Assembly: GCA_964466525.1 (NCBI GenBank)
Contig: CAYXQY010000004.1
Location: 1 to 53,794 of the forward strand
Length of the DNA: 53,794 nucleotides
Source: an uncultured Planctomycetia bacterium
Lineage (GTDB): Bacteria > Planctomycetota > MHYJ01 > CAYXQY01
Direction: 5' to 3'
Part shown: piece after piece, positions 1 through 53,794 of the stretch
How the letters are laid out: each line of letters begins with the position of its first letter
Position numbering within the stretch: the first letter of the stretch is position 1
Position numbers and translations under genes: made by a program
The notes under the pieces: model-generated
Told to the model about the DNA's origin: nothing
The model's input: only the letters and a program-made list of their open reading frames with translations
Databases searched by the model: none

Positions 1-1154
1 AACGGATATCTATTTTTAGCCTCGGTATCATGCCCTATATCACGTCCGCGATCATCTTTCAGATGCTGAAGAAAACCGTTCCCAGTCTTGAGGAGCTCAG
101 CAAGGAGGGACCGAGCGGCCAGCGGAAGATCAAGCAGTACACGCGAATGTTCACGGTTCCGATCTGTGTGTTTCAGGGGTTGATGCTGGCGTTATTCTTG
201 AAATCCGGCACGGGAATGGAACTTGTGTACCCGGAGTTTCCCGGCTGGTTGTTTTACGTAAGCACGACGGTGATCCTGGCTGCTGGCGGAATATTCATTA
301 TGTGGCTCGGCGAGCAGATTACCGAGCACGGTATCGGAAACGGTGCATCTATCATTATTATGGCCGGTATTCTTGCGGCAATGCCCAAGGTGGGACAGAC
401 CGTATTCTACAGTGTAGTAAATGGGGCCCGAGGAATGGATCAACTGGTCCTGCTGATCCTATTTTACGTGCTCGCCGTGGCCGCCATCACCTATGTGAAC
501 ATGTCCCAGCGCCGGATACCGGTTCAGCACGGGAAACACGTGCAGGGCCGGCGCATGGTCAGTGGTCAACGAAATTACCTTCCGCTGAAAGTGAACCAGG
601 CAGGGGTCATGCCGCTTATTTTTGCGAGTTCCCTGCTGATGTTTCCGAACCTTCTCGGACGTGCAATTGAAGGAACGGTCCCCTGGCTATCGAGCTTTCT
701 GATTTCAATGGGAGGGGGGACGGGAGGAGCGCTTTCCTTCCTCTACGTCGTGTTCTTCGCGGGGATGGTGTTCTTTTTCACCTACTTCTGGACGGCACTG
801 ATGTTTCAGCCCGTGGAAATGGCAGAACAGCTGAAAGAACGTGGTTCTTTTGTCCCCGGCGTAAGACCGGGCAAGAAAACGGCCAACTTTCTTGAGCATA
901 TTATGAATCGGATCACGCTTGCAGGGGGGACGTTTCTGGCGCTGATTGCTCTCGTTCCGGATATTGCTGCATTTGCCATGGGGTTTGGTTCTCACGTGAC
1001 ACGGTTTCTTGGCGGGACAGGGTTGCTGATTATTGTACAGGTTGCTATGGATACCGTCGAACGGATCGAGTCGAAAATGATGATGCGTGAGTACGAAGGA
1101 TTCTTTAAAGAGGCCGGCAAGAGCAACAGAAGCCGTTCGTATCAACGGAGGTAA
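1..1154 (+). CDS. secY: Preprotein translocase subunit SecY, 5'-truncated by the window edge
   Basis: Frame 3 is open from the window edge (RISIFSLGIMPYITSAIIFQML...). The sequence is a polytopic SecY-like protein ending ...GGTGLLIIVQVAMDT...MREYEGFFK. It is followed by adk-map-infA, as in spc operons. Confidence 0.95.
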   Translation, partial: RISIFSLGIMPYITSAIIFQMLKKTVPSLEELSKEGPSGQRKIKQYTRMFTVPICVFQGLMLALFLKSGTGMELVYPEFPGWLFYVSTTVILAAGGIFIMWLGEQITEHGIGNGASIIIMAGILAAMPKVGQTVFYSVVNGARGMDQLVLLILFYVLAVAAITYVNMSQRRIPVQHGKHVQGRRMVSGQRNYLPLKVNQAGVMPLIFASSLLMFPNLLGRAIEGTVPWLSSFLISMGGGTGGALSFLYVVFFAGMVFFFTYFWTALMFQPVEMAEQLKERGSFVPGVRPGKKTANFLEHIMNRITLAGGTFLALIALVPDIAAFAMGFGSHVTRFLGGTGLLIIVQVAMDTVERIESKMMMREYEGFFKEAGKSNRSRSYQRR

Positions 1155-1313
1155 ACCCGAGAGCTCGACGTTCACTCGTCGGCCTCCCTCAAAGCAAGTA
1201 CATCTCCCCAAGGCGTATCGTCAGGATCGAATGATCCTGCCAGATCCCTTCGAATTCATGGAATCTGGAGTTCCTTATTGCGAAATTTGCGGATCAAGTC
1301 AACGGATAGTGTA

Positions 1314-1988
1314 ATGAGATTACTTTTAATTGGACCTCCCGGAGCGGGAAAGGGCACACAGGCCTCATGTATCAGTCAGGAATATGGCATTGCCCACCTT
1401 TCCGCGGGGGATCTTCTGCGGGAGGCGATCGAACAGGAAACTGACGCCGGCATGCGAGCAAAACCCTACATTGACGAGGGCAAACTCGCACCGGTGGACG
1501 TGGTTGTGGAGATTATGACCGATGAAATGTTCGACGTGTGCGCCCGTGATGGGTTTGTCGCCGATGGGTTTCCCCGGAATCCGGAACAGTACAGGCATCT
1601 GAAAAGGGAACTCGATCGGCGTAACGAAGATGTGGACCTGGCTCTTCAGCTGGACCTGGATCAGGAAGAAATTATCCGCCGGCTGAACGGTCGAAAAACC
1701 TGTTCGAAGTGTGGTCGAAATTATCACGTAGATTTTTATCCTCCTGAGGAAAACAACACGTGCGACGATTGCGGGGGGGAATTATATGAACGAAAGGATG
1801 ACAACATCGAAACGATTAAACGACGGCTCAAGGTTTATCAGGAAGAGAGTCTTCCCGTGATTGATATGCTCGAAGAGGATGGGTTGCTCCGACGTGTGGA
1901 AGCGTCCGGGGATATCGATGAGGTGTTTCGTCGCGTTTCTCAGGTCATCGAATCTGAGATTGGTTGCGTGGCAAATGATCAAACGTAA
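1314..1988 (+). CDS. adk: Adenylate kinase
   Basis: ATG 1314, inside the TTG-started ORF 1278..1988, puts MRLLLIGPPGAGKGTQ (P-loop) at the N-terminus. The LID carries a Cys4 motif (CSKCGRNYH...CDDCGGEL). Confidence 0.95.
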   Translation: MRLLLIGPPGAGKGTQASCISQEYGIAHLSAGDLLREAIEQETDAGMRAKPYIDEGKLAPVDVVVEIMTDEMFDVCARDGFVADGFPRNPEQYRHLKRELDRRNEDVDLALQLDLDQEEIIRRLNGRKTCSKCGRNYHVDFYPPEENNTCDDCGGELYERKDDNIETIKRRLKVYQEESLPVIDMLEEDGLLRRVEASGDIDEVFRRVSQVIESEIGCVANDQT

Positions 1989-2775
1989 ATCACCTCGGGA
2001 ATTGCAGATTATGAAGGAAGCCGGTGAAATCGTCGGGAAGTGTCATGAGCACGTACTCTCAATAATCGAACCGGGCCTTTCCACGGGGACGCTCGATCAC
2101 GAGGTGGAGGCTTTAATACGGGCTCACGACGCGGAGCCGGCGTTCAAGGATTACCGGGGGTTTCCCGCAAGCATCTGTGCCAGTATTAACGAGGAAATTG
2201 TTCATGGCATTCCCTCCGGGGATCGCACACTGCAGGAAGGGGATCTGATCTCCGTAGATATAGGTGTAGAATATAAGAATTATTTCGGTGACGCCGCACG
2301 GACCATTCCCGTGGGAGAGGTGGACGAACAGACTTCTCGGCTTGCCATGGATACTTTTCAGGCCCTCGATCGTGCCATACAGAAGCTTGATGAGGAAACC
2401 CATTTACATGACGTAAGCAGGTTTATTCAGGAGTACGGGGAACAGAGGGGATACGGGATCGTGCGGGAATATGTCGGTCATGGAATTGGGCAGGAAATGC
2501 ACGAAGACCCACAGGTTCCTAATTTTTATGATCCGGAAAAACACGACGACGGCATACGCCTGAAGTCCGGGATGGTGCTCGCCATCGAGCCGATGTTTAA
2601 CTCTGGTTCGTTCCGTACGAAAAAACGAGAAAACAACTGGACGGTGGTGACGGAAGACGGTGAACGATCCGCTCATTTTGAAGATACGGTTGCTGTAACG
2701 GATGAAGGAGTTGAAATTTACACAAGGATTGACGATAATGGTAACCGTACGTATCATTCGTCGTTTTTGAATTAA
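1975..2775 (+). CDS. map: Methionine aminopeptidase type I
   Basis: ATG 1975 is in frame within ORF 1861..2775 and gives [17 protein letters not shown]. MetAP metal-ligand blocks are present ([32 protein letters not shown]). The gene overlaps the adk 3' end by 14 nt. Confidence 0.93.
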
Positions 2776-2789
2776 TCCAATCAAGACTC

Positions 2790-3011
2790 GTGTCCAAGGA
2801 AGAACCGATAAAAGCAACCGGAACGGTGAAGAAAGCTTTACCGAACGCGATGTTCAAGGTGGAGCTGGAAACCGGACATGAGGTGATTGCGTACACGACC
2901 GGGAAGATGAGACGGAAGTTTATACGTATTCTTCCAGGGGATGAAGTGACGGTCGAGATGTCGCCGTATGATTTGGAGAAAGGGCGTATTGTTTACAGGG
3001 AGTCTGATTAA
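2790..3011 (+). CDS. infA: Translation initiation factor IF-1
   Basis: 73-aa S1-fold sequence ([46 protein letters not shown]) with a GTG start and the canonical position after map. Confidence 0.95.
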
Positions 3012-3013
3012 TC

Positions 3014-3127
3014 ATGAAAGTAAGGTCATCCGTAAAGCGCATATGCGAAAACTGCAAGATTATCCGAAGGAACGGAAAAGTGCGGGTTGTTTGTGAAAAC
3101 CCGAAGCACAAACAGGTGCAGGGATAA
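3014..3127 (+). CDS. rpmJ: 50S ribosomal protein L36
   Basis: 37-codon ORF missed by the ORF track because of its size cut-off: [37 protein letters not shown]. It has the CxxC...CxxxH zinc-ribbon signature and lies between infA and rpsM. Confidence 0.9.
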
Positions 3128-3198
3128 GGAATCGCCCGTTCCGCGGATGGATATCGTTTGTTTTCTATCATTAAACTTGATACAAAAAGGGCAACGTT

Positions 3199-3588
3199 AT
3201 GCCACGAGTTGCAGGTGTTGATATCCCTGAAGATAAACCGGTTTGGGTTTCGTTGACCTATATATACGGTATTGGTGAAACGTCCGCCCGGGAAGTGATC
3301 GAAAAAGCTGATATGTCCGAGGATTTGCGGGCATACGAACTGTCCGAAAATCAGATCAGTCAGTTAAATTCGATCATTGAACGGGATTACAAGATTGAAG
3401 GGGAGTTGCGTCAGGAAGTACGGCGCAATATTCAGCGACTCAAGCAGATCGATTGTTATCGTGGAATTCGACACAAGAACGACCTGCCGGTACGAGGTCA
3501 GCGGACGCAGTCCAATGCCCGCACCCAGAAAGGGGAACGAAAAACTGTGCCCGGCCGAGATCGGACGGTGCAAAAGCCTGGAGGCTAA
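3199..3588 (+). CDS. rpsM: 30S ribosomal protein S13
   Basis: MPRVAGVDIPEDKPVWVSLTYIYGIGETSA... with a basic C-terminal tail, typical of S13. Confidence 0.95.
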   Translation: MPRVAGVDIPEDKPVWVSLTYIYGIGETSAREVIEKADMSEDLRAYELSENQISQLNSIIERDYKIEGELRQEVRRNIQRLKQIDCYRGIRHKNDLPVRGQRTQSNARTQKGERKTVPGRDRTVQKPGG

Positions 3589-3751
3589 CCACAAATTCGA
3601 GGGGGTCGGCTTCAGTATTGAGGCCATGTGCATTCCTCCACGGGTCCTATGTTTTTTGGCTTCCAACTACGAAGCTGGACCTGGTTGTTAATCTAAAGAG
3701 CGATTTTTTGTTGTCGTATGTATTGTGAATCTGCACGTTAAGTGACGGGAA

Positions 3752-4126
3752 ATGGCCAGAAAAAAACGTATTAAACGAGTTGTGCCTCGGGCAATCGCCC
3801 ACGTTAAGTCTACGTTTAACAATACGATTATCACCTTTACGGACGAGAATGGAGATGCCCTTTGCTGGGCGTCGCCGGGGACAACGGGGGACAGCGGTGC
3901 ACGGAAATCCACCGCTTACGCTGCCCAGAAAGCAGCTGAACAGGCGGCGAACGAGGCGAAGAAATATGGCGTCGAAGAATGTGAGGTGAAAGTTAAAGGA
4001 CCGGGAAGTGGTCGAGCGGGGGCAATCCGTGCGATCGAGTCCACGGGTATTGACGTCAAAAGCATTGAAGATGTCACGCCTCTTCCCCACAACGGCTGCC
4101 GTCCACCGAAAAAGAGGAGGGTTTAA
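3752..4126 (+). CDS. rpsK: 30S ribosomal protein S11
   Basis: ...[28 protein letters not shown]...[15 protein letters not shown]...[16 protein letters not shown], typical of S11. Confidence 0.95.
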
Positions 4127-4130
4127 CGCC

Positions 4131-4742
4131 ATGGCACGTCGTACCGCTCCACACCACAAGATGTGCCGCCGGGTCGGAATGCCACTCTGTGGGAGTGATA
4201 ATTGCCCGGCAATCGATCGTTCGTATCCACCGGGAGAGATGGGCAAAAATCGGTATCGTCTCAGTGATTATGGCTTGCATCTCCGTGAAAAGCAGAAAGT
4301 AAAATACACGTATGGCGTACTGGAAAAGCAACTTCGTCGATATTTCAAAGACGCAACGAAGTCGAAAGGAAACACCGGTACGAATCTGATTGTCAGGCTC
4401 GAACGCCGTCTGGACAACGTGGTGTTCCGCCTGCAATTCGGAAAGACCCGTCCGCAGGCACGGCAATTCGTGAATCATGGTCACATTTACGTTAACGGTG
4501 AGAAGGTTGATATTCCGTCAGCACTGGTCAGTCCGGGAGATATAATTTCGCCCGCTGATCGTGATCGGAGCAAGCAGCTTGTGGACGAGAACCTCAAGCC
4601 GGAACCGGACTTCGATCAGCTTCCTTCCTGGCTTGCCCTGGATGACGATGCCCTTGCAGGGGACGTGCTTGACGTTCCGGACCCGGAGGATCTTCCCCAG
4701 CATATTGATGAACTCATGGTGGTGGAGTTTCTCACACAATAA
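4131..4742 (+). CDS. rpsD: 30S ribosomal protein S4
   Basis: ATG 4131 is in frame within ORF 4008..4742. The sequence has YGLHLREKQKVKYTYGVLEKQLRRYF and the S4 RNA-binding domain RLDNVVFRLQFGKTRPQARQFVNHGHIYVNGEKVDIPS. Confidence 0.93.
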   Translation: MARRTAPHHKMCRRVGMPLCGSDNCPAIDRSYPPGEMGKNRYRLSDYGLHLREKQKVKYTYGVLEKQLRRYFKDATKSKGNTGTNLIVRLERRLDNVVFRLQFGKTRPQARQFVNHGHIYVNGEKVDIPSALVSPGDIISPADRDRSKQLVDENLKPEPDFDQLPSWLALDDDALAGDVLDVPDPEDLPQHIDELMVVEFLTQ

Positions 4743-4821
4743 CCCATCGGTTGAATCATTGTTCTCATACGATTGTTCCAGGAGTATTTTTGTTGCTTCG
4801 AATTATCCAGAGAGATATCTC

Positions 4822-5922
4822 ATGAACACCGACGAGGACGTTCGTATACGCTGGCGTGATTTTGAATTCCCGAATCGCGTCGTTCTGGACCCGGAAACCA
4901 AAAGTAACACGTACGGAAAATTTACCGCGGAACCGTTTGAGCGAGGGTTTGGTTCGACCATCGGAAACAGTCTGCGTCGCATATTGATCTCAGCTATTGA
5001 AGGGGTGGGGGTTAAAAACGTACGTATTGAGGGAGTCGATCACGAGTTGAGTTCGATTCCCGGGGTCAAGGAAGATGTCCCTGAAATTGTTTCAAACATC
5101 AAACAACTGGTATTTGATCTTGATGAAAATCAGGATTCTCGCACGCTTGAGATTGACGTCTCTCAGCAGGGGATTGTGAAAGGTGGACACATCCAACCGG
5201 ATCCTGCGGTTGATGTGGTAAACCCTGATCTGCACCTCGCAACACTGGTCGACGACAGGAACCTGAATATTGAGTTCGATATCGAGCGGGGACGTGGTTA
5301 TGACAACCGAGAAAAACGTGATCAAAATGGTGAAATCGGGAATATACCCACGGATGCTCTTTTCTCGCCGATTCGACGTGTGCGATACGACGTGGAAAAC
5401 ACGCGGGTCGGGAAGCAAACCGATTTTGATCGGCTGATCATGGAGATATGGACGGACGGAAGTATCACCCCGGAGAAGGCGCTTATTGAAGCGTCAAAGA
5501 TTCTTCGGAAACACCTGAATCCGTTCGTGCAATACTTTGAAATCGAACAGCGACTGCTTCAGAAAAACCGTAAACGCGCCCAGGCCTGGAAAGAACAAAA
5601 AAAGGCGTCGGACATGAAGGAGGTGCTACAGAAGGACATCGAGCAACTGGATCTGAAAACGCGTACGGAAAACGCCCTGAAAGATGATGGGTTTGAAACG
5701 GTCGAGGAGGTGGTTCGTGTGGATGAGGGTCGACTTCTCGATGTACGTAATTTTGGCCAAACCTCCCTCGAAGAGGTAAAAACTGAAATCGAGGCCCTCG
5801 GCCTTGAGATCAATATGGACCTGTCCGAAGTCTATGGTGGAAAACAACACTATCTTGAAGCACGGGAGGAAACCAACGAGGACCCGGAGACGGCAACTTC
5901 AGGTACGGAGGAAAAAGAATGA
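4822..5922 (+). CDS. rpoA: DNA-directed RNA polymerase subunit alpha
   Basis: ATG 4822 is in frame within ORF 4561..5922. The N-terminal domain reads YGKFTAEPFERGFGSTIGNSLRRILISAIEG and the C-terminal domain reads LDLKTRTENALKDDGFETVEEV...NFGQTSLEEV. An acidic C-terminal tail follows. Confidence 0.95.
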   Translation: MNTDEDVRIRWRDFEFPNRVVLDPETKSNTYGKFTAEPFERGFGSTIGNSLRRILISAIEGVGVKNVRIEGVDHELSSIPGVKEDVPEIVSNIKQLVFDLDENQDSRTLEIDVSQQGIVKGGHIQPDPAVDVVNPDLHLATLVDDRNLNIEFDIERGRGYDNREKRDQNGEIGNIPTDALFSPIRRVRYDVENTRVGKQTDFDRLIMEIWTDGSITPEKALIEASKILRKHLNPFVQYFEIEQRLLQKNRKRAQAWKEQKKASDMKEVLQKDIEQLDLKTRTENALKDDGFETVEEVVRVDEGRLLDVRNFGQTSLEEVKTEIEALGLEINMDLSEVYGGKQHYLEAREETNEDPETATSGTEEKE

Positions 5923-6347
5923 CACACGGAGATAAACACCGAAAATTAGGGCGAAAGTCGCACCATCGCATGGCGATGCTGCGTAATATGAGTTCGAGTT
6001 TGATCAAGGAGGAACGAATCATTACCTCCGTTGAAAAGGCGAAGGAGTGCCAGTCCTTTGTCGAAAAACTGATTACGAAATCGGAAGAATATTCCCTGCA
6101 TAAATACCGACAGGTTCTTTCTGACCTGCAGGATGAGGACGCGGTGAAGAAACTGTTTGACACTGTAGGACCCATGTTTTCCGATCGACCCGGGGGGTAC
6201 ACCCGCATCGTTCGGCTGGGAGGTATGCGATGGATCGAAGGCGGGAAATATGCCTCTCACCAGCTGGGTGACGACGCGGAGCGGTGCATGTTTGAGCTGG
6301 TGGAAAAAACCGAGGCGTTCGAAGAACCGGATCAGGATTCCGAATAA
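5919..6347 (+). CDS. rplQ: 50S ribosomal protein L17
   Basis: MTHGDKHRKLGRKSHHRMAMLRNMSSSLIKEERIITS... The start shares an ATGA overlap with the rpoA stop. Confidence 0.95.
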   Translation: MTHGDKHRKLGRKSHHRMAMLRNMSSSLIKEERIITSVEKAKECQSFVEKLITKSEEYSLHKYRQVLSDLQDEDAVKKLFDTVGPMFSDRPGGYTRIVRLGGMRWIEGGKYASHQLGDDAERCMFELVEKTEAFEEPDQDSE

Positions 6348-6660
6348 TTATACCTATCCGAAACAGGGCAGTTCTGATCGGTCATCAAAACGGGTTTCGT
6401 ACATTTTTTGCCTGACCCTCGGCATTTCAGTGACCTTTCCAGGATCTGTTTCTCCTAAAGCATCCTTTCGTACATCATACAGGGAGTACTTGTCGGCCTT
6501 GTTTTCTTTCTCGGCGTTTACAAGGTTCCTGCTGACGTCGACTGCATTCCAATAAAGGGGTCTTTCCTTTATACTAACCTGTACTAACCTGTAACGTCAG
6601 TAGCTGTGCATGTACCATGACAGGTGTTGAACGGCCTCCCGTCTTTTCCGGTTTTTTTAC

Positions 6661-7092
6661 ATGAAAAGAAAAAAAGCACAATCATCCGGATTTACACTTC
6701 TTGAAATACTTATTGCCCTGATGATTCTAATGATCGGTCTCACGTCGGTCATTCTTGTGTTTGCTCAGGGAATTGCACTTCAGACGCGGAGCAAGCGACA
6801 GATGAACACGGCCCGTTTGGCTCAGTCGGTGATGGCCGAAATACAGTTTCTGGCGGACGAGTACAACAGGTTGCCGGATCAGGAAAAGGTATCCTCACAC
6901 GCTGGATTTTCGGATCAATACAGCGTCGAAATCTCATATTCAAAGATGGATACCCGTCCGGACAATGTACCGGAAACGGTCCCCCACACAACACAGCCGT
7001 TTCGGGTACGTATTCATGTTGTTTCCACGTTTCGGGGCAAGGAGAATCGGGACACGTTTCATTCGGCGGTCGTTGTAACAGGAGAACAATAG
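6661..7092 (+). CDS. Prepilin-type N-terminal cleavage/methylation domain protein (pilin or pseudopilin-like)
   Basis: The N-terminus KAQSSG/FTLLEILIALMILMIGLTSV is a class III signal peptide with Glu at +5 and a hydrophobic helix. The rest of the protein has no recognisable family. Confidence 0.75.
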   Translation: MKRKKAQSSGFTLLEILIALMILMIGLTSVILVFAQGIALQTRSKRQMNTARLAQSVMAEIQFLADEYNRLPDQEKVSSHAGFSDQYSVEISYSKMDTRPDNVPETVPHTTQPFRVRIHVVSTFRGKENRDTFHSAVVVTGEQ

Positions 7093-7124
7093 TTATAAGG
7101 GTTTCCGTGCACTTCGAAACGGTC

Positions 7125-8453
7125 ATGAATTCGGAACATCACCTGGAACAGACACTGGACGAGATTCCGGATGAACCCGGTGTCTACTTCATGAAAGACG
7201 ATAGTGGTCGGGTGCTTTACGTGGGAAAAGCGGTGGATTTGAACAGTCGGGTGAGAAGTTATTTTCACGATTCGACCGATCATTCACCGAAAATCCGAAC
7301 GATGCTGAAAAGCGTGCAAGATGTGGATTACCTCACGACGGACTCGGAAGTTGAAGCACTGCTCAAGGAGTCCCGGCTGATCAAAGACGTACAACCGCCC
7401 TATAACAGCCGGTTGAAGGACGACAAGTCGAAGATTCTTATACAAATAACGAAAAACGAAGATTTTCCACGTGTTGAACTTGTCCGGGAGACGGATGAGT
7501 TGAATCCTGATCAATGTGATTACTACGGACCGTTTCTGAAGGCCGGCGACGTGCGCGGGGCATTGAACGTACTGCAAAAACTGTTTCAGTTTCGGACGTG
7601 TGACCTGGATATCGAAGCGGGAGACCCGAAAAACCAGTACTTTCGACCCTGTCTTCTGTATGAAATCGAACAGTGTACGGCCCCCTGCGCAGAACACATC
7701 TCGGAAGAGGCGTACCGTGAGGATATTGAAGCATTTCAGGAGTTTCTGGAAGGAAACCGCGCTCAACTGCTTGAGGAGCTTGAAGAACGCATGTGGGAAG
7801 CCTCCGACGAACAGGCCTACGAACGAGCGGCAAAGATCAGGGATCAGATCCAGCAGATCAAAGGACTGGAACGAAAAGGTACGCTGGATGACGTCGACAG
7901 CCTCCGTGTACCTCCACAGGATCCTTCCGAGGCGCTTGAGGCGCTCCGGCAAACGCTCGATCTGGACTTCGTTCCGAGGACGGTCCATGCAACGGATATT
8001 GCATCACTTTCCGGCAGGGAAGCGGCAGGATCCGTCGTCACGTTCGTCGATGGAAAGCCGTTCAAAGACGGATACCGCCGTTACCGCATTAAATCGGTGG
8101 AGGGCGTCGACGACTACGGCATGATGAACGAAGTAATTCGGCGCCGATACATCCGGCTGCAGGAGGAGGAACAGCCGTTTCCGCACATTCATTTACTGGA
8201 CGGGGGACGCGGCCATCTCAATGCGGTGCAGGACGAATTCGATCGAATTGACATCGATCCACCGGTACTCGTTGCGATCGCCAAAAATCAGGGCGATCGT
8301 CTGTTTCTAACGGACCGCCCGGATCCCCTCGAACCGGAGGAGAATAATGAAGGGTTTCAGATTCTGCAGCATGCCCGGGACGAAGCCCACCGGTTTGCCG
8401 GTCATTACCATCGAATTCTTCGTGAGAGACGGAACGATACGGACGGTTCATAA
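7125..8453 (+). CDS. uvrC: Excinuclease ABC subunit C, short form without the C-terminal (HhH)2 domain
   Basis: GIY-YIG block (PGVYFMKDDSGRVLYVGKAVDLNSRVRSYF), UVR domain (EQAYERAAKIRDQIQQIK) and endonuclease-V-like block (IHATDIASLSGREAAGSVVTFVDGKPFKDGYRRYRIK ... LQHARDEAHRFAGHYHR). The ORF track starts at GTG 7107, and ATG 7125 is the in-frame alternative used here. Confidence 0.85.
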   Translation: MNSEHHLEQTLDEIPDEPGVYFMKDDSGRVLYVGKAVDLNSRVRSYFHDSTDHSPKIRTMLKSVQDVDYLTTDSEVEALLKESRLIKDVQPPYNSRLKDDKSKILIQITKNEDFPRVELVRETDELNPDQCDYYGPFLKAGDVRGALNVLQKLFQFRTCDLDIEAGDPKNQYFRPCLLYEIEQCTAPCAEHISEEAYREDIEAFQEFLEGNRAQLLEELEERMWEASDEQAYERAAKIRDQIQQIKGLERKGTLDDVDSLRVPPQDPSEALEALRQTLDLDFVPRTVHATDIASLSGREAAGSVVTFVDGKPFKDGYRRYRIKSVEGVDDYGMMNEVIRRRYIRLQEEEQPFPHIHLLDGGRGHLNAVQDEFDRIDIDPPVLVAIAKNQGDRLFLTDRPDPLEPEENNEGFQILQHARDEAHRFAGHYHRILRERRNDTDGS

Positions 8454-8461
8454 CACCAAAT

Positions 8462-8509
8462 GTGTTCGGAAGGGCAGTTTATTCCCATTAGAACCTGTCC
8501 TTCCGACAC
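8462..8509. terminator. Hairpin between convergent uvrC and the AddB-like gene (possible bidirectional terminator)
   Basis: GTGTTCGGAAGG (8462..8473) pairs with CCTTCCGACAC (8499..8509). This gives about 11 bp with one bulge and a roughly 25-nt loop. There is no clear U-tract. Confidence 0.35.
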
Positions 8510-8511
8510 GA

Positions 8512-11500
8512 TCAGTCATCGCCGGTCGTTAATTTTTCGTACCTGCACATCGAACGGTATGGACAGCCACTGATACATGGATCCGGCGTCACCTCGAATG
8601 CTCCGTTTAATATCCGGTTGACGATATGTTTGCTCCCGTCGGCAAGGTCTCGCCGGAGGTCTTCCAGTTCGTATGACGGGTCGGTCCCGGATGGGTCAAG
8701 AACAGTTGTTGACAATTCCGGCTTCCGGCTGTATTCTCTCATCGTGATAAATCCGGCACTCCAGCTTTCAATGTCTTCGTAGTCGTCGACCGACGATTGT
8801 GCGACCGCAAGCACGTACAGCGGAAGCTGAAAACTCCGTGTGCCAAATTCCTCCCGGGAAATCAACCTCCGATATTTCTGGCCGCGACGGGCGTTCTTAT
8901 AATCCAGTACCGTTCCCTGACGTCCAGTCTCGTATTCAATTCGGTCAATTCGACCCTCAAGCTGCATCTGTTCTCCGTCCTCTGATGTAAACTTCACGGC
9001 CGGGAGCTCACGATGTCCGCCGAAGGACCGCTCGGCATGTACCCGTTCCGTAGCTGATCGGTTCCGTTCAAGGTAACGGACCACCTGCCGCAGGCGAATG
9101 CGCAACCGTTCTTTTTTTACCGCCCAGTACGTATCATTTCCGTGAAAACCGTAATGCTCCCACTTCGCAAAGACGTTTTTACAGGCCTCGTTGATGTTTT
9201 CGTCTGTAACTGTGTTGTTCGACCGGTCCCCTGTGTATAATCGCCTGAGCAGTTCGTGAAGAAGCAGCCCTTCACGTCGTCGATCCATACTGAGGATCGG
9301 TTCATCCGTTTCGTCCAGATGAAGGATTCGTTCGCTGAAATACGCGTAAGGACATTGTGCATAACGCTCCAGGGCCGTGGAGGACCATCGATGTGTGTCA
9401 AAATCAGTCAGGTTTTGCCGGAGGAGCCGACGGTATGTGTCCCGGTCCGATATGATTCCGCACCAGGGACCGGCTCGTTCCGTTCGTTCATCCCGGTCGG
9501 TACTCATGAAAAATGCGTCCCGAAGGCGTTCGAGTCGAATCCGCTCCAGCACGTGTTCGATCCGTGTCGAAACGGAATCGCCCCAGCGGGTACCTTCAAG
9601 CAATGAATTGGAGGAAGCCGGGAAGGACTCCTTTTCCTGCGATCGATGCGATACCATCTGGATCAACCGCTCCCGTTCGGTGTAAGCAGGATTTTCCTGA
9701 CCTGTTTCGGACGTCTTCGAATCAGGGGTCTGAACCACTGCGTCGCTGAGGAGTTTCTTTACATCCTCCAGAAACGGAGAGGGAATCTGTTCGGTTCCAT
9801 CCGAATCCCGGCGACTCCATGTAAATACCACCTGCTTCTTTGCGGCGGAAAGTGCCTGGTGAAAAAGGTAAAGTTCCCGGTTTCGTTTGTCCGAAGACCT
9901 CTGCAGGATGCTGCGCTCTTTGTTTGAGCGAAGGGCCTGAATGATGTCGTCCGTCAGAAACGGATCCTCGTGGATGGGTTTCGGCCAGGTGCCTTCGTTC
10001 ATGCCCATCATGATGACGTGATCCGCTTTGATCCCGGATATCTGGGATGGAGTAAGGATTCGTACACCATCATCCGGCCCGGTCCATTTCATGCTGGACC
10101 GGGCCGCTTCCGCCCAGATCCCGTGGAAGAATTCGAGCAGGTCCGATTTGCTGGTGAACGTTGTTTCAAACTCCACGTGATCCAGCCCGTTCTGCAAACG
10201 GTCCAGAAAGGAACGAAACGCGGAGGTACCCCGGAGGTTTCGACGCCCGTGCTCTCCGGGCGGGTTGGTGGACGTTATAGTTGATGAGACGTTGAACATG
10301 TTCCAGTGTGATAGGAGACGTTCGACGAGTTGTTTGAGAGTGGTCTTTTCGTCCGGTGTCTCAAGAAAATCGAACAACTCCTCCATTCGGTTTCGAAACC
10401 GGTGCAAATCATGTTCGAGTCGTTTCTCATGTTCATGGTCCGTCGGGAAAAACGAGCAGTCCGGTGAGGATGACGCAAAGGCCTCCAGGCGATGATGGAG
10501 GTTCCGTTTCATTTGTTTCATACGGGATCGCCACGTGTCGGGTGATCCACCGGTGATTCCGGCTTCCCTGAAGAGACGGTCCAGACCCTCGGGATCAATC
10601 CGGGCGGGACCGCCGAGCAGGGTATTCCGCAACAGGTCGAGCACATCCTCCCGCTGAAACGTATTGAAGGCCGTGTTCACGGGTTGAAGTAGAGAAAGGA
10701 TTCCCGGTTCGAAACACGAGAAACCCGTTTGCTCTCGAAGGACGGGCACATCTCTGGAGGCAAGGGCCTCTGTCAGCTTGCTGGAAGAAGAGGCGTCCCT
10801 GCGGCGAACCACGGCGATTTCATCCGGAGGTACGCCATCGTTCAGTTTGCTTCGCACCCGTCTTGCGACGGATCGATACTCGTTCGCAGGACGGGTTGTT
10901 TCGAGAAATTGCAACGATTCATCCGGCGTTATCGGGTCCAGATTGAGGAGCGATTCAGGCCTTCGAAAGATTCGTTCTCGCACGCGAATAAGGGCGTTGT
11001 CCGGCGTCTTCCCCGGGATCTGAAACGCCGGGTCGACGGTATCAAGAGTCCGCCCGGCTCGCTCGAACTTTTCCACGGTGGACAATACCCATTCGAATGC
11101 CTCACGCCGTTCCGGGTTGTACGAAAATTCTATTTTTGCGTGTTCAACGTGCTGAAGAAGTACGTTCAGAAGCTGGAATTCGAGTTCCGTGAGGTGTTCG
11201 AGTTCACGGATCTCAACGTATTCGGTTGACCCATACGGTGCAGGTAGTCTGGTCCGTTTCTGTGAAACATCGAGGAGGTCGGACATCTGACCGGGATGGT
11301 CCCGGACCCCTTCGTCCGAAAGCAAACTGCAGTATCGTTCGAGAACGTCCGGCAACCGCCGGTGTAATGGGGTTAATCGGTCCAGATGCTGTTGGAAAAC
11401 GTTGGAAAGTTGTTCTCCGCTAACCATTGCCATTCCAAGAACGTGCCGAATCCGGAGAAGCCGGGAGACCAACCGGGAGGGGTGGACATGATCTTCAAAT

Positions 11501-11745
11501 AGGGGCGGGATATCACCGTCGGACTCGAGCCCGGCCGCATTGTACATGGCGACGTGTTTCAGCCAGTCCGGTGCGGATGGATCAACGTCCGATTGAGAGA
11601 TCATACGGGCGAAAAAAGCGGGAAGCGTAACAACATTGTCGGTCCACACCCGAAACCGGTCGGCCTCGGAAAGACGCTGATCCAGTATTTTACGGCGTTG
11701 AAGCTCAGATTTGACGATCAGCAACCGGGTGTTCGGAGACGTCAT
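8512..11745 (-). CDS. addB: AddB-type PD-(D/E)XK nuclease (helicase-nuclease complex subunit B-like) with a Cys4 cluster
   Basis: 1077 aa. The C-terminal RecB-family nuclease motif is LEGRIDRIEYETGRQGTVLDYKNARR. One Cys lies before it (YAQCPYAYF) and three after it (DPCISGCPYRSMC), as in the AddB Fe-S staple. No Walker A motif is seen at the N-terminus. Confidence 0.65.
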   Translation of the reverse strand: MTSPNTRLLIVKSELQRRKILDQRLSEADRFRVWTDNVVTLPAFFARMISQSDVDPSAPDWLKHVAMYNAAGLESDGDIPPLFEDHVHPSRLVSRLLRIRHVLGMAMVSGEQLSNVFQQHLDRLTPLHRRLPDVLERYCSLLSDEGVRDHPGQMSDLLDVSQKRTRLPAPYGSTEYVEIRELEHLTELEFQLLNVLLQHVEHAKIEFSYNPERREAFEWVLSTVEKFERAGRTLDTVDPAFQIPGKTPDNALIRVRERIFRRPESLLNLDPITPDESLQFLETTRPANEYRSVARRVRSKLNDGVPPDEIAVVRRRDASSSSKLTEALASRDVPVLREQTGFSCFEPGILSLLQPVNTAFNTFQREDVLDLLRNTLLGGPARIDPEGLDRLFREAGITGGSPDTWRSRMKQMKRNLHHRLEAFASSSPDCSFFPTDHEHEKRLEHDLHRFRNRMEELFDFLETPDEKTTLKQLVERLLSHWNMFNVSSTITSTNPPGEHGRRNLRGTSAFRSFLDRLQNGLDHVEFETTFTSKSDLLEFFHGIWAEAARSSMKWTGPDDGVRILTPSQISGIKADHVIMMGMNEGTWPKPIHEDPFLTDDIIQALRSNKERSILQRSSDKRNRELYLFHQALSAAKKQVVFTWSRRDSDGTEQIPSPFLEDVKKLLSDAVVQTPDSKTSETGQENPAYTERERLIQMVSHRSQEKESFPASSNSLLEGTRWGDSVSTRIEHVLERIRLERLRDAFFMSTDRDERTERAGPWCGIISDRDTYRRLLRQNLTDFDTHRWSSTALERYAQCPYAYFSERILHLDETDEPILSMDRRREGLLLHELLRRLYTGDRSNNTVTDENINEACKNVFAKWEHYGFHGNDTYWAVKKERLRIRLRQVVRYLERNRSATERVHAERSFGGHRELPAVKFTSEDGEQMQLEGRIDRIEYETGRQGTVLDYKNARRGQKYRRLISREEFGTRSFQLPLYVLAVAQSSVDDYEDIESWSAGFITMREYSRKPELSTTVLDPSGTDPSYELEDLRRDLADGSKHIVNRILNGAFEVTPDPCISGCPYRSMCRYEKLTTGDD

Positions 11746-11756
11746 GGTCGAAATTA

Positions 11757-13415
11757 TTATTTGTCAGAAAAACGACGAATACGCCAGATCGGGACACGCT
11801 CAACACGGGCAAGTCGTCGCTGTGAGGGTTCACCGGGATCGTTCGATCCGTTCACGCCGTCGATGGGTGTGACAAGGGGCTGATCGAACTGAAACTCCTT
11901 CTGAAGTAGATACTTTTGAAACAGCGGATGGGAGTTCAACGAGTAAACCCCCCGGGCGGGAGGTTCATTTTGCTCACCGTCGTGGGTCGAATACTGGTTG
12001 AGCCACGAGTTTACGGTATGAACCGGCTGTCTTCGAAACGGAACCTTGTCCGGATTCCGGATGTCAATACGGTCCGGAGCACCGGTCTGTAAACTGTAGA
12101 AGCGAACCGGTGCGGCCGCGCCGCGATCGGCGATCAGGATCGAGTGATCCGGAATGCTTTTCGTGTCCAGCCAGAACCTTCGGGCACCGTTTCCATGTCC
12201 CTGCCATGGGACCATGTAATACGTCGTGCGATCAATGCGTGGATAAGATCGCTCGGGAAGCAGGGATGAGACAATCGTCCTGTGCTCCGGGTCCGCCACG
12301 GAGATGTACAGCATAATCGGGCTCAAACTTAGAACCGCAACGACGGCGATGAGAATAGAACCGTACGAGCTATCCATCGCTTCCCGATGGAGGGACGCAT
12401 ATCGAAGAAACCAGCCCAACCCCTCCCCGATCAAAACAGCGAACAGCACAAAGGCCAGCGAAGAAAGAAAATACCGGCCGTCCGGAAAGGAAGTGTCAAA
12501 CAGCGGGATTGACAGCAGAATTGATACGAGAAGTATCCACCGGACCGGACGCTGTTTACCGAATTGTACCACGACCCCGAATAGACCCAGGAGGACACCA
12601 AAAAGTGGAAACTGGTACATCAGGAGTAACCCATAAGTGGTCATGTTACTGAACAAATCGTCCGGTGATAGGTGTTCGGATAACCGCTCCGGTTGGACCG
12701 GAAGCAGTTGGTCCGGGTGAAGGTTTCCCGTTAACAAAGTAGACAGCACCAGCGACGTACCATAACCAACAAGAAGAAATAAAACGAACAGAAACGGACT
12801 CCACCAACGTGAATACGGCTCACTGAACGAGAAAAGTAGGATGATCATGCCCGGGAACAGGAGAAAAAAGAAAATGGACTCGCCCGTACCGACTCCAATC
12901 AGTACTGCAGCGGCCACAAGCCAGCCTGTACCGTGCTGCGTGTTACGGGCTGTCCAGCGCATGGTACAGTAAACGACAAGCAGGAGAAGAAACATCATCA
13001 CCGGATGAGGTCCGGACGTTGTGGCGAGGTGCCAGAACATCTGTGACAGACCGAGCGTGACGCAGGTCATTATTCCGCTGAAACGGCTCCACCCGGAACG
13101 AAGGCAAACCAGGTACAGCAGGGAAAGTGTCGCTGCACTGAAGAAAGCGGAAACAGCGTTCTGTGAAACCACGCCGGATAGGAAGGGAAGAGAAGAGGAC
13201 AGGGATGCAGCGATAAGGCCCATGAACGTTCGGAGCGGGTGACGGAGGTGTTCCATCGTCTCCGGGAACAGTGACTGACGGGCAACGTCCGCCCCGGCTC
13301 CCCATCCAATATCCGGATGCAGCGTCAGGAGATAAAACGTGAACGAAACAACCAGAATCCAGACGGGAATGTACGGATCGAACGGGTTCCGGACGCCGGC
13401 GGTATGATCATCCAT
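11757..13415 (-). CDS. Polytopic membrane protein, probable GT-C-fold glycosyltransferase (DUF2723/TMEM260-like)
   Basis: 552 aa with about 11 hydrophobic segments followed by a soluble C-terminal domain. The N-terminal pattern YLLTLHPDIGWGAGADVARQS...HLRHPL resembles the DUF2723 signature. The start overlaps the dapF stop by 8 nt. Confidence 0.45.
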   Translation of the reverse strand: MDDHTAGVRNPFDPYIPVWILVVSFTFYLLTLHPDIGWGAGADVARQSLFPETMEHLRHPLRTFMGLIAASLSSSLPFLSGVVSQNAVSAFFSAATLSLLYLVCLRSGWSRFSGIMTCVTLGLSQMFWHLATTSGPHPVMMFLLLLVVYCTMRWTARNTQHGTGWLVAAAVLIGVGTGESIFFFLLFPGMIILLFSFSEPYSRWWSPFLFVLFLLVGYGTSLVLSTLLTGNLHPDQLLPVQPERLSEHLSPDDLFSNMTTYGLLLMYQFPLFGVLLGLFGVVVQFGKQRPVRWILLVSILLSIPLFDTSFPDGRYFLSSLAFVLFAVLIGEGLGWFLRYASLHREAMDSSYGSILIAVVAVLSLSPIMLYISVADPEHRTIVSSLLPERSYPRIDRTTYYMVPWQGHGNGARRFWLDTKSIPDHSILIADRGAAAPVRFYSLQTGAPDRIDIRNPDKVPFRRQPVHTVNSWLNQYSTHDGEQNEPPARGVYSLNSHPLFQKYLLQKEFQFDQPLVTPIDGVNGSNDPGEPSQRRLARVERVPIWRIRRFSDK

Positions 13416-14292
13416 GTGCTTGCCAGGAATCGTCCCGAATCGACCAGTCGCCCGTGAAACAGTATTCGGCGGGACCTTCCATGTAAATCGGAGTGTCGTT
13501 ACCCGCCCAGCTTACCTTAAGGTCCCCTCCGTCCAGGTGTACCGTAACGGGACTGGCCACACGATCCGTTATGATGGCCGAAACACTCACGCCGCAGGCC
13601 CCTGTGCCGCACGCCTCCGTCACACCGGCTCCCCGTTCCCACGTTCGCTGACGCACCTCGTGATCCCCGAGCACCTCGGCAAAGTGTACATTCGTGCGCT
13701 CGGGGAAACGTTCGTGGTGCTCAAGTTGCGGTCCCCAGTTCTCAAGAGGGACCTGTTCGGCGTCCTCCACGAAAATCGTAATGTGAGGATTCCCCGTGGA
13801 AACGGCCGTGATTTCAAACGATTGATCATCGATGGACAGGGGTTCGTCCCGCACCGGCTCGTCCGGACCGGTCATTGGAACCTCACCACGGGTCAGTCCC
13901 GGTTGTCCCATGTTTACTCGCACGCCGGTCACCAGCTCCGATTCCTCGTCCAGGGATAGCTGGAGGTGCTTGGGTCCGGCGTCCGTTTCCACCTGAAATT
14001 CCGTCTGATCCGTTGCACCGATGTCGTAGATAAGTCGTGCGATACAGCGGATGCCGTTCCCGCACATCTCCGGGCGGGACCCATCCGGATTGTACATTAC
14101 CATGCGAAACGGAGCATCCGTACCCTTTTCAAGCAGAATCACGCCGTCCGCACCGACCCCCCGTTTCCGGTCACAGAGCATTTGCACTTCGGAGGATGGG
14201 GGACGTTGGTCAAACGACCGAGCGTCGAAGAGCACGAAGTCGTTTCCAATCCCGTTCATTTTGTAGAAAGAAACAGGTTCCTGTTGAGGCAT
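13408..14292 (-). CDS. dapF: Diaminopimelate epimerase
   Basis: FYKMNGIGNDFVLFD plus both catalytic Cys blocks (EMCGNGIRC and EACGTGACG). ATG 14292 is preferred over the TTG at 14322 used by the ORF track. Confidence 0.92.
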   Translation of the reverse strand: MPQQEPVSFYKMNGIGNDFVLFDARSFDQRPPSSEVQMLCDRKRGVGADGVILLEKGTDAPFRMVMYNPDGSRPEMCGNGIRCIARLIYDIGATDQTEFQVETDAGPKHLQLSLDEESELVTGVRVNMGQPGLTRGEVPMTGPDEPVRDEPLSIDDQSFEITAVSTGNPHITIFVEDAEQVPLENWGPQLEHHERFPERTNVHFAEVLGDHEVRQRTWERGAGVTEACGTGACGVSVSAIITDRVASPVTVHLDGGDLKVSWAGNDTPIYMEGPAEYCFTGDWSIRDDSWQAHG

Positions 14293-14875
14293 CGTACGGA
14301 AAGCTATTGACGAGAAAGCCAATTAAACCCACAGGCCAATCCAATTTTCGAGAAGCTGAGCCGAAAGAGATCCGTAAGATATTTGTAACCGGTTCGTTAT
14401 AAACCCCACGGTTACGTTATCTTACAACCGTGGAACCCGTCGGAAGCCCTCGAACAATTCCATCACGATAGCTACGATCTCTAACATCAATAGTTCGTTG
14501 ATGACGGGTTCACGATGGAAGAATTATGGACAAAGTACGAAATGTATTCAAACAAACTCATGCTGAACGTTCCAGCACTTGCGATTGTATTTGACAGAAC
14601 GTGGACAAAACACCTCGGTTTTACGAGATAGGTTCGTATCATTTATTCTTCCTGGTCGGTGTGTTGAATGTTACCCTACCGAAACCTTTATGTGCTTTCG
14701 GGTTCATATGGACGGACAGGATGTCGGTTACCGGTTGTCGGCAAAACGTTGTATTGGTATCTCATCCCGTTTATTCTTGATACGCTGTTTCATACGCATT
14801 TTATTCAAACCCGGGTTCGTCTTCCTCCGTTCCCGGGACCGTCACGTACATTAACAACTCTTCCAGCCTCAACAT

Positions 14876-16927
14876 ATGTTAAATCGCCACGGTCTAACCG
14901 CAGTGCTTATCATTGGTTTTGTATTTTTGTCGGGGTCGCTTCCGGCACAGCAAAACCCGGACGATCCGTTTCACCCGGATAACGTGAAGTTCGATCCGGA
15001 CGGGTTGCCCGAGGTCGAAGAGGGATTTGAAGTGAACATTCTTGCCCGGGAGCCGGCCTTTATCCATATTTCCGCCCTGGCGGTCGGGAAGCAGGGGCGT
15101 CTGTACGCCGGTGGAGGGCCGCAGTACAGGCAACCCGACCCGGATACACCCAAGGATTCAGTATGGGTGGTGGTTGATAAAAACCAGGATGGAAAGGCGG
15201 ACGGCGTGAAGGAATTTGCTACCGGGTTCAATTCCGTACAGGGTCTCGCCTGGCGCGACGGAGCGCTCTGGGTGGCGAACGCGCCGGACCTGACCTACGT
15301 TCGTGACACGGACGGAGACCTGAAAGCGGACAGGTACGTGAAGGTGCTCACCCACCTCGGTCACCTCCGTCATGGGTTACACGGGCTGGTGTGGGCACCG
15401 GACGGCCGACTTTACATGAGTCAGGGCAATAGCCGGGTACAGAAAGGCGCCCCGGAGCCGTTTCGTGAACTGCACAACGTGGAGTCGGACGATCCCGTGG
15501 AGCAACCCATCAACAAGGTCTATACACCGGAGCAGTATGAAGCGGATTACATTGGTGAATGGCCGAGTGAAGAAGGGGGGTATCTCCGAATGGACCCGGA
15601 CGGTCAGAACCTGGAGATCTTTGCCCGTGGCTTACGGAACCCCTGGGATTGGACATTTGGTCCCGGGTTCAACTGGCTGGGCAACGATCAGGATCCCGGA
15701 AACTACGGGGACCGCATGCTGATGCCGTTTGAAGGAGCCTATTTCGGCATGAAACACCCGGACGTTGACTTCGATTGGATGGGGGAGGACCCCCGTGTTG
15801 CTCCGGCTTCCCATCATTTCACACGGTACGACGAAAGCTCACTGGTGGGGATGGTGTACTACAAACATCGACATTTTCCGGAGAACTTTCGAAACATTTT
15901 CTTCGTAAATGATTGGGCGAACAACAACATCTACACGTTCCGACCCTACTGGGATGGTGCAAACCTGAAGGATGATGGAGGCATGGAATCAAATTTCGCG
16001 GACGGTGGTGAAACCAAGGGAGCGGAAACCGAGTACGTGCCGGAGGAAGGCAAGCCGCTGTTTCGCCCGACGGACCTGGTTGTGGGTCCGAGCGGGGCCC
16101 TCTACGTCGGGGGATGGGGGGCAAAATACGGTTCCTCCTTCGCCCCGCACCGTCCGGAGGACAAAAAAGGGAAATTACACTACGGACGGATTTTTCGCAT
16201 ACGACATAGTGAACGACCGTTGACTCCTCGCAAACAGTGGCTCAAGGATAGGCGGACGCAACCGTACAATCAGTGGTCGTTCGATCAGCTCATTGCGGAT
16301 CTCGATAATCAGGTGCGTACGTGGCGGACCGACGCGCAACTGGAGCTGGTTCGTCGAGGTACAGCATCTCGCCGGCCATTGCTGAATGCGCTCGAGAGTG
16401 GAACCCTCTCAATGATGGCCGAAACCTATGCAGTGTGGACGCTCGGTCGTATCGGGCCGGACCTGGACCGGTTCAGTAGTTGGGCAAGAGGAGACGGCGG
16501 TATCGGTACGAACCGCCGGATTCAGGCGATTCGCGTACTGGGAGAGAAAAAAACACAACAGGGAGCGGAAGTTGTTGCACGGCAACTGGCGGATTCGTCT
16601 CCCCGTGTCCGGAAGGCCGCCGCGTTGAACATCGATGATATTGGTGAATCAAAACATATCACTCCCCTTGCTTCCGCCATGCGTAACGAGACCGATTCCA
16701 CCGTCTTCTATACCCAGTGGAAAGCGCTGCGTGCCCTTGCCTCCCGGGACGAACTCATTGCGGTGATCAAACAGGCCGATTCGGTGAACGTGCAGGGCGG
16801 CGCACTGTTTGCGCTTGACAATATACCGGAGGCGGTTTGTGAACACCTTACTCTTTCCGGGAAAGACGGGTTTGAGAAGGTAAAAGAAATCCTTGAAGAG
16901 AAAATGGAGGAGTCGTGTGGGATGTAA
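14876..16927 (+). CDS. Secreted beta-propeller protein with PVC-type membrane-bound-dehydrogenase-like domain and C-terminal HEAT repeats
   Basis: Signal peptide, then GFEVNILAREPAFIHISALAVGKQGRLY...DKNQDGKADGVKEFATGF...RDTDGDLKADRY...VWAPDGRLYMSQGN. HEAT-like repeats lie near the C-terminus (SSPRVRKAAALNIDDIG). No CxxCH heme motif is present anywhere in the protein. Confidence 0.5.
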   Translation: MLNRHGLTAVLIIGFVFLSGSLPAQQNPDDPFHPDNVKFDPDGLPEVEEGFEVNILAREPAFIHISALAVGKQGRLYAGGGPQYRQPDPDTPKDSVWVVVDKNQDGKADGVKEFATGFNSVQGLAWRDGALWVANAPDLTYVRDTDGDLKADRYVKVLTHLGHLRHGLHGLVWAPDGRLYMSQGNSRVQKGAPEPFRELHNVESDDPVEQPINKVYTPEQYEADYIGEWPSEEGGYLRMDPDGQNLEIFARGLRNPWDWTFGPGFNWLGNDQDPGNYGDRMLMPFEGAYFGMKHPDVDFDWMGEDPRVAPASHHFTRYDESSLVGMVYYKHRHFPENFRNIFFVNDWANNNIYTFRPYWDGANLKDDGGMESNFADGGETKGAETEYVPEEGKPLFRPTDLVVGPSGALYVGGWGAKYGSSFAPHRPEDKKGKLHYGRIFRIRHSERPLTPRKQWLKDRRTQPYNQWSFDQLIADLDNQVRTWRTDAQLELVRRGTASRRPLLNALESGTLSMMAETYAVWTLGRIGPDLDRFSSWARGDGGIGTNRRIQAIRVLGEKKTQQGAEVVARQLADSSPRVRKAAALNIDDIGESKHITPLASAMRNETDSTVFYTQWKALRALASRDELIAVIKQADSVNVQGGALFALDNIPEAVCEHLTLSGKDGFEKVKEILEEKMEESCGM

Positions 16928-16974
16928 CATGAATCAGGGAAACTGCTGATCCACCCCGCTGCTTCAGTAGGATT

Positions 16975-17042
16975 CCAACCGCTCGGCAGTGGGGGGGGAT
17001 TACCCGGACGATGTCGCTATGTCGTAAGCGCCCAGCGGTTGG
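16975..17042. terminator. Long-loop inverted repeat between convergent genes
   Basis: CCAACCGCT (16975..16983) pairs with AGCGGTTGG (17034..17042), a 9-bp perfect stem. The loop is about 50 nt and contains a G8 run. Confidence 0.25.
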
Positions 17043-17054
17043 GAATGTAACGAT

Positions 17055-18125
17055 TCAAAAATCCAACGAACACGATATTGTCCACGTTCCAAATGCATGT
17101 CCATCGTCCTGCTGTTCAAATGTTCGGCTCATTGCGGTCTGGCTGTAGGTGAGGTCCGCCTGCCAGTTCGCGGTTCGATACAGCAGTTTCACCCCACCCT
17201 GCAGTTCTCCAACAAGCGGTTTTCGATCCACACTCGGGGAATCCTGAAAATCCGACCCGTCAAGGAAGATATTGTGTTGAACGGCACGACCGGTCGCACG
17301 ACCGAACCCGTACGCCGAGAATCCCCGCTGTGCCGTTCCCGTAGCATCCTGCAACTGAAGCAATCGACCCGGACCAAAATTCTCAGGAAGTTTCCATCCA
17401 GCACGAACAGTTGAACCGACCCGGATTTCCCGGAGAACCGTGCCGACGGACGCCCCCGCGATCGGAATGACGTCATACGTGAGGTTCGGATGGACGACGT
17501 CTACGGACCCCGGGAACAGTCGCCATTTACGGCGAACGTGCAGGTTCCCTGTGATTTCGTTCGGCAGCTGGTTATCCCATCCCTCCGGTTCCGGATTGCC
17601 GAAGTAGGAATGTACCGTTTCTTGCAGGAACTCCGCCCGGGCCGCCGGACCGACCACACCCAGGTCAAACTGAACGTGATCCATTTTTGTCCGTTGTTTG
17701 TCGGTTCGTTGCCAGAGTCCCCCTGCAAACAGGTACCCCGCCCATGGATGGTCGTCGGGTTGAGGTTCGGCAATCGTAATGTCTTCGGGAGTAAAGATGA
17801 GGTGGCCCAGGACAAATCCGGCACCGTAATCAGCCGGACCGAACGCGTCGGCGAAGGGCATATAAGGCGCGAGGTCCTTCGCCCATGCCGGTTCGTACAG
17901 CAGGCTTACTCCGGCTGCGTTCGTCTGGTTTTCATCCGTGGACTCGTTGGGTTTGTAGTAGGGACTGTCATTTTCGGAATATATTGTAACGGTTTCCTCA
18001 TTCGATGTGTTTGAGGACCCGTCATCGTTGACTGCAGTGATCGGTGTGAATTGGAGACTGAGAACAATCACAAAGATGAACAAAGAACGTAAGCAGTTCA
18101 ATTTTGACCTCCGGTATTTTCTCAT
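17055..18125 (-). CDS. Lipid A deacylase LpxR-family (DUF2219) outer-membrane protein
   Basis: Signal peptide followed by LGHLIFTPEDI...DDHPWAGYLFAGGLWQRTD...FDLGVVGPAARAEFLQETVHSYFG...GWDNQLPNEITGNLHVRRKWRL, the pattern I associate with LpxR/DUF2219 beta-barrels. Confidence 0.6.
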   Translation of the reverse strand: MRKYRRSKLNCLRSLFIFVIVLSLQFTPITAVNDDGSSNTSNEETVTIYSENDSPYYKPNESTDENQTNAAGVSLLYEPAWAKDLAPYMPFADAFGPADYGAGFVLGHLIFTPEDITIAEPQPDDHPWAGYLFAGGLWQRTDKQRTKMDHVQFDLGVVGPAARAEFLQETVHSYFGNPEPEGWDNQLPNEITGNLHVRRKWRLFPGSVDVVHPNLTYDVIPIAGASVGTVLREIRVGSTVRAGWKLPENFGPGRLLQLQDATGTAQRGFSAYGFGRATGRAVQHNIFLDGSDFQDSPSVDRKPLVGELQGGVKLLYRTANWQADLTYSQTAMSRTFEQQDDGHAFGTWTISCSLDF

Positions 18126-18262
18126 AAATTAGCGACCGACCGTCTCTGGAACGTCTTCGAATGCGGTATTCCAGCTCATCCGCGTAAAACCCAATAGTGT
18201 ATCAATCTACAGGGTTCTCGACCCGGTACTTCTCCGTGGTCTTCATTTTGCGGTTCCGGTGG

Positions 18263-18690
18263 TTACGAGCTCGTCCTGAAGAAAACCGGGGAGAGAATAC
18301 AGCCCTCGAAAACGATCTTATCGACCGTATTCCGGAGAATGTCCACAAAGCGAAAGGGGTAGGTCATGAGTAAACGAGCGTAATCTATTCGTACTGCTCG
18401 GTCGTCTTTCTCAGCAATTCTTGTTATGATGACAGTTGTCTCGAACGTGTACACCTGTTTTCCGAAAGCTGAAAGCCAACGATTCTATTTTGTAGCTGTT
18501 TCCTGAAAAGATACCCGTTTCATTGTAGAAGGGAACCGTGTCATAATTTTCTTTTACGCTTAAATAGATTGGTAACTTCTCACCGATTCACTTTCAAAGA
18601 AAGGTTGCAATTGATATTTTCCGGCGGGGGCACCGTCGGTCACGAGCTCTTCACGAATAGGTGAGTCGTTACGAAAATTGTATTCTTATC
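18263..18690 (-). pseudogene. Frame-hopping relic of an unidentified protein gene
   Basis: Three protein-like minus-strand segments lie in three frames and read through consecutively. They are EYNFRNDSPIREELVTDGAPAGKYQLQPFFESE, then IGEKLPIYLSVKENYDTVPFYNETGIFSGNSYKIESLAFSFRKTG, then VYTFETTVIITRIAEKDDRAVRIDYARLLMTYPFRFVDILRNTVDKIVFEG. The last segment is ORF 18263..18454. Confidence 0.3.
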
Positions 18691-19497
18691 CCGGAAATAC
18701 GGGAAGAGAGGTGATCAGTGTAGATAATTATCCAATCTATTTGAAGCTAAGGGGTGTGGTGGTAAGGAAGAGAGAAGAAATAATGCCGTTACATTCAAAA
18801 ATGCTCCAAAGGCGTTGTTTGTGGAACCCTGAGGCCCTCGAATAACTCGAAGGGCCATCGGGGACATGAACTGTATCACGTCTAAAGACGTGGGAGGATT
18901 GTACCAACCCATGAACGGTAAGTGGAGCGGATGAAGTTTTCCGGTGTGATAAGGGGGCGACCCTGAATATATTCCGGACGGAAACGCCCTTGAGGAAAGG
19001 ACACCTGAATCCATCTGCATGAGAGACTACGGCCAGCTGGATGTGTGTGTTTCTTATGACGGCGGTGCTGAAAAACGTGATAACGAAGAAGAACTCGAAG
19101 GACATACAGGCCGAAATCGTCCCGAAACTGACCAGCACTTGACAACACCTCATAACCATGTTTTGAACGATACGGTTTTGCGTCAGGAGTCACTGTCAGC
19201 GAATACGAACGGGTATCGAACCCCATCAACTATTACACCGGGATCTGGACACAGTCTACAAACGGCTGGAGCAAAAAATGACGGACGCGTTCCGCGGATT
19301 ACGATGTGCACCAGACAGCTATGCAGAATGGTATGAAAAACCGTCCTGACGCATTCATGGTTGCAACACGGCGCGTCCATTATACGATGAAGATACGGGG
19401 GCGGGCATGATCTGAATAATTCCAGTCGTCCGATCAGAGATTCGATATCACACTGGAAGAACGTCGGTACAGGTTCTTGACCGGAGCAAAAACAATT

Positions 19498-19513
19498 TGG
19501 CACAGGTATTACG
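19498..19513 (+). promoter_or_regulatory. Weak sigma-54-like -24/-12 element upstream of the aldehyde dehydrogenase
   Basis: TGGCAC-aggta-TTAC lies 64-79 nt upstream of ATG 19577. The -24 box is perfect, but the -12 box has AC instead of the conserved GC. Confidence 0.15.
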
Positions 19514-19576
19514 TCCGAACATTCGTAATTTGAGTTATCGAACTGATGTTTTGAAACAACAATACAGGGGACAACG

Positions 19577-20943
19577 ATGACCATTGATAACATCAATCCG
19601 GCAACGGGGGAACGGATCTCCACGTACGAAGAGCAATCAACGGAGGAAGTGGAACGTGCTCTGTCACAATCCGAAGAGGTTTTTTCCTCCTGGAAACAGC
19701 GATCCATTGAATCCCGGGAAAAACGAATCGAGGCGGCGGGAGAAGTACTCCGGAACAACAACCGAAAATACGCGGACATCATGACCCGGGAAATGGGCAA
19801 GCCGATCGAGCAGGCCGAACGTGAGATTGAAAAGTGCGCATGGGTCTGTCGTCACTACGCACAATTCGCGAACGCGTATCTCGAACCGGAGGCCCATCCA
19901 AGCCCGCCGGGCTCACAGGTTCGAACCGTTTACGAGCCTCTTGGGGCGGTGCTTGCGGTTATGCCGTGGAACTTTCCCTTCTGGCAGGTGTTTCGATTTG
20001 CCGCACCGTACCTGACGGCCGGAAATGTGGGCCTTCTGAAACATGCTTCCAATGTGCCGGAATGTGCGAAAGCCATTGAAGAGGTGTTTCGTCAGGCCGG
20101 TTATCCCGATGGTGTATTTCAGACGCTTCTTATTGGTTCCGAGCGGGTGGAACGTGTCCTTGCCGACGATCGTGTAAAGGCGGCGACGCTTACCGGAAGC
20201 GGGCCCGCCGGACGGGCCGTGGCGGCTCAGGCCGGCCAGCAATTGAAAAAGACCGTTCTCGAACTGGGCGGAAGCGACCCGTTTATCGTCCTGAACGACG
20301 CCGATCTCGAAGCGGCCGCCGAAACCGGGGATTGGCCCGGAACCTGAACAGCGGACAGTCCTGTATCGCCGCCAAACGATTCATCGTGCACGACGACGTG
20401 TACGACGAGTTTCTGGATCGGTTGAAACGAGAAGTCGAGACCCTGACGGTGGGAGATCCCACGGATCCGAACACCGACGTCGGACCGCAGGCCGAGTTCC
20501 GGCTCATGGAACAGCTACACGATCAGGTGCGGAAAAGTGTGGACGCCGGAGCCAGGGTGGTTACAGGCGGGCAACCGATGGACCGGGAAGGGGCCTTTTA
20601 CAGGCCGACTGTGCTTTCGGACATACCGTCCGGCTGCCCGGGCGATACGGAGGAGCTGTTCGGTCCCGTCGCTTCGGTCTTCCGCGTGGAGGACGAAGAA
20701 GAAGCCGTAGAAAAAGCCAATGACACGTCGTTTGGCCTGGGAGCCAGCATCTGGACCGAGGATCGAACGAGAGGAAAAAAAATAGCCCGGCGGATCGAGG
20801 CCGGGTGCACGTTTATCAACCAACTGGTCAAGTCCGATCCGCGGGTTCCGTTTGGCGGGATCAAAGAATCCGGGTACGGTCGGGAACTGTCCGAAGCGGG
20901 TATCAAGGAGTTCGTCAATCGAAAAACAATCTGGGTGGAGTAG
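19577..20943 (+). pseudogene. NAD(P)-dependent succinate-semialdehyde/aldehyde dehydrogenase (Sad/YneI-like), split by a 1-nt frame break near 20327..20334
   Basis: ORFs 19577..20347 and 20332..20943 together make one roughly 455-aa ALDH. Recognisable blocks are INPATGE, catalytic LELGGSDP and GQSCIAAKRF, and the C-terminal PFGGIKESGYGRE. The join falls at a short G run (accGGGGattgg). This may be a sequencing artefact. Confidence 0.85.
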
Positions 20944-21327
20944 CCTCATGCAGGTGTCCGATCCACTCGTTTGCTGCATCGAAGAGGAGGGGGTGAACGC
21001 ATTTACGGCCTGTCCAATTCTGATTTCGGTTCAGTTCTCGGGAAGTTTCGGCGTTCGAGGATACAACACCGGTTTTCCGGATGAACTCGAAGACGTTCAG
21101 AGACGAAGAGCCCGGCTTACCGATTACCCGGAGAATCAGAGCGCCGTGAAAAAAATCGTGTGCAGATAAAAGATGTGAAGAACCGTTATCCGCAAACCGG
21201 TGATTGCTGGAAAAATAATCGGTGCATAAGCAAAGATCATCGAAAACAAGAATCCGTGAAATACGGTTCGTAGGGGGTATGGTCGGTTAATCCAGATACC
21301 GCGATTACACAAAGACCACGCGGTCAT
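20912..21327 (-). pseudogene. C-terminal relic of a polytopic membrane protein
   Basis: ORF 21136..21327 reads TVFHGFLFSMIFAYAPIIFPAITGLRITVLHIFYLHTIFF. After a 1-nt shift at an A/T homopolymer it continues as HGALILRVIGK... No N-terminal half exists, because the upstream space is occupied by the dehydrogenase gene ending at 21305. Confidence 0.25.
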
Positions 21328-22624
21328 TTTTTCGCCCGATGTCCCCCATCAGGTTTCGGCTGTCGAAGATCAGCCTGGCGTGCGTAAGTAGCTCCTGGGG
21401 TTTGTAGGCGCTGTGGTCGGTGCAGATAATGACGGCGTCGTAGTTCGACATTGCTTCAGGGTATCCGTCGATGGACGTTTTTTCGCCGGGATAGTTTCGT
21501 GAACTCGTAATTTTCGGAACATGGGGATCATGGTAGTCCACGTGTGCACCGGCTGTTTCCAGAAGTTTGAACATTGCAAGCGCCGGGGATTCTCGGATGT
21601 CGTCCACATTCGCTTTGTATGCCGCTCCGAGGATGAGGACGTCCGACGACGAAAGGGATTCATTCCGGTTGGATAAGGTCCGTTCGATCCGCCGGACAAT
21701 GAGTGCAGGCATACCGGTATTAATGTCACCCGCCAGCTCAACCATCCGTGCTTCCTGTCCCTCCTGTCTGGCTTTCCAGGACAACAGATACGGATCAATT
21801 GGTAGACAGTGTCCCCCGAGACCGGGGCCCGGGTAGAACGCTTCAAAGCCGTATGGTTTGGTTCGGGCGGCTTCGATGACGTTCCAGACGTCCACGTTCA
21901 TGTCCTGAAACAGGACCTTTAGCTCATTGACCAGTGCAATATTGACCGAGCGGTAAATGTTTTCAAGAAGCTTGGTCGCTTCCGCCTCTCGTGGACTGTC
22001 CACGGAAACCACACCGACTGTGATCTCCTGGTAAAAATCCCGGGCAATGACCGTACTTGCATCGTTCAGTCCCCCCAGTACCCGAGGGGTATTGTCGGTT
22101 GTATATTCCTTGTTACCCGGATCGAGACGCTCGGGGGCATACGCCACGTAAAACTCCTGACCGGCATCCAGTCCGCTTTCCTCCAGGATGGGTACCAGTA
22201 GCTCTTCTGTCGTACCGGGATACGTTGTACTTTCCAACACGATCAACTGGTTTGACTGAAGGTGATCTCGGGTGGTTCGTGCGGCCTGTTCGATGAATTC
22301 GGTGTCCGGCGTGCGATCTTCGTTGAGGGGGGTGGGCACACAGATGACAATGATGTTCGCGTCGTCGAGTAAGGATGCATCCGTCGTTGGGTTAAACTGC
22401 CCTGTTTCAACGAATTCCTTTATTGACTGATCGGGCACGGATTCGATGTAGGAGTTTCCCGCCTGCAGCTGATCCACTTTCTGCTGGTCCGAATCCAGGC
22501 CGACAACGGGAAATCCCTTGTTCAGGATGGCCTGCACGAGCGGAAGCCCGACGTATCCCAGGCCCATTACACAAACGTTTGCCGTGTGGTGCTTTATTTT
22601 TGATTGCAGTTCCTCGGAGTTCAT
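21305..22624 (-). CDS. Nucleotide-sugar 6-dehydrogenase of the UDP-N-acetylhexosamine type (WecC/WbpA/TviB/CapL-like)
   Basis: The N-terminal Rossmann motif VCVMGLGYVGLPLV is the GLGYVGLP form typical of UDP-GlcNAc/ManNAc dehydrogenases. A catalytic Cys block (GGHCLPID) and the C-terminal UDP-binding domain are present. Confidence 0.85.
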   Translation of the reverse strand: MNSEELQSKIKHHTANVCVMGLGYVGLPLVQAILNKGFPVVGLDSDQQKVDQLQAGNSYIESVPDQSIKEFVETGQFNPTTDASLLDDANIIVICVPTPLNEDRTPDTEFIEQAARTTRDHLQSNQLIVLESTTYPGTTEELLVPILEESGLDAGQEFYVAYAPERLDPGNKEYTTDNTPRVLGGLNDASTVIARDFYQEITVGVVSVDSPREAEATKLLENIYRSVNIALVNELKVLFQDMNVDVWNVIEAARTKPYGFEAFYPGPGLGGHCLPIDPYLLSWKARQEGQEARMVELAGDINTGMPALIVRRIERTLSNRNESLSSSDVLILGAAYKANVDDIRESPALAMFKLLETAGAHVDYHDPHVPKITSSRNYPGEKTSIDGYPEAMSNYDAVIICTDHSAYKPQELLTHARLIFDSRNLMGDIGRKNDRVVFV

Positions 22625-22758
22625 GGGGAGTTGTTGAAATGTAAAGGATCAATGAATTGTACGTGGTGTACACCGGTGAGCTGCAGAGTACAAAGACGAG
22701 TTTTTTCAACCGTCATAAGCCATCACTTTAAATGCTCAAGGACAGTGACGAGTGACCG

Positions 22759-24078
22759 TCAAAAGGGTTCCATCTCCCGACGAACTTTTTCCGGTGCAAA
22801 CGGATCATTGAATGAAGCCCGGAAGAACAACTCCTGAATTACGGCCACGATCCGGACCACCTTCAGCGCAATTTTATACGCCGGGTACAATGGAACAATG
22901 AATAACGTCTTGAGATGAGTGCTTCGACGCCGGCTCAGTATCAGTCCAACGGACACCTGAGGAAGTTTCAACAGGACATGAAACACGTAATTGGCCAGGT
23001 AGATGACCAGGAACTGCCCGGGATAGGCCAGAAAGATGTCGATAAGATAAACAGCCCAGAAAAACGTAACGATCATCGTAAAAAACAGGGTATCGACAAA
23101 GGATAAAAGATTTTGCCAGCGGAAGTGGTGGGTCCACAATCGAAACGTGTCCGGATGTCGAAACAGTCGGGTCCGAATGACATTTCGATTCCACCGGAGT
23201 CGCTGTTTGATCAACGAAGTGACTGACGTGGGAGCATTGGTCAAACAGTTTGCCCGGGGATCGAAAACAATTCGTTTCCCCAGTTTACGAATGCGAATCG
23301 TCAGGTCCGAATCGTTGCCGGGCCCGGGCTCGTGTCCGCCGACGCGTTCAAGCAGTGTTCTGGGAAACGAGCCGAACGCCCCGGACACGATGGGTAAAAT
23401 ACCGATCAGGGAGCGGAAGCACCGTCCAACCGTAATCGAAATCAGGTATTCGATGGACTGAAGCATCGTCAGCGGATTTGAAAACCAGTTTCGTACCCCC
23501 AAATTTCCACAGACCGCCCCGACGTCCTCATGTTTAAAATGTCGAATCATGTTCAGCACGGCGTCCCGATCCAGCGTGGTGTCCGAATCCATAAAGATCA
23601 CGTACTCGGACGAGGACACTTCAAGGGCGTGATTCAGCGCCGCCGATTTCCCCTGGCGTTCGTCCTGCCGGTGGAACTCAATTATGCCTTTCCGGGACAG
23701 TTCCCTGCCAATCTCTGGCGTTCGATCATCCGAACCGTCGTCAACGACAATGACCTCCAGGTTCGGATACGTCTGTTCACGAATGGACTCTACGGTCGGT
23801 CGAAGGGTGTCTTCTTCGTTAAGAACAGGAAGAATAACGGCCACCGACGGAGGATTATCCAGTGATTCCAGCTGTCGGGATTCGTCATCAAACGAAAACC
23901 GCCCCCGCAAACTGTACAACAGAACCACGAAGTCGGTGAGCACGTACCGGGGGATTTCAAGAAAAATGATGGCCCAGTAGGTTCGGATGAATGTAGTGGT
24001 TTCCATGGAGATCATAAAGTCATACAAACTCCATAGAAAACGGATCAGTTCACGAAATGAAGAAACAAACCATTCCAT
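22759..24078 (-). CDS. Processive family-2 glycosyltransferase (membrane-embedded polysaccharide synthase, PgaC/HasA/NodC-like)
   Basis: 439 aa with transmembrane segments at both ends. Motifs are VVDDGSDD, GKSAALN, FMDSDT, VSGAFGSF, GNDSDLTIRI and QRLRW (codons at about 23191..23205). Confidence 0.88.
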   Translation of the reverse strand: MEWFVSSFRELIRFLWSLYDFMISMETTTFIRTYWAIIFLEIPRYVLTDFVVLLYSLRGRFSFDDESRQLESLDNPPSVAVILPVLNEEDTLRPTVESIREQTYPNLEVIVVDDGSDDRTPEIGRELSRKGIIEFHRQDERQGKSAALNHALEVSSSEYVIFMDSDTTLDRDAVLNMIRHFKHEDVGAVCGNLGVRNWFSNPLTMLQSIEYLISITVGRCFRSLIGILPIVSGAFGSFPRTLLERVGGHEPGPGNDSDLTIRIRKLGKRIVFDPRANCLTNAPTSVTSLIKQRLRWNRNVIRTRLFRHPDTFRLWTHHFRWQNLLSFVDTLFFTMIVTFFWAVYLIDIFLAYPGQFLVIYLANYVFHVLLKLPQVSVGLILSRRRSTHLKTLFIVPLYPAYKIALKVVRIVAVIQELFFRASFNDPFAPEKVRREMEPF

Positions 24079-24099
24079 CGTTATTCTATGTATGCATCG

Positions 24100-25230
24100 C
24101 TATGAACCATCTTCCCTCGACCTGTCGATGATGATGGTTGACTCATCCTGGTGTCTTGCCTCCTGAAGCCTTGCGATCGTTTCCTCCATCAGGTGGTCGG
24201 GATCTTCAGCATCACTCATCTCTGTCAAACCAACATGCAGTTTCCATTGATGTTCGAACGGACGTTCTCCGTCTTCCAGTCTCGACGTTAGTCTGCGGGC
24301 AAAAACGCCAGCTCCTTCCCGGTCTGTTTCCGAGAGGATCATAGCAAACTGACGGTCCTGATAGACAGCGAGGAAGTCAGCAGTCCGCGTTTCATCTTTG
24401 AAAATTTCTGCCAGGCGTTTCATATCGTTGATGTATTCACCCGCCTCCATAGCCGTTTCCATCTGGTCGAGGGATAATTCAACCGGCACCGGCTCGGCGA
24501 GAAGCAGTGTTCCGGGCCGGTCATACCGTTTCGCCCTGTGGAACTCAATGGATAACTGTTCCCTGAACATTTCAAATGAAAACACGTCGATATCTTCATC
24601 GAACAGCGCCGGGCCCGATTGTGCCAACTCCAGCGACTGTTGCTCGACCGAACGGGTGCCCTGGGACGATAGTTCATACAGGTGAATTTTTCGTTCTTCA
24701 ACGCTGGATATGTCGTGTTCCTCCCCGCACGATAGACAACGGCAGGACACCTCCGGGTCCTCGAATTTATTTCCACAGTTGTCGCAGTAATACAGCGTAT
24801 TTACTTTTTCATAGTCAATGCCAATGTGTTGCAGCTCAGTGTCACATTTTGTGCAGATTAATTTCGACCCCACCTTGTGCTTGATCTCCGGTCCGACGTT
24901 GCCGCAGGAGTAGTGATGAATCATGTCCGTCAGCGTGATTCGGACCGTCCGGCAGTCGGGACAAACTTCACGAAAATTAAGGGTGTAACGACCGCAGTCC
25001 GGACACAGGTGTATACGATCCACAAGTTCCCGGTTGAGAAACCCGTCACCCGCCAGCTCCTCAAGCATTGAGATTGAAGTTGCGGAATCCAGGTCAAACA
25101 GGGCGTCGACATCCGGATAACGATACCCGGTGTCTACAGAACCGGTAAGTTCCGGTTCAAGCACATCCAGGTTCCCATTGCTCAACTGTTTGAGCAGTTC
25201 CAGTTTGGTTTCGCCTTTGACGTCCGCCAT
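24100..25230 (-). CDS. Cys-rich multi-zinc-ribbon domain (TackOD1-like) fused to a degenerate GGDEF domain with an intact I-site. Putative c-di-GMP receptor.
   Basis: CxxC pairs sit at aa 76/79, 90/93, 126/129 and 149/152, plus C163/C165/C168. The C-terminal GGDEF fold reads RTADFLAVYQDRQFAMILSETD. This aligns with the RxxD-x5-GG(D/E)EF pattern, with RxxD kept (24376..24387) and GGDEF replaced by QDRQF (24346..24360). Confidence 0.75.
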   Translation of the reverse strand: MADVKGETKLELLKQLSNGNLDVLEPELTGSVDTGYRYPDVDALFDLDSATSISMLEELAGDGFLNRELVDRIHLCPDCGRYTLNFREVCPDCRTVRITLTDMIHHYSCGNVGPEIKHKVGSKLICTKCDTELQHIGIDYEKVNTLYYCDNCGNKFEDPEVSCRCLSCGEEHDISSVEERKIHLYELSSQGTRSVEQQSLELAQSGPALFDEDIDVFSFEMFREQLSIEFHRAKRYDRPGTLLLAEPVPVELSLDQMETAMEAGEYINDMKRLAEIFKDETRTADFLAVYQDRQFAMILSETDREGAGVFARRLTSRLEDGERPFEHQWKLHVGLTEMSDAEDPDHLMEETIARLQEARHQDESTIIIDRSREDGS

Positions 25231-25239
25231 CAGAATGGA

Positions 25240-26460
25240 TTAAAACCAGTTAAAGAATTCTGTTTCCAGGGAGATGCGTACATGAACGATCATTCCGGGC
25301 CGGAGCTGTTTTTCAGGGTGTTTGAGGTCAATTCGAACGGGAACCACCTCGTATTCCAGATTCAGAGGAGAGTTTTTCCATTGATCGAGAGATGTGAAGG
25401 AACGCTCGTCCGTCCGAGCCGAACGCCGTAAATTGACGGTTCCTGTCAGTGTGAGATTCCTGTTCCCCACGACCGTGATCCTGGCCGGTTCGCCGTGTTC
25501 AAGGGCCGGATATTTCTGGACGGGAACGTACGCCTGAATCCACTGCTCCTCCTGTAAGGTGATGGAAAGAAGGGGTTCATGTTCTGACACATGTTCCTGT
25601 TCTCCTCTCATGACCTGCTGAATCATTCCGTCACGGGGAGCCCTGATGTTTAATTGCTCCCGCATCCGGCGGATCTTTTCCAGTTCGTGTTTCTTTTGCT
25701 TCACGACCGCCTGTTGTTCATTAATTTTTTGTTTTTTCTTTTTTTTCTGGTGTGTGATCGATTTCTTTGTTTGTGAGACGGTCTGCTCTACATTTTCCAG
25801 TTCCGATTTTAAACTGGAAAAGGTGGATCGAGTCACTTTAAAACGGGAGGTGAGGTCGTCGTATTTCGACTGCACCTCAAGGAATTCCGGTCTCGACACC
25901 GCTTCAAGAAGATAGAGTTTTTCAAAGCGCTCAAGTTTGTCGTTTAACTCCTCCTGCTGCTCCCGAAGACGTTTCAATTCAAGCTTTTTTTCGTCCAGCC
26001 GTGACGTGACCTGGACAACTGATCGACGGGAGGAGGTGACTCTGTTATTCCGTTCAGGATCCAGTTCCATGTTTTTCAGTCCCTGGAGTTCCTGTTTCGA
26101 CTGTTCGTAAGCAGACTTTTTTTGTTGAAGTTCAGATTGTATTACCCCGTTCTGAAGGGTCAGCAACAGATCATTTTCCCTGACAGGTGTTCCTTCGGAA
26201 ACGTGAACCGTGGTTATCGTCCCTCCTGTGCTGGCTCGAACCTGAACAGCAGGGTGAATAATCCGCCCGGTGCTTATGACATACCGGGACTCCAGATAAC
26301 TGTAGGCCATGTAAGCCAGGCCAAACAACACGATGCAACCGACGAAAACCCAGAAATACCAGGTTGTTCGTAAGGGGTCTTTCGATTTCTTCGTGGACTC
26401 CGCACGTTGTGGTTCTTCCTGTTTTTCCTTTCTGGATTTGTTCCAGCTTGTGCCTTTCAT
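25240..26460 (-). CDS. HlyD-family membrane fusion (periplasmic adaptor) protein
   Basis: N-terminal TM anchor, a lipoyl/barrel-sandwich start (SEGTPVRENDLLLTLQN), a long coiled coil that includes a lysine run, and a beta-barrel end (AYVPVQKY...VPVRIDL...LRPGMIVHVRI). Confidence 0.85.
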   Translation of the reverse strand: MKGTSWNKSRKEKQEEPQRAESTKKSKDPLRTTWYFWVFVGCIVLFGLAYMAYSYLESRYVISTGRIIHPAVQVRASTGGTITTVHVSEGTPVRENDLLLTLQNGVIQSELQQKKSAYEQSKQELQGLKNMELDPERNNRVTSSRRSVVQVTSRLDEKKLELKRLREQQEELNDKLERFEKLYLLEAVSRPEFLEVQSKYDDLTSRFKVTRSTFSSLKSELENVEQTVSQTKKSITHQKKKKKQKINEQQAVVKQKKHELEKIRRMREQLNIRAPRDGMIQQVMRGEQEHVSEHEPLLSITLQEEQWIQAYVPVQKYPALEHGEPARITVVGNRNLTLTGTVNLRRSARTDERSFTSLDQWKNSPLNLEYEVVPVRIDLKHPEKQLRPGMIVHVRISLETEFFNWF

Positions 26461-26520
26461 TTCTGTTGTGAATAAGCGTTACACGTTACCGGGGAAAATG
26501 GAGGCTCTGTCATCGAACGT

Positions 26521-28864
26521 TCATTCCGGAAGCAACGCATGTTTCATTTGATGATAGTTGTTGAGAATCACACCGCTGAACCACGGGCTCGATTGATACG
26601 GAACGGCAATGGATTCCAGGGCCTCTCGATACGCACGAGGTGTGAGGTCCGTTTTCGTTTCGTGCACTGACCTCTGGTGTTCCACAACATGCCGATTCGC
26701 GATTTCATGCCAGACGGGAACGGGCGAAGAGCTATTTGTGGCGTTCGCCGCATGGTGTAGCAATGATTCGATGTCAACCGGGTCGCTGGCGTGATATCGG
26801 ACGATGAGTTCGTCGAAACGGTCCGGAAGCCGGTTCAAAAACTGTTTGAGGGGAGGGGCATCCAGCGATTTTAGATATAAAAACGGTACGACCAGAAACA
26901 CCCGTTCATCCGGCTGCGTATTCAGAAATCGGTTCTTCTTAAGTTCTCTGGTTTGACGTATGAATGTGTCTGCGGAGACGTCGGAGATGGCACCTGTCCC
27001 AACAGCGATTGCATGAAATGGTTCGGGACTTCGTTCCTGAAAATCCAGAAGGGAGTTTAACCGGCGAGCCGCTGCCCGGGAAACGTTCATGTCCTGATCG
27101 AAAACGGAGACATGTGCAATCGTTTTTCGTTTCCGGTCCCGTATTTCGCTGATGAGGTTGCCAAGGAGTGAATCGTCCTTTTTTTGGACGGGTTCATCCA
27201 CCGTCACAACCAATCGTCTGTAGCTCATCCTCTTCAGGTATTTACGAAGAAAAGATTTCTCCGGTTCACCGGAACGCAATCGACTGAATTTCACTACGAT
27301 TCCTTTTTTTAACGGCTTTTGAGACGTTTTCTTTTTGAAATCTACATCCGTATGATCGGACATCTTTTGAAGCGGAAGATGTTTTGCGGAGGCCCCCATT
27401 GATTCAGCCAGTTCCAGGTACGTCATCGTCAGGTTGCGTTTCTCGGTCAGGATGCCCAGAACGGTTTCAAGATATAAGTGTTTCCGATCCGTGTAATACG
27501 ACCAGTTCGAAAGTGCTCCGCTATCCTGTTGAAGTTTCGCCTCTTCCAGTTCCGATCGGACACGACGGAGACGATTCCGACGATCTTTCAGCATCTGCTG
27601 TTCCGTTCGCATGGTCTCGATTTTGTCAGCTACCTCCTGCTGAATTTCGGATAGTTTCTCGTCCATTTCGGAAATAAGGGTGTTCAGAATGGCCCGTTCT
27701 TCCCTGTTTCGGGCGTTCACAATGGGCCAGTAAAGAAGCGGGATGGAATATCGTCCATCAATCGTCGGGCCGGACGTAAGGTCCTCTGAACCTCCGGTTC
27801 CATAGCTGACGACCCCTTTCGCATCAAGTGGTGTCAATTTCTTGCTTCTGATTTCTCCTTTTTCTCGCCGAAACGCCCCCTGGATCCGGGACACGTCCGT
27901 CCGTCTTGTTATCGCACTTTTGACCGCCCACGGGATCGGGGGTTTATCCGTAATTTCGGGCACCTGTGGCTTCAGTTGCAGCGGGGCGTCCACGGGACGA
28001 TTCAATAAGGTGTTCAGCGTGTTTTTCGCCTGACGAACCGTCATTTTCGTCTCCTGAAGCCGTTCGGACAAATTCTGTATGTCCCGGGTTTCTTGAAGTA
28101 TGGAGAGATCCGGTCGGACGTCGTAAAAGACACGCTGTTCCAGACGGCGTACGGTGGTGCGGGCGAGCCGGAGCCGTCTGTGAAGCACCTGTTTTCGCTT
28201 CTGTTCGAAGAGCACCCGGGCATACGCCTTCGTCGCCAGATATAATTTCTTCCTTTGCTCCCGGGCGTAGATGCTCAGGCGGGAGACCAGCTCTCCTTTC
28301 GCACGTTCAATGCCGTAGTTTCGCTTCCAGATTCCATCGATGACCGACTGGGTCAGGCTGGCAAGAATACCACCGGGATAAAACCGAGTAATGAGGTTGA
28401 ACCGGGGACCGTAGGAAACACCTTCACGATCGAGGGCGGCCCGTGCTCGAATAATCTCATGCAGCTGTTTTTTGTATCGTTGGGTTTCGTGCCTGTATTC
28501 CGGATAAAAGCCGGAGAAGATTTATGTGAGACGTTCTGGAGTTGTTTTTGTGAAACGAAACATACCCCTTACGTACAGCGTTCGTGGATTTCTCAGCTGC
28601 TTCGGTTTCCGACGTGAGTGCGTTGTGCAGGATCTGTCCCCTCTGATCTTCCGGATGCTGCTTACGAAAATCCTTGAGCCGACGTAACGCGTATTCGTCG
28701 TTTCCACGGACGTACTCCAGCAGAATGGATTCAAAGGGTTCGGTCGACTGAAGGGGATCGGGGATCCGCTTCAAATCTGTGGACGCACATCCGTACAGCA
28801 CCAGGAGTAAAAGGCAGCAGATGGCACGATGAAGCCATCGGCCGATCGTGATTCCGGTAGTCAT
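26521..28864 (-). pseudogene. TolC-like outer-membrane-factor lipoprotein with an extra ~290-aa C-terminal domain. The reading frame is broken once at about 28457..28524.
   Basis: ORF 28457..28864 starts with a lipobox (LLLLVLYGC/AS) and ends ...IQARNPTIQKTAA*. The frame of ORF 26521..28215 is open up to 28521 and reads ...QLHEIIRARAALDREGVSYGPRFNLITRFY.... This continues the OEP consensus when one base of the T/A run at about 28468..28473 is removed. Two OEP-type repeats are followed by a non-OEP domain (about 26524..27393). Confidence 0.7.
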
Positions 28865-29420
28865 GAAAGAGGGGGAACGAAAGAGTGAACATGAATCTTA
28901 CGAAATCGTCGACCGTATTGCGCGTACGATCAGCAGCACCGGCTCCATATATGACAAACGTCTACTGTACATTCGAATCGAGAATCCAATGGGGGCTTCA
29001 ACTACTGTTTTATATAAGTAGCCTGCTGAACAAAAAGAAACTTTCCGATCCCTTCACAGACAGGTGGAATATAAACGGATAATTTGCCATATGCCGTACA
29101 TATAAATTTGCGTGCAACAGGCTGTAAAAAGTGTTATGCTATACATTTCCCACCTGATATATACTGAACTGTCTCTTGAAAATGCGACGTGCCCTGAAGA
29201 GGATCAAATGAATTACAAATCGTAAGGAATGAGATAAAAAATGTTCGTACTACAGATAAATGTTCGATGTAGCACAATTTTGTTTCGGTTGTGCATGAAT
29301 TGTATACTGTCTCAACAGGGATAGCAAATATACAAATTTTGATGGGTGGTTACACTCCCGATTCTACGGATGAGTTAAGGGATACGATAAACACGTTCTT
29401 CATCATAGACAACAACTGAT
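28865..29420. promoter_or_regulatory. A+T-rich divergent control region between the polysaccharide operon and the diguanylate cyclase gene
   Basis: 556 nt without a credible ORF, and visibly A+T-rich relative to its flanks. AAATGTTCG occurs twice (29239..29247 and 29258..29266), and TATACTG(aa)CTGTCTC-like words occur at about 29161 and 29304. Confidence 0.4.
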
Positions 29421-30317
29421 ATGAGGTTTAAACCGAACTTCCTGCAATCCGAAATCCATACAACCGCCAATCAATCCGTTCCGCTCCGTGGATTGGTTTT
29501 GAGCTTCCTTGCTCTGCTCGCCACGTTTATCGTGTATCTTCTCTGGCCGGCCTCCGCCGATAAATACGTGGGTCTGGTCTGGATTTTCAGTTTAATTCCC
29601 CTATTCCTGCTGGCGTATTACAGAGGGATGTGGGGGACGGTGTATGCGGCAACGGCGACCATGATTGCTTTTGGATTGGCCGAGATAATTAGCGTCTTGT
29701 ACCTGGACCAACAATTGAACTGGTGGCTTTACGGCATCGTCGTTGGACTATTGCTTGTGGTGACCCTGTTCACCGGGTGGCTGTCGAGCAGGCTGATCGA
29801 GGAGCGAGAGGAAGCCATGCAGATGGCGTTCAAAGACCCGCTTACCGGGCTCGAGAGTCGTCGGGCACTCGACTTTTATTTTGACAAGCAGGTTGAGGAC
29901 GCCCGCCGCGGACATCAACTGAGTATTGCCTTTTTTGATCTCGATGATTTCAAACATTACAACGACGAGTATGGACACGACGCGGGCGATCAGATTCTCA
30001 GGAAAACGGGGCAGGTATTGCAGGAGAACACAAGGAATGCGGACCTCACCGGTCGATTCGGTGGTGAGGAGTTTCTTTCGATCCTCTCCGGCGAAGCAGA
30101 AGAGGGGGCGAAGATTTTTGCCCAGCGGGTGTGTTCGGACATTGCCGAGATGGATTCACCGCATCCGGATCCACCGACTATCAGCGGGGGGGTCGCGTCC
30201 TGGTCCGAAGATATGGACGAGAAACAGGAGCTGCTTGACCGGGCGGATAAAGCCCTGTACCGGGCCAAGGACAGGGGCGGAAACCTGGTGGTTACATGGT
30301 CGGAAATGGAAGCGTAG
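29421..30317 (+). CDS. Membrane-anchored diguanylate cyclase (GGDEF domain, predicted active)
   Basis: Four to five N-terminal TM helices, then DPLTGLESRRAL...FFDLDDFKHYNDEYGHDAGD...RNADLTGRFGGEEFLSIL. The GGEEF active site and the RxxD I-site are both intact. Confidence 0.9.
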   Translation: MRFKPNFLQSEIHTTANQSVPLRGLVLSFLALLATFIVYLLWPASADKYVGLVWIFSLIPLFLLAYYRGMWGTVYAATATMIAFGLAEIISVLYLDQQLNWWLYGIVVGLLLVVTLFTGWLSSRLIEEREEAMQMAFKDPLTGLESRRALDFYFDKQVEDARRGHQLSIAFFDLDDFKHYNDEYGHDAGDQILRKTGQVLQENTRNADLTGRFGGEEFLSILSGEAEEGAKIFAQRVCSDIAEMDSPHPDPPTISGGVASWSEDMDEKQELLDRADKALYRAKDRGGNLVVTWSEMEA

Positions 30318-30513
30318 GAACGGCCCGGGAAACCGTATTATAAATGAGCCCAGTGTAACCCAAAACGCAAGATCCGATCATCATGTACCCCCCGAAACAA
30401 GGTCGGCTATGCATGTGGATTTTCGTTGATTCCCCCGGACGAGTGCGAGTCGCCGGAGTGTGTGAACACGAAGTATGAATGTGTCTTTTTATGTTTTTTT
30501 ATAGTCCCTCCCT

Positions 30514-31458
30514 TCAGAACAGTTCCGCCAGTTGCTCGTCCCCGGTCGTGAGGGCCCACTCGTCGCCGAACTGGTCGAGCATCCGGATGGAGTAGGTGCG
30601 AAAGAACACGCCGATGGGGAGGAAAATCACGTTGGACAGGTACGGAAGAAAACCGATACAGCAGGTAAGACAGCCACCGATCACGAGCACGAACATGCTG
30701 CCAATCGTGAGTAAGGCCTTCAGGAGATAAAACAGCAGGAACGTTCCCGGATACGCTCGCAACACATCGTTCCAGAACAGTTTGCAGGCCGCCCAGCAGC
30801 GGATGTCCCGGCGATACATGACCTGAGCGACGAAATCCGACAGGAGTTGATACCCGATCATGTACACGAAGAACATCAGGGTCCAGATCAGAACACAGAG
30901 AACGAGCCCGACGATGAGAAGTGGGGAGAGGATATCGATCAGCATGAACAGAACCGCTCCAATACCTGCGGAGCCAATGGCCAGTATGCCCCCGAGCAGA
31001 ACGTAGATCAGGCGAACGAAAAACAGGCTGTTTCCCTGCTTCCTGTACGCGTGCCACGGATCCGCGATTGCGGCTTCGTCCCGCAGCGTGGCGTCCAGGA
31101 ATATAAAAGCCCCCCGGGAGCCAAGCCAGAGCAGCAGAACGAGAAACGCAAAAAGTACCAGCACGATCACCACGCCGATGATCACTTCCGCCAGTCCGAC
31201 CCACTGCAGTAACTGATCGAGAAGTTCGGACGGGGGGGTTCCGGAAAATGTATCACCGGGGGCACCGGTTGGGCCTCCGACATTCACGTTGAATTTAAAC
31301 GAAAAACCATCGAACGTAGCGAGGCTGGCAAGGAACCATGCGAAGCCGTACACGAACCACTCTCCTGGGTTGAACGGGTGAAACAACCGGTTCTTCGTCC
31401 AGGTCACGGCCTCGCCGATCGGTTCCGCAACGGAAATTCGACGGTTGTTGTCATCCAT
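30514..31458 (-). CDS. Polytopic membrane protein of unknown function (possibly the GP-PDE-membrane-domain/DUF975-like class)
   Basis: 314 aa with about 6 TM segments and a G+C-rich gene body. It lies downstream of the RDD gene on the same strand. Confidence 0.6.
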   Translation of the reverse strand: MDDNNRRISVAEPIGEAVTWTKNRLFHPFNPGEWFVYGFAWFLASLATFDGFSFKFNVNVGGPTGAPGDTFSGTPPSELLDQLLQWVGLAEVIIGVVIVLVLFAFLVLLLWLGSRGAFIFLDATLRDEAAIADPWHAYRKQGNSLFFVRLIYVLLGGILAIGSAGIGAVLFMLIDILSPLLIVGLVLCVLIWTLMFFVYMIGYQLLSDFVAQVMYRRDIRCWAACKLFWNDVLRAYPGTFLLFYLLKALLTIGSMFVLVIGGCLTCCIGFLPYLSNVIFLPIGVFFRTYSIRMLDQFGDEWALTTGDEQLAELF

Positions 31459-31623
31459 AATAGCCGACTGTAATGATGAATACTGGTATGACTGAATGTA
31501 TGAACATTACACAGGGGGGGCATCGGAATTTAACTATCGGCCCGGTGACGATGAAGTGACGTGAACCTGTTATGCCCTGCAAATTGAGGAGATGAGACGG
31601 AAAAGTGTGTGACGGTGTACCGA

Positions 31624-32628
31624 TCAGGGTTCGCTGTCCTCGGATCTGCCCCGGTCTCGTTCCGGAAGGCGGTATTTTTCCGCGAGCCGCTCCACCAGAT
31701 GACTGGACGAACGGGAGTCGACGTCCTCCTTAATTTCCTCACGCAGGGCTTCGCCGCTGGCCAGTTTTCCTTCCAGGTGGCGGCGCATGGCTCGATAAAA
31801 CGAAGTCAGAAATGGAACGGCCTCCCGGTCCGGGACGGGGTCCGGGAAATCGATTTTCTCCACGACCCGGTCCTTGATCTGTTGGAGGGTGGCGCTGTTG
31901 TCGTTACCGGCTGTGCCGTTCTGACCGTGCAACCGATTTTCCAGCGCATCCTGGAGGGCGTTGAGCTGGACGATTCCGTACACGTCAAGCATCTCGTTGC
32001 GAAACGCATACGAACGTTCTCCGCCGGCAGCGGCATGGTCGAGCAGGTCCTGATTCAGCGACACCGGGTCCGGTGATTCGATCACGACCGTTCCCGCAAC
32101 GACGTCCCCCAGTCGCCGGTTTGTCGTGGAGACGAAAGGAATGACCAGGAATCCGAGACACCAGAGCAGCAGGGGTTCGGTCGGGTAGCCGCTGAGAAGC
32201 ATGTAAAGTACCGAAGCGGGAATCCAGAACTCCACCTCGCGCAGGAGGTTGCGGGTGACCACGGCGGAGAGCCGAAGCGGCTGACCGTCGGCGTTCAGTA
32301 CCTGAATGCCGGCAAGGGATTTGCCGATCGTCTGTCCGAACCAGCGCCACTCCGTCCAGATCCAGTATCCGACCCGCAGGAACAGGGAGCCCAGGAGAAC
32401 AAGAAGAAGCGGTACGGCACTTCCGGTAAACAGTCCGGCGTAAAAGGCGGTAAACCCGAACAGGACCAGGCAGGTGACGATAAGCACCGTGTCGAATACG
32501 ACGGCCCCGAGCCGTGCACCGAGGCCGGCCGGGGCGAACTGAAGGGTGATATCGTCCGGGGTTTCCCATTCAATCACCGCGTCCGATCCGGAGTAGGTCC
32601 TCTTCCGGTTTGAATGCGGATTGGCCAT
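31624..32628 (-). CDS. RDD-family membrane protein with a ~150-aa cytoplasmic C-terminal extension
   Basis: GLGARLGAVVFDTVLIV...TIGKSLAGIQVLNADGQPL...VTRNLLREVE...NRRLGDVVAGTVVI, the RDD-domain pattern. Confidence 0.75.
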   Translation of the reverse strand: MANPHSNRKRTYSGSDAVIEWETPDDITLQFAPAGLGARLGAVVFDTVLIVTCLVLFGFTAFYAGLFTGSAVPLLLVLLGSLFLRVGYWIWTEWRWFGQTIGKSLAGIQVLNADGQPLRLSAVVTRNLLREVEFWIPASVLYMLLSGYPTEPLLLWCLGFLVIPFVSTTNRRLGDVVAGTVVIESPDPVSLNQDLLDHAAAGGERSYAFRNEMLDVYGIVQLNALQDALENRLHGQNGTAGNDNSATLQQIKDRVVEKIDFPDPVPDREAVPFLTSFYRAMRRHLEGKLASGEALREEIKEDVDSRSSSHLVERLAEKYRLPERDRGRSEDSEP

Positions 32629-32726
32629 GATTGTTCCTTCCGGTGGAATTCGTTAGGATTGAAGGAAGGCGGTAACGACGATGGATTCTTCATTTTACAC
32701 GGATTTACGCGGGAAACATACGGTCC

Positions 32727-33767
32727 ATGAAGCCACGGGATCTACGCAAGAAACGCGAGGGCCGCTGGCGTGAGCTGGAAGAACACGTGTCAACCATTGA
32801 GGACAACGGACTTTCCGGGTTGGACTATGAAGAGGTTCGAAGACTCGGCGGCCTGTACCGGATGACCGTGGGCAGCTACGCGGTCCTCAGTGAACTGTCG
32901 CTGGACCGGCGGCTTCACCGGTACCTGAAAAATCTAATCGCCCGTGCACACCTGGCCATCTATCACTACGACCTGAACCCGGACGTGCGGCCGGACCGGT
33001 TCCTGCGGAACGATTTCCCATCCCTTGTTCGAAAACATGCCGGCAAGTTGCTGGTGGCGATACTCACCATGTTGTTCTCGATGGGGTTTGCCCTGCTGCT
33101 GACAACTTATGAGCGACAGTACGCTGACGTGTTCATTCCCAGGTCGATGGCGCAGGAGCGGACCAGTTTTGCTTCGACGGACACGTTGCGTGACGTGCTG
33201 TATACCGGCCGGGGGAGCGGGGCGGAAAAACGCGTGTTATTCTCCACGTACCTGTTCGTGCATAACACGCGCGTGGGTCTGATGTCGTTCGGGTTCGGGT
33301 TGCTTGGCGGGATGCCCGCGCTGGTCAGTGGATCGTACAACGGGTTGATGCTGGGAAGCATGGCCGGGTTGTACCACGTGCACGGGTTGGGGTACGAATT
33401 CTGGGGATGGGTGCTTCCGCACGGGGTGACTGAACTGCTGGCGATCGTGCTGTGCCTGCAGGCGGGGTTGGTCGTCGGGCTGACGCTTGTGTACCCGGGC
33501 GCGGAGCCGTGGGTGGACGCCGTATCTCGCGCGGGTCGGGAGGCGGGACAGATCGTCCTCGGAACCGTGCCGATGTTCCTGATAGCGGGGGCCATCGAGG
33601 GCGTGCTACGGCAGGTGCGGCAGGAGCATTTCCCGTGGGAGGCCCGTCATTTCTTCGCCCTGTTGACTTTTGTTTTCTGGATATGGTACTTCGGGTTCTG
33701 CGGCCGGGACGCCGCTGCAGGAGAGGCGACCTCGAATGATACGTTGAATCACATTTCACAGCTATAA
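32727..33767 (+). CDS. Stage II sporulation protein M-like (DUF95) membrane protein
   Basis: FVHNTRVGLMSFGFGLLGGMPALVSGSYNGLMLGS...WVLPHGVTELLAIVLCLQAGL, the SpoIIM/DUF95 signature, preceded by a soluble helical N-terminus. Confidence 0.75.
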   Translation: MKPRDLRKKREGRWRELEEHVSTIEDNGLSGLDYEEVRRLGGLYRMTVGSYAVLSELSLDRRLHRYLKNLIARAHLAIYHYDLNPDVRPDRFLRNDFPSLVRKHAGKLLVAILTMLFSMGFALLLTTYERQYADVFIPRSMAQERTSFASTDTLRDVLYTGRGSGAEKRVLFSTYLFVHNTRVGLMSFGFGLLGGMPALVSGSYNGLMLGSMAGLYHVHGLGYEFWGWVLPHGVTELLAIVLCLQAGLVVGLTLVYPGAEPWVDAVSRAGREAGQIVLGTVPMFLIAGAIEGVLRQVRQEHFPWEARHFFALLTFVFWIWYFGFCGRDAAAGEATSNDTLNHISQL

Positions 33768-33771
33768 GCAC

Positions 33772-34794
33772 ATGGCCAAAAATCAGTTTGTTTGCGAGGA
33801 ATGCAAACGACAGCTACAGGTGGACGAGGACGAAACCGGTCAGGAGGTGCGATGCCCGCACTGTGAGCACGTAATGCACGTGCCCGACGAGCCGGCCTCC
33901 GGACAGGAGCAGGACGCCGTGACCGGTGCCGGCGCCGGCGTGGACGGTGAACCGGCCGGGGCGGGACCTGCTGATGTGAAGGACGAATTCGAATCCCCCG
34001 AATCCACAGGAGCGGACGTGCCGGGAACGGGTGATGCCGGCGCGTCCCGGACGGGGTCAAAGTTCAGCGTCACGGGGGTGCTCGAAACCAGTTTCAGCAT
34101 TTTCTTTGAGGATTTTGTCTCGTTTATTTCGCTCGGACTGATCGTCCTGTCTCCGCTGTTGCTGGTCACGCTGATCCTGGTGCTGAGCCCGATGGAAGCG
34201 GGGGAATTACAGATAACCTGGCAGGTCACGAACCTGGGGACGTCACTTGTGCTGCTGCCCCTGCTTGCCGGGGCGATGATGTACGGGGTGATACGTCGGT
34301 TGAACGGTGAAGGTTTTGTCGTAACCGAATGCCTGTCCGACGCGTTTGCCCTGCTCTTTCCGCTGATCGGGGTCTCGCTCCTGCAGGGGTTGATTATTCT
34401 GGTCGGAGGGGTCTTCTGCCTGATCCCCGGCCTGGTGGCATTGACCATGCTGTACGTCAGTACGCCGGCTCTCGTTATCGAGAAGACGGGCGTCATCGAC
34501 GCGCTGGGACGAAGTTACAACCTGACGTCCGGTCATCTCCTGCGTATTTTCGGGATTATTCTGGTCCTGTTCCTGCTCAACCTGGTTCTCGTATTGCCCG
34601 TGCAGTTCTCCACGGTCGGGTTCGTTCCGGCCGGAGCCACAGTTTCCTCGATGAAACTCTTCATCTGCGGTTCCACCCTGATGGCCCTCATTACAAATAC
34701 CATTGCTTCGATTACCGTGGCCACGACCTATTACTTCCTGCGGATGGATGAAGAGGACACGACCATCGACGAACTCGTTCACCTGTTTGATTGA
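33772..34794 (+). CDS. Zinc-ribbon protein with a polytopic membrane domain (unknown function)
   Basis: The N-terminus FVCEECKRQLQVDEDETGQEVRCPHCEHVMHVP has the CxxC...CxxC pattern. A Gly/Ala/Asp-rich linker follows, then about 6 TM helices. The start is 4 nt after the SpoIIM-like stop. Confidence 0.7.
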   Translation: MAKNQFVCEECKRQLQVDEDETGQEVRCPHCEHVMHVPDEPASGQEQDAVTGAGAGVDGEPAGAGPADVKDEFESPESTGADVPGTGDAGASRTGSKFSVTGVLETSFSIFFEDFVSFISLGLIVLSPLLLVTLILVLSPMEAGELQITWQVTNLGTSLVLLPLLAGAMMYGVIRRLNGEGFVVTECLSDAFALLFPLIGVSLLQGLIILVGGVFCLIPGLVALTMLYVSTPALVIEKTGVIDALGRSYNLTSGHLLRIFGIILVLFLLNLVLVLPVQFSTVGFVPAGATVSSMKLFICGSTLMALITNTIASITVATTYYFLRMDEEDTTIDELVHLFD

Positions 34795-34823
34795 GGGCAG
34801 TTGTGCCAGCACGCGTAATACCG

Positions 34824-35603
34824 ATGAAGGCTGTAAAAGGTCCGGTTCGAACGGTCGGAACCGGGTGGAATGTACAGGTTATTCTCCTTCTGGCCCTATG
34901 CGTCATGGTTCCGTGTCCGTACTCCGTGGCGGCACCGGAAGACCTCCCCCCGTCGGAGCAGGCACGGGAAATCCTCGAGGAAGGAGATTTCCAGCGGGAT
35001 CCGCCCGACATCGGTGCGACCGGACAGCGATCCGGGGAAGAGGCCGGGGATACATCGGGTTCGGAAGGGAACCAATCGGGGGAGGACGCGATGGTCGGGA
35101 TGGAATACCTTGGCTGGTTGCGTTATCTGGGGGCCGTATTGAACGTGTTGATGTGGGTTGCGATTGTTCTTGTGATAGGGGGGGCAGGGTATATTCTGTT
35201 CCGAGCGTTTCAATCGGAAACCGAAGACGCCGACGAGCCCCCCGGTCCGGAAACGGGGGACGATCCGGCCGTGACGGCGCAATCGCTGGATGCGGACGAA
35301 ATGCAGAGGACGCTTGCGGACGCGGACGAACTGGCACGGGACGGACGGTACACGGATGCCATTCGACGGATGTTCCTTGACGCGGTGGACCGCATTGAAC
35401 GTGAACTGGACGTTCCGCTTGCCATGTCCGAAACCAACCACGAGTACCTCGACCGTATACGGGAAACCGACGTACGACACCTCTGCGAGAAGCTCGTGCT
35501 GGCCGTCGATCGGTTTTACTACGGCGGGGAGACGTGTGCGGAAGCCGATTACCGGGACTGCCGCCGCATCTGGAAGAAGGTCCAGAACCGGGCTCGTTCA
35601 TGA
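34824..35603 (+). CDS. DUF4129-domain protein
   Basis: ATG 34824 gives a signal/anchor sequence (MKAVKGPVRTVGTGWNVQVILLLALCVMV), while the ORF track starts at TTG 34791. The C-terminus ARDGRYTDAIRRMFLDAVDRIE...SETNHEYLDRI...AVDRFYYGGE matches my memory of DUF4129. Confidence 0.65.
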   Translation: MKAVKGPVRTVGTGWNVQVILLLALCVMVPCPYSVAAPEDLPPSEQAREILEEGDFQRDPPDIGATGQRSGEEAGDTSGSEGNQSGEDAMVGMEYLGWLRYLGAVLNVLMWVAIVLVIGGAGYILFRAFQSETEDADEPPGPETGDDPAVTAQSLDADEMQRTLADADELARDGRYTDAIRRMFLDAVDRIERELDVPLAMSETNHEYLDRIRETDVRHLCEKLVLAVDRFYYGGETCAEADYRDCRRIWKKVQNRARS

Positions 35604-35665
35604 CCACGCTCGGTTCAGATGGCGGACGCCGTGTATGATTCAATAGGGAAGGAGATGTTTCCATA

Positions 35666-36910
35666 ATGGATAGACGCACAATTCTTGTCGTATCGGTGTT
35701 TTTCCTGCTGGCGGTGATCGGAATACTGGTTGGCGTCCTGACCGGGGGGGAGACGCCGAACCGGGCCAGTGTAATGAGCCGGTCCGTGATCGGGCATCGC
35801 GCCGTGGTCGAGCTGCTGGAGCGAAATGAGTTTCGGATCTTTGTGAACCGGAAAACGAATCCCCGCCCGGAGGAGGGAGAAGGGTTGGTGGTATTCGCGC
35901 CGTCTCCGCCGTCCGAGCGGCCGGAGGAACAACCGTCCTGGCGGCGGCTATCGGAACAGTTTAGCCCGGAACTGATCGTGCTACCCAAATGGCAGGGCAT
36001 CGAGCATCCGGAGCGAGCGGACTGGTTTTACATTACGCAGCGTTACGAGAACGAGGTGATTGAGAAGCTGCTACCGAAGGACACCGACTGGTCCGTCGAC
36101 GTCCGTTCGTCGAGCGGCGGTGACGAAGATGCCGCGGGAACGACGCACGAGGTTCGGTCCGCGAACGGGCGGCGGATACCGGTTCGGTCACAGGGCCTGC
36201 AAGTCATTGACGCGAGCGATCAGGCAGAGGTGCTCTGGCGTGTGGACGGGGTGCCCGTGGTACTCCGGGAGCCGGGCTCGGACCGGATCTGGGTTTCCGA
36301 TCCGGATCTGTTGAGCAACATGTTTCTTGATCAGGAACAAAACGCGGCGTTTGCACTGGCGTTGTTTCAGGAGGTGTTTCCCGAACGTCGTTTCCTCGTC
36401 GACGAGCTGCACCACGGGTACGGGATCGAGGGAGGCGTGCTCGAACTGCTGTTTACGTTTCCCGGCGTGGTTTTGACGATCAGTGCTGTTTTCCTTATGG
36501 TCTGTTTTTACTGGTCGCTGTACTGTAGCTGGAGCGGTCAGGAAGGGAATCGGACGGGGAACCGGCGCCGCCGGGAACAGGCCGAGGCAATGGGGCGGTT
36601 GACGCACGCACACGGCAATCATCCCTACGCGGCACGGCAGTATCTGTCGAACATGAAATCCCTGATCGCGGAGGCGGTGAACCTCCCGGGGGACGAGGAC
36701 TGGAACGGAATTGTTCGGCGGCTGGATCACCTCCGTCCTTCGCTTGCCGATCAACTGCGATCGGTGGTGGAAGATCGGGACGTGCTGAGGGGGGAGGAGG
36801 TGCGGGAGCAACAACTTCTGGAAATCGTAAGACAGGCACACACTGTTTACAGGCAACTACGTGATGAACTCAGTGAAGGAACTGCGGAACCGGCTCCAGG
36901 ACGAAATTAA
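35666..36910 (+). CDS. DUF4350-like membrane-anchored protein
   Basis: N-terminal TM segment, then SRSVIGHRAVVELLERNEFRIFVNR..., a second TM segment near aa 270, and a helical C-terminus. Its position between DUF4129 and MoxR is typical of this neighbourhood. Confidence 0.55.
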   Translation: MDRRTILVVSVFFLLAVIGILVGVLTGGETPNRASVMSRSVIGHRAVVELLERNEFRIFVNRKTNPRPEEGEGLVVFAPSPPSERPEEQPSWRRLSEQFSPELIVLPKWQGIEHPERADWFYITQRYENEVIEKLLPKDTDWSVDVRSSSGGDEDAAGTTHEVRSANGRRIPVRSQGLQVIDASDQAEVLWRVDGVPVVLREPGSDRIWVSDPDLLSNMFLDQEQNAAFALALFQEVFPERRFLVDELHHGYGIEGGVLELLFTFPGVVLTISAVFLMVCFYWSLYCSWSGQEGNRTGNRRRREQAEAMGRLTHAHGNHPYAARQYLSNMKSLIAEAVNLPGDEDWNGIVRRLDHLRPSLADQLRSVVEDRDVLRGEEVREQQLLEIVRQAHTVYRQLRDELSEGTAEPAPGRN

Positions 36911-37814
36911 GCAGGTCTTTTTCGGGCAGGTGGAGGTCACGGATCACTGCCTGATGGCGCTTCTCTGTGAGGGACACATACTTGTTGAAGGGGTGCCCGG
37001 TACAGCGAAGACACTTCTGGCACGCTCCATTGCGTCTGCACTCTCCCTTGATTTCGGGCGCATCCAGTTTACGCCGGACCTGCTTCCGAACGATATTACC
37101 GGGACAAACGTGTTTAATTTTCACGCCAATGAATTTGTACTGAACAGGGGACCGGTCTTTAATCATATTCTCCTCGGCGATGAAATTAACCGTTCTCCCC
37201 CGAAAACACAGTCGGCGCTGCTGGAGTCCATGCAGGAGCGGCAGGTGACGATCGACAACGACACGTACGAGCTGGAGGAGCCCTTCATGGTCATCGCCAC
37301 ACAGAACCCGATCGAGCACGAGGGAACGTATCCTCTGCCGGAGGCCCAGCTGGATCGGTTTCTGTTCAAGGTGCGCATGGAGTACCCGGAGAAGGAGGTG
37401 GAGGAACGGATCGTTGCCGCCCACTCCGGAGGATCAAATGTAAGACAACTCAGTGAGACAACCGTCCGGGCGGTTGCCGACCGGGAGGACCTGCTTGAAG
37501 CACGGGATCGCGTCCGGTCCGTGGAGGTGCGTGAACCGGTGGTGGACTACATCGTTCGTCTGGTGCGTCGGACCCGGGAAGCCCCACGTGTGGACACCGG
37601 CGCGTCCCCCCGGGCGTCCGTCATGCTGACCATCGCGGCAAAAGCGAAGGCCGCACTGGAGGGCCGTGCGTACATCATACCGGACGACGTCAAGCAGACG
37701 TTGCTTCCGACACTTCGCCACCGACTCGTGCTGTCCCCGGAGAGTGAGATTGAGGGGGTGACGCCCGATCGCGTCCTGGAGGACCTCGTCAAGCAGGTCG
37801 AGGTTCCACGGTGA
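36864..37814 (+). CDS. MoxR-family AAA+ ATPase
   Basis: Walker A (EGVPGTAKT), Walker B (ILLGDEINR), sensor and arginine-finger region (ATQNPIEHEGTYPLPEAQLDRF), and the C-terminal lid ...GASPRASVML. The start overlaps the preceding gene. Confidence 0.92.
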   Translation: MNSVKELRNRLQDEIKQVFFGQVEVTDHCLMALLCEGHILVEGVPGTAKTLLARSIASALSLDFGRIQFTPDLLPNDITGTNVFNFHANEFVLNRGPVFNHILLGDEINRSPPKTQSALLESMQERQVTIDNDTYELEEPFMVIATQNPIEHEGTYPLPEAQLDRFLFKVRMEYPEKEVEERIVAAHSGGSNVRQLSETTVRAVADREDLLEARDRVRSVEVREPVVDYIVRLVRRTREAPRVDTGASPRASVMLTIAAKAKAALEGRAYIIPDDVKQTLLPTLRHRLVLSPESEIEGVTPDRVLEDLVKQVEVPR

Positions 37815-39133
37815 TGCGGTTTTATCCGGGGCGCGTGCTGCTGTATCTGCTCGGAATCGGATGTGTGCTCGCGGTTCTTCCGATGTTCGTTCCGGGTACC
37901 GGTACGGTAATCGCCGTGTGCTACCAGGTTGCGGTGCTGACCGCCGCCGTCGCTGACGGGATCCTTACTCGACCGATGGACGCTGGACGGATGACCGTAA
38001 CGGTACCGGACGAGCTCGGCGTGGGCCGGTCCGGTACAATCCAGCTGCGCGTCGAGAACGAGAACAGCGTGCCGGTGCGCGGTCAGCTATTGCTCCGGAC
38101 ACCGGATTCGGTTTCCCCGGACCGGCAGTACTGGGATCGGGTGTTTCCGGCGGGGGAGGAGGTGGTTCTTGAAACGGGCGTACAGGCGAGAACACGGGAG
38201 CGTGCGGAATTCGGTCCGGTGCAACTGCGGCATCGCGGGGTGCTTTCCCTTCTGGTGTTTCCGTCGAAACGAGCGAACGCAGGTGTAACGGAGATCCGGC
38301 CCGACATCCACGAAATTCGAAACAGTGAACTTCGCATCCCGCAGATCATTCAGTACCTGACCGGTCAGAAATCGATGGATCGGCGGGCACGGGACGGGGC
38401 GTTCGATTCGCTGGTGGAGTACGAACCGGGCATGGATCCCCGCAAGATCGACTGGAAAGCCTCCGCAAGGCATTATCGGATGCTCTCGCGGCAACACCGG
38501 ATCGAACAGAACCATTCCGTGTATTTCCTGATGGACGCCGGCCGGCTGATGGGCACACGGCTCAACGACGTTCAGAAACTGGACTGGGCGATCAACGCCG
38601 CGCTTCGCCTGTCGTTTCTTGCCCTGAACGTGGGGGATCGGGTGGGGATCATGGGGTTCGCCCGGGATATGCTGCGAATTGAACGGGCCCGGGACGGCAT
38701 GCCGCAGTTTCAGCAGCTACTCAGGGCAATGAACGACCTGACACCGCAGGACCGTGAGACCAATTTTATGCGGGCGTTCCGCGTGTTTTCCCGCGTCGAG
38801 CGTGAGCGTTCGCTGGTGGTGGTGTTCACGGATTTCGTCGACCGGGCGTCCGCGTCCCTGCTTCTTGAAGCACTGTCCCTCATGCGCAAACGGCATGTCG
38901 TGCTGTTCGTTGCCTGCCGGGACGTCGCTCTGGAGCAGTCGCTCCTCGACCCCCCCGTCAATCTGATGGACGTGCATCGGCAGAACGAATCCTTTCGTCT
39001 GCTCCGGGAACGGGAAGAGGTCATTGAGGAAATTCAACGGATGGGAATAAAAACCATCGACGAAGACGTATCACGGGTCACCCCCTCCCTGATCAATCAG
39101 TACCTCCAGCTCAAATACCGACAGCGTGTGTGA
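37814..39133 (+). CDS. DUF58 (vWA-like) protein, the usual MoxR partner
   Basis: Two N-terminal TM helices, then YEPGMDPRKIDWKASARHYRMLSRQHRIEQNHSVYFLMDAGRLMG, the DUF58 hallmark. The start shows a TGATG overlap with the moxR stop (a GTG at 37811 is an alternative). Confidence 0.85.
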   Translation: MRFYPGRVLLYLLGIGCVLAVLPMFVPGTGTVIAVCYQVAVLTAAVADGILTRPMDAGRMTVTVPDELGVGRSGTIQLRVENENSVPVRGQLLLRTPDSVSPDRQYWDRVFPAGEEVVLETGVQARTRERAEFGPVQLRHRGVLSLLVFPSKRANAGVTEIRPDIHEIRNSELRIPQIIQYLTGQKSMDRRARDGAFDSLVEYEPGMDPRKIDWKASARHYRMLSRQHRIEQNHSVYFLMDAGRLMGTRLNDVQKLDWAINAALRLSFLALNVGDRVGIMGFARDMLRIERARDGMPQFQQLLRAMNDLTPQDRETNFMRAFRVFSRVERERSLVVVFTDFVDRASASLLLEALSLMRKRHVVLFVACRDVALEQSLLDPPVNLMDVHRQNESFRLLREREEVIEEIQRMGIKTIDEDVSRVTPSLINQYLQLKYRQRV

Positions 39134-39467
39134 TGTACGTGCTGTATTGCAGCTGGTAAGATAAGTTGCCTGTGAGGCATTCCGAACCTCCGGAAATTGG
39201 TTCGTGAGCGGGCCGTGCAACAGAATGAGCAGCTTTGTTCACGTCTGTTCTACAGAACGAATTCATGCATTGTACGAGAAACGAGTTTTGGTAGTCGGTC
39301 AAAAATTTGGAAGACGTTCTGACCGGCAAAATATCTGAAAATGATCCGTACTTTTTAAATTAGGTTCGAGAATTGTATGCTATTCGTTGCGTACGAACTG
39401 AGACGGAAATTCCATGATTTGCAGAGGACGATTTCTTTTTCATTCAATCAGACCCCCCCATCACGCA

Positions 39468-41663
39468 ATGACCCATAGTAGGTTCCGACTTCAACCTTCG
39501 TCCTTTTTCATCACGTTTCTTCTCCTGTTCTGCTCGATCCTCCAGCCGTCCTCGGTCGCCCAATCCTCCGAGCGACCGAACATCGTCCTGATCATGGCGG
39601 ACGACATGGGATACTCCGACATCGGCGCGTACGGCGGCGAAATTCAAACGCCAGCTCTGGACCGGCTCGCGGAGGGCGGCCTTCGATTCACGCAGTTCTA
39701 CAACACGGCTCGTTGCTGTCCGACCCGAGCGTCGCTGCAGTGTGGATTATACCCCCACCAGACCGGTGTCGGAGGAATGATAAACGACCGTCAACTTCCC
39801 GGTTACCGCGGCGACCTGAACGACCATTGTCTCACGATCGCCCGGGTGCTCGGAAACGCCGGATACGCCACCTATATGTCCGGGAAATGGCACCTCACCC
39901 CTGTCAGCGAGGACAAGCACAACCGGCCGCTGCAGCGCGGGTACGATCGTTTTTTCGGCACCATATACGGGGCGGGTAGCTACTACGATCCCAACAGCTT
40001 ATCCCGGGGAAACAAATTCATTCCCCCTCACAAAGCCGGTCCCGAGTTTACCAATGACAACTTTTACTACACCGATGCAATCAGTGCCAACGCCGCGCGC
40101 TACGTCAAACAGCACGCGTCGGACGATCAATCGAACCCGTTCTTCATGTATGTCGCCTACACAGCCCCCCACTGGCCCATGCACGCTCCCGAAGAAACCG
40201 TCGAAAAATACGAAGGTCGATATAAAGAAGGATGGGGGACGATCCGAAAAGAGCGATATAAACGCATGACCGAGATGCGGATCATTAAAGATCAATGGAA
40301 GCTGTCGGACCGGGACCATCCGCGGTGGGAACAGGCCGACAACCAAAAATGGCACCGCCGAAACATGGCCGTCTACGCCGCGATGGTCGATCGAATGGAT
40401 CAGGGCATCGGACACATTGTCAGAACGCTGAAGGAGACCGATCAGTTTAAAAACACACTTCTCCTGTTCCTGGCCGACAACGGCGGATGTGCGGAGGGGC
40501 TCGGGCGCGGAGGTGACTTCACGCCCCGCCCGGACGAACCCGTCAACCCGATGGGCAAGGACGAATTACAGAAACGGATGATACCGAAATTCACCCGGGA
40601 CGGGTATCCCGTCCGGAAGGGCACGGGTGTGATGCCGGGCCCGCCCGACACGTACATCGCGTACGGGAAATCCTGGGCGAACGTCTCCAACACGCCGTTT
40701 CGCGAGTACAAACACTGGGTGCACGAGGGCGGAATCTCCACACCGCTGATCGCCCACTGGCCGGCCGGCATCGACCGCAAGGGCGAACTGGAACGACAGC
40801 CCGGGCACGTGGTGGACATCATGGCAACGAGCGTCGACGTGGCGGGTGCCGAATATCCCGATACCTTTGACGGACACAGGATCAGGCCGATGCAGGGGGT
40901 CAGCCTCGTCCCCGCGTTTCTCGGAAACGACCTGGACCGTGATCAGCCGTTGTTTTTCGAACATGAAGGGAACCGCGCACTGCGGGATGGGAAATGGAAA
41001 GTCGTGGCAAAAGGAGCAGGAGGAGAATGGGAGCTGTATAACATGGAGGCGGACCGGTCCGAAACAAACAACCTGGCCGACAAATATCCCGATCGCACGA
41101 GGCAACTGGCCATGAAATGGGAAGATATGGCGAGACAGTTCAACGCCCTTCCCTGGCCCCGTGGAAACTACCGCGGACCGAGCCGGACAAAGGAGACGTT
41201 CCATTTCGAACTCGGTCCGGGCGAGGATATTGCCCGTACCCACGCACCCTACGTAAAAGGGAGACCATTCACGATGTCCATAATACTGGAGGAAGCGGGC
41301 AATCAGGGGGTCATTGTGGCACAGGGAGGGAGTACCGATGGCTATGCGCTGTATCAGAAACAAAACCACCTGTATTTTGCAACGACGCACAGAGGAGACG
41401 CCACCATACTGAAATCGAAGAACCCCCTTCCCGACCGCGTCACGAACCTTACCGTGTCCTTACGGAAGGATGGAACCGTGACCGTCGAGGCGGACGGAAC
41501 CACCGTGGTGAAAGGCAAGACGAAGGGACCGCTCGTCCGCTTGCCACTCGACGGACTCCAGGTCGGACAGGATAAAAATGGAGCCGTGGGGTCCTACAGC
41601 ACGCCGTTTCCGTATAACGGCCGTGTAAAAAAGGTTGAGATCGATCTCGAGAAAACCAATTGA
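39468..41663 (+). CDS. Arylsulfatase (formylglycine-dependent) with an extra C-terminal beta-sandwich domain
   Basis: ATG 39468 gives a signal peptide. The sequence has NIVLIMADDMGYSDIG and the FGly motif ARCCPTRASL. A roughly 170-aa LamG/lectin-like tail follows the sulfatase fold. Confidence 0.9.
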   Translation: MTHSRFRLQPSSFFITFLLLFCSILQPSSVAQSSERPNIVLIMADDMGYSDIGAYGGEIQTPALDRLAEGGLRFTQFYNTARCCPTRASLQCGLYPHQTGVGGMINDRQLPGYRGDLNDHCLTIARVLGNAGYATYMSGKWHLTPVSEDKHNRPLQRGYDRFFGTIYGAGSYYDPNSLSRGNKFIPPHKAGPEFTNDNFYYTDAISANAARYVKQHASDDQSNPFFMYVAYTAPHWPMHAPEETVEKYEGRYKEGWGTIRKERYKRMTEMRIIKDQWKLSDRDHPRWEQADNQKWHRRNMAVYAAMVDRMDQGIGHIVRTLKETDQFKNTLLLFLADNGGCAEGLGRGGDFTPRPDEPVNPMGKDELQKRMIPKFTRDGYPVRKGTGVMPGPPDTYIAYGKSWANVSNTPFREYKHWVHEGGISTPLIAHWPAGIDRKGELERQPGHVVDIMATSVDVAGAEYPDTFDGHRIRPMQGVSLVPAFLGNDLDRDQPLFFEHEGNRALRDGKWKVVAKGAGGEWELYNMEADRSETNNLADKYPDRTRQLAMKWEDMARQFNALPWPRGNYRGPSRTKETFHFELGPGEDIARTHAPYVKGRPFTMSIILEEAGNQGVIVAQGGSTDGYALYQKQNHLYFATTHRGDATILKSKNPLPDRVTNLTVSLRKDGTVTVEADGTTVVKGKTKGPLVRLPLDGLQVGQDKNGAVGSYSTPFPYNGRVKKVEIDLEKTN

Positions 41664-41683
41664 TCGGATCACGCAATTCGTTC

Positions 41684-41817
41684 AGACCCTGTTTCTTAAA
41701 CACCGATTCGGGCAGTGAACGGTGTGGACGGGGTTCGTCCGGCGTCTGCTTTCGAATCCGTTCCCTCTCGGTCACTCCGTCGAGCTACATCAGACGGTAG
41801 GCGATTAGCTTGATCAG
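41684..41817 (-). repeat. Copy 1 of a 134-nt repeat (degenerate C-terminal gene fragment)
   Basis: By my hand count, about 113 of 134 positions are identical to 51512..51645. The minus-strand frame reads ALIKLIAYRLM*LDGVTERERIRKQTPDEPRPHRSLPESVFKKQGL, with an internal stop and loss of the terminal stop. Confidence 0.7.
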
Positions 41818-41908
41818 CGCACGTCATCGTTTTGGTGAGCATGCACGAACGAATTGTGCTCGAATGCGGCCCTGTGTGCACCGGTTGTCCGGCAATCGAC
41901 AGAGGTTT

Positions 41909-43735
41909 TTACAGACCCAGCACGTTGCTCAGGCGCTCCCGCTCCTTGTCAAACGACGTCCATTCCCTGGCTCGTTCAATGCCGAACTGTTCGCAGCGCT
42001 TCAGAAATTGCCGGGCGAGGGGTTTCATTTTCTTCCGGAGATCCTCGTTTATTGCATCCGGGTCCTGTACGTGCCAGACCGGACCCAGGGCGAAGCGGTA
42101 GGCGGCAATGGACGCTTTCCGGACCCGGCGGCGGACCGTATCACTCCGGGCCGCCTCTTCCGCCCGCTCGAATAATGTTAGCAGGCGGCCGGACAGCTCC
42201 TGATCCAGTCCGTATCCCTTCGCTCGATCGGCAAAACAGTCGTTGTGTACGCCGCTGCCCTCGGCCGTGTCGTGCACGAGGTCGATGTAACGCTGGATGT
42301 AAGGTGCCGCGCGACGGTAATGCAGTCGCAGGAACTCGGCAATCAGGCGGTCGGTGTTCTGTGAGGGGTCCCAGAGGAGTTCGCTGATGAGGTAATTCCG
42401 TAGATCGGACAGTTCGCCCCCGGGCGTGTTATAAATCCCCTGCATGAACAGCCCTTTCACGTCGTAATTGATGAAAAATCGAATGTTTGGTCCGATGGTC
42501 CGCAGGTTGGGCATCGGAAGAAGGTAGTTTCGGAAATTGGTGGTGTAGTTCCAGACCATGAGCTGATCGGTCAGGGTGGACCATTCCTTCAGGTCTGCGG
42601 CGAAGTCGGTGTTTTTCGGACAGTTCGGGTCGTTGATGGGATGAATCTGACACGCTTCGATACTGGCCAGTTCGATCTGCACATTGTCACGGGGCTTCAG
42701 GTGCTCAGGCGGTTTTCGGGAATATCGATACGCCAGCGTCCCCACGTAGACGTCGGGGTGTTTTTCGGCCACGCGCTCGGCCACCGAATTCACGAAGGCC
42801 AACAGTGAGCCCATCGGAGAACCCTCCCGCTCGTTGATCCTGGAACAGCTCGAACACTGGCAGTAGTTGTTGTTGTCGTTTTGCGTGACGGACACGTTCC
42901 GAGCGTTCGGGTGGTTCCTGATGTGCTCGAGCACGGATTCCGTCACAATATCAAGGACCTGCTCGTTGGTCATGCAGGGCTGTGTTTTGAAACTGTCGTT
43001 TTCGTAGGGACCGGCCAGCCGTTTTCCATTTCGTTTCGCGAAGTAGGACGGATGGTCCTCCCCGTATTTTTTGGTTGGGATCTGGTGCTGGAAGCTGTGG
43101 TTAATGTTCCGGAAACCCGTTCGGCCGCCGAATTTTTTCTTCTCCGTCACGGTATTCAGGCGACGCCGTGTGGCAAATTTCGGGTTACGGATTGCTTCCG
43201 CGTAATAGCTATTGCGCATCACCAGCGGGGGAGAGTACGCCCGATCCAGCGGCCCGACCCGGTGTACCGAACGGAGCTCCGGAACATGCGTATGATCCGG
43301 GGTCAGAAACCGTACGCCAACGTGTTCTTCCAGGAATTCGTACACCCCGTACAGCGTACCGCGGGGACGGCCGCCGGCGATCGCGACGTGGGGGTTCTGA
43401 ACGACAATTCGAAGCGTTTCCGATCCATACGATTCCGTCGAAAAACCAACCGGGCTGTTGCGAAAGGCCGTTCCGGGCCCGACGAAGAAATGTTGATCGG
43501 GCCGATCCGCTTCCCGAACGATCGGGAGTTCTGTGCCCGTCGCCTGTTCGAGGAAGCGCTGCAGTTCGTCCGCCGCGTATCGTTCGCTTTCGGTGGCGTC
43601 CGGACTCACCACGATGTTCCACCCGTCCAGGGACGTCAGGTCAACCGGATCCGACATGACAGGAATGCTACTGATCAGGAGGAAAAGCAGAACAGCGCTG
43701 AGGGATCGAACCGTGCATGATAGAGTGAAGCTCAT
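41909..43735 (-). CDS. DUF4838-type secreted glycoside-hydrolase-like protein
   Basis: ATG 43735 gives a signal peptide (MSFTLSCTVRSLSAVLLFLLISS). The sequence has VVSPDATESERYAADELQRFLEQATGTELPIV and the NNYCQCSSCS motif typical of DUF4838. The track ORF extends to 44020 without a signal peptide. Confidence 0.65.
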   Translation of the reverse strand: MSFTLSCTVRSLSAVLLFLLISSIPVMSDPVDLTSLDGWNIVVSPDATESERYAADELQRFLEQATGTELPIVREADRPDQHFFVGPGTAFRNSPVGFSTESYGSETLRIVVQNPHVAIAGGRPRGTLYGVYEFLEEHVGVRFLTPDHTHVPELRSVHRVGPLDRAYSPPLVMRNSYYAEAIRNPKFATRRRLNTVTEKKKFGGRTGFRNINHSFQHQIPTKKYGEDHPSYFAKRNGKRLAGPYENDSFKTQPCMTNEQVLDIVTESVLEHIRNHPNARNVSVTQNDNNNYCQCSSCSRINEREGSPMGSLLAFVNSVAERVAEKHPDVYVGTLAYRYSRKPPEHLKPRDNVQIELASIEACQIHPINDPNCPKNTDFAADLKEWSTLTDQLMVWNYTTNFRNYLLPMPNLRTIGPNIRFFINYDVKGLFMQGIYNTPGGELSDLRNYLISELLWDPSQNTDRLIAEFLRLHYRRAAPYIQRYIDLVHDTAEGSGVHNDCFADRAKGYGLDQELSGRLLTLFERAEEAARSDTVRRRVRKASIAAYRFALGPVWHVQDPDAINEDLRKKMKPLARQFLKRCEQFGIERAREWTSFDKERERLSNVLGL

Positions 43736-44154
43736 TTTCCTGTCCCGGGACGATAAACAATGATTCAGCGACAACTTCGTCGAACAAAACGCAATGTATG
43801 AATGAAAAGTGCTCTTTTCAACTTCTGCGTACCGTATCTTGAACGAAACTGTATAAATGCGTCTCAATGGCAGGCGTGTGAAAAGATTACGTACAATGTA
43901 ATCCCCGGATGTGCTGGTCAGGATGTAATCGTTTGACCTATTTTTGACAGATCGTGTAAACAGTGGTTGAATGAAGGATGAGGTGTGTGGGATAAAAAGA
44001 GGGCACTTCTGAGATTCCATAATTCGAACGTGAGAAGCAGTTTCGTTCTCTGTTCAGGCATCAGGGCGCGTGGTTTCATGCTCAATGGAAGATGCTGAAC
44101 CGGGGGCAAATATTCAGTTGCGTGAGTGAAGCTGATTCCGGATCAACCGAACAC

Positions 44155-46200
44155 ATGATGAAACGGACAATGTCGATAACAATTTCTGGACTGCTGGGTT
44201 TTTGCCTGTTATTATCGGGGCGTTTGCAGTCGGCCCGAGCCGAAGTGCCGCAACCGGTTTCTCCACCGGACGGAGTGGAAGTGACCGACGTTGCGCTGAG
44301 TTTCTACTGCACCAAAGACGACGGGATCAAATCCGTGGAGTATCAGGCGGGCAGGTCCCCGGACCTATCCAGTCCAAGCCGAACGGGACATGTGGAACAG
44401 GTCTGGTTACCGGAAACTACCTTCCAGCCGGGCACCTGGTACTGGCACGTGCGGGGTGTTACGGATTCCGGAGAACATACAGCATGGAGTGACATCAGGT
44501 CGTTTACCGTGAATAGTGAGCGATCCAGAACGTCGCCCGATTATCGACCGTCCCCCGCGTCCCCTCTGTATCTGTTTGAGGCCTGGAAACCGGAGCAGTG
44601 GGCCCATGTACCGGAGGACCTGAAACCGTACGTGGCGTTCAAGCTCCGCCCGATTTTCTACGATTATCGGCTGCGGCGGAAGACGGATGAGTGGAACGAA
44701 AAAATCAGGAGGTACGAGGAAAAGGGAATTCCCCTTTTCCTCCTCGGTCACGAGGACCAGTACCCGTCTGCGGAACTGGAGAAATTGTATCGGAACTTCG
44801 ATTCCGTAAAAGGGGTCGTTTTGCGGGAGTTGATGTGGTGGCATAGCTGGCACGGATTTCGAGGGAACGGCGGTGTTAAAGACATCATCACACGACACCT
44901 CAAGCTGGCTGAAAAATACGGGAAACAGGTGATCTGGACCGACGGGCACTGGCGTCATCTGCTGTTTCTCGAAACGGGCGTAGATCGGGCGTTTTTGGAG
45001 CAGGTCATATCAACGCATTCCGATTATTTTATCCCCGCCGCCAAACTAAACTTCGCCTATCATCCAACCGTCATACAGTCTTTGCTGCAGGGGTTCTGGC
45101 TTCGTGACGAGATCCAGTTCTGGGGGCACCAGCCGGAAAGCTGGTATCATCACGGTGGGGGACCCGGTTCCGATTGGCGGGGTCCGCGGGCATCCTGTCC
45201 ACCCATGTTCTATCCAATGATGGTGTTAAGCGGGGTTCGCGCCGGGGCGACGCTCTACAGCTTCGAGCCACCCGGCGATATCTGGGCCGGCCGCGGAGGA
45301 CTTGAAGCGGACAAGAACGCGAACCGATCGGAGGGTTTTTCACGCACCTGGGAGGATATCATGATTCCATTACTCCGGGAGCTCGTCGAACATCAGCTCA
45401 TTCCGGCCAAAGAAACCGTCCGAAAGAAAAGTCCCGTGGCCCTGCAGTACGATCAATCCATCTTCGCCACGGAAGACGGGACACCCGGTTCGTACTGGAA
45501 AGCGGAGAAGAGTGGACCGACGTATCGTCCGGCCTGGCGTCGGTTGAACGGTCCGCTGTCGGTCGCGCAGCGATGGCGGCACGAGGCGGAGGTTATTCCG
45601 AACGAATCCCGCTATGAATTTCTACCGTACGTCCCCGATTACGGGTCGAAGAACAACTCGTTTTCAACGGTGCTCTCGCTGGAGAAGGCAAATCAGTTCG
45701 CCGGTGAGAAAACACCCGCCGGCAACAAACTGATCGACAAATTGAATCCCCACTATGCCCCGGTTCCGTGGGAAGGAACCGCCTACATTCAGAAGATAGA
45801 GTCGGTCTACTTCGTGATAAATAATCGGGAAGAACGGGTGGTGGACCGGCAGACGTTTGACGTGCCGTTTCCGTCCGGACCAATACAGAACGTAAAGGGG
45901 GATCTGGGACGGCACGCGTTTCTCATTTTACAGAAACAGGACAAGGAGGACCGCATTTATGCCCAGGCACGACGGGCGGATAACGCGGGCGGTCCGCACG
46001 AAGGGGTGCGGGGACACAGGCGCATTCATAAGCTGCAGCAGCAGGCGGATCATCTGTCGCTGACCATTACAGTATCCTCACCGGAAAAGCAGGTGAAGGT
46101 GAAACCGAAGACCCGTATCGACGAACGAAAACAGGCCGGAAACCGGGTATCACTCACGCTGTCCTTTCAGGAGGGCCCTGCGGTGATTACCGTGGAGTAG
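44155..46200 (+). CDS. Secreted protein of unknown function (Ig/Fn3-like N-domain plus a probable catalytic barrel)
   Basis: ATG 44155 gives the signal peptide MMKRTMSITISGLLGFCLLLSG. This is a long Trp/His-rich ORF. I recognise no family. Confidence 0.7.
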   Translation: MMKRTMSITISGLLGFCLLLSGRLQSARAEVPQPVSPPDGVEVTDVALSFYCTKDDGIKSVEYQAGRSPDLSSPSRTGHVEQVWLPETTFQPGTWYWHVRGVTDSGEHTAWSDIRSFTVNSERSRTSPDYRPSPASPLYLFEAWKPEQWAHVPEDLKPYVAFKLRPIFYDYRLRRKTDEWNEKIRRYEEKGIPLFLLGHEDQYPSAELEKLYRNFDSVKGVVLRELMWWHSWHGFRGNGGVKDIITRHLKLAEKYGKQVIWTDGHWRHLLFLETGVDRAFLEQVISTHSDYFIPAAKLNFAYHPTVIQSLLQGFWLRDEIQFWGHQPESWYHHGGGPGSDWRGPRASCPPMFYPMMVLSGVRAGATLYSFEPPGDIWAGRGGLEADKNANRSEGFSRTWEDIMIPLLRELVEHQLIPAKETVRKKSPVALQYDQSIFATEDGTPGSYWKAEKSGPTYRPAWRRLNGPLSVAQRWRHEAEVIPNESRYEFLPYVPDYGSKNNSFSTVLSLEKANQFAGEKTPAGNKLIDKLNPHYAPVPWEGTAYIQKIESVYFVINNREERVVDRQTFDVPFPSGPIQNVKGDLGRHAFLILQKQDKEDRIYAQARRADNAGGPHEGVRGHRRIHKLQQQADHLSLTITVSSPEKQVKVKPKTRIDERKQAGNRVSLTLSFQEGPAVITVE

Positions 46201-46382
46201 TTCTCGAACAGGCTGTAGTTCCCCCGCTCCGTCGTCGTTTTATCGTTTGAATTTAGGGGGGGCTGCTCGATACGGTCGATTAAAGATTTGGGTTCTCATC
46301 CAGTCGTGTTAGAGATCACGTTAATTCTGGAGCAATCGCCCATGCTTCCAAAATTACTTCCGCTATTTCCGGAGGAACGTTT

Positions 46383-47984
46383 ATGAATCGATACATATAC
46401 CTTCTGCCTGCCCTTCTAATGCTGTCCTTCGTGTTTCCCCCTCCGGTTCACGCGGAACCGGACACCGCGACCGGTATCGTGTATCATGATCAGGATGAGG
46501 ACGGGACCCGTGACGGGGACGAACCCGGCATCGAGGGCGTGCGGGTCTCCAACGGGGAGCAGGTCGTGCGAACCGACGCGGACGGGCGTTACGAACTGCC
46601 GGTGGACGGGGACACCATACTGTTCGTCTGTAAACCTCAGGGCTGGATCTACCCGACCGACGATCGTCAGATGCCGCAGTTCTACTACATCCACAAACCG
46701 GATGGGTCGCCGGACGAACAGTTCAAATATGAGGGAAGCAAACCGACCGGTCCGCTGCCGGAGTCCGTGGATTTTCCCCTTTACCGATACCGGTCGAAGG
46801 AGTCGTTTCGCGCCGTACTGATGGGGGATCCCCAGCCGGCCAGTATGGAGGAAGTACGGTATTATGGTCGAGACATTATGTCGGAACTGGTCGACGTGGA
46901 GGCGTCGTTCGGTCTGACGCTGGGCGATATCGTTGGGAATAACCTGGACCTGTTCGAGCCAATGAATGAATTGCAGGCGCTGCCGGGAATTCCGTGGCAC
47001 AACCTGGCGGGCAACCACGACCTGAACTTCCGTGCCCAAAGTGACACACATGCCAACGAAACGTTTCACCGGGTCTACGGTCCGACCAACTACGCGTTTC
47101 AGTACGGACGGGTACACGTGATTCCACTGGACAACGTGGTGTACCACGGTCACGAGGAGGGGGGATACCACGGCGGGTTGAACGAGCGACAGCTCCGGTT
47201 TGTCGAGAACTATCTGCATACCGTACCGGAGGATCATCACATCGTGATCGCCTCGCACATTCCGCTGGTCGTCCCCGACGTTGGCAAGCGCCACTCGACG
47301 CCCCAGTTAAACCAACTGATGCAAATCCTGTCGGGGTTCAATCATACCAGCTCGTTCTCGGCCCATACACACAAGAACGCAATCTATCACGTCGGAAAAG
47401 ACAGCGGATACCATCCAGAGGAACACGGGGTCCACCTTCACCACAACCTTGGAACGGCCTCGGGCACGTGGTGGAAAGGTCCGCTTGACGAGCGCGGCAT
47501 CCCGCTGACACCAATGCGCGACGGCACACCGAACGGGTACGCCATCGCAACCTTCGATGGGAACAAGGTGCGGGTGCGATGGAAGGCCGCGAACCATTCA
47601 TCGGACCACCAGATGAACATCATGACACCCGATCATGTCCACGCCGATCATCCGGAGGACGACGGGCAGCCGACGGAGGTATTGGTCAACGTGTTCAACG
47701 GCGGTCCGGACTCCGAGGTACATATGCGAGTGCGGGGACAATCCGACTGGACCGAGATGTCACACGAACACCGCCTGGACCCGAGCTACGTTCGCCTGCA
47801 CCGGATCGACCAGGAAACGCCCATGAAGGGAACGAGCCGGCTGAAGCCCCCGCACAACAGCCGGCACATCTGGGTCGGTCACCTGCCGGAAAACCTTCCC
47901 CGGGGCACACACCTGATCGAGGTCAAAGCCGAGGACGCCTATGGTCACACGTTCCACAATCAGCGTCCCGTGCGTGTGGAGTAA
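46383..47984 (+). CDS. Secreted calcineurin-like metallophosphoesterase
   Basis: Signal peptide and an SdrD-B-like Asp-rich N-domain (DQDEDGTRDGDEPGIEGVRV...TDADGRYEL). Metallophosphatase motifs are present (GDPQ, GDIVGNN, GNHD, SHIP), plus a C-terminal beta domain. Confidence 0.85.
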   Translation: MNRYIYLLPALLMLSFVFPPPVHAEPDTATGIVYHDQDEDGTRDGDEPGIEGVRVSNGEQVVRTDADGRYELPVDGDTILFVCKPQGWIYPTDDRQMPQFYYIHKPDGSPDEQFKYEGSKPTGPLPESVDFPLYRYRSKESFRAVLMGDPQPASMEEVRYYGRDIMSELVDVEASFGLTLGDIVGNNLDLFEPMNELQALPGIPWHNLAGNHDLNFRAQSDTHANETFHRVYGPTNYAFQYGRVHVIPLDNVVYHGHEEGGYHGGLNERQLRFVENYLHTVPEDHHIVIASHIPLVVPDVGKRHSTPQLNQLMQILSGFNHTSSFSAHTHKNAIYHVGKDSGYHPEEHGVHLHHNLGTASGTWWKGPLDERGIPLTPMRDGTPNGYAIATFDGNKVRVRWKAANHSSDHQMNIMTPDHVHADHPEDDGQPTEVLVNVFNGGPDSEVHMRVRGQSDWTEMSHEHRLDPSYVRLHRIDQETPMKGTSRLKPPHNSRHIWVGHLPENLPRGTHLIEVKAEDAYGHTFHNQRPVRVE

Positions 47985-48238
47985 CACGAAAGGACGCCTG
48001 GGCTGAAGCGGAAGTATCGCTGAATGAACATGGGATCCGGAGAGGCCAGTTGTATGCATGCGAGCGATTTTTCACGTATTTCTTCAGTGGTCATCGATCG
48101 ATGACCGGCTGATTGATTTATGGGGTTCCCCGAAGAAAAAACAATTTATCTGTTCTGTATTTCATTTTTCCTTTTCCGATCCAGTAAATTCCGTTTACAA
48201 ACCAACGGGAAACGGAAGGAAGAATTACCATCCTCACT

Positions 48239-49162
48239 TTACGACGTCGAAGAGGCTGGTTCGACCTCGGTATCCGGGCGGTCTCGCTGCCAGACGACCG
48301 CAGCGACGGCGGCAAGCACGATTACCATGCCAACGAGCGAAAGAAGTGGAGGGACTTCACCGAACAGGAAATACGCAATGATAGAGGCCCCAACCGGTTC
48401 AATGAGGGCAAGCATCCCCACAATTGCGGTCCGCACGTATTGCAGGGCGTAATTGAACGACCCGTGACCGAGGATTTGCGGTCCGAGGGCAAGCCCCGCG
48501 CAGAGAAGGTAAAATTTCAGCGAATAGCCAAACAACGGCACCTGTTTAATCCACGCTGCGGCAAGGGTGGTTCCCGCCGCGATTGTGTAAAGTGGTGTGA
48601 CGTAAGCAAGCCAGGATACGTTCCGTCGGACGACACGGCCAATTAACAGGTAGCCACTGACCAGAACGGCCGCCCCGAACGCAAGGCTATTTCCCCAGAC
48701 GGCTCCGTAACCGAGCGTCACTTCTCCGGCGTCGGCCCAGCCAATGAGTGCCGCACCCCCGACGGCCAGCATGATTGCAACGACTGTCGAACGAGAGAGG
48801 CGTTCACCAAGGAGCATAAAGCCAAATACCGCAAGGATGAGCGGGCTGGAGGTAACAAGGACGGAGGCACTTGCCACGGTCGTGTGGTACAGGGATTCAA
48901 TCCACGTGATAAAGTGCAATCCCAGCAGAATGCCCGCGCCGAGGATGAGAAGGACGTCGCGGATGGTAAACTGCTGCATGTCCCGATCAATTCGCCATCC
49001 CACGGCCGGGGGCAGGAGAGCGACGGATGCAATCAGCGTCCGCCACATGGCAATCGCCACCCCGGGTTCGTTTCCGGCAAGACGAACGAGGATGGGCGCG
49101 AGGCAGAAACTCAATGCACCGAGTGCAAGGAGTATGTATACGCGAAGGGGCCAGCGTGTCAT
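48239..49162 (-). CDS. EamA/DMT-family transporter
   Basis: 307 aa with ten hydrophobic segments arranged as two EamA-like repeats. Confidence 0.8.
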   Translation of the reverse strand: MTRWPLRVYILLALGALSFCLAPILVRLAGNEPGVAIAMWRTLIASVALLPPAVGWRIDRDMQQFTIRDVLLILGAGILLGLHFITWIESLYHTTVASASVLVTSSPLILAVFGFMLLGERLSRSTVVAIMLAVGGAALIGWADAGEVTLGYGAVWGNSLAFGAAVLVSGYLLIGRVVRRNVSWLAYVTPLYTIAAGTTLAAAWIKQVPLFGYSLKFYLLCAGLALGPQILGHGSFNYALQYVRTAIVGMLALIEPVGASIIAYFLFGEVPPLLSLVGMVIVLAAVAAVVWQRDRPDTEVEPASSTS

Positions 49163-49284
49163 GCATCACACTCCCTGCATCGTCTGACCGACAACGATTT
49201 GCTTTTCGATCCGACCGGTGCTGCGGATCCGTGAACAGCGTGTCGTTCCTTCACTTCAACTTATTTTCAATTTTTAAAGTTTTG

Positions 49285-49338
49285 GAGGCTGCTGAAAATC
49301 CTCGCAACGTAAGCGAAGCGAGTTACGTCGAAGAGCGC
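49285..49338. repeat. Copy 1 of a ~54-nt intergenic repeat
   Basis: GAGGCTGCTGAAAATCCTCGCAACGTAAGCGAAGCGAGTTACGTCGAAGAGCGC recurs at 53740..53794 with six substitutions and one indel. It contains an internal stem (ACGTAA...TTACGT). Confidence 0.75.
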
Positions 49339-49397
49339 GGGGTCCGCCGCGGTCGATGCCGACAGTGCATCCGAGGGGATTACATTATAATGTTCAT

Positions 49398-49428
49398 TTC
49401 AAATAGCAACGGAATGTTGCTATTTGAA
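49398..49428. terminator. Perfect 13-bp hairpin downstream of the minus-strand gene ending at 49525
   Basis: TTCAAATAGCAAC-ggaat-GTTGCTATTTGAA. No strong U-tract lies on either side. Confidence 0.35.
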
Positions 49429-49524
49429 GTAACTGGTCAAAAATGCGTGGGGAAGGAAAGATGATTTGATTGCATACCAAAGCAGGATACTTTTGTTCCC
49501 AGTATGCCACGGATTTTTGACCGG

Positions 49525-51129
49525 TTACTCAATTTTACCAACCTCCCGGACCGATCCGTCCCGTTCATCGACATGAAAAAACCGTCCTTCCACCGGCACG
49601 TCCACGGTGATCCGGCGGTACTCCGGAACTCGGACCCGTACATTGGATTTCTCGCCCATCGGTGCGTGGGCATACACGAGCCATTCCCGGTGGTCCGACG
49701 CACGGATCACCCGGGCCAGCGAAAAGACCGGCAGGTGTGTCGTGTACTCCCACGGACGGTCCGGATCCAGGCTGGTGTCCAGTAGAAACCAGCGATGGGT
49801 GTTCCGGTAATAGTCCGGGAGGTCCGTGTCGAACGGATGGTCATGAGCCGTATTCGCCACAAGCTTGCCGTGCCGCCAGAACCGCTTCAGAACCGAATCT
49901 CGGTATACCACATCCACCGCCTTAATAATTTCCTTCATGTTGGGCCAGTACCCGTTCTTGCCTTTTCGTGGAGCCGTGTGGCCCTCCCATTCCCGTACCA
50001 CTCGCGGTGTAAGCATCCACATGCCGAACTGTACCCAACCCCGGTAATGAGCGGGGGAGGTGGGTTCGAACCCCTTTTCCCGGTACTGTTTTGCCTTGCT
50101 CTTGCCGCCGTCCCAGCAGATCATTTCGTACCAGAAATCAGGATCGACCTCGAACGCCCGCTCCTTCATCGGCACGTGATTCATGAATTCCACCTGGCAG
50201 CTCCACACGTTAAACCGCGTCTTTTTTCCCTCCCAGTCGTTGTCGTAGTAGGAGCCCATGCCGCCGTCCCAGATTGAGAAATTCGGTGTAACCCGCTGCG
50301 AGGTCGCCAGCGAATACGCCTTCCAGCCACCCCATCGTCCCATGTGGTCCGGACCGAACGCCCCGTATCCAAGGATCTTGCTGTTTTCTTTCCAGGAGGG
50401 TTTCGTAAGGCCGCTTCGGAGCCCGTCGAACAGCGCCCCGTACCGCTCCTTCCACCCTTCCGCCACAACCCGTCTTTTGAATTCGTCGGATTTCCCGGCA
50501 CCGAACCGTTTCATGTACCGCCCGGACGATTCCACCTCCTCCCATTCCAGTGCATTTGGTTCATTGTTGCTGACGAGGTGCACAAGCGGGGGGTCGGGGT
50601 ACACCTCCTGAAGGTGGCGCATGCCCGCATGTTTCGTCCATTGCTCACCCAGGGTCCGCCACGGTTTGACCGGGCTGAACGGACTGATTTTGTTCATGCG
50701 ATTGCCGTCCGTGTCGATTGCATTCCCCGTCTTTTCCACAGGCAAGTTTTCGTACGAATCGGAGCGGTAGAACCGCATCACCCACTGCAGGCCGTTTATG
50801 ACCGTGAGGGGTAGGTTCCACCCCGCCACCTGTTCGAGTCCGTCAATTTCCTTTTTGCCGTGACGTGGCCATTCGATAAACGGCAGGATATGGTGTCCCT
50901 GCCGAATCAGTTTTACCTGGTTTGCCAGCGGCCAGTTGCTGGCGTGCCAGTGTGCCGCAAGCGGCAGGGGTCGACCCTCCGGCCCGCGATTTGGTCTGAG
51001 TGCTTCCGCCCGGATCTCCCGAACCGTCTCCGGTTGATTACCCTGGGCTGTGCACCGAGCATGAAAAAGGGCTCCTGACAACCATAGAACAATGGAAAGA
51101 AAAACCGGTACGTTCGTTAACCTGACCAT
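49525..51129 (-). CDS. Secreted protein of unknown function
   Basis: ATG 51129 gives a signal peptide (MVRLTNVPVFLSIVLWLSGALFHA). This is a Trp-rich 534-aa ORF. The track ORF extends upstream to 51330. Confidence 0.7.
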   Translation of the reverse strand: MVRLTNVPVFLSIVLWLSGALFHARCTAQGNQPETVREIRAEALRPNRGPEGRPLPLAAHWHASNWPLANQVKLIRQGHHILPFIEWPRHGKKEIDGLEQVAGWNLPLTVINGLQWVMRFYRSDSYENLPVEKTGNAIDTDGNRMNKISPFSPVKPWRTLGEQWTKHAGMRHLQEVYPDPPLVHLVSNNEPNALEWEEVESSGRYMKRFGAGKSDEFKRRVVAEGWKERYGALFDGLRSGLTKPSWKENSKILGYGAFGPDHMGRWGGWKAYSLATSQRVTPNFSIWDGGMGSYYDNDWEGKKTRFNVWSCQVEFMNHVPMKERAFEVDPDFWYEMICWDGGKSKAKQYREKGFEPTSPAHYRGWVQFGMWMLTPRVVREWEGHTAPRKGKNGYWPNMKEIIKAVDVVYRDSVLKRFWRHGKLVANTAHDHPFDTDLPDYYRNTHRWFLLDTSLDPDRPWEYTTHLPVFSLARVIRASDHREWLVYAHAPMGEKSNVRVRVPEYRRITVDVPVEGRFFHVDERDGSVREVGKIE

Positions 51130-51504
51130 CAGCTGCCTCGATGAATGGAAGACCGTGCCCGAACGATGAAGGTTCAACTTATCCGAAGTCCATGCACGGT
51201 TCAACTGAAAGGCATACGAGATCCGACGGATCCCGGACACATTCGACGCTGAATCTAAAACGTTTGCTTCGGTGATTCTGTTTCGATGGGTCCCGCAGGA
51301 TCGAGGAAGCATGGAGAAGTTCTTCTGCATCCCGTATGGACGTGGGGGGCTGTGCAGTTACATTTCCTCGAGTTCCCGGGCTCCTCTGGAACCCGGTTCG
51401 TAACCGACCGTCCGCTGAGACGTTCGCCGATAACGGGCCGCTCTTTCCTCCTGCCACGTAATAAAATGGGATCGTCCACCCGGAACCGGTTCATGGGCAA
51501 ACAA

Positions 51505-51880
51505 TTATTTTAGACCCTGTTTTTCAAGCACCGATTCGGGCAGTGAACGGTGCGGACGGGGTTGATCCGGTGCCTGCGTTCGAATCCGTTCCCACTCGGT
51601 TATCCCGTCGATCTGCATCAGACGATAAGCAATTCGTTTGATCAGGTCTGCGTACACTCTCAGCTCCGCCGTCCGTACCCCGGTGGCTTGTACTGCCTTC
51701 AGCCGGGGCGGATGGGTTGTAGAAACAAAAATGAACGACGAGTTTGATTATGGGTGGCACATCGGCGGTGGGACGCCAATCAGGGGCTCGGACAAACCGT
51801 GAGGTGTTGATAATCAATCTCCACCCAAAACTTTTCGAGGCTTCAATCAACGGCTCGAGCGAACGGACTTCGGCGATCAT
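51505..51880 (-). pseudogene. Relic of a small gene. Its 3' part is copy 2 of the 134-nt repeat (51512..51645).
   Basis: Two minus-strand frames are needed. The first is MIAEVRSLEPLIEASKSFGWRLIINTSRFVRAPDWRPTADVPPIIKLVVHF. The second is ...THPPRLKAVQATGVRTAELRVYADLIKRIAYRLMQIDGITEWERIRTQAPDQPRPHRSLPESVLEKQGLK*, with its stop at 51505..51507. Confidence 0.35.
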
Positions 51881-51965
51881 GGGGCGACCGGGAAACTCTC
51901 CCGGGTGTTCTACCCATAATCTCCTTCACGGATATCACCGATCATCTGAACCAGTCCCGAAATGC

Positions 51966-53684
51966 TCATTCTTTCGATTGTTTTACGGTTTCGATTAGCC
52001 GGGCCACTCGCGAACGCTGTTCGAGAATATTCGTCGGATCATTCGCCGTCCTGAAAAAATCTTTAACAACCGCCGGCGGTACGTTCAGGGCCTGATTTAC
52101 TTTTTGCTTGAGGGTGTCGGATAGGTCGGTATTTCGACTGATTTTCCGGAGGAGCCAATGGTATTCAAAGTCCTCGATACCATCGCGGATGATATCGGAC
52201 CGGATGGAGGGGGATACGTTGTCCTCCGTTGGCCAGAAGAGTGTCCCGTTTCCAATGCCGAGTCGATCACTGACGACGGTAAATCCCCGGGGAGCGTTTT
52301 TTGTCGTTATATCCCCCCGCTCCCACAGGCAGGTGGCCCAGAGGGTCATCATCCGGACGTTTTCCTTCCACATTTTCCAGAAGAAGGCCCGAAGTTTGAT
52401 CGCCGGTTCTTCCACCTTTAGATGATGGTGGATATACCACGACATCTCGTGATCCTTCTTTTTCAGAAATTCAACCACCTTCGGGTAGGGATACACAACG
52501 CCAGGATTGATCGAGAAGACATCCACTGCCGGGGCCGCCTTCCGGAGCGAGTTCAACTTTCTCTCCGGACCGGGATCCTTGAAATACAATCCGTTAAAGG
52601 TTGCCAGTCGTTTCAGGTCGGGAGCTATTTTTTCCAGTCGTTCCGCCTGTTTTCTTTTGCGGGTGTGAGGAGGCGTATAACTTTCGTCACCACCGATTTT
52701 GGTAAGTATTCGGTCCATCCAGCCCCGCTCGCGAAGCGCGGTCAGATACGGTTCAGATATGGGGATTCGCGCGTGACTATCTCCCATTCGACCGAGGTAT
52801 AGTCCCCGATCCACCCACCATTGTGCCCATTTCAGAAAATATTCAAGTTTCTGTCCATCGGGGGCCTGACCGGGCATAATCACCCGCGGGGAGATCCGGC
52901 GGGCGGCAAACTTTTTAAACAGATCTTTCTTCAAACGTTCGATTTCCTCGACCGGATAGCGGTCGGTCAGTTCTCCTCCCCCGCCGTTGATGCTGAAATG
53001 ATTGGGCCAGACGTGGGTACGTTTCGGTAGCTTAAAATCCCATACGTGCACGGTAAACGGAATTTCAAACTGATGTTTTTCGATTCCCGCGGGGATATTA
53101 TCACCATGTGTAAACTGTTTATGACCGACCGTCAGGTTCAGCGATCCGGTGTAATCCCCGGCGGGACGTTCTGGAGGAACAGAAACCGTTATCCAGAGGT
53201 TATAATTTTGTCTGTCCGGTACAGATTTGAAGGCATCTTTCGGGAACAGCACATCCGGGTGGACGCCATTGATGTATCCGACCACTCGTACGTTGATGTT
53301 GTCACTGGATATTTTTTCGCCGTCCGGACCGTTGAGAGATGATACCTGTAACTTCTGGACCGGATACGTGATGGGTGCCTGATTTCGACGCCTGTAGCCG
53401 TGAGGAGTGACGATCACCTGGAAAGAGGCGCGTTCATTGGCAGCCGCCGAGATCCTCACCCCATTTACTTTCTCCATATTACGGATTCTTTCAGGACGTG
53501 GCATTCTCTGTACTTTCCGCAGACCATGCTGGGTCCAGACCGTGAACTTTTCGTCGGCGGCTATTTTACCCGTAACGACTGGGGTTTTATCGGATTCCGG
53601 AGCCGCCTCACTTCCGCTCGTGCCCAACCCCACCACCAATAATAACATCACAAGACCAATTCCGGTTGTTCTTCTTACATGCAT
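51966..53684 (-). CDS. DUF4091-type (GH123-like) secreted glycoside hydrolase-like protein
   Basis: Signal peptide plus the C-terminal block IIRDGIEDFEYHWLL that I associate with DUF4091. Confidence 0.6.
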   Translation of the reverse strand: MHVRRTTGIGLVMLLLVVGLGTSGSEAAPESDKTPVVTGKIAADEKFTVWTQHGLRKVQRMPRPERIRNMEKVNGVRISAAANERASFQVIVTPHGYRRRNQAPITYPVQKLQVSSLNGPDGEKISSDNINVRVVGYINGVHPDVLFPKDAFKSVPDRQNYNLWITVSVPPERPAGDYTGSLNLTVGHKQFTHGDNIPAGIEKHQFEIPFTVHVWDFKLPKRTHVWPNHFSINGGGGELTDRYPVEEIERLKKDLFKKFAARRISPRVIMPGQAPDGQKLEYFLKWAQWWVDRGLYLGRMGDSHARIPISEPYLTALRERGWMDRILTKIGGDESYTPPHTRKRKQAERLEKIAPDLKRLATFNGLYFKDPGPERKLNSLRKAAPAVDVFSINPGVVYPYPKVVEFLKKKDHEMSWYIHHHLKVEEPAIKLRAFFWKMWKENVRMMTLWATCLWERGDITTKNAPRGFTVVSDRLGIGNGTLFWPTEDNVSPSIRSDIIRDGIEDFEYHWLLRKISRNTDLSDTLKQKVNQALNVPPAVVKDFFRTANDPTNILEQRSRVARLIETVKQSKE

Positions 53685-53739
53685 GACAGTAGCTCCTGTT
53701 ATTCTGCCGGATAACTTACAAATTAAAGATATACTCTAT

Positions 53740-53794
53740 GAGGCTGCTGAAAAACCCCCGCAACGTCAGCGAAACGAGTTGCGTCGAAGAGCGC
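53740..53794. repeat. Copy 2 of the ~54-nt intergenic repeat (runs into the window edge)
   Basis: GAGGCTGCTGAAAAACCCCCGCAACGTCAGCGAAACGAGTTGCGTCGAAGAGCGC lies 56 nt upstream of the DUF4091 gene start on the other strand. Confidence 0.75.

Follow-up and report, generated by a model that had tools for sequence, protein, structure and literature searches.

The window analysed here, a stretch of 53,794 nt, carries a cluster of minus-strand genes facing a diguanylate cyclase gene (Table 1), and raises the question of what the cluster makes, how the product would leave the cell, and whether such a system has already been described. The initial annotation read the cluster as five packed genes with gaps of 60, 9, 21 and 134 nt; positions and gaps were confirmed, but the gene for the outer-membrane factor (OMF) is not a single open reading frame. 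A Pfam scan of all six proteins upheld the claimed protein families and gave no PilZ hit in any of them, and the operon lacks an ABC transporter gene, both absences having been noted before. On balance, we favour the reading that this is a synthase-dependent, Mxd-like module for exopolysaccharide secretion, which probably produces a biofilm polysaccharide and exports it in response to c-di-GMP.

Table 1. Coordinates of the features discussed, counted from the first nucleotide of the window.
Feature	Position	Strand	Remark
Sugar dehydrogenase ORF	21305-22624	minus	
GT2 synthase ORF	22759-24078	minus	439 aa
TackOD1/degenerate-GGDEF receptor candidate ORF	24100-25230	minus	376 aa
RxxD I-site codons of receptor candidate	24376-24387	minus	R282-T-A-D285
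HlyD-type adaptor ORF	25240-26460	minus	406 aa
OMF gene, frame-interrupted	26521-28864	minus	ORFs and three-frame translation
OMF C-terminal extra domain	26524-27384	minus	about 287 aa, without Pfam family
A6 homopolymer where the OMF frame is lost	28468-28473	minus	
Divergent A+T-rich intergenic region	28865-29420		presumed promoter region
Membrane-anchored diguanylate cyclase	29421-30317	plus	

A four-gene core recurs in unrelated genomes

Failure of the gene neighbourhood to recur had been set beforehand as a refuting outcome; we found the four genes together again in many unrelated genomes, beyond chance, and the locus is a real and widely conserved module. Its core comprises the TackOD1-GGDEF receptor candidate, the GT2, the HlyD adaptor and a lipoprotein OMF extended by a further domain at its C-terminus. 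The order OMF fusion, HlyD, TackOD1-GGDEF, GT2 is kept in L003 and L006-L009 (39-62% identity) and is permuted in Gammaproteobacteria MAGs, Hahellaceae, Planctomycetota, KSB1, Hydrogenedentota and cultured Desulfoluna (Desulfobacterota), while a plasmid of Aeromonas caviae carries the module under the annotation 'diguanylate cyclase / [GT2] / TolC family protein / HlyD family adaptor'. The receptor gene adjoins a homologous GT2 gene in nearly all bacterial loci examined, and genes for an OEP protein and a HlyD-like protein usually come next after this pair. The OMF is missing in the Plesiomonas and Photobacterium loci, and an Omnitrophota locus (L017) has neither OMF nor HlyD, indicating that the duct is not obligatory beside the synthase.

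A degenerate GGDEF protein adjoins a processive-type synthase

The protein encoded upstream of the GT2 was initially described as a Zn-ribbon protein with a degenerate GGDEF domain. Both features are present, and the Zn-ribbon region proved to be a named Pfam domain, TackOD1 (PF18551; aa 7-187, 167.5 bits against a cut-off of 32), with five CxxC motifs and one HxxC (CPDC76, CPDC90, HYSC106, CTKC126, CDNC149, CLSC165) and a further CRC at aa 163-165. The GGDEF domain (aa ~215-365) is detected weakly by Pfam (28.2 bits), and no transmembrane helix is predicted, hence a cytosolic, soluble protein. Where active cyclases have RxxD-x5-GGDEF, this protein has RTAD-x5-QDRQF; an active diguanylate cyclase was rejected for this gene on account of the replacement of GG[DE]EF by QDRQF, and the GG is absent in all 150 diverse relatives. 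The I-site RxxD, by comparison, is invariant in a 12-sequence alignment, and among the 143 aligned sequences from these 150 representatives its R is present in 136/143 and its D in 141/143. This RxxD aligns with that of solved cyclases, the family profile matches solved GGDEF domains (E 1e-18), and the C-terminal half of the AF2 model (pLDDT 76) fits the GGDEF fold (TM 0.8). We infer that the protein would bind c-di-GMP at RxxD and turn the synthase on, probably touching it through the Zn-ribbon TackOD1 domain.

Downstream of the receptor gene, after a gap of 21 nt, comes the GT2 gene. Its product matches Pfam Glycos_transf_2 (127 bits), retains the motifs attributed to it earlier (DDGS113, DSD164, NDSD255, QRLRW292), and has the transmembrane helices of the membrane-embedded processive type. 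The top NCBIfam match is PgaC_IcaA (173 bits, under the cut-off of 422); NodC scores 98 bits, and the two CelA models score 48 bits (cut-off 699) and 33 bits (cut-off 992); identity is 29% to E. coli PgaC and 35%, over the full length, to the GT2 of the Desulfoluna module. The GT2s that adjoin TackOD1 genes resemble one another along their full length, C-terminal tail included, scoring 253 bits to each other versus 124 bits to E. coli PgaC. Judged by sequence, the protein is a PgaC/NodC/HAS-like membrane synthase. Two assignments were rejected: a PgaC/IcaA PNAG synthase (TIGR03937), given 173 versus 422 bits and the missing partners PgaD, PgaB and PgaA, none of which appeared in a Pfam scan of ten flanking ORFs (14.9-34.8 kb); and a Bcs/Xcs/Bgs-type synthase, given CelA scores far below cut-offs and no PilZ. 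The GT2 would polymerise a UDP-sugar and thread the chain over the inner membrane.

The TackOD1 domain itself allows another role for the receptor candidate. TackOD1 was originally described in response regulators, where it serves as the output domain, many bacterial members being REC-TackOD1-GGDEF proteins; a similarly Cys-rich insert of PriA contacts DNA; and TackOD1 proteins also occur in archaeal pilus loci (PMC5847659). In Sumerlaeota we likewise found them beside pseudopilin-like genes, away from GT2, so that TackOD1 is not synthase-specific. Such a soluble protein, lacking a transmembrane helix, might instead be a c-di-GMP-responsive transcription factor whose Zn-ribbon binds DNA and controls the operon. 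We consider this clearly unlikely, as Pfam detects no HTH or other known DNA-binding domain in the protein, the nearly universal tight adjacency to a single GT2 subfamily, in which the cytoplasmic tail is conserved, speaks for a partner protein, and MxdA has been treated by Shewanella workers as an effector on the machinery (PMC7666153).

No pump gene visible beside the adaptor gene

The adaptor matches Pfam HlyD_3 (57.8 bits) and HlyD_D23 (49.5 bits), stays below the cut-offs of the NCBIfam models RND_mfp and type_I_hlyD, and has one N-terminal transmembrane helix (aa 38-56) and a long coiled-coil region. A type I secretion HlyD (TIGR01843) was rejected at 79 bits against a cut-off of 208.65 and with no ABC partner gene. 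In related loci an adaptor homolog follows the OMF gene. Neither the window operon nor any related locus with examined neighbours contains an ABC gene, and the gene and Pfam tables obtained for related loci show no ABC, MFS or RND partner, which would leave the adaptor with no partner except the GT2. Because no such pump is present, the synthase would stand in for the inner-membrane transporter, and the single-helix adaptor would link it across the periplasm to a TolC-type channel formed by a lipoprotein trimer. The logic put forward at the outset, from an I-site receptor to a processive GT2 to an adaptor/OMF duct, fits this evidence; the dedicated role it gave the cyclase is only a guess (see below).

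The adaptor and OMF might instead serve to export some other substrate, or to hold the periplasmic hydrolase-like domain in place, with the GT2 product, be it an oligosaccharide or a glycan that is periplasmic or lipid-linked, following a different route. The loci of Plesiomonas, Photobacterium and Omnitrophota in which the GT2 has no OMF beside it would suit such an arrangement, as would the relatedness of the GT2 to NodC, an oligosaccharide synthase, and an indirect role of TolC was conceded as possible by the authors of the TolC/MLG study of Bgs (PMC13438883). We give this reading little credence, in view of the lack of an inner-membrane pump gene at every locus with flanks examined and of an OMF-hydrolase-like fusion that is specific to the module.

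The outer-membrane factor gene is frameshifted

The initial annotation treated the OMF lipoprotein as one gene and passed over a +1 frameshift that divides it into two ORFs. The span of 2344 nt is not divisible by 3: an N-terminal ORF (28457-28864; 135 aa), with a signal peptide and a lipobox Cys (LYGC) that is conserved among homologs, is closed by a stop, and the main OEP frame runs in a different frame from 28521 down to 26521. The shift falls in an A6 run with one A more than in intact homologs. Removal of one A yields a 780-aa protein that reads ...NPTIQKQLHEIIRARAALDREGVSYGP... at the junction (L003 counterpart, ...NSTIQRKLSEVLRSRAILDRKNISFGP...) and aligns end to end, across the junction, with intact homologs of 776-802 aa. 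The repaired protein matches Pfam OEP at aa 124-288 (36.4 bits against a cut-off of 22), with a single repeat detected where homologs show two; the NodT lipoprotein model scores 19.8 against a cut-off of 210, and the AF2 model (pLDDT 47) is too poor for use.

Downstream of the OEP region lies an extra C-terminal region of about 280-287 aa, unmentioned in the initial annotation and without a Pfam match. A profile built from 17 such domains matches a PDB entry described as 'Putative GH97 from Cellulomonas fimi' (10yv_A, E 6e-16), and in most homologs, from other clades, the domain is a glycoside-hydrolase-like barrel; in most lineages this periplasmic domain would trim or process the chain. The domain is homologous across clades, the window clade not demonstrably so: its version has diverged, lacks the acidic LDxEPH motif, and matches the other clades only at E 0.008 with an hhalign probability of 5%. 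In the window clade the domain is probably structural.

The frameshift in the OMF gene has two possible meanings: either the system does not work in this genome, or a homopolymer error has entered the contig sequence. A decaying gene cluster, in which the OMF is truly frameshifted and nothing is exported here whatever the ancestral function, would account for the break in the A6 run, the deposited annotation of the OMF as only a 564-aa fragment (P0024), and the loss of the conserved acidic motif. We regard decay as rather unlikely, however, since all other genes are unbroken and retain their catalytic motifs, and since the acidic motif is also missing in the intact homologs L003, L006 and L007, so that its loss is not recent. 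Elsewhere in the window, at about 20330, a housekeeping-type aldehyde dehydrogenase gene is split by a second homopolymer-associated frameshift, which suggests that the contig contains sequence errors.

The dehydrogenase and the divergent cyclase lie outside the core

The sugar dehydrogenase has three UDPG_MGDP_dh domains (Pfam) and matches NCBIfam NDP-sugDHase at 435 bits, with every equivalog model below cut-off; the nearest solved structures are 4r16 and Cap5O. By sequence it appears to be an NDP-sugar 6-dehydrogenase, nearest to UDP-ManNAc and UDP-GlcNAc dehydrogenases, and the polymer in this genome would probably contain an N-acetylhexosaminuronic acid supplied through this adjacent gene. 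Nucleotide-sugar dehydrogenases recur in 4 loci, and one is present in L016, L038 and L039, but the gene is absent beside the closest homologs of the module. We regard it as a probable precursor-supply accessory outside the conserved core.

The divergent spacer is A+T-rich and 556 nt long, as described, with 39.6% GC against 54.1% for the window. Rfam found no family in it, c-di-GMP riboswitches included, and promoter-like sites showed no excess over chance. The plus-strand cyclase (Pfam GGDEF, 139 bits) has four transmembrane helices and intact motifs (RNAD-x5-GGEEF, with GGEEF at residue 214). Its claimed membership of the system fared less well, as no related locus examined has a cyclase at the divergent position.

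Comparison with known systems

Export of a GT2 product through HlyD and TolC has already been proposed for Xcs and Bgs (PMC12430437, PMC13438883). In S. meliloti, the c-di-GMP-activated GT2 BgsA and the HlyD-family adaptor BgsB make a mixed-linkage beta-glucan (PMC13438883, PMC5567048), for which tolC is essential and a tripartite complex has been proposed (PMC13438883). The module described here likewise combines a GT2 synthase, a HlyD-family adaptor and a predicted TolC-type channel. BgsA, however, is cellulose-synthase-like with its own C-terminal c-di-GMP-binding domain, whereas here a PgaC/NodC/HAS-like GT2 is accompanied by a separate putative sensor, and Bgs relies on the housekeeping TolC, encoded elsewhere, whereas the present operon includes an OMF gene of its own, the product of which has an extra domain. 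Cyanobacterial cellulose secretion by XcsA/XcsB(-XcsC)-TolC is a proposed tripartite model, not experimentally validated (PMC12430437, citing Maeda 2018), with the same trio of GT2, HlyD-like adaptor and TolC-like channel. The Xcs endoglucanase XcsC would be a functional analogue of the hydrolase-like OMF domain; TolC and XcsC are separate genes, whereas channel and hydrolase-like domain are fused here, and XcsA, unlike the present GT2, is homologous to BcsA and carries a fused PilZ domain.

PgaABCD and IcaADBC provide the closest curated GT2 family, with the same motif set (D, DxD, D, QRxRW), but Pga has the PgaD protein, PgaB deacetylase and PgaA porin/TPR component that the module lacks. 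In E. coli Pga, c-di-GMP is sensed at the PgaC-PgaD interface and not through a GGDEF-type receptor. The nearest parallels to the candidate receptor are PelD and PssE, whose GGDEF domains, though catalytically dead, retain RxxD and serve polysaccharide machines as c-di-GMP receptors (PMC4125290, PMC7112168). PelD is membrane-anchored, has a GAF domain and works with the GT4 PelF; PssE partners the cellulose-synthase-like PssC in a Gram-positive; and both lack TackOD1 and an adaptor/OMF. A Pel system was rejected for the window, where the receptor candidate is soluble with TackOD1 in place of GAF and the transferase is GT2 and not GT4.

The claim that no named system corresponds to this combination is open to doubt, since mxdABCD of Shewanella oneidensis has a matching composition in published descriptions. 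This four-gene operon of strain MR-1 (SO_4180-SO_4177) encodes MxdA, a c-di-GMP-binding effector whose GGDEF domain is degenerate and which is believed to switch on the Mxd EPS machinery, the membrane GT2 MxdB, the efflux-pump homolog MxdC and, fourth, MxdD; Mxd is needed for three-dimensional biofilm and is presumed to produce an exopolysaccharide (PMC3691769, PMC3409153, PMC7666153). The Mxd papers found by full-text search describe no TackOD1, OMF-hydrolase-like fusion or tripartite duct. Published mxd promoter primers had no match in the metagenomes scanned, with no Shewanella among the plasmid records searched. The window differs from Mxd in its C-D-A-B order and added dehydrogenase, and its receptor candidate lacks the N-terminal extension (about 105-130 aa) of the gammaproteobacterial and Desulfoluna proteins. 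By description, the likeness lies in an operon gene for a degenerate-GGDEF protein (here QDRQF with RxxD, a predicted receptor), an adjoining membrane GT2 gene and efflux-like components (here OEP and HlyD proteins). Moreover, the Mxd A-B-C-D order is matched by homologs in the OFTM106 MAG, Hahellaceae and the Aeromonas plasmid, and the MxdA-CheY3 interaction is paralleled by REC-TackOD1-GGDEF fusions among the relatives studied here. Going by these published descriptions, the module looks like a distant relative of the Shewanella Mxd system.

A conserved receptor, synthase, adaptor and channel neighbourhood

We assigned the domain content of the locus proteins by Pfam and NCBIfam scans (table below). 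The ORF coordinates reproduced the intergenic gaps of 134, 21, 9 and 60 nt reported in the initial annotation, and the motifs it had named were found in the family-2 glycosyltransferase (GT2; DDGS113, DSD164, NDSD255 and QRLRW292) as well as in the divergently transcribed cyclase. The spacer in front of the cyclase is A+T-rich, as described (556 nt at 39.6% GC, against 54.1% for the window); it contains no c-di-GMP riboswitch or other RNA family, and promoter and terminator scans gave no signal above chance. Among the NCBIfam models, those for UDP-ManNAc and UDP-GlcNAc dehydrogenases come closest to the dehydrogenase, which falls under all equivalog cut-offs (closest solved structures 4r16 and Cap5O), and the HlyD-type adaptor scores under the type I secretion subfamily cut-off.

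Positions of the features discussed, in window coordinates unless another record is named; the five minus-strand frames of the locus come from ORF calling, the OMF (TolC/OEP-type lipoprotein) being the one from 26521 upward
Feature	Position	Strand	Description
UvrC-like ORF	7107-8453	+	448 aa
Aldehyde dehydrogenase	19577-20943	+	Overlapping ORFs of 256 aa (Pfam positions 8-255) and 203 aa (263-461)
Dehydrogenase	21305-22624	-	NDP-sugar dehydrogenase, 435 bits to TIGR03026
GT2	22759-24078	-	Membrane family-2 glycosyltransferase; best curated model PgaC_IcaA, 173 bits (cut-off 422)
GT2 C-terminal tail	22759-22830	-	Residues ~415-439
Receptor	24100-25230	-	376 aa; TackOD1 (PF18551) 167 bits and weak GGDEF 28 bits
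Adaptor	25240-26460	-	HlyD_3 58 bits; one N-terminal TM helix
OMF	26521-28864	-	OEP protein, frame interrupted
Short ORF at OMF start	28457-28864		135 aa; signal peptide and lipobox cysteine, closed by a stop
A6 run in OMF	28468-28473		
OMF N-terminal segment	28600-28770	-	Residues ~35-80
Cyclase	29421-30317	+	298-aa GGDEF protein, Pfam 139 bits; RNAD-x5-GGEEF; four TM helices
Aeromonas caviae module (L035/L036)	pKAM345_3, NZ_AP024951, 26660-29020 and 1-3462		29-kb MOBP plasmid, all four genes
Desulfoluna butyratoxydans regulators	L019, 2125-6114		PAS histidine kinase and sigma-54-dependent response regulator
Sumerlaeota REC-TackOD1-GGDEF gene	L030, 5949-9062		
Photobacterium sp. DA100 LapD-like gene	L034, 5290-7293		LapD_MoxY_N-HAMP-GGDEF-EAL

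A word-indexed search for receptor relatives returned 12 full-length proteins, whereas an exhaustive HMMER search (E<=1e-30) recovered 960 cluster representatives (~960 clusters at 50% identity), many with a REC-TackOD1-GGDEF architecture; ten clusters whose names we inspected were called 'GGDEF domain-containing protein' and nothing more specific. The initial observation is real, and the receptor/GT2/adaptor/OMF neighbourhood is conserved across genomes. The closest relatives (39-62% identity; L003 and L006-L009), one of them from an 'uncultured Planctomycetia' MAG, share the window order of OMF with its C-terminal extension (OMF-fusion), HlyD, receptor and GT2. In two Gammaproteobacteria MAGs and one from Hahellaceae the order is receptor, GT2, OMF-fusion, HlyD. 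In Desulfoluna butyratoxydans, D. spongiiphila and D. limicola, together with related Desulfobacterota and Hydrogenedentota, the GT2 comes first, followed by the receptor, an OEP protein of ~1000 aa and HlyD. A mobilizable plasmid of Aeromonas caviae encodes a 'diguanylate cyclase', a GT2 lying across the record origin, a 'TolC family protein' (694 aa) and a 'HlyD family adaptor', so that the four-gene module is evidently able to move horizontally. A second A. caviae plasmid (NZ_AP024139) also bears the receptor gene.

Two further genes had been assigned to the system. The divergent GGEEF cyclase, proposed as its partner, is a conserved neighbour at none of the related loci examined. The dehydrogenase, proposed as an operon member, is missing from the closest relatives, and nucleotide-sugar dehydrogenases do recur at three other loci (TuaD-like in the KSB1 locus L016, TviB-like in L038 and L039). 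These last two loci are on metagenome or MAG contigs that also carry Por_Secre_tail and LytTR genes. Their operon begins with an unknown protein of 530-660 aa and a ~350-aa protein, and continues with the TviB-like UDP-GlcNAc dehydrogenase, the TackOD1 protein and the GT2, with genes for a hybrid kinase and a LytTR regulator in front; the first two proteins of the operon match neither the OMF nor the HlyD profile. The large upstream proteins of L038-L040 were considered as OMF candidates and did not match the OMF-fusion profile, and these loci were therefore not counted as duct-bearing.

Smaller gene sets also occur. Plesiomonas and Photobacterium loci hold receptor, GT2 and HlyD with no OMF adjacent, and an Omnitrophota locus is reduced to receptor and GT2. 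ABC, MFS and RND genes were absent from the gene tables of all loci whose neighbouring genes were examined, and we consider it quite unlikely that the adaptor/OMF duct plays only an indirect role. Sumerlaeota REC-TackOD1-GGDEF genes (L030; likewise the genes in L015 and L021) have no adjacent GT2; next to them are genes for a pseudopilin of T2SS-G type and for two NosD-like beta-helix proteins, an echo of the link between archaeal TackOD1 and type IV pilus loci (PMC5847659). Regulatory genes stand directly upstream in two genomes: a LapD-like c-di-GMP receptor gene ahead of the TackOD1-GT2-HlyD genes of Photobacterium sp. DA100, and a histidine kinase and sigma-54-dependent response regulator ahead of the module in D. 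butyratoxydans, the latter suggesting sigma-54 control there.

The receptor and the synthase

The receptor pairs a TackOD1 domain with a degenerate GGDEF domain. R282 and D285 are invariant in the 12-sequence alignment, and among 150 diverse representatives, 143 of which could be aligned, the arginine of RxxD is present in 136/143 and the aspartate in 141/143; the five residues replacing GGDEF vary across this same set, and GG never occurs. A receptor-family profile matched solved GGDEF domains (E 1e-18) with RxxD in register, and in an AF2 model (pLDDT 76) the C-terminal part folds as a GGDEF domain (TM-score ~0.8 to 3ign and 4urg). By sequence, the protein has the hallmarks of c-di-GMP reception at an I-site, as PelD and PssE do, and would be expected to bind the nucleotide. 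It has no TM helix, and carries five CxxC motifs and an HxxC. We consider it unlikely that this receptor is instead a transcription factor. Receptor-GT2 fusions were not found among the long family members, and the 'NVDEF' motif that we take MxdA of Shewanella oneidensis to bear occurs in no retrieved receptor-family member. TackOD1 was defined by Galperin et al., who called its function obscure and noted that bacterial copies are often fused to GGDEF (PMC5847659); the module provides a concrete functional setting for this domain.

Aligned with E. coli PgaC, the window GT2 shares 29% identity over 356 aa (124 bits). With the GT2 of the Desulfoluna module it shares 35% over the entire protein (253 bits), and this alignment takes in a cytoplasmic C-terminal tail that PgaC does not have. 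This closer match, tail included, argues that TackOD1-associated GT2s are a subfamily of their own. The tail is conserved in D. butyratoxydans (L019) and in L033 (…ELFFRASFNDPFAPE… / …EFFRINYQEGYLPE…), and may be where the receptor docks.

An additional domain on the channel protein

Pfam identifies OEP in the OMF; what the initial annotation omitted is a C-terminal stretch of ~280 aa without a Pfam family. A word-indexed homolog search for the OMF, profile included, found three proteins only, and its AF2 model was built on a 4-row alignment (pLDDT 47). OMF-fusions are homologous along their length across clades. A profile of 17 of their C-terminal domains has no Pfam match, and finds the structure PDB 10yv_A (E 6e-16; 'Putative GH97 from Cellulomonas fimi'), with the motif LDxEP(H/W)..P.W common to both; the Aeromonas 'TolC family protein' also bears this hydrolase-like domain (hhalign 96%). 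The domain of the window clade lacks the LDxEP motif and matches the other clades weakly (hhalign E 0.008, probability 5%), and on these grounds we label it diverged and probably non-catalytic; its homology to the domain of the other clades rests mainly on position and collinearity.

At the opposite end of the OMF, a short helical segment ahead of the OEP repeats is conserved between clades (P37, F44, L48, G54, A59, P71, D73, R75 and L79 invariant in alignment A2). It is TPR-like in appearance and has no Pfam match.

An interrupted channel gene

Described initially as a single gene, the OMF is in fact two ORFs spanning 2344 nt, a length not divisible by 3. The short ORF at its start is closed by a stop, and the OEP reading frame runs in a different frame from 28521 down. 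With one A removed from the A6 run, the OMF becomes a 780-aa protein whose alignment to intact homologs (776-802 aa) runs on past the junction. Loss of the frame at this run would fit a dead copy of the locus in this genome, a reading to which we give about one chance in four; a second frameshift associated with a homopolymer makes sequence error no less likely than genuine decay. This second case is the aldehyde dehydrogenase, whose gene is split where the frame shifts by one base close to a G4 run (~20330), and it hints at sequence errors in the contig.

Programmed frameshifting at the A-run was considered and rejected: the site forms no X XXY YYZ heptamer in the zero frame, neither a stop nor a slow codon is adjacent, and all homologs are unshifted. 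Two further overlapping ORF pairs, adk/map and rpsD/rpoA, proved to be separate genes. The UvrC-like ORF looks short, stopping after the RNase H-like endonuclease domain, past which UvrC proteins usually extend, and could be another truncation or frameshift. As a frameshifted copy in an uncultured and probably planctomycete genome, the window locus itself is of limited value.

A model for duct-coupled polysaccharide synthesis

Going beyond domain content and synteny, we infer with moderate confidence a synthase-dependent polysaccharide system composed of the GT2, a HlyD/TolC duct and a c-di-GMP receptor. In a tripartite HlyD/TolC assembly, the GT2 would fill the role of the inner-membrane pump; a hydrolase-like domain in the periplasm would be tethered to the channel, and the soluble receptor would switch the synthase on upon binding c-di-GMP.

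More tentatively, TackOD1 may supply the missing link in a fifth, widespread architecture of synthase-dependent polysaccharide secretion. On this joint reading, which we regard as possible rather than probable, a soluble (REC-)TackOD1-degenerate-GGDEF adaptor would integrate c-di-GMP with, in many lineages, phosphorylation, and would dock on a PgaC/HAS-like synthase at its conserved cytoplasmic tail; export would proceed through a HlyD adaptor and a TolC-type channel dedicated to the system, to which a glycoside-hydrolase-like domain in the periplasm is fused; the polymers would often contain uronic acid; and the family would comprise ~960 clusters at 50% identity in more than ten phyla, Shewanella Mxd included.

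Comparison with known systems

Genetic knowledge of the Mxd system dates back to 2006. In Shewanella oneidensis, mxdABCD is required for three-dimensional biofilms; MxdA has a degenerate GGDEF and binds c-di-GMP as well as CheY3 and a cyclase, while MxdB is a membrane GT2, MxdC is an efflux-pump homolog and MxdD is a hypothetical protein (PMC3691769, PMC3409153, PMC7666153, PMC11395469). This published description agrees gene for gene with the gammaproteobacterial loci found here, and the binding of CheY3 by MxdA has its parallel in the REC-TackOD1-GGDEF fusions of the receptor family. Compared by description, Mxd membership of the window module is a strong lead.

The idea of a GT2-adaptor-TolC duct is not new. 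XcsAB-TolC is proposed for cyanobacterial cellulose in a passage citing Maeda 2018 (PMC12430437), and tolC was reported in August 2026 to be essential for the mixed-linkage glucan made by BgsAB (PMC13438883). With mxdABCD matching in composition by description, and the duct principle already proposed for Xcs and Bgs, the initial claim that the locus maps to no named system is doubtful. The locus lacks the defining features of each of Pga, Bcs/Xcs/Bgs, Pel and type I secretion.

Passage of polysaccharide through TolC-type ducts has become testable only recently (Bgs-TolC, 2026). Because synthase, adaptor, dedicated channel and c-di-GMP receptor here lie in one operon, with cultured hosts in Desulfoluna, an Aeromonas plasmid and Plesiomonas, the module offers a better test of the tripartite duct than systems that borrow a housekeeping TolC, and potentially a handle on the polymer, export route and activation mechanism of Mxd. 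TackOD1 as the receptor hallmark, the fusion of the OMF to a hydrolase-like domain and the breadth of the family appear undescribed in the literature searched. The window system itself is, by description, probably a distant relative of Mxd, with rearranged genes and a local frameshift.

Follow-up and report, generated by a model that had tools for sequence, protein, structure and literature searches.

Does the gene directly upstream of a membrane-bound polysaccharide synthase in an uncultured Planctomycetia bacterium encode a receptor for c-di-GMP, and does this receptor represent a new kind of system? The control of polysaccharide secretion by c-di-GMP is central to biofilm biology, and receptors are known for a handful of systems. 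The gene in question is located at 24100..25230 on the minus strand of the window, by which we mean the whole analyzed stretch of 53,794 nucleotides, and encodes an MxdA-like protein of 376 aa with a TackOD1 module and a degenerate GGDEF domain (TackOD1-GGDEF in the following). An earlier note, made from the sequence alone, had described this open reading frame, the lack of a transmembrane (TM) segment and a distance of 21 nt to the following GT2 gene, and all three were confirmed: the gap to the GT2 start codon comprises positions 24079..24099 and no TM segment was found in the protein, with a maximum 19-residue Kyte-Doolittle mean of 0.65. The protein is soluble and acidic and consists of a winged-helix-like subdomain and a three-site Cys/His module, which together form TackOD1, followed by a GGDEF fold.

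The degenerate GGDEF domain covers aa 215-365 (24136..24588, minus strand). When a profile built from 12 orthologues was compared with solved GGDEF domains, it matched across all of these positions (E=1e-18), and Foldseek superposed the AF2 model on GGDEF structures (target TM-scores 0.79-0.83), which is in line with the earlier assignment of the C-terminal region to this fold. The Pfam match of the single sequence to PF00990 (aa 271-363, 28.2 bits versus a cutoff of 23.8) points to the same fold; it barely clears the threshold and spans the C-terminal two thirds of the domain only. At the position of the active site, the protein carries QDRQF (aa 291-295, 24346..24360, minus strand) in place of GG(D/E)EF, as seen from alignment to the GGEEF of 3ign, 5euh and WspR, and the HMMER alignments to these three proteins also revealed that the spacing between RxxD and this position (RxxD-x5) fits canonical GGDEF domains. 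G[GAS][DE]EF is carried by 0/150 diverse relatives, the motif position is hypervariable and column 246, the counterpart of the first metal-binding Asp in the DxD strand, is not conserved either.

The primary I-site shows the opposite pattern. Its RxxD motif, R282-T-A-D285 (24376..24387, minus strand), is invariant in the 12 orthologues, and among 150 representatives D285 is found in 141/144 (94% of the 150) and R282 in 136/144 (91% of the 150). No other columns of the C-terminal half are conserved better; next in rank come R235, E229, T302, R232 and R313. According to a review, the I-site is composed of RxxD and PleD R390, plus an Arg (PleD R313) of a second GGDEF domain. The equivalent of PleD R390, and third residue of the primary I-site, is R313 of our protein (24292..24294, minus strand), which aligns to an Arg of 3ign and is located 28 residues past the Asp of RxxD, like R390 relative to D362 in PleD. 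This position is occupied by R in 122/150 and by K in 12/150 relatives, and RxxD is combined with R or K at position 313 in 131/150. Judged from these alignments, the active site of the GGDEF domain is lost, and the allosteric I-site (R282, D285 and R313, plus R232/R235) is the most conserved part of the domain. The earlier proposal of a dead GGDEF domain that keeps its I-site is thus well supported, and codon arithmetic reproduced the coordinates given there for RTAD and QDRQF.

For the N-terminal region, the resemblance to TackOD1 noticed earlier was substantiated by an HMM search with PF18551, which matches aa 7-187 with 167.5 bits (cutoff 32, E=3.1e-49) and spans profile positions 8-188 of 188. 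The protein has the 11 conserved Cys, arranged in five CxxC and one HxxC, by which the domain is defined, and the AF2 model of the domain reached a pLDDT of 94.5. The first approximately 70 aa of TackOD1 form the acidic winged-helix-like subdomain (aa 5-72, 25015..25218, minus strand, from AF2 and Foldseek), which contains no zinc ribbon. They are followed by a Cys/His-rich beta module (aa 73-187, 24670..25014, minus strand) with three predicted metal sites formed by C76/C79 and C90/C93, by H106/C109 and C126/C129, and by C149/C152 and C165/C168. Each of these ligands is kept in 89-100% of the 150 representatives, and as 11 Cys and one His are conserved, there are enough ligands for three tetrahedral sites and not for the four zinc ribbons that had been assumed. 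All cysteines listed in the earlier note (76/79, 90/93, 126/129, 149/152 and 163/165/168) are present in the protein and conservation in orthologues extends to all of them except C163, which is kept in 53/150 representatives only; the HxxC formed by H106 and C109 had been overlooked. A Foldseek search of the PDB with the whole Cys/His module and the TackOD1 model revealed no significant structural analogue (best E-value 0.047). The three-site ligand set agrees with the description by Galperin et al. (2018), who suggested a structural role for the metal and introduced TackOD1 as an output domain of archaeal response regulators with a function that they called obscure.

The neighboring genes encode the components of a polysaccharide exporter. 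Downstream of TackOD1-GGDEF, a processive, MxdB-like membrane GT2 synthase of 439 aa (22759..24078, minus strand) was identified with Pfam and NCBIfam. It carries the motifs VVDDGS, DSD, NDSDL and QRLRW, and its relatives in the PDB are hyaluronan synthase, BcsA and chitin synthase. Neither PilZ nor another c-di-GMP-binding domain was detected in this protein using Pfam and NCBIfam, and it ends approximately 25 aa past the last hydrophobic stretch. An assignment of the polymer by means of the GT2 was not possible, as every NCBIfam equivalog cutoff was missed (best model PgaC_IcaA, 173 bits versus 422). On the other side, a HlyD-family periplasmic adaptor (MFP) of 406 aa is encoded at 25240..26460 on the minus strand (Pfam HlyD_3 and HlyD_D23; NCBIfam RND_mfp and type_I_hlyD). 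It has a basic cytoplasmic tail and a single TM helix at the N-terminus, and its gene is preceded by that of a TolC/NodT-like outer-membrane factor (OMF; 26521..28864, minus strand), which was identified by tblastn and matches to OEP, outer_NodT and TolC. With a GT2 that has the D,D,D,Q(Q/R)xRW motifs, a HlyD-family MFP and a TolC-family OMF, the cluster shows the composition of a tripartite export module, a context of the GT2 that had not been mentioned before.

The OMF is a lipoprotein with the lipobox LYGC and a C-terminal extension of approximately 280 aa that matches no assigned fold. Its orthologues match OEP (best E=2e-26) and, in NCBIfam, outer_NodT and TolC. In the window the reading frame is broken near 28469-28473, and in tblastn an intact orthologue of 786 aa from another locus (L003) covers both frames. 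Hence, the system could be defective in this genome, but a second frameshift elsewhere in the window (around 20330) suggests a sequencing error instead.

The last gene of the same-strand cluster (21305..22624, minus strand) encodes an NDP-sugar dehydrogenase (NCBIfam TIGR03026, 435 bits), which is nearest to UDP-ManNAc and UDP-GlcNAc 6-dehydrogenases, with all equivalog models below their cutoffs, and which is a possible supplier of the precursor. A counterpart close to the module was found in one other locus only (L012). Furthermore, an intact, membrane-anchored diguanylate cyclase with GGEEF and an RNAD I-site (29421..30317, plus strand; Pfam GGDEF E=1.4e-40, NCBIfam 145 bits) is encoded upstream of the cluster at a distance of 556 nt and in divergent orientation; it is a candidate for a local source of c-di-GMP. 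In the other loci no diguanylate cyclase was detected beside the module at E<=1e-8. No stand-alone REC gene was found among the flanking ORFs scanned in the window, and a promoter and terminator scan of the cluster yielded counts no higher than in shuffled controls.

The association of both genes is not restricted to the window. In 21 loci, representing at least eight phyla, the direct neighbor on the same strand is a GT2 orthologue, usually accompanied by an HlyD-type adaptor and a long TolC-like OMF. The two genes often overlap or nearly abut, and their identities to the window proteins co-vary (Spearman rho 0.75, p=1e-4). Further copies of the module are present in Planctomycetota, Gammaproteobacteria, Nitrospirota, KSB1, Desulfoluna and others; the OEP and HlyD genes share the operon in relatives and the HlyD adaptor co-occurs in many loci. 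The gene order in the window is OMF, MFP, TackOD1-GGDEF and GT2 on one strand, and in Gammaproteobacteria and Nitrospirota it is TackOD1-GGDEF, GT2, (OEP) and MFP. The family as a whole is large, with 960 clusters at 50% identity reaching E<=1e-30, and also includes members from Desulfobacterota and Aquificota. Some members in Sumerlaeota are encoded without an adjacent GT2, indicating that the module is not exclusively a regulator of exopolysaccharides. An N-terminal REC domain is often fused to family members: Pfam detects REC in the N-terminal extension of 15/100 long members, and an iterative HMM, whose set was still growing, links 67/107 extensions to REC. No conserved phospho-acceptor column was seen in this analysis, and many of these extensions may be pseudo-receivers.

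This organization closely resembles a published system. In Shewanella oneidensis MR-1, mxdA is the first gene of the exopolysaccharide operon mxdABCD and located directly upstream of the gene for the GT2 MxdB, which is followed by the efflux-pump/MFP-like MxdC. MxdA has been described as a degenerate-GGDEF protein that binds c-di-GMP, interacts with itself, with the receiver CheY3 and with the cyclase PdgA, affects c-di-GMP levels only indirectly and has been suggested as an activator of the Mxd machinery. Both systems share a degenerate-GGDEF gene immediately upstream of the GT2 and an MFP-like gene in the operon. MxdA, which is bound by the free receiver CheY3, and the many family members with a fused REC domain also have a link to receivers in common; in addition, a 47%-identical GT2 in an identical TackOD1-GGDEF/GT2/OEP/MFP module was named MxdB by its submitter, and Photobacterium and Plesiomonas contain TackOD1-GGDEF/GT2/HlyD operons that fit the published description of mxdABC. 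Based on operon layout, the descriptions in the literature and the third-party MxdB annotation, the window protein most likely belongs, as a member without REC, to a family that includes MxdA. There are also differences. Relative to mxdABCD, a TolC-like OMF of its own and a sugar dehydrogenase are added in the window operon, which has the order OMF-MFP-receptor-GT2, and the gammaproteobacterial forms of 450 aa have an N-terminal extension of about 110-140 aa which the window protein lacks.

A Shewanella relative was not recovered by tblastn against PLSDB, which matched relatives in Photobacterium, Plesiomonas and Aeromonas, nor was Shewanella present among the best 120 matches of a gamma-weighted profile search. 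Two promoter primer sequences of MR-1 had no match in metagenome contigs, and a genome scan with the pattern HIG[VI]DYE[KE] is blind to the gamma clade, whose motif reads HIGVDYDR. In the papers on MxdA that we consulted, we found no mention of a zinc-ribbon or TackOD1 module. Since mxdABCD has the same published layout, the putative TackOD1-GGDEF receptor is not a new kind, and the new receptor architecture claimed in the earlier note does not hold for a family of this size that is recognized by Pfam.

A comparison with other receptors leads to a similar picture. PssE of Listeria is an I-site receptor that is essential for the Pss polysaccharide and has a Kd of 0.79 uM for its ligand, YdaK of Bacillus binds c-di-GMP and has a similar function in the yda system, being required for synthesis of its polymer, and PelD of Pseudomonas reportedly binds c-di-GMP and is said to be needed for polymer synthesis. 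All three resemble the window protein in having a dead GGDEF domain with RxxD five residues upstream of the former active site and in being encoded in the operon of the synthase. In contrast to the soluble window protein with its TackOD1 module, they are membrane-anchored by TM helices and lack TackOD1; PelD has a GAF domain in addition and partners with a GT4 (PelF), the Gram-positive PssE and YdaK systems function without MFP and OMF, and beyond the generic GGDEF fold no sequence relationship to the window protein is detectable. By analogy, the window protein would work like these receptors while standing outside their families.

With regard to the exporter, the closest parallels are BgsA/BgsB/TolC, the tripartite system for the mixed-linkage glucan of Sinorhizobium, and the cyanobacterial cellulose synthase-HlyD-TolC system, both of which are activated by c-di-GMP and, like the window, combine a processive GT2 with a HlyD-family adaptor and a TolC-type channel. 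In Sinorhizobium the sensor is the C-terminal domain of BgsA and thus part of the synthase, in cyanobacteria it is the PilZ domain of the cellulose synthase itself, whereas the window employs a separate protein; moreover, the TolC of Sinorhizobium is encoded elsewhere and the window operon has a dedicated, extended OMF. The archaeal TackOD1 domains (PF18551) share the pattern of five CxxC and one HxxC. They are domains of approximately 200 aa, stand-alone or located after REC, in type IV pilus loci and with no stated GGDEF partner, in contrast to the fusion to a degenerate GGDEF domain and the link to a GT2 in the window.

From conservation and gene context, we consider it likely that the protein acts in trans as an I-site receptor for c-di-GMP, which switches on synthase-dependent synthesis and export of an exopolysaccharide. 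In this respect, the earlier idea of a c-di-GMP-sensing activator of the GT2 in the manner of PelD and PssE holds as a likely one, apart from the novelty attached to it. In such a mechanism, c-di-GMP, possibly provided by the cyclase encoded at 29421..30317, would bind to the I-site as an intercalated dimer and alter the oligomeric state or the domain orientation of the receptor. The TackOD1 module could then touch the GT2 from the cytoplasmic side, or else the adaptor at its basic cytoplasmic tail, and this contact would license polymerization and extrusion through the GT2-MFP-OMF conduit. As many relatives carry a fused REC and MxdA is bound by CheY3, the window protein could by analogy plausibly receive a phosphorylation signal in trans.

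Alternatively, the protein could serve as a nucleotide-independent structural subunit or scaffold, or it could recognize a different ligand, such as (p)ppGpp or another cyclic dinucleotide; the Arg and Asp of RxxD would then be kept for protein contacts or for that ligand. Other ligands are conceivable, as the entries 9g85 and 9g86 of the PDB show, according to their titles, PleD with (p)ppGpp together with c-di-GMP, and family members are also found in lineages and settings where no diguanylate cyclase is encoded next to them. Nevertheless, we regard this as improbable: the Arg and Asp of RxxD, the Arg 28 residues downstream and the Arg residues of the preceding helix correspond to the canonical I-site for c-di-GMP, an intact diguanylate cyclase adjoins the cluster in the window, and the probable family member MxdA as well as the analogues PssE and YdaK bind c-di-GMP.

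CxxC pairs can serve as redox switches or as rubredoxin-like Fe sites, and the extreme conservation of the cysteines would also fit a redox or metal sensor, in which the module of 11 Cys and one His binds Zn or Fe reversibly or forms disulfides to gate the polysaccharide under oxidative or metal stress, with the GGDEF domain in a secondary role. The chances for this scenario are slim. The regular pairing of the knuckles and the beta-hairpin secondary structure in the AF2 model are typical of structural zinc ribbons, in line with the structural metal suggested by Galperin et al., and a sensor of this type leaves the selective conservation of the I-site unexplained. It would also be compatible with a c-di-GMP receptor rather than exclusive of it.

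The combination of a winged helix with zinc ribbons, which often bind nucleic acids, raises the question whether the protein is a c-di-GMP-responsive transcription factor that binds DNA or RNA and controls expression of the operon. TackOD1 owes its definition to archaeal response regulators, where it is an output domain, and with Foldseek the winged-helix-like subdomain has local matches to MarR-type wHTH domains over 62-71 columns (probability 0.7-0.87) besides weak TFIIE-like matches of winged helix and Zn-ribbon. The E-values of these matches are all non-significant (>0.3), however, and the putative recognition helix SATSISMLEELAG lacks basic residues. In 12/12 orthologues the subdomain is strongly acidic (net charge -4 to -11, pI 4.1-4.9), and the Cys module is acidic, too (pI 5.1-6.7). 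Furthermore, the tight same-strand adjacency to the GT2 gene, with genes that often overlap or nearly abut, is typical of subunits, and PssE, YdaK, PelD and MxdA have been described as effectors of the machinery. Taken together, a transcription factor is very improbable, and DNA binding by the winged-helix-like subdomain was rejected on the basis of its charge. An active, if unusual, diguanylate cyclase, as implied by record names like "diguanylate cyclase" or "diguanylate cyclase (GGDEF)-like protein", is effectively refuted by QDRQF and the lack of a GGDEF-like motif in all 150 relatives, and the unconserved column 246 and the merely indirect effect of MxdA on c-di-GMP levels also speak against it.

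Starting from the c-di-GMP receptor as the preferred reading, it is tempting to speculate that TackOD1 is a general docking module, which passes receiver phosphorylation and/or occupancy by c-di-GMP on to envelope-spanning machines, namely GT2-MFP-OMF exporters in bacteria and type IV pilus or pseudopilin loci in Thaumarchaeota and some Sumerlaeota. We put this forward as a tentative idea that is more doubtful than the receptor function itself. If it were true, the fusion of REC, TackOD1 and degenerate GGDEF would be a "Rosetta stone" for the puzzling interaction between CheY3 and MxdA in Shewanella, and the window protein would integrate two signals, c-di-GMP acting in cis and a CheY-like protein acting in trans, on a zinc-stabilized platform without structural precedent in the PDB.

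For the window itself, the analysis provides a functional annotation that can be given with confidence, and not a new kind of system. Its broader relevance lies in a phylogenetically broad family of hundreds of 50%-identity clusters, which couples a degenerate GGDEF domain with a conserved I-site to a zinc module that lacks a structural precedent and is hard-wired to a GT2/HlyD/TolC-type exporter. The poorly understood MxdA probably gains a domain definition, TackOD1 plus degenerate GGDEF, and is thereby connected to the "obscure" output domain of archaeal response regulators, and the fused REC domains offer a rationale for its binding to CheY3. In RefSeq, the family members are named either "TackOD1 domain-containing metal-binding protein" or "diguanylate cyclase", and as many of them are mis-annotated with the latter name, the number of diguanylate cyclases in genome censuses is inflated.

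The minus-strand gene at 24100..25230 translates into a very acidic protein of 376 aa (net charge -37) that contains no hydrophobic segment (peak 19-residue hydropathy 0.65). Pfam assigned TackOD1 (PF18551) to aa 7-187 (E=3.1e-49, 167.5 bits vs. a cutoff of 32) and GGDEF (PF00990) to aa 271-363 (28.2 bits vs. a cutoff of 23.8), and the motifs RTAD (aa 282-285, 24376..24387, minus strand) and QDRQF (aa 291-295, 24346..24360, minus strand) lie exactly where the earlier note had placed them. The profile built from 12 full-length orthologues (alignment A1) matched GGDEF domains of solved structure along the full domain (E=1e-18); in the same profile alignment RxxD fell on RxxD and the GGEEF of 3ign and GcbC on a variable segment. 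QDRQF falls on GGEEF/GGDEF in single-sequence alignments to GcbC, 3ign, DosC and WspR. Furthermore, the AF2 model of the protein (mean pLDDT 75.9) reached target TM-scores of 0.79-0.83 against isolated GGDEF structures.

An exhaustive profile search (E<=1e-30) recovered relatives in 960 clusters at 50% identity, and conservation was counted in an alignment of the best 150 of these clusters. G[GAS][DE]EF is absent from all 150, and its position in the alignment is hypervariable. The top two conserved columns of the entire C-terminal half are D285 (141 of the 144 residues present) and R282 (136/144), followed by R235, E229, T302, R232 and R313. The proposed GGDEF fold with a dead active site and a retained RxxD is confirmed by these profile, structure and motif comparisons. 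Because the active-site motif is missing throughout while R282 and D285 lead the conservation ranking, the catalytic site has been abandoned across the family, and the allosteric c-di-GMP site is, judging from conservation, what selection kept. A review describes this I-site as RxxD together with R390 and an Arg that a second GGDEF domain contributes (R313 in PleD). The R313 column of our alignment, with Arg in 122 and Lys in 12 of the 150 relatives, lies 28 residues after the RxxD Asp, the same distance as from D362 to R390 in PleD, and pairs with an Arg of 3ign. Judged by the spacing from the DxD-equivalent strand, the conserved R232 and R235 probably sit where the second-site Arg would lie.

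In the N-terminal half, C76, C79, C90, C93, H106, C109, C126, C129, C149, C152, C165 and C168 are each kept in 89-100% of the 150 relatives, and C163 in only 53. This ligand set equals the TackOD1 pattern of five CxxC plus HxxC with 11 Cys, described for a domain whose function was called obscure (Galperin et al., 2018). Twelve conserved ligands give three predicted tetrahedral metal sites and not the four zinc ribbons proposed in the earlier note, which had overlooked H106 and C109; apart from this count its observation is essentially right. In the confident AF2 model of the TackOD1 domain alone (pLDDT 94.5), aa 5-72 form a winged-helix-like subdomain of three helices and aa 73-187 a Cys module rich in beta structure. 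Foldseek returned no significant PDB analogue when the whole domain was queried (best E=0.047); its matches were local ones to MarR-type wHTH proteins and covered the first ~65 residues. The acidity of this subdomain throughout the orthologues (pI 4.1-4.9) speaks against DNA binding.

The window protein is a short form of the family, as 105 of the top 150 relatives carry an N-terminal extension of 90-200 aa, typically ~110-150 aa in the 107 long members of alignment A2. Pfam called REC in 15 of 100 extensions, with clear cases including KSB1 and Sumerlaeota (E=1e-22 to 1e-24), and an iterative HMM ties at least 67 of the 107 to REC, the domain that the window protein lacks. As no phospho-acceptor Asp column is conserved among the 107 extensions, many extended members may be pseudo-receivers.

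The gene is the third of five in a minus-strand cluster. It starts 9 nt after the stop of a HlyD-type adaptor gene (HlyD family, 25240..26460), which follows a gene for a TolC/NodT-like lipoprotein outer-membrane factor (OMF, 26521..28864). As tblastn with the intact 786-aa orthologue of locus L003 showed, this OMF gene is read in two frames with a break near 28469-28473 (within 28440-28500), aa 11-145 of the orthologue aligning in one frame and aa 144-786 in the other. An assembly indel is more likely than a pseudogene. An aldehyde dehydrogenase gene on the plus strand (19577-20943) is also split, into ORFs 19577..20347 and 20332..20943, with the break near 20330 at a GGGG run, and this second frameshift within 10 kb suggests homopolymer sequencing errors in the contig. 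The C-terminal ~280 aa of the OMF (26521-27350), located after the OEP repeats, have no Pfam match; the long extension is common to its orthologues (740-1000 aa) and could serve these exporters as a dedicated domain for handling the polymer or as a plug.

Downstream, after 21 nt, lies the gene of a processive GT2 synthase (22759..24078; motifs VVDDGS, DSD, NDSDL and QRLRW), whose relatives of known structure include hyaluronan synthase, BcsA and chitin synthase. It contains no PilZ or other receptor domain and scores below every NCBIfam equivalog cutoff. Following a gap of 134 nt, an NDP-sugar dehydrogenase (21305-22624) is nearest to UDP-ManNAc and UDP-GlcNAc 6-dehydrogenases, below equivalog cutoffs, which hints that the polymer contains an acidic amino-sugar or a sugar of the uronic-acid type; only the KSB1 locus L012 has a counterpart close to the module. 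A candidate local source of c-di-GMP is an intact membrane-anchored diguanylate cyclase with GGEEF and an RNAD I-site (29421..30317, plus strand), divergent and 556 nt from the cluster, which is not conserved beside the module in the loci of other lineages.

Of 33 fetched loci, 21 scorable ones have a GT2 orthologue as the immediate same-strand neighbour, and the two genes co-vary in their identity to the window (Spearman rho 0.75, p=1e-4). Represented among these loci are Planctomycetota, Gammaproteobacteria, Nitrospirota, KSB1, Omnitrophota, Hydrogenedentota, Desulfoluna and other Desulfobacterota. In Desulfoluna limicola, KSB1, a Gammaproteobacteria MAG and Nitrospirales, the operon further includes genes for OEP (740-1000 aa) and HlyD proteins. 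Together with I-site conservation, this adjacency lends evolutionary support to the reading as a c-di-GMP-sensing activator of the neighbouring GT2, which we regard as well supported at the sequence level. Exceptions are three Sumerlaeota loci (L026, 7572-9062; L011; L017) encoding REC-TackOD1-degenerate GGDEF proteins without an adjacent GT2. Their neighbours are a T2SS-G/pseudopilin-like gene and the genes of two proteins with a right-handed beta-helix, a setting reminiscent of the type IV pilus loci in which archaeal TackOD1 has been reported.

PelD is a degenerate-GGDEF I-site receptor encoded in a synthase operon. PssE is another (Kd 0.79 uM), essential for the Listeria Pss polymer, and the yda operon of Bacillus has YdaK as its receptor. 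c-di-GMP-activated GT2-HlyD-TolC polysaccharide exporters are also known (BgsA/BgsB/TolC and the cyanobacterial cellulose system). The decisive clue was a Nitrospirales protein returned by the GT2 homology search (P0199, 47% identical to the window GT2) and annotated 'MxdB', from an operon of TackOD1-degenerate GGDEF (372 aa), GT2, OEP (791) and MFP (369). In the mxdABCD operon of Shewanella oneidensis, mxdB codes for a membrane GT2, mxdC for a homologue of efflux pumps and mxdD for a hypothetical protein; MxdA interacts with itself, with the cyclase PdgA and with the receiver CheY3, binds c-di-GMP and 'probably activates the Mxd machinery'.

The published mxdABC description fits three gammaproteobacterial operons. 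tblastn against annotated plasmids and chromids identified in Photobacterium a 452-aa protein (N-extension-TackOD1-degenerate GGDEF), followed by GT2 and a HlyD-like gene. In Plesiomonas the genes are arranged likewise and bear the annotations 'diguanylate cyclase / glycosyltransferase / HlyD family efflux transporter periplasmic adaptor'. The mobilizable 29-kb plasmid pKAM345_3 of Aeromonas caviae (L031) carries the gene of a 460-aa TackOD1-degenerate GGDEF protein (7602-8984, annotated 'diguanylate cyclase') followed by GT2 (9076-9960, running across the record origin), and the module may therefore be horizontally mobile. These operons have HIGVDYDR in place of HIGVDYEK, so that the earlier HIGVDYEK-type genome scan could detect neither them nor Shewanella. 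We consider it likely, comparing MxdA by description and operon layout, that MxdA is a TackOD1-degenerate GGDEF protein and the window protein its REC-less relative. The 'new receptor architecture' of the earlier note does not stand: it is widespread (960 clusters), already catalogued and very probably that of MxdA, an effector characterised in part. None of the papers searched links TackOD1 to MxdA or to GGDEF. What the analysis adds is a definition of the family by its domains, a view of how broad the family is, a TackOD1 platform without structural precedent and the REC-fusion link to CheY3.

We assume that c-di-GMP would bind the I-site, probably as an intercalated dimer, and that the conserved helix Arg residues may let two degenerate GGDEF domains cross-link, consistent with the self-interaction of MxdA. 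TackOD1, as a zinc-stabilised platform, would pass the change on to the GT2 or to the adaptor's basic cytoplasmic tail, and this might activate polymerisation and export. In view of the REC fusions in the family and the CheY3-MxdA interaction, it is plausible that a CheY-like protein provides an input in trans.

The name 'diguanylate cyclase' is given to many family members, although a GGDEF-like active-site motif is absent from all 150 representatives; counts of these enzymes are inflated by this systematic mis-annotation. In PLSDB, matches restricted to TackOD1 (query aa ~10-210, GGDEF part unaligned) come from haloarchaeal (Haladaptatus, Natronococcus, Haloterrigena) and alphaproteobacterial (Aminobacter, Phyllobacterium, Methylocystis, Roseibium) plasmids and chromids, where they are annotated as hypothetical protein or response regulator.

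Follow-up and report, generated by a model that had tools for sequence, protein, structure and literature searches.

A conserved seven-gene inner-membrane module built around a MoxR-type ATPase in an uncultured Planctomycetia bacterium

Introduction

What might a tightly packed run of membrane-protein genes around a MoxR-type AAA+ ATPase do, and which of its genes belong together? The question is raised by a locus within a 53,794-nt stretch of DNA (the window) from an uncultured Planctomycetia bacterium, where the surroundings include housekeeping genes (SecY, RpoA, DapF) and polysaccharide-degradation genes. MoxR ATPases have established vWA-domain partners, as in RavA-ViaA, NorQ-NorD and CbbQ-CbbO. 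A sequence-only reading of the locus had described eight genes of unassigned function, two of them local additions, and had taken their tight coupling as a sign of one membrane machine, perhaps one that assembles an envelope complex or controls its quality. The published literature likewise yielded no experimental function for the module. Here we delimit the gene set, trace it across phyla and weigh what it may do.

Results

The open reading frames and their Pfam or sequence assignments are as follows.

30514..31458, minus strand: DUF7544 polytopic membrane protein, 314 aa (Pfam DUF7544, 1.6e-25)
31624..32628, minus strand: RDD-family membrane protein, 334 aa (Pfam RDD, 4.4e-18)
32629..32726, no strand: divergent intergenic spacer between RDD (minus) and SpoIIM (plus), 98 nt (sequence read)
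32727..33767, plus strand: SpoIIM/DUF95-family protein, 346 aa (Pfam SpoIIM, 3.4e-28)
33772..34794, plus strand: Zn-ribbon and DUF7847/UPF0259(YciC)-like polytopic protein, 340 aa (Pfam, sub-threshold)
34791..35603, plus strand: bitopic DUF4129 protein (Pfam DUF4129, 1.2e-7)
35666..36910, plus strand: DUF4350 protein, 414 aa (Pfam DUF4350, 1.7e-9)
36864..37814, plus strand: soluble MoxR-type AAA+ ATPase, about 316 aa (AAA_3, 7e-64; AAA_lid_2, 7e-21)
37814..39133, plus strand: DUF58 protein, about 439 aa (DUF58, 1.4e-27; VWA_2, 5e-7)

These frames lie where the sequence-only reading had placed them. Its RDD, SpoIIM, DUF4129, DUF4350, MoxR and DUF58 assignments were all matched in Pfam, with Zn-ribbon matches on the fourth protein, and hydropathy likewise confirmed that all products but MoxR have hydrophobic segments. 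The junctions it listed are also present in the sequence: the 98-nt divergent spacer, 4 nt between the SpoIIM and DUF7847-like genes, a 47-nt overlap that places the MoxR ATG (36864) inside the end of the DUF4350 gene, and a 1-nt MoxR/DUF58 overlap (TGATG). An AGGAG ribosome-binding site precedes the DUF4350 gene. For DUF4129, the ATG at 34824 is the more plausible start, although the TTG at 34791, with a 4-nt overlap, may be used. The spacer presumably holds the promoters of both divergent units; a scan of 32629..32726 gave no consensus sigma-70 match, hence the presumption.

The eighth gene, encoding DUF7544, follows RDD on the minus strand after 165 nt and is probably a neighbour outside the module. 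None of the 85 related loci has a counterpart, and all three homologues looked up (P0134, P0151 and P0148) occur in other, unrelated surroundings, so that the conserved module consists of seven genes, tightly packed over 31624-39133 around the MoxR ATPase. We also considered kinship of DUF7544 with the DUF7847-like protein and rejected it (hhalign probability 0.35%).

Gene order was counted in the 42 SpoIIM-anchored loci with full flanks. In 40 of the 42, all six core families occur on one strand in a single order, DUF4129-DUF4350-MoxR-DUF58-SpoIIM-RDD, which bears out the expected recurrence in distant phyla. This order is constant in at least eight phyla, with carriers in Planctomycetota, Myxococcota, Acidobacteriota, Chloroflexota, Methylomirabilota, Alphaproteobacteria, Eisenbacteria and Bradymonadia. 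Relative to it, the window has RDD inverted and SpoIIM and the DUF7847-like gene upstream, a clade-specific rearrangement in this Planctomycetia clade. Junctions also overlap in loci L001 and L003-L005, as in the window, and such recurring overlaps mark translationally coupled genes. Across phyla, no unrelated family turns up repeatedly beside the related loci, hence no co-encoded client gene was seen.

Three loci count against reading the module as one unit: in L004 a 3-kb gap with unrelated genes splits the ATPase block from the SpoIIM-RDD block, L038 has SpoIIM-RDD alone, and L071 is without DUF4129 and DUF4350. The first two would suit two separate, co-regulated devices, DUF4129-DUF4350-MoxR-DUF58 and SpoIIM-RDD(-DUF7847), which serve a common pathway without a joint complex. 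So would the rearrangement of the blocks in the window clade, the archaeal DUF4350-MoxR-vWA clusters that occur without SpoIIM (PMC5898192) and the verified fusions, which join SpoIIM and RDD only. We nevertheless regard this arrangement as rather unlikely: the blocks are contiguous in 40/42 loci, the DUF58 and SpoIIM genes often overlap where they adjoin, and such linkage across phyla would be unusual under co-regulation alone. Fixed order, overlaps and three SpoIIM-RDD fusions thus support joint action of the module genes at the membrane, as the sequence-only reading had proposed; its envelope-complex role is retained as a suggestion.

Protein topologies were read from hydropathy and one fusion. 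SpoIIM begins with a helical cytoplasmic domain, after which come six TM helices (AlphaFold2 pLDDT 92.5), and its model matched no PDB fold with E<1. Its homologues carry PF28475 (DUF8413, the N-terminal domain) and PF01944, and relatives fall into 1,921 clusters at E<=1e-30. Alignments show an invariant W-x-L-P-H232-G-x-T-E236, conserved N180, E291 and R295, and conserved charged residues within the TM helices. A conserved polar cluster (H232, T235, E236, E291 and R295 with loop R145) appears to lie in the outward-facing half of the cytoplasmic membrane, its depth being read from helix boundaries rather than coordinates.

The RDD protein, present in 42/42 full loci, has four hydrophobic segments and, probably, cytoplasmic N- and C-termini. 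Its C-terminal tail of ~150 aa is conserved across the module; conserved residues comprise R39, D46, E93, G98-T-x-G-K103, R172-x-G-D175 and, in the tail, F209 to G292. Three independent SpoIIM-RDD fusion proteins (P0199, P0203, P0229) were found.

The 33772..34794 product starts with a CxxC...CxxC zinc ribbon (residues 8-31), which an acidic linker joins to a polytopic membrane domain. Its matches to Zn_ribbon_4/5, DUF7847 and UPF0259 all fall below the Pfam gathering threshold, and its orthologues in L001 and L003 match DUF7847. The gene is no local addition, as first thought, but a recurrent module member: DUF7847-like genes lie within or beside the module in 36/42 full loci (jackhmmer), and the ribbon occurs in 21/77 DUF7847-like copies.

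The DUF4129 protein, found in 40/42 full loci, is the fastest-evolving member (median pairwise identity 0.27). By hydropathy, its signal-anchor leads into an acidic linker in the periplasm, and a second TM segment then returns the chain to the cytoplasm, where the helical DUF4129 domain lies. The DUF4350 protein has an N-terminal anchor, a periplasmic domain of ~220 aa, a TM segment and a cytoplasmic helical tail of ~125 aa. Foldseek matched its AlphaFold2 model (pLDDT 67, moderate confidence) to GATase1-like and beta-galactosidase-trimerisation-like domains (best E 6e-4), and orthologue alignments showed no conserved cysteine in the periplasmic domain, which is predicted to be a non-catalytic, class I glutamine-amidotransferase-like (GldG-like) fold. 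Conserved residues are S38, S40, G43, P107-K108, D212-P-D214 and D246-E...H250-G. By hydropathy, this is the sole sizeable periplasmic domain of the module.

MoxR keeps Walker A (GxPGxxKT) and Walker B (DE) in all aligned orthologues; its nearest PDB entry is 2r44 (3e-81). The DUF58 protein, with no relative in the PDB by sequence, begins with a TM hairpin, and a middle region separates this from a vWA domain. The data point to a cytoplasmic vWA, since the two-TM hairpin precedes it and its MoxR partner is cytoplasmic. Its site is conserved and non-canonical (D242-x-G244-x-L246-M247, E316-x-N318, T340-D-F-x-D344; 81 orthologues). DxGxL replaces DxSxS, the MIDAS serines being replaced in 81/81, so that docking chemistry may differ from that of known MoxR-vWA pairs.

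Discussion

We tentatively favour, at somewhat short of an even chance, a single ATP-driven inner-membrane unit that switches an outer-face activity, most plausibly in envelope maintenance or remodelling. On the cytoplasmic side would lie the soluble parts of the membrane members: the vWA domain of DUF58, the DUF4129 domain, the N-domain of SpoIIM, the tails of DUF4350 and RDD, and the Zn ribbon. Together they could serve as a platform on which a MoxR hexamer sits, docked through the vWA domain. ATP use by MoxR would assemble, gate or reset a SpoIIM/RDD core with its bitopic partners, and this remodelling would switch the activity on the outer side of the cytoplasmic membrane. Maturing a co-encoded soluble client enzyme would not be the module's job.

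The module is already in the literature. Makarova, Galperin and Koonin (2015) described archaeal arCOG01314 (DUF4350)-MoxR-vWA operons as a 'predicted secretion or membrane remodelling complex' and mentioned a bacterial SpoIIM-vWA-ATPase neighbourhood (PMC5898192). Like the module, the archaeal operon has an anchored DUF4350 with a GldG-like domain, a COG0714 MoxR and a vWA/DUF58-type protein; unlike it, archaeal clusters lack SpoIIM, RDD and DUF4129 and contain additional S-layer-like membrane proteins with Ig domains, of which Pfam showed none in the module. The actinobacterial equivalent is M. tuberculosis Rv3689-Rv3695 (the moxR2 locus), with orthologues in M. chelonae and M. abscessus, where the annotated families are as in this Planctomycetia module and orthology follows the published annotation table: DUF4350 (Rv3691), MoxR (Rv3692), DUF58 (Rv3693), SpoIIM (Rv3694c), RDD (Rv3695) and membrane proteins Rv3689 and Rv3690 (PMC8191103). 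There SpoIIM is on the opposite strand, whereas RDD is inverted in the window. The M. chelonae orthologues show joint down-regulation that extends to adjacent genes of the region (PMC8191103), and Rv3694c and Rv3695 both co-purify with divisome-associated Rv0954 in one mass-spectrometry list (PMC8093794). Other mycobacterial envelope hints are scattered omics mentions.

Single families lead to further systems. Bacillus SpoIIM (SpoIIDMP engulfment complex) and the SpoIIM/DUF95 proteins of head-to-tail cyclized bacteriocin clusters share PF01944 with the module SpoIIM and are polytopic organisers of events at the membrane outer face; by the summary given in PMC5898192, the Bacillus protein scaffolds cell-wall hydrolases. 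The module subfamily differs in its extra cytoplasmic N-domain (DUF8413) and RDD pairing, and SpoIID, SpoIIP, precursor-peptide and ABC-transporter genes are absent in or beside the module (Pfam scan of the module genes). In the RDD family, B. subtilis SppI forms a complex with another membrane protein and controls this partner via its own C-terminal domain (PMC7568657), which resembles the conserved tail and SpoIIM pairing of the module RDD, although the SppI partner is the SppA protease; the Halobacillus andaensis member is reported as a Na+/H+ antiporter (PMC5996927). MoxR and DUF58 are co-transcribed with a membrane protein bearing a periplasmic effector domain in Pseudomonas aeruginosa PA2875-PA2874-tgpA, where TgpA is an essential periplasmic transglutaminase (PMC3507681), and in the bifidobacterial PFNA cluster. 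For neither is a SpoIIM, RDD or DUF7847 partner described, and the window lacks a transglutaminase core (Pfam), its periplasmic domain being the non-catalytic DUF4350 fold. TgpA-type transglutaminases end in a DUF4129 domain, which in the window is carried by a separate bitopic protein.

A novel secretion or translocation system, with the membrane proteins as channel and MoxR powering or assembling it, seems unlikely. It is what Makarova et al. proposed for the archaeal clusters; DUF4350 resembles GldG, an accessory subunit of a gliding/T9SS-linked ABC transporter (PMC5898192), a fold matched here; SpoIIM-family proteins are core genes of circular-bacteriocin export and maturation clusters (PMC8659200); and charged residues are conserved within the SpoIIM TM helices. 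However, neither a substrate nor an outer-membrane or S-layer-like component is encoded alongside (Pfam, flanks), there is a single sizeable periplasmic domain, diderm phyla and mycobacteria carry the module in differing envelopes, and the vWA looks cytoplasmic, whereas the archaeal one was taken as secreted (PMC5898192).

We think it similarly improbable that the module is a classical maturation chaperone inserting metal or cofactor into, or activating, a client enzyme or respiratory complex whose genes lie elsewhere, with the membrane proteins as tethers or metal handlers. Precedents exist (MoxR for methanol dehydrogenase, NorQ/NorD, CoxD/CoxE, CbbQ/CbbO, and RavA/ViaA with respiratory complexes), and His/Asp/Glu clusters are conserved in SpoIIM and the DUF4350 periplasmic domain. 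Known cases usually adjoin their client, yet none is linked here in any phylum; the loss of the MIDAS serines and five dedicated membrane partners, far beyond the needs of a tether, also speak against it. A weak Pfam bpMoxR match (2.6e-10) and, as cited in PMC12067865, the link of some MoxR-vWA systems to biological conflict (Kaur et al., 2020) hint at a ternary MoxR-vWA system for phage defence or conflict, but this is very improbable given the fixed, core-genome-like order across phyla, the housekeeping and polysaccharide-degradation surroundings, the absence of beta-propeller and effector domains (Pfam) and no PADLOC match except a P-loop fragment.

The membrane-associated gene set itself is genuine and conserved, and it recurs in like form across many bacterial phyla, the tuberculosis bacillus among its carriers. 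As the single ATP-driven unit favoured here, it would most plausibly serve cell-envelope maintenance or remodelling through its activity at the outer face.

Gene content and junctions of the module

The eight ORFs of the sequence-only reading stood at their coordinates and Pfam searches upheld their domain assignments; an NCBIfam scan of the eight proteins gave nothing specific beyond Pfam.

Genes of the region (window positions, strand, product, support)
30514-31458, minus strand: DUF7544 protein (Pfam, 1.6e-25)
31624-32628, minus strand: RDD protein with a 150-aa tail (Pfam, 4.4e-18)
32727-33767, plus strand: SpoIIM protein (Pfam, 3.4e-28)
33772-34794, plus strand: Zn ribbon and DUF7847/UPF0259-like membrane domain (weak, under Pfam thresholds)
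34791-35603, plus strand: DUF4129 protein (Pfam, 1.2e-7)
35666-36910, plus strand: DUF4350 protein (Pfam, 1.7e-9)
36861-37814, plus strand: MoxR (Pfam AAA_3, 7e-64; AAA_lid_2, 7e-21)
37811-39133, plus strand: DUF58 protein (Pfam DUF58, 1.4e-27; VWA_2, 5e-7)

The junctions were likewise as first read: a 98-nt divergent spacer between the RDD and SpoIIM genes, a 4-nt spacer 3' of SpoIIM, an overlap of 47 nt between the DUF4350 gene and moxR, provided that MoxR starts at ATG 36864, and a TGATG with 1-nt overlap at the moxR/DUF58 gene junction in the sequence. Hydropathy placed membrane segments in all products but MoxR, again as claimed. The DUF4129 gene could start at TTG 34791 or, with more plausibility, at ATG 34824. 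Promoter-like sites occurred at chance level in a scan of the region, and a terminator scan gave no terminator-like site between genes. In four other loci compared with the window, the DUF4129 and DUF4350 genes overlap by 4 nt and those for DUF4350 and MoxR by 14-62 nt (4/4 in each case), and moxR overlaps the DUF58 gene by 4 nt in three. Overlaps of this kind favour joint action of the products.

Conservation of the neighbourhood

A homologue search with DUF4350 gave only eight proteins, whose contigs display the same neighbours, and SpoIIM was therefore chosen as the anchor for a genome scan. The SpoIIM search gave 163 matches, with both PF28475 (DUF8413) and PF01944 (SpoIIM) in all 120 homologues listed. 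One genome per species was scanned with the invariant motif of SpoIIM (250 genomes found, 80 loci returned), and the stop-to-stop ORFs of 85 loci were searched with iterated profiles (jackhmmer) using the window proteins as seeds. Among the 42 loci with full flanks (at least 7 kb upstream and at least 3 kb downstream of SpoIIM), RDD occurs in 42, DUF58 and MoxR in 41 each, DUF4350 and DUF4129 in 40 each, the DUF7847-like family in 36 and DUF7544 in 0; because loci were picked by similarity to the window SpoIIM, these counts describe its subfamily.

The recurrence in distant phyla proposed in the sequence-only reading was confirmed by synteny, the order DUF4129-DUF4350-MoxR-DUF58-SpoIIM-RDD being found on a single strand in 40/40 complete loci. 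Taxa with the module include Planctomycetota, Myxococcota, Acidobacteriota, Methylomirabilota, Chloroflexota, Alphaproteobacteria, Eisenbacteria and Bradymonadia. All six core families are clustered in the window, which departs from the canonical order in that RDD is inverted and SpoIIM and the DUF7847-like gene are shifted to the front, as also seen in three close relatives (L001, L006 and L007). Elsewhere, the DUF7847-like gene immediately precedes the core (Acidobacteriota and others) or immediately follows it, then on the other strand (Myxococcota and Alphaproteobacteria). Exceptions are a Bradymonadia genome (L038) with SpoIIM-RDD alone within 10 kb, and a deltaproteobacterial contig (L071) with MoxR 7.4 kb from DUF58 and the DUF4129 and DUF4350 genes missing. 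On a probable myxobacterial contig (L004, 1-8907) the module adjoins a type VI secretion VgrG/PAAR-toxin/immunity cassette, and is interrupted by CarD and cold-shock genes between DUF58 and SpoIIM. Clustering of the flanks for a client or an extra member gave nothing beyond neighbours restricted to particular lineages and a generic response regulator; the module is self-contained, without a co-encoded client.

The original count of eight genes has to be reduced, since DUF7544 is missing from all 85 related loci and the conserved module has seven. Three DUF7544 homologues on long contigs have unrelated genes all around, and DUF7544 was rejected as a diverged paralogue of the DUF7847-like gene (hhalign probability 0.35%). 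Orthologues of the DUF7847-like window protein match DUF7847, and jackhmmer groups it with the genes in 36/42 full loci. Nor is this Zn-ribbon gene a local addition, as had been supposed: the ribbon is present in 21/77 DUF7847-like copies from several phyla, and is thus an ancestral or recurrent feature. In NCBIfam, residues 1-45 of the window protein (33772-33900) weakly match (E 0.001) the N-terminal part of GltJ, a gliding-motility protein of Myxococcus; this match probably reflects no more than a common MJ0042-type ribbon.

Surroundings of the module in the window

The SpoIIM gene has its closest relatives in uncultured Planctomycetia (75% and 50% identity), and the remainder of the window is consistent with a planctomycete chromosome, with SecY and RpoA at one end and, beyond these, DapF, LpxR, sulfatases and glycoside hydrolases; a sulfatase gene is the next one past DUF58. 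The LpxR-family lipid A 3'-O-deacylase homologue (17055-18125, minus strand, 9e-81) stands in an apparent Planctomycetia genome. A gene run at 21305-28215 (minus strand) resembles a c-di-GMP-linked exopolysaccharide synthase operon: it encodes a UDP-glucose dehydrogenase, a family-2 glycosyltransferase (chitin/cellulose-synthase-like), an HlyD-like membrane-fusion protein, a TackOD1 domain fused to a partial GGDEF, and a 564-aa protein without Pfam match. Between this polysaccharide cluster and the DUF7544 gene is a stand-alone GGDEF diguanylate cyclase (29421-30317, plus strand, 1.4e-40). Two large minus-strand ORFs, at 49525-51330 (601 aa) and 51966-53684 (572 aa), had no Pfam match at E<=1e-5.

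Anatomy of the module proteins

Median pairwise identity is 0.63 for MoxR, 0.51 for SpoIIM, 0.46 for DUF58 and 0.43 for RDD, and 0.30, 0.28 and 0.27 for DUF4350, the DUF7847-like protein and DUF4129, respectively. Every aligned MoxR orthologue has intact Walker A (GxPGxxKT) and Walker B (DE) motifs, and the solved structure closest to the window MoxR is a structural-genomics entry (PDB 2r44, 3e-81). In the DUF58 vWA domain, D242 is found in 81/81 orthologues and E316, N318, T340, F342 and D344 are invariant. The canonical MIDAS DxSxS is missing, the stretch being D242-x-G244-x-L246, with Gly (81/81) and Leu (78/81) at the serine positions. Judged from these alignments, the vWA metal site is conserved yet non-canonical; the absence of DxSxS bears on vWA mechanism, not on membership of the DUF58 family.

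The model of the SpoIIM-like protein (pLDDT 92.5) has a cytoplasmic helical N-domain and six TM helices, and Foldseek found nothing in the PDB below E 1 for it (best E 1.3). Its polar residues R145, N180, H232, T235, E236, E291 and R295 are invariant or near-invariant, and H232, G233 and E236 of an LPHGxTE motif are invariant among the homologues aligned; helix boundaries in the model would assign the polar residues to periplasmic loop 1 and to the outer half of each of TM4 and TM5. The DUF4350 protein was modelled with lower confidence than SpoIIM (pLDDT 67). Its periplasmic domain resembles class I glutamine-amidotransferase-like and beta-galactosidase-trimerisation-like domains (best E 6e-4), in agreement with the GldG similarity reported by Makarova et al. 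(2015; PMC5898192). Orthologue alignments of DUF4350 revealed no conserved cysteine; the conserved residues are S38, S40, K108, D212, D214, D246, E247 and H250. The RDD protein has four hydrophobic segments, with the N-terminus placed in the cytoplasm by SpoIIM-RDD fusions, and its conserved tail is probably also cytoplasmic because positive residues come after the last hydrophobic segment. PDB sequence and profile searches with the DUF58, SpoIIM, RDD, DUF4129 and DUF4350 proteins gave no relatives.

Links among the module proteins

A SpoIIM profile search of 1.84 billion representative proteins gave 1,921 clusters at E<=1e-30 (~1,900 at 50% identity). Three of the proteins recovered, P0199, P0203 and P0229 (632-656 aa), are in-frame SpoIIM-RDD fusions, which provide a physical link between the two families. 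Another, P0244, was discounted as a DUF58-SpoIIM fusion because its 100-residue junction resembles out-of-frame translation. P0312 (1161 aa) has a SpoIIM-family membrane domain fused to three GAF domains, which suggests that some members of the family are directly coupled to small-molecule sensing. When profiles of the cytoplasmic domains were compared all against all, one weak signal emerged, between DUF4129 and the DUF4350 tail (probability 23%). The M. tuberculosis orthologues of SpoIIM and of RDD are each listed among the proteins that co-purify with the divisome-associated Rv0954 (PMC8093794).

Comparison with known systems

The window has the ATPase domain and the adjacent DUF58 of a MoxR-DUF58/vWA pair. 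In the Bat (Bacteroides aerotolerance) operon, BatA/BatB vWA membrane proteins and TPR proteins lie downstream of MoxR-DUF58, whereas the window cluster has no second vWA or TPR protein. It differs from the TgpA-type operon in that its DUF4129 protein lacks a Transglut_core match (Pfam). SpoIID and SpoIIP, the SpoIIM partners in the SpoIIDMP engulfment machinery, are not among the 28 window proteins scanned; Planctomycetia are not known to sporulate. Partial analogies to the module RDD protein are SppI, an RDD protein whose partner membrane protease is regulated via the SppI C-terminal domain, and another RDD protein reported as an Na+/H+ antiporter.

The closest described entities are the mycobacterial Rv3689-Rv3695 locus and the archaeal arCOG01314 system. 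Consecutive M. chelonae genes are annotated DUF4350, MoxR, DUF58, SpoIIM and RDD (orthologues Rv3691-Rv3695), the comparison with Actinobacteria being based on a published annotation table (PMC8191103). With the archaeal system the window module has in common an anchored DUF4350, MoxR and vWA, but the archaeal S-layer-like Ig-domain proteins (arCOG02884/COG4743) are neither among the eight proteins of the region nor recurrent in the flanks. Makarova et al. (2015) give the bacterial SpoIIM-vWA-ATPase neighbourhood one sentence.

A model for the module and its alternatives

Seven genes inherited together make up the module; their products include an ATPase whose motifs are intact and a vWA protein anchored in the membrane, and fusions link SpoIIM to RDD. 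We tentatively favour, with confidence a little short of even, a model in which MoxR and the vWA protein carry out ATP-driven remodelling of a membrane core that acts on the outer side of the cytoplasmic membrane. Almost every soluble domain would lie on the cytoplasmic side as a docking platform for a predicted MoxR hexamer, which would be bound via the DUF58 vWA domain, and the membrane core would be assembled, gated or reset by the remodelling that follows. The proposed site of action is the outer face, where the domain of DUF4350 and the polar cluster of SpoIIM would lie. TgpA-type proteins have a C-terminal DUF4129 domain, and DUF4129 would accordingly be the likely coupling domain. An envelope role is suggested by analogy with Bacillus SpoIIM, by the mycobacterial co-purification and by a related operon in which MoxR and DUF58 genes accompany that of TgpA, an essential transglutaminase of the periplasm (PMC3507681). 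Once cut to seven genes, the sequence-only observation is sound; its idea of one membrane machine is reasonable and is now better supported, and the function proposed for it, in assembly or quality control of an envelope complex, is still conjectural.

The ATPase block (DUF4129-DUF4350-MoxR-DUF58) and the SpoIIM-RDD pair might instead be two separate devices, as the separation of the blocks in L004, the occurrence of SpoIIM-RDD by itself in L038 and an archaeal system without SpoIIM would allow, but we regard this as unlikely. Secretion, after the prediction of Makarova et al. (2015) for the archaeal system, appears less probable again: a substrate and an outer-membrane or S-layer-like partner were not found in the module or its flanks, and the module is present in bacteria with widely differing envelopes. 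A classical cofactor-insertion chaperone, with a client missing from module and flanks and the MIDAS serines of DUF58 replaced, is to be rated just as low. Defence, as in MoxR-vWA-beta-propeller ternary conflict systems, is highly improbable, PADLOC giving only a 29-residue P-loop match and Pfam no beta-propeller domain in module proteins, and a circular-bacteriocin-like peptide pathway finds neither a small peptide gene between the tightly packed module genes nor an ABC transporter among the window proteins scanned.

Extended furthest, the model of MoxR-vWA remodelling would describe a widespread inner-membrane machine, in which a cytoplasmic MoxR-vWA motor drives a SpoIIM/RDD core with an outer-leaflet catalytic or transport site (the invariant cluster His-Thr-Glu, Glu-Arg) for a lipid-linked or envelope substrate; this putative new class of ATP-powered envelope-biogenesis or translocation machine, which would be common to mycobacteria, myxobacteria, planctomycetes and acidobacteria, is as a whole a speculation that we think unlikely.

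Significance

The claim that the module has no assigned function survived our literature searches, which gave no experimental function for it, only isolated entries in omics work: a strong ChIP peak for CRP at Rv3688c/Rv3689, a need for Rv3691 in slow growth in BCG, and a mutation of Rv3690 in one cycloserine-resistant mutant. DUF58 is still termed functionally unidentified in a 2025 review. The neighbourhood itself is not new, having been noted in 2015 and annotated for years, and the window locus is a rearranged version of it. What the analysis yields is a revised list of parts, a model of the topology, the SpoIIM-RDD fusions and invariant residues for mutation, making the module a good dark-matter target, if not one surprising to a specialist.

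MoxR-DUF58 pairs rank among the commonest uncharacterised ATPase modules of prokaryotes, and this version combines a fixed set of five membrane partners with the lack of a co-encoded client and occurs in M. tuberculosis (Rv3689-Rv3695). Should it form one ATP-driven complex at the outer face of the membrane, this would provide a first role for five DUF families, and the first for SpoIIM and RDD outside Firmicutes.
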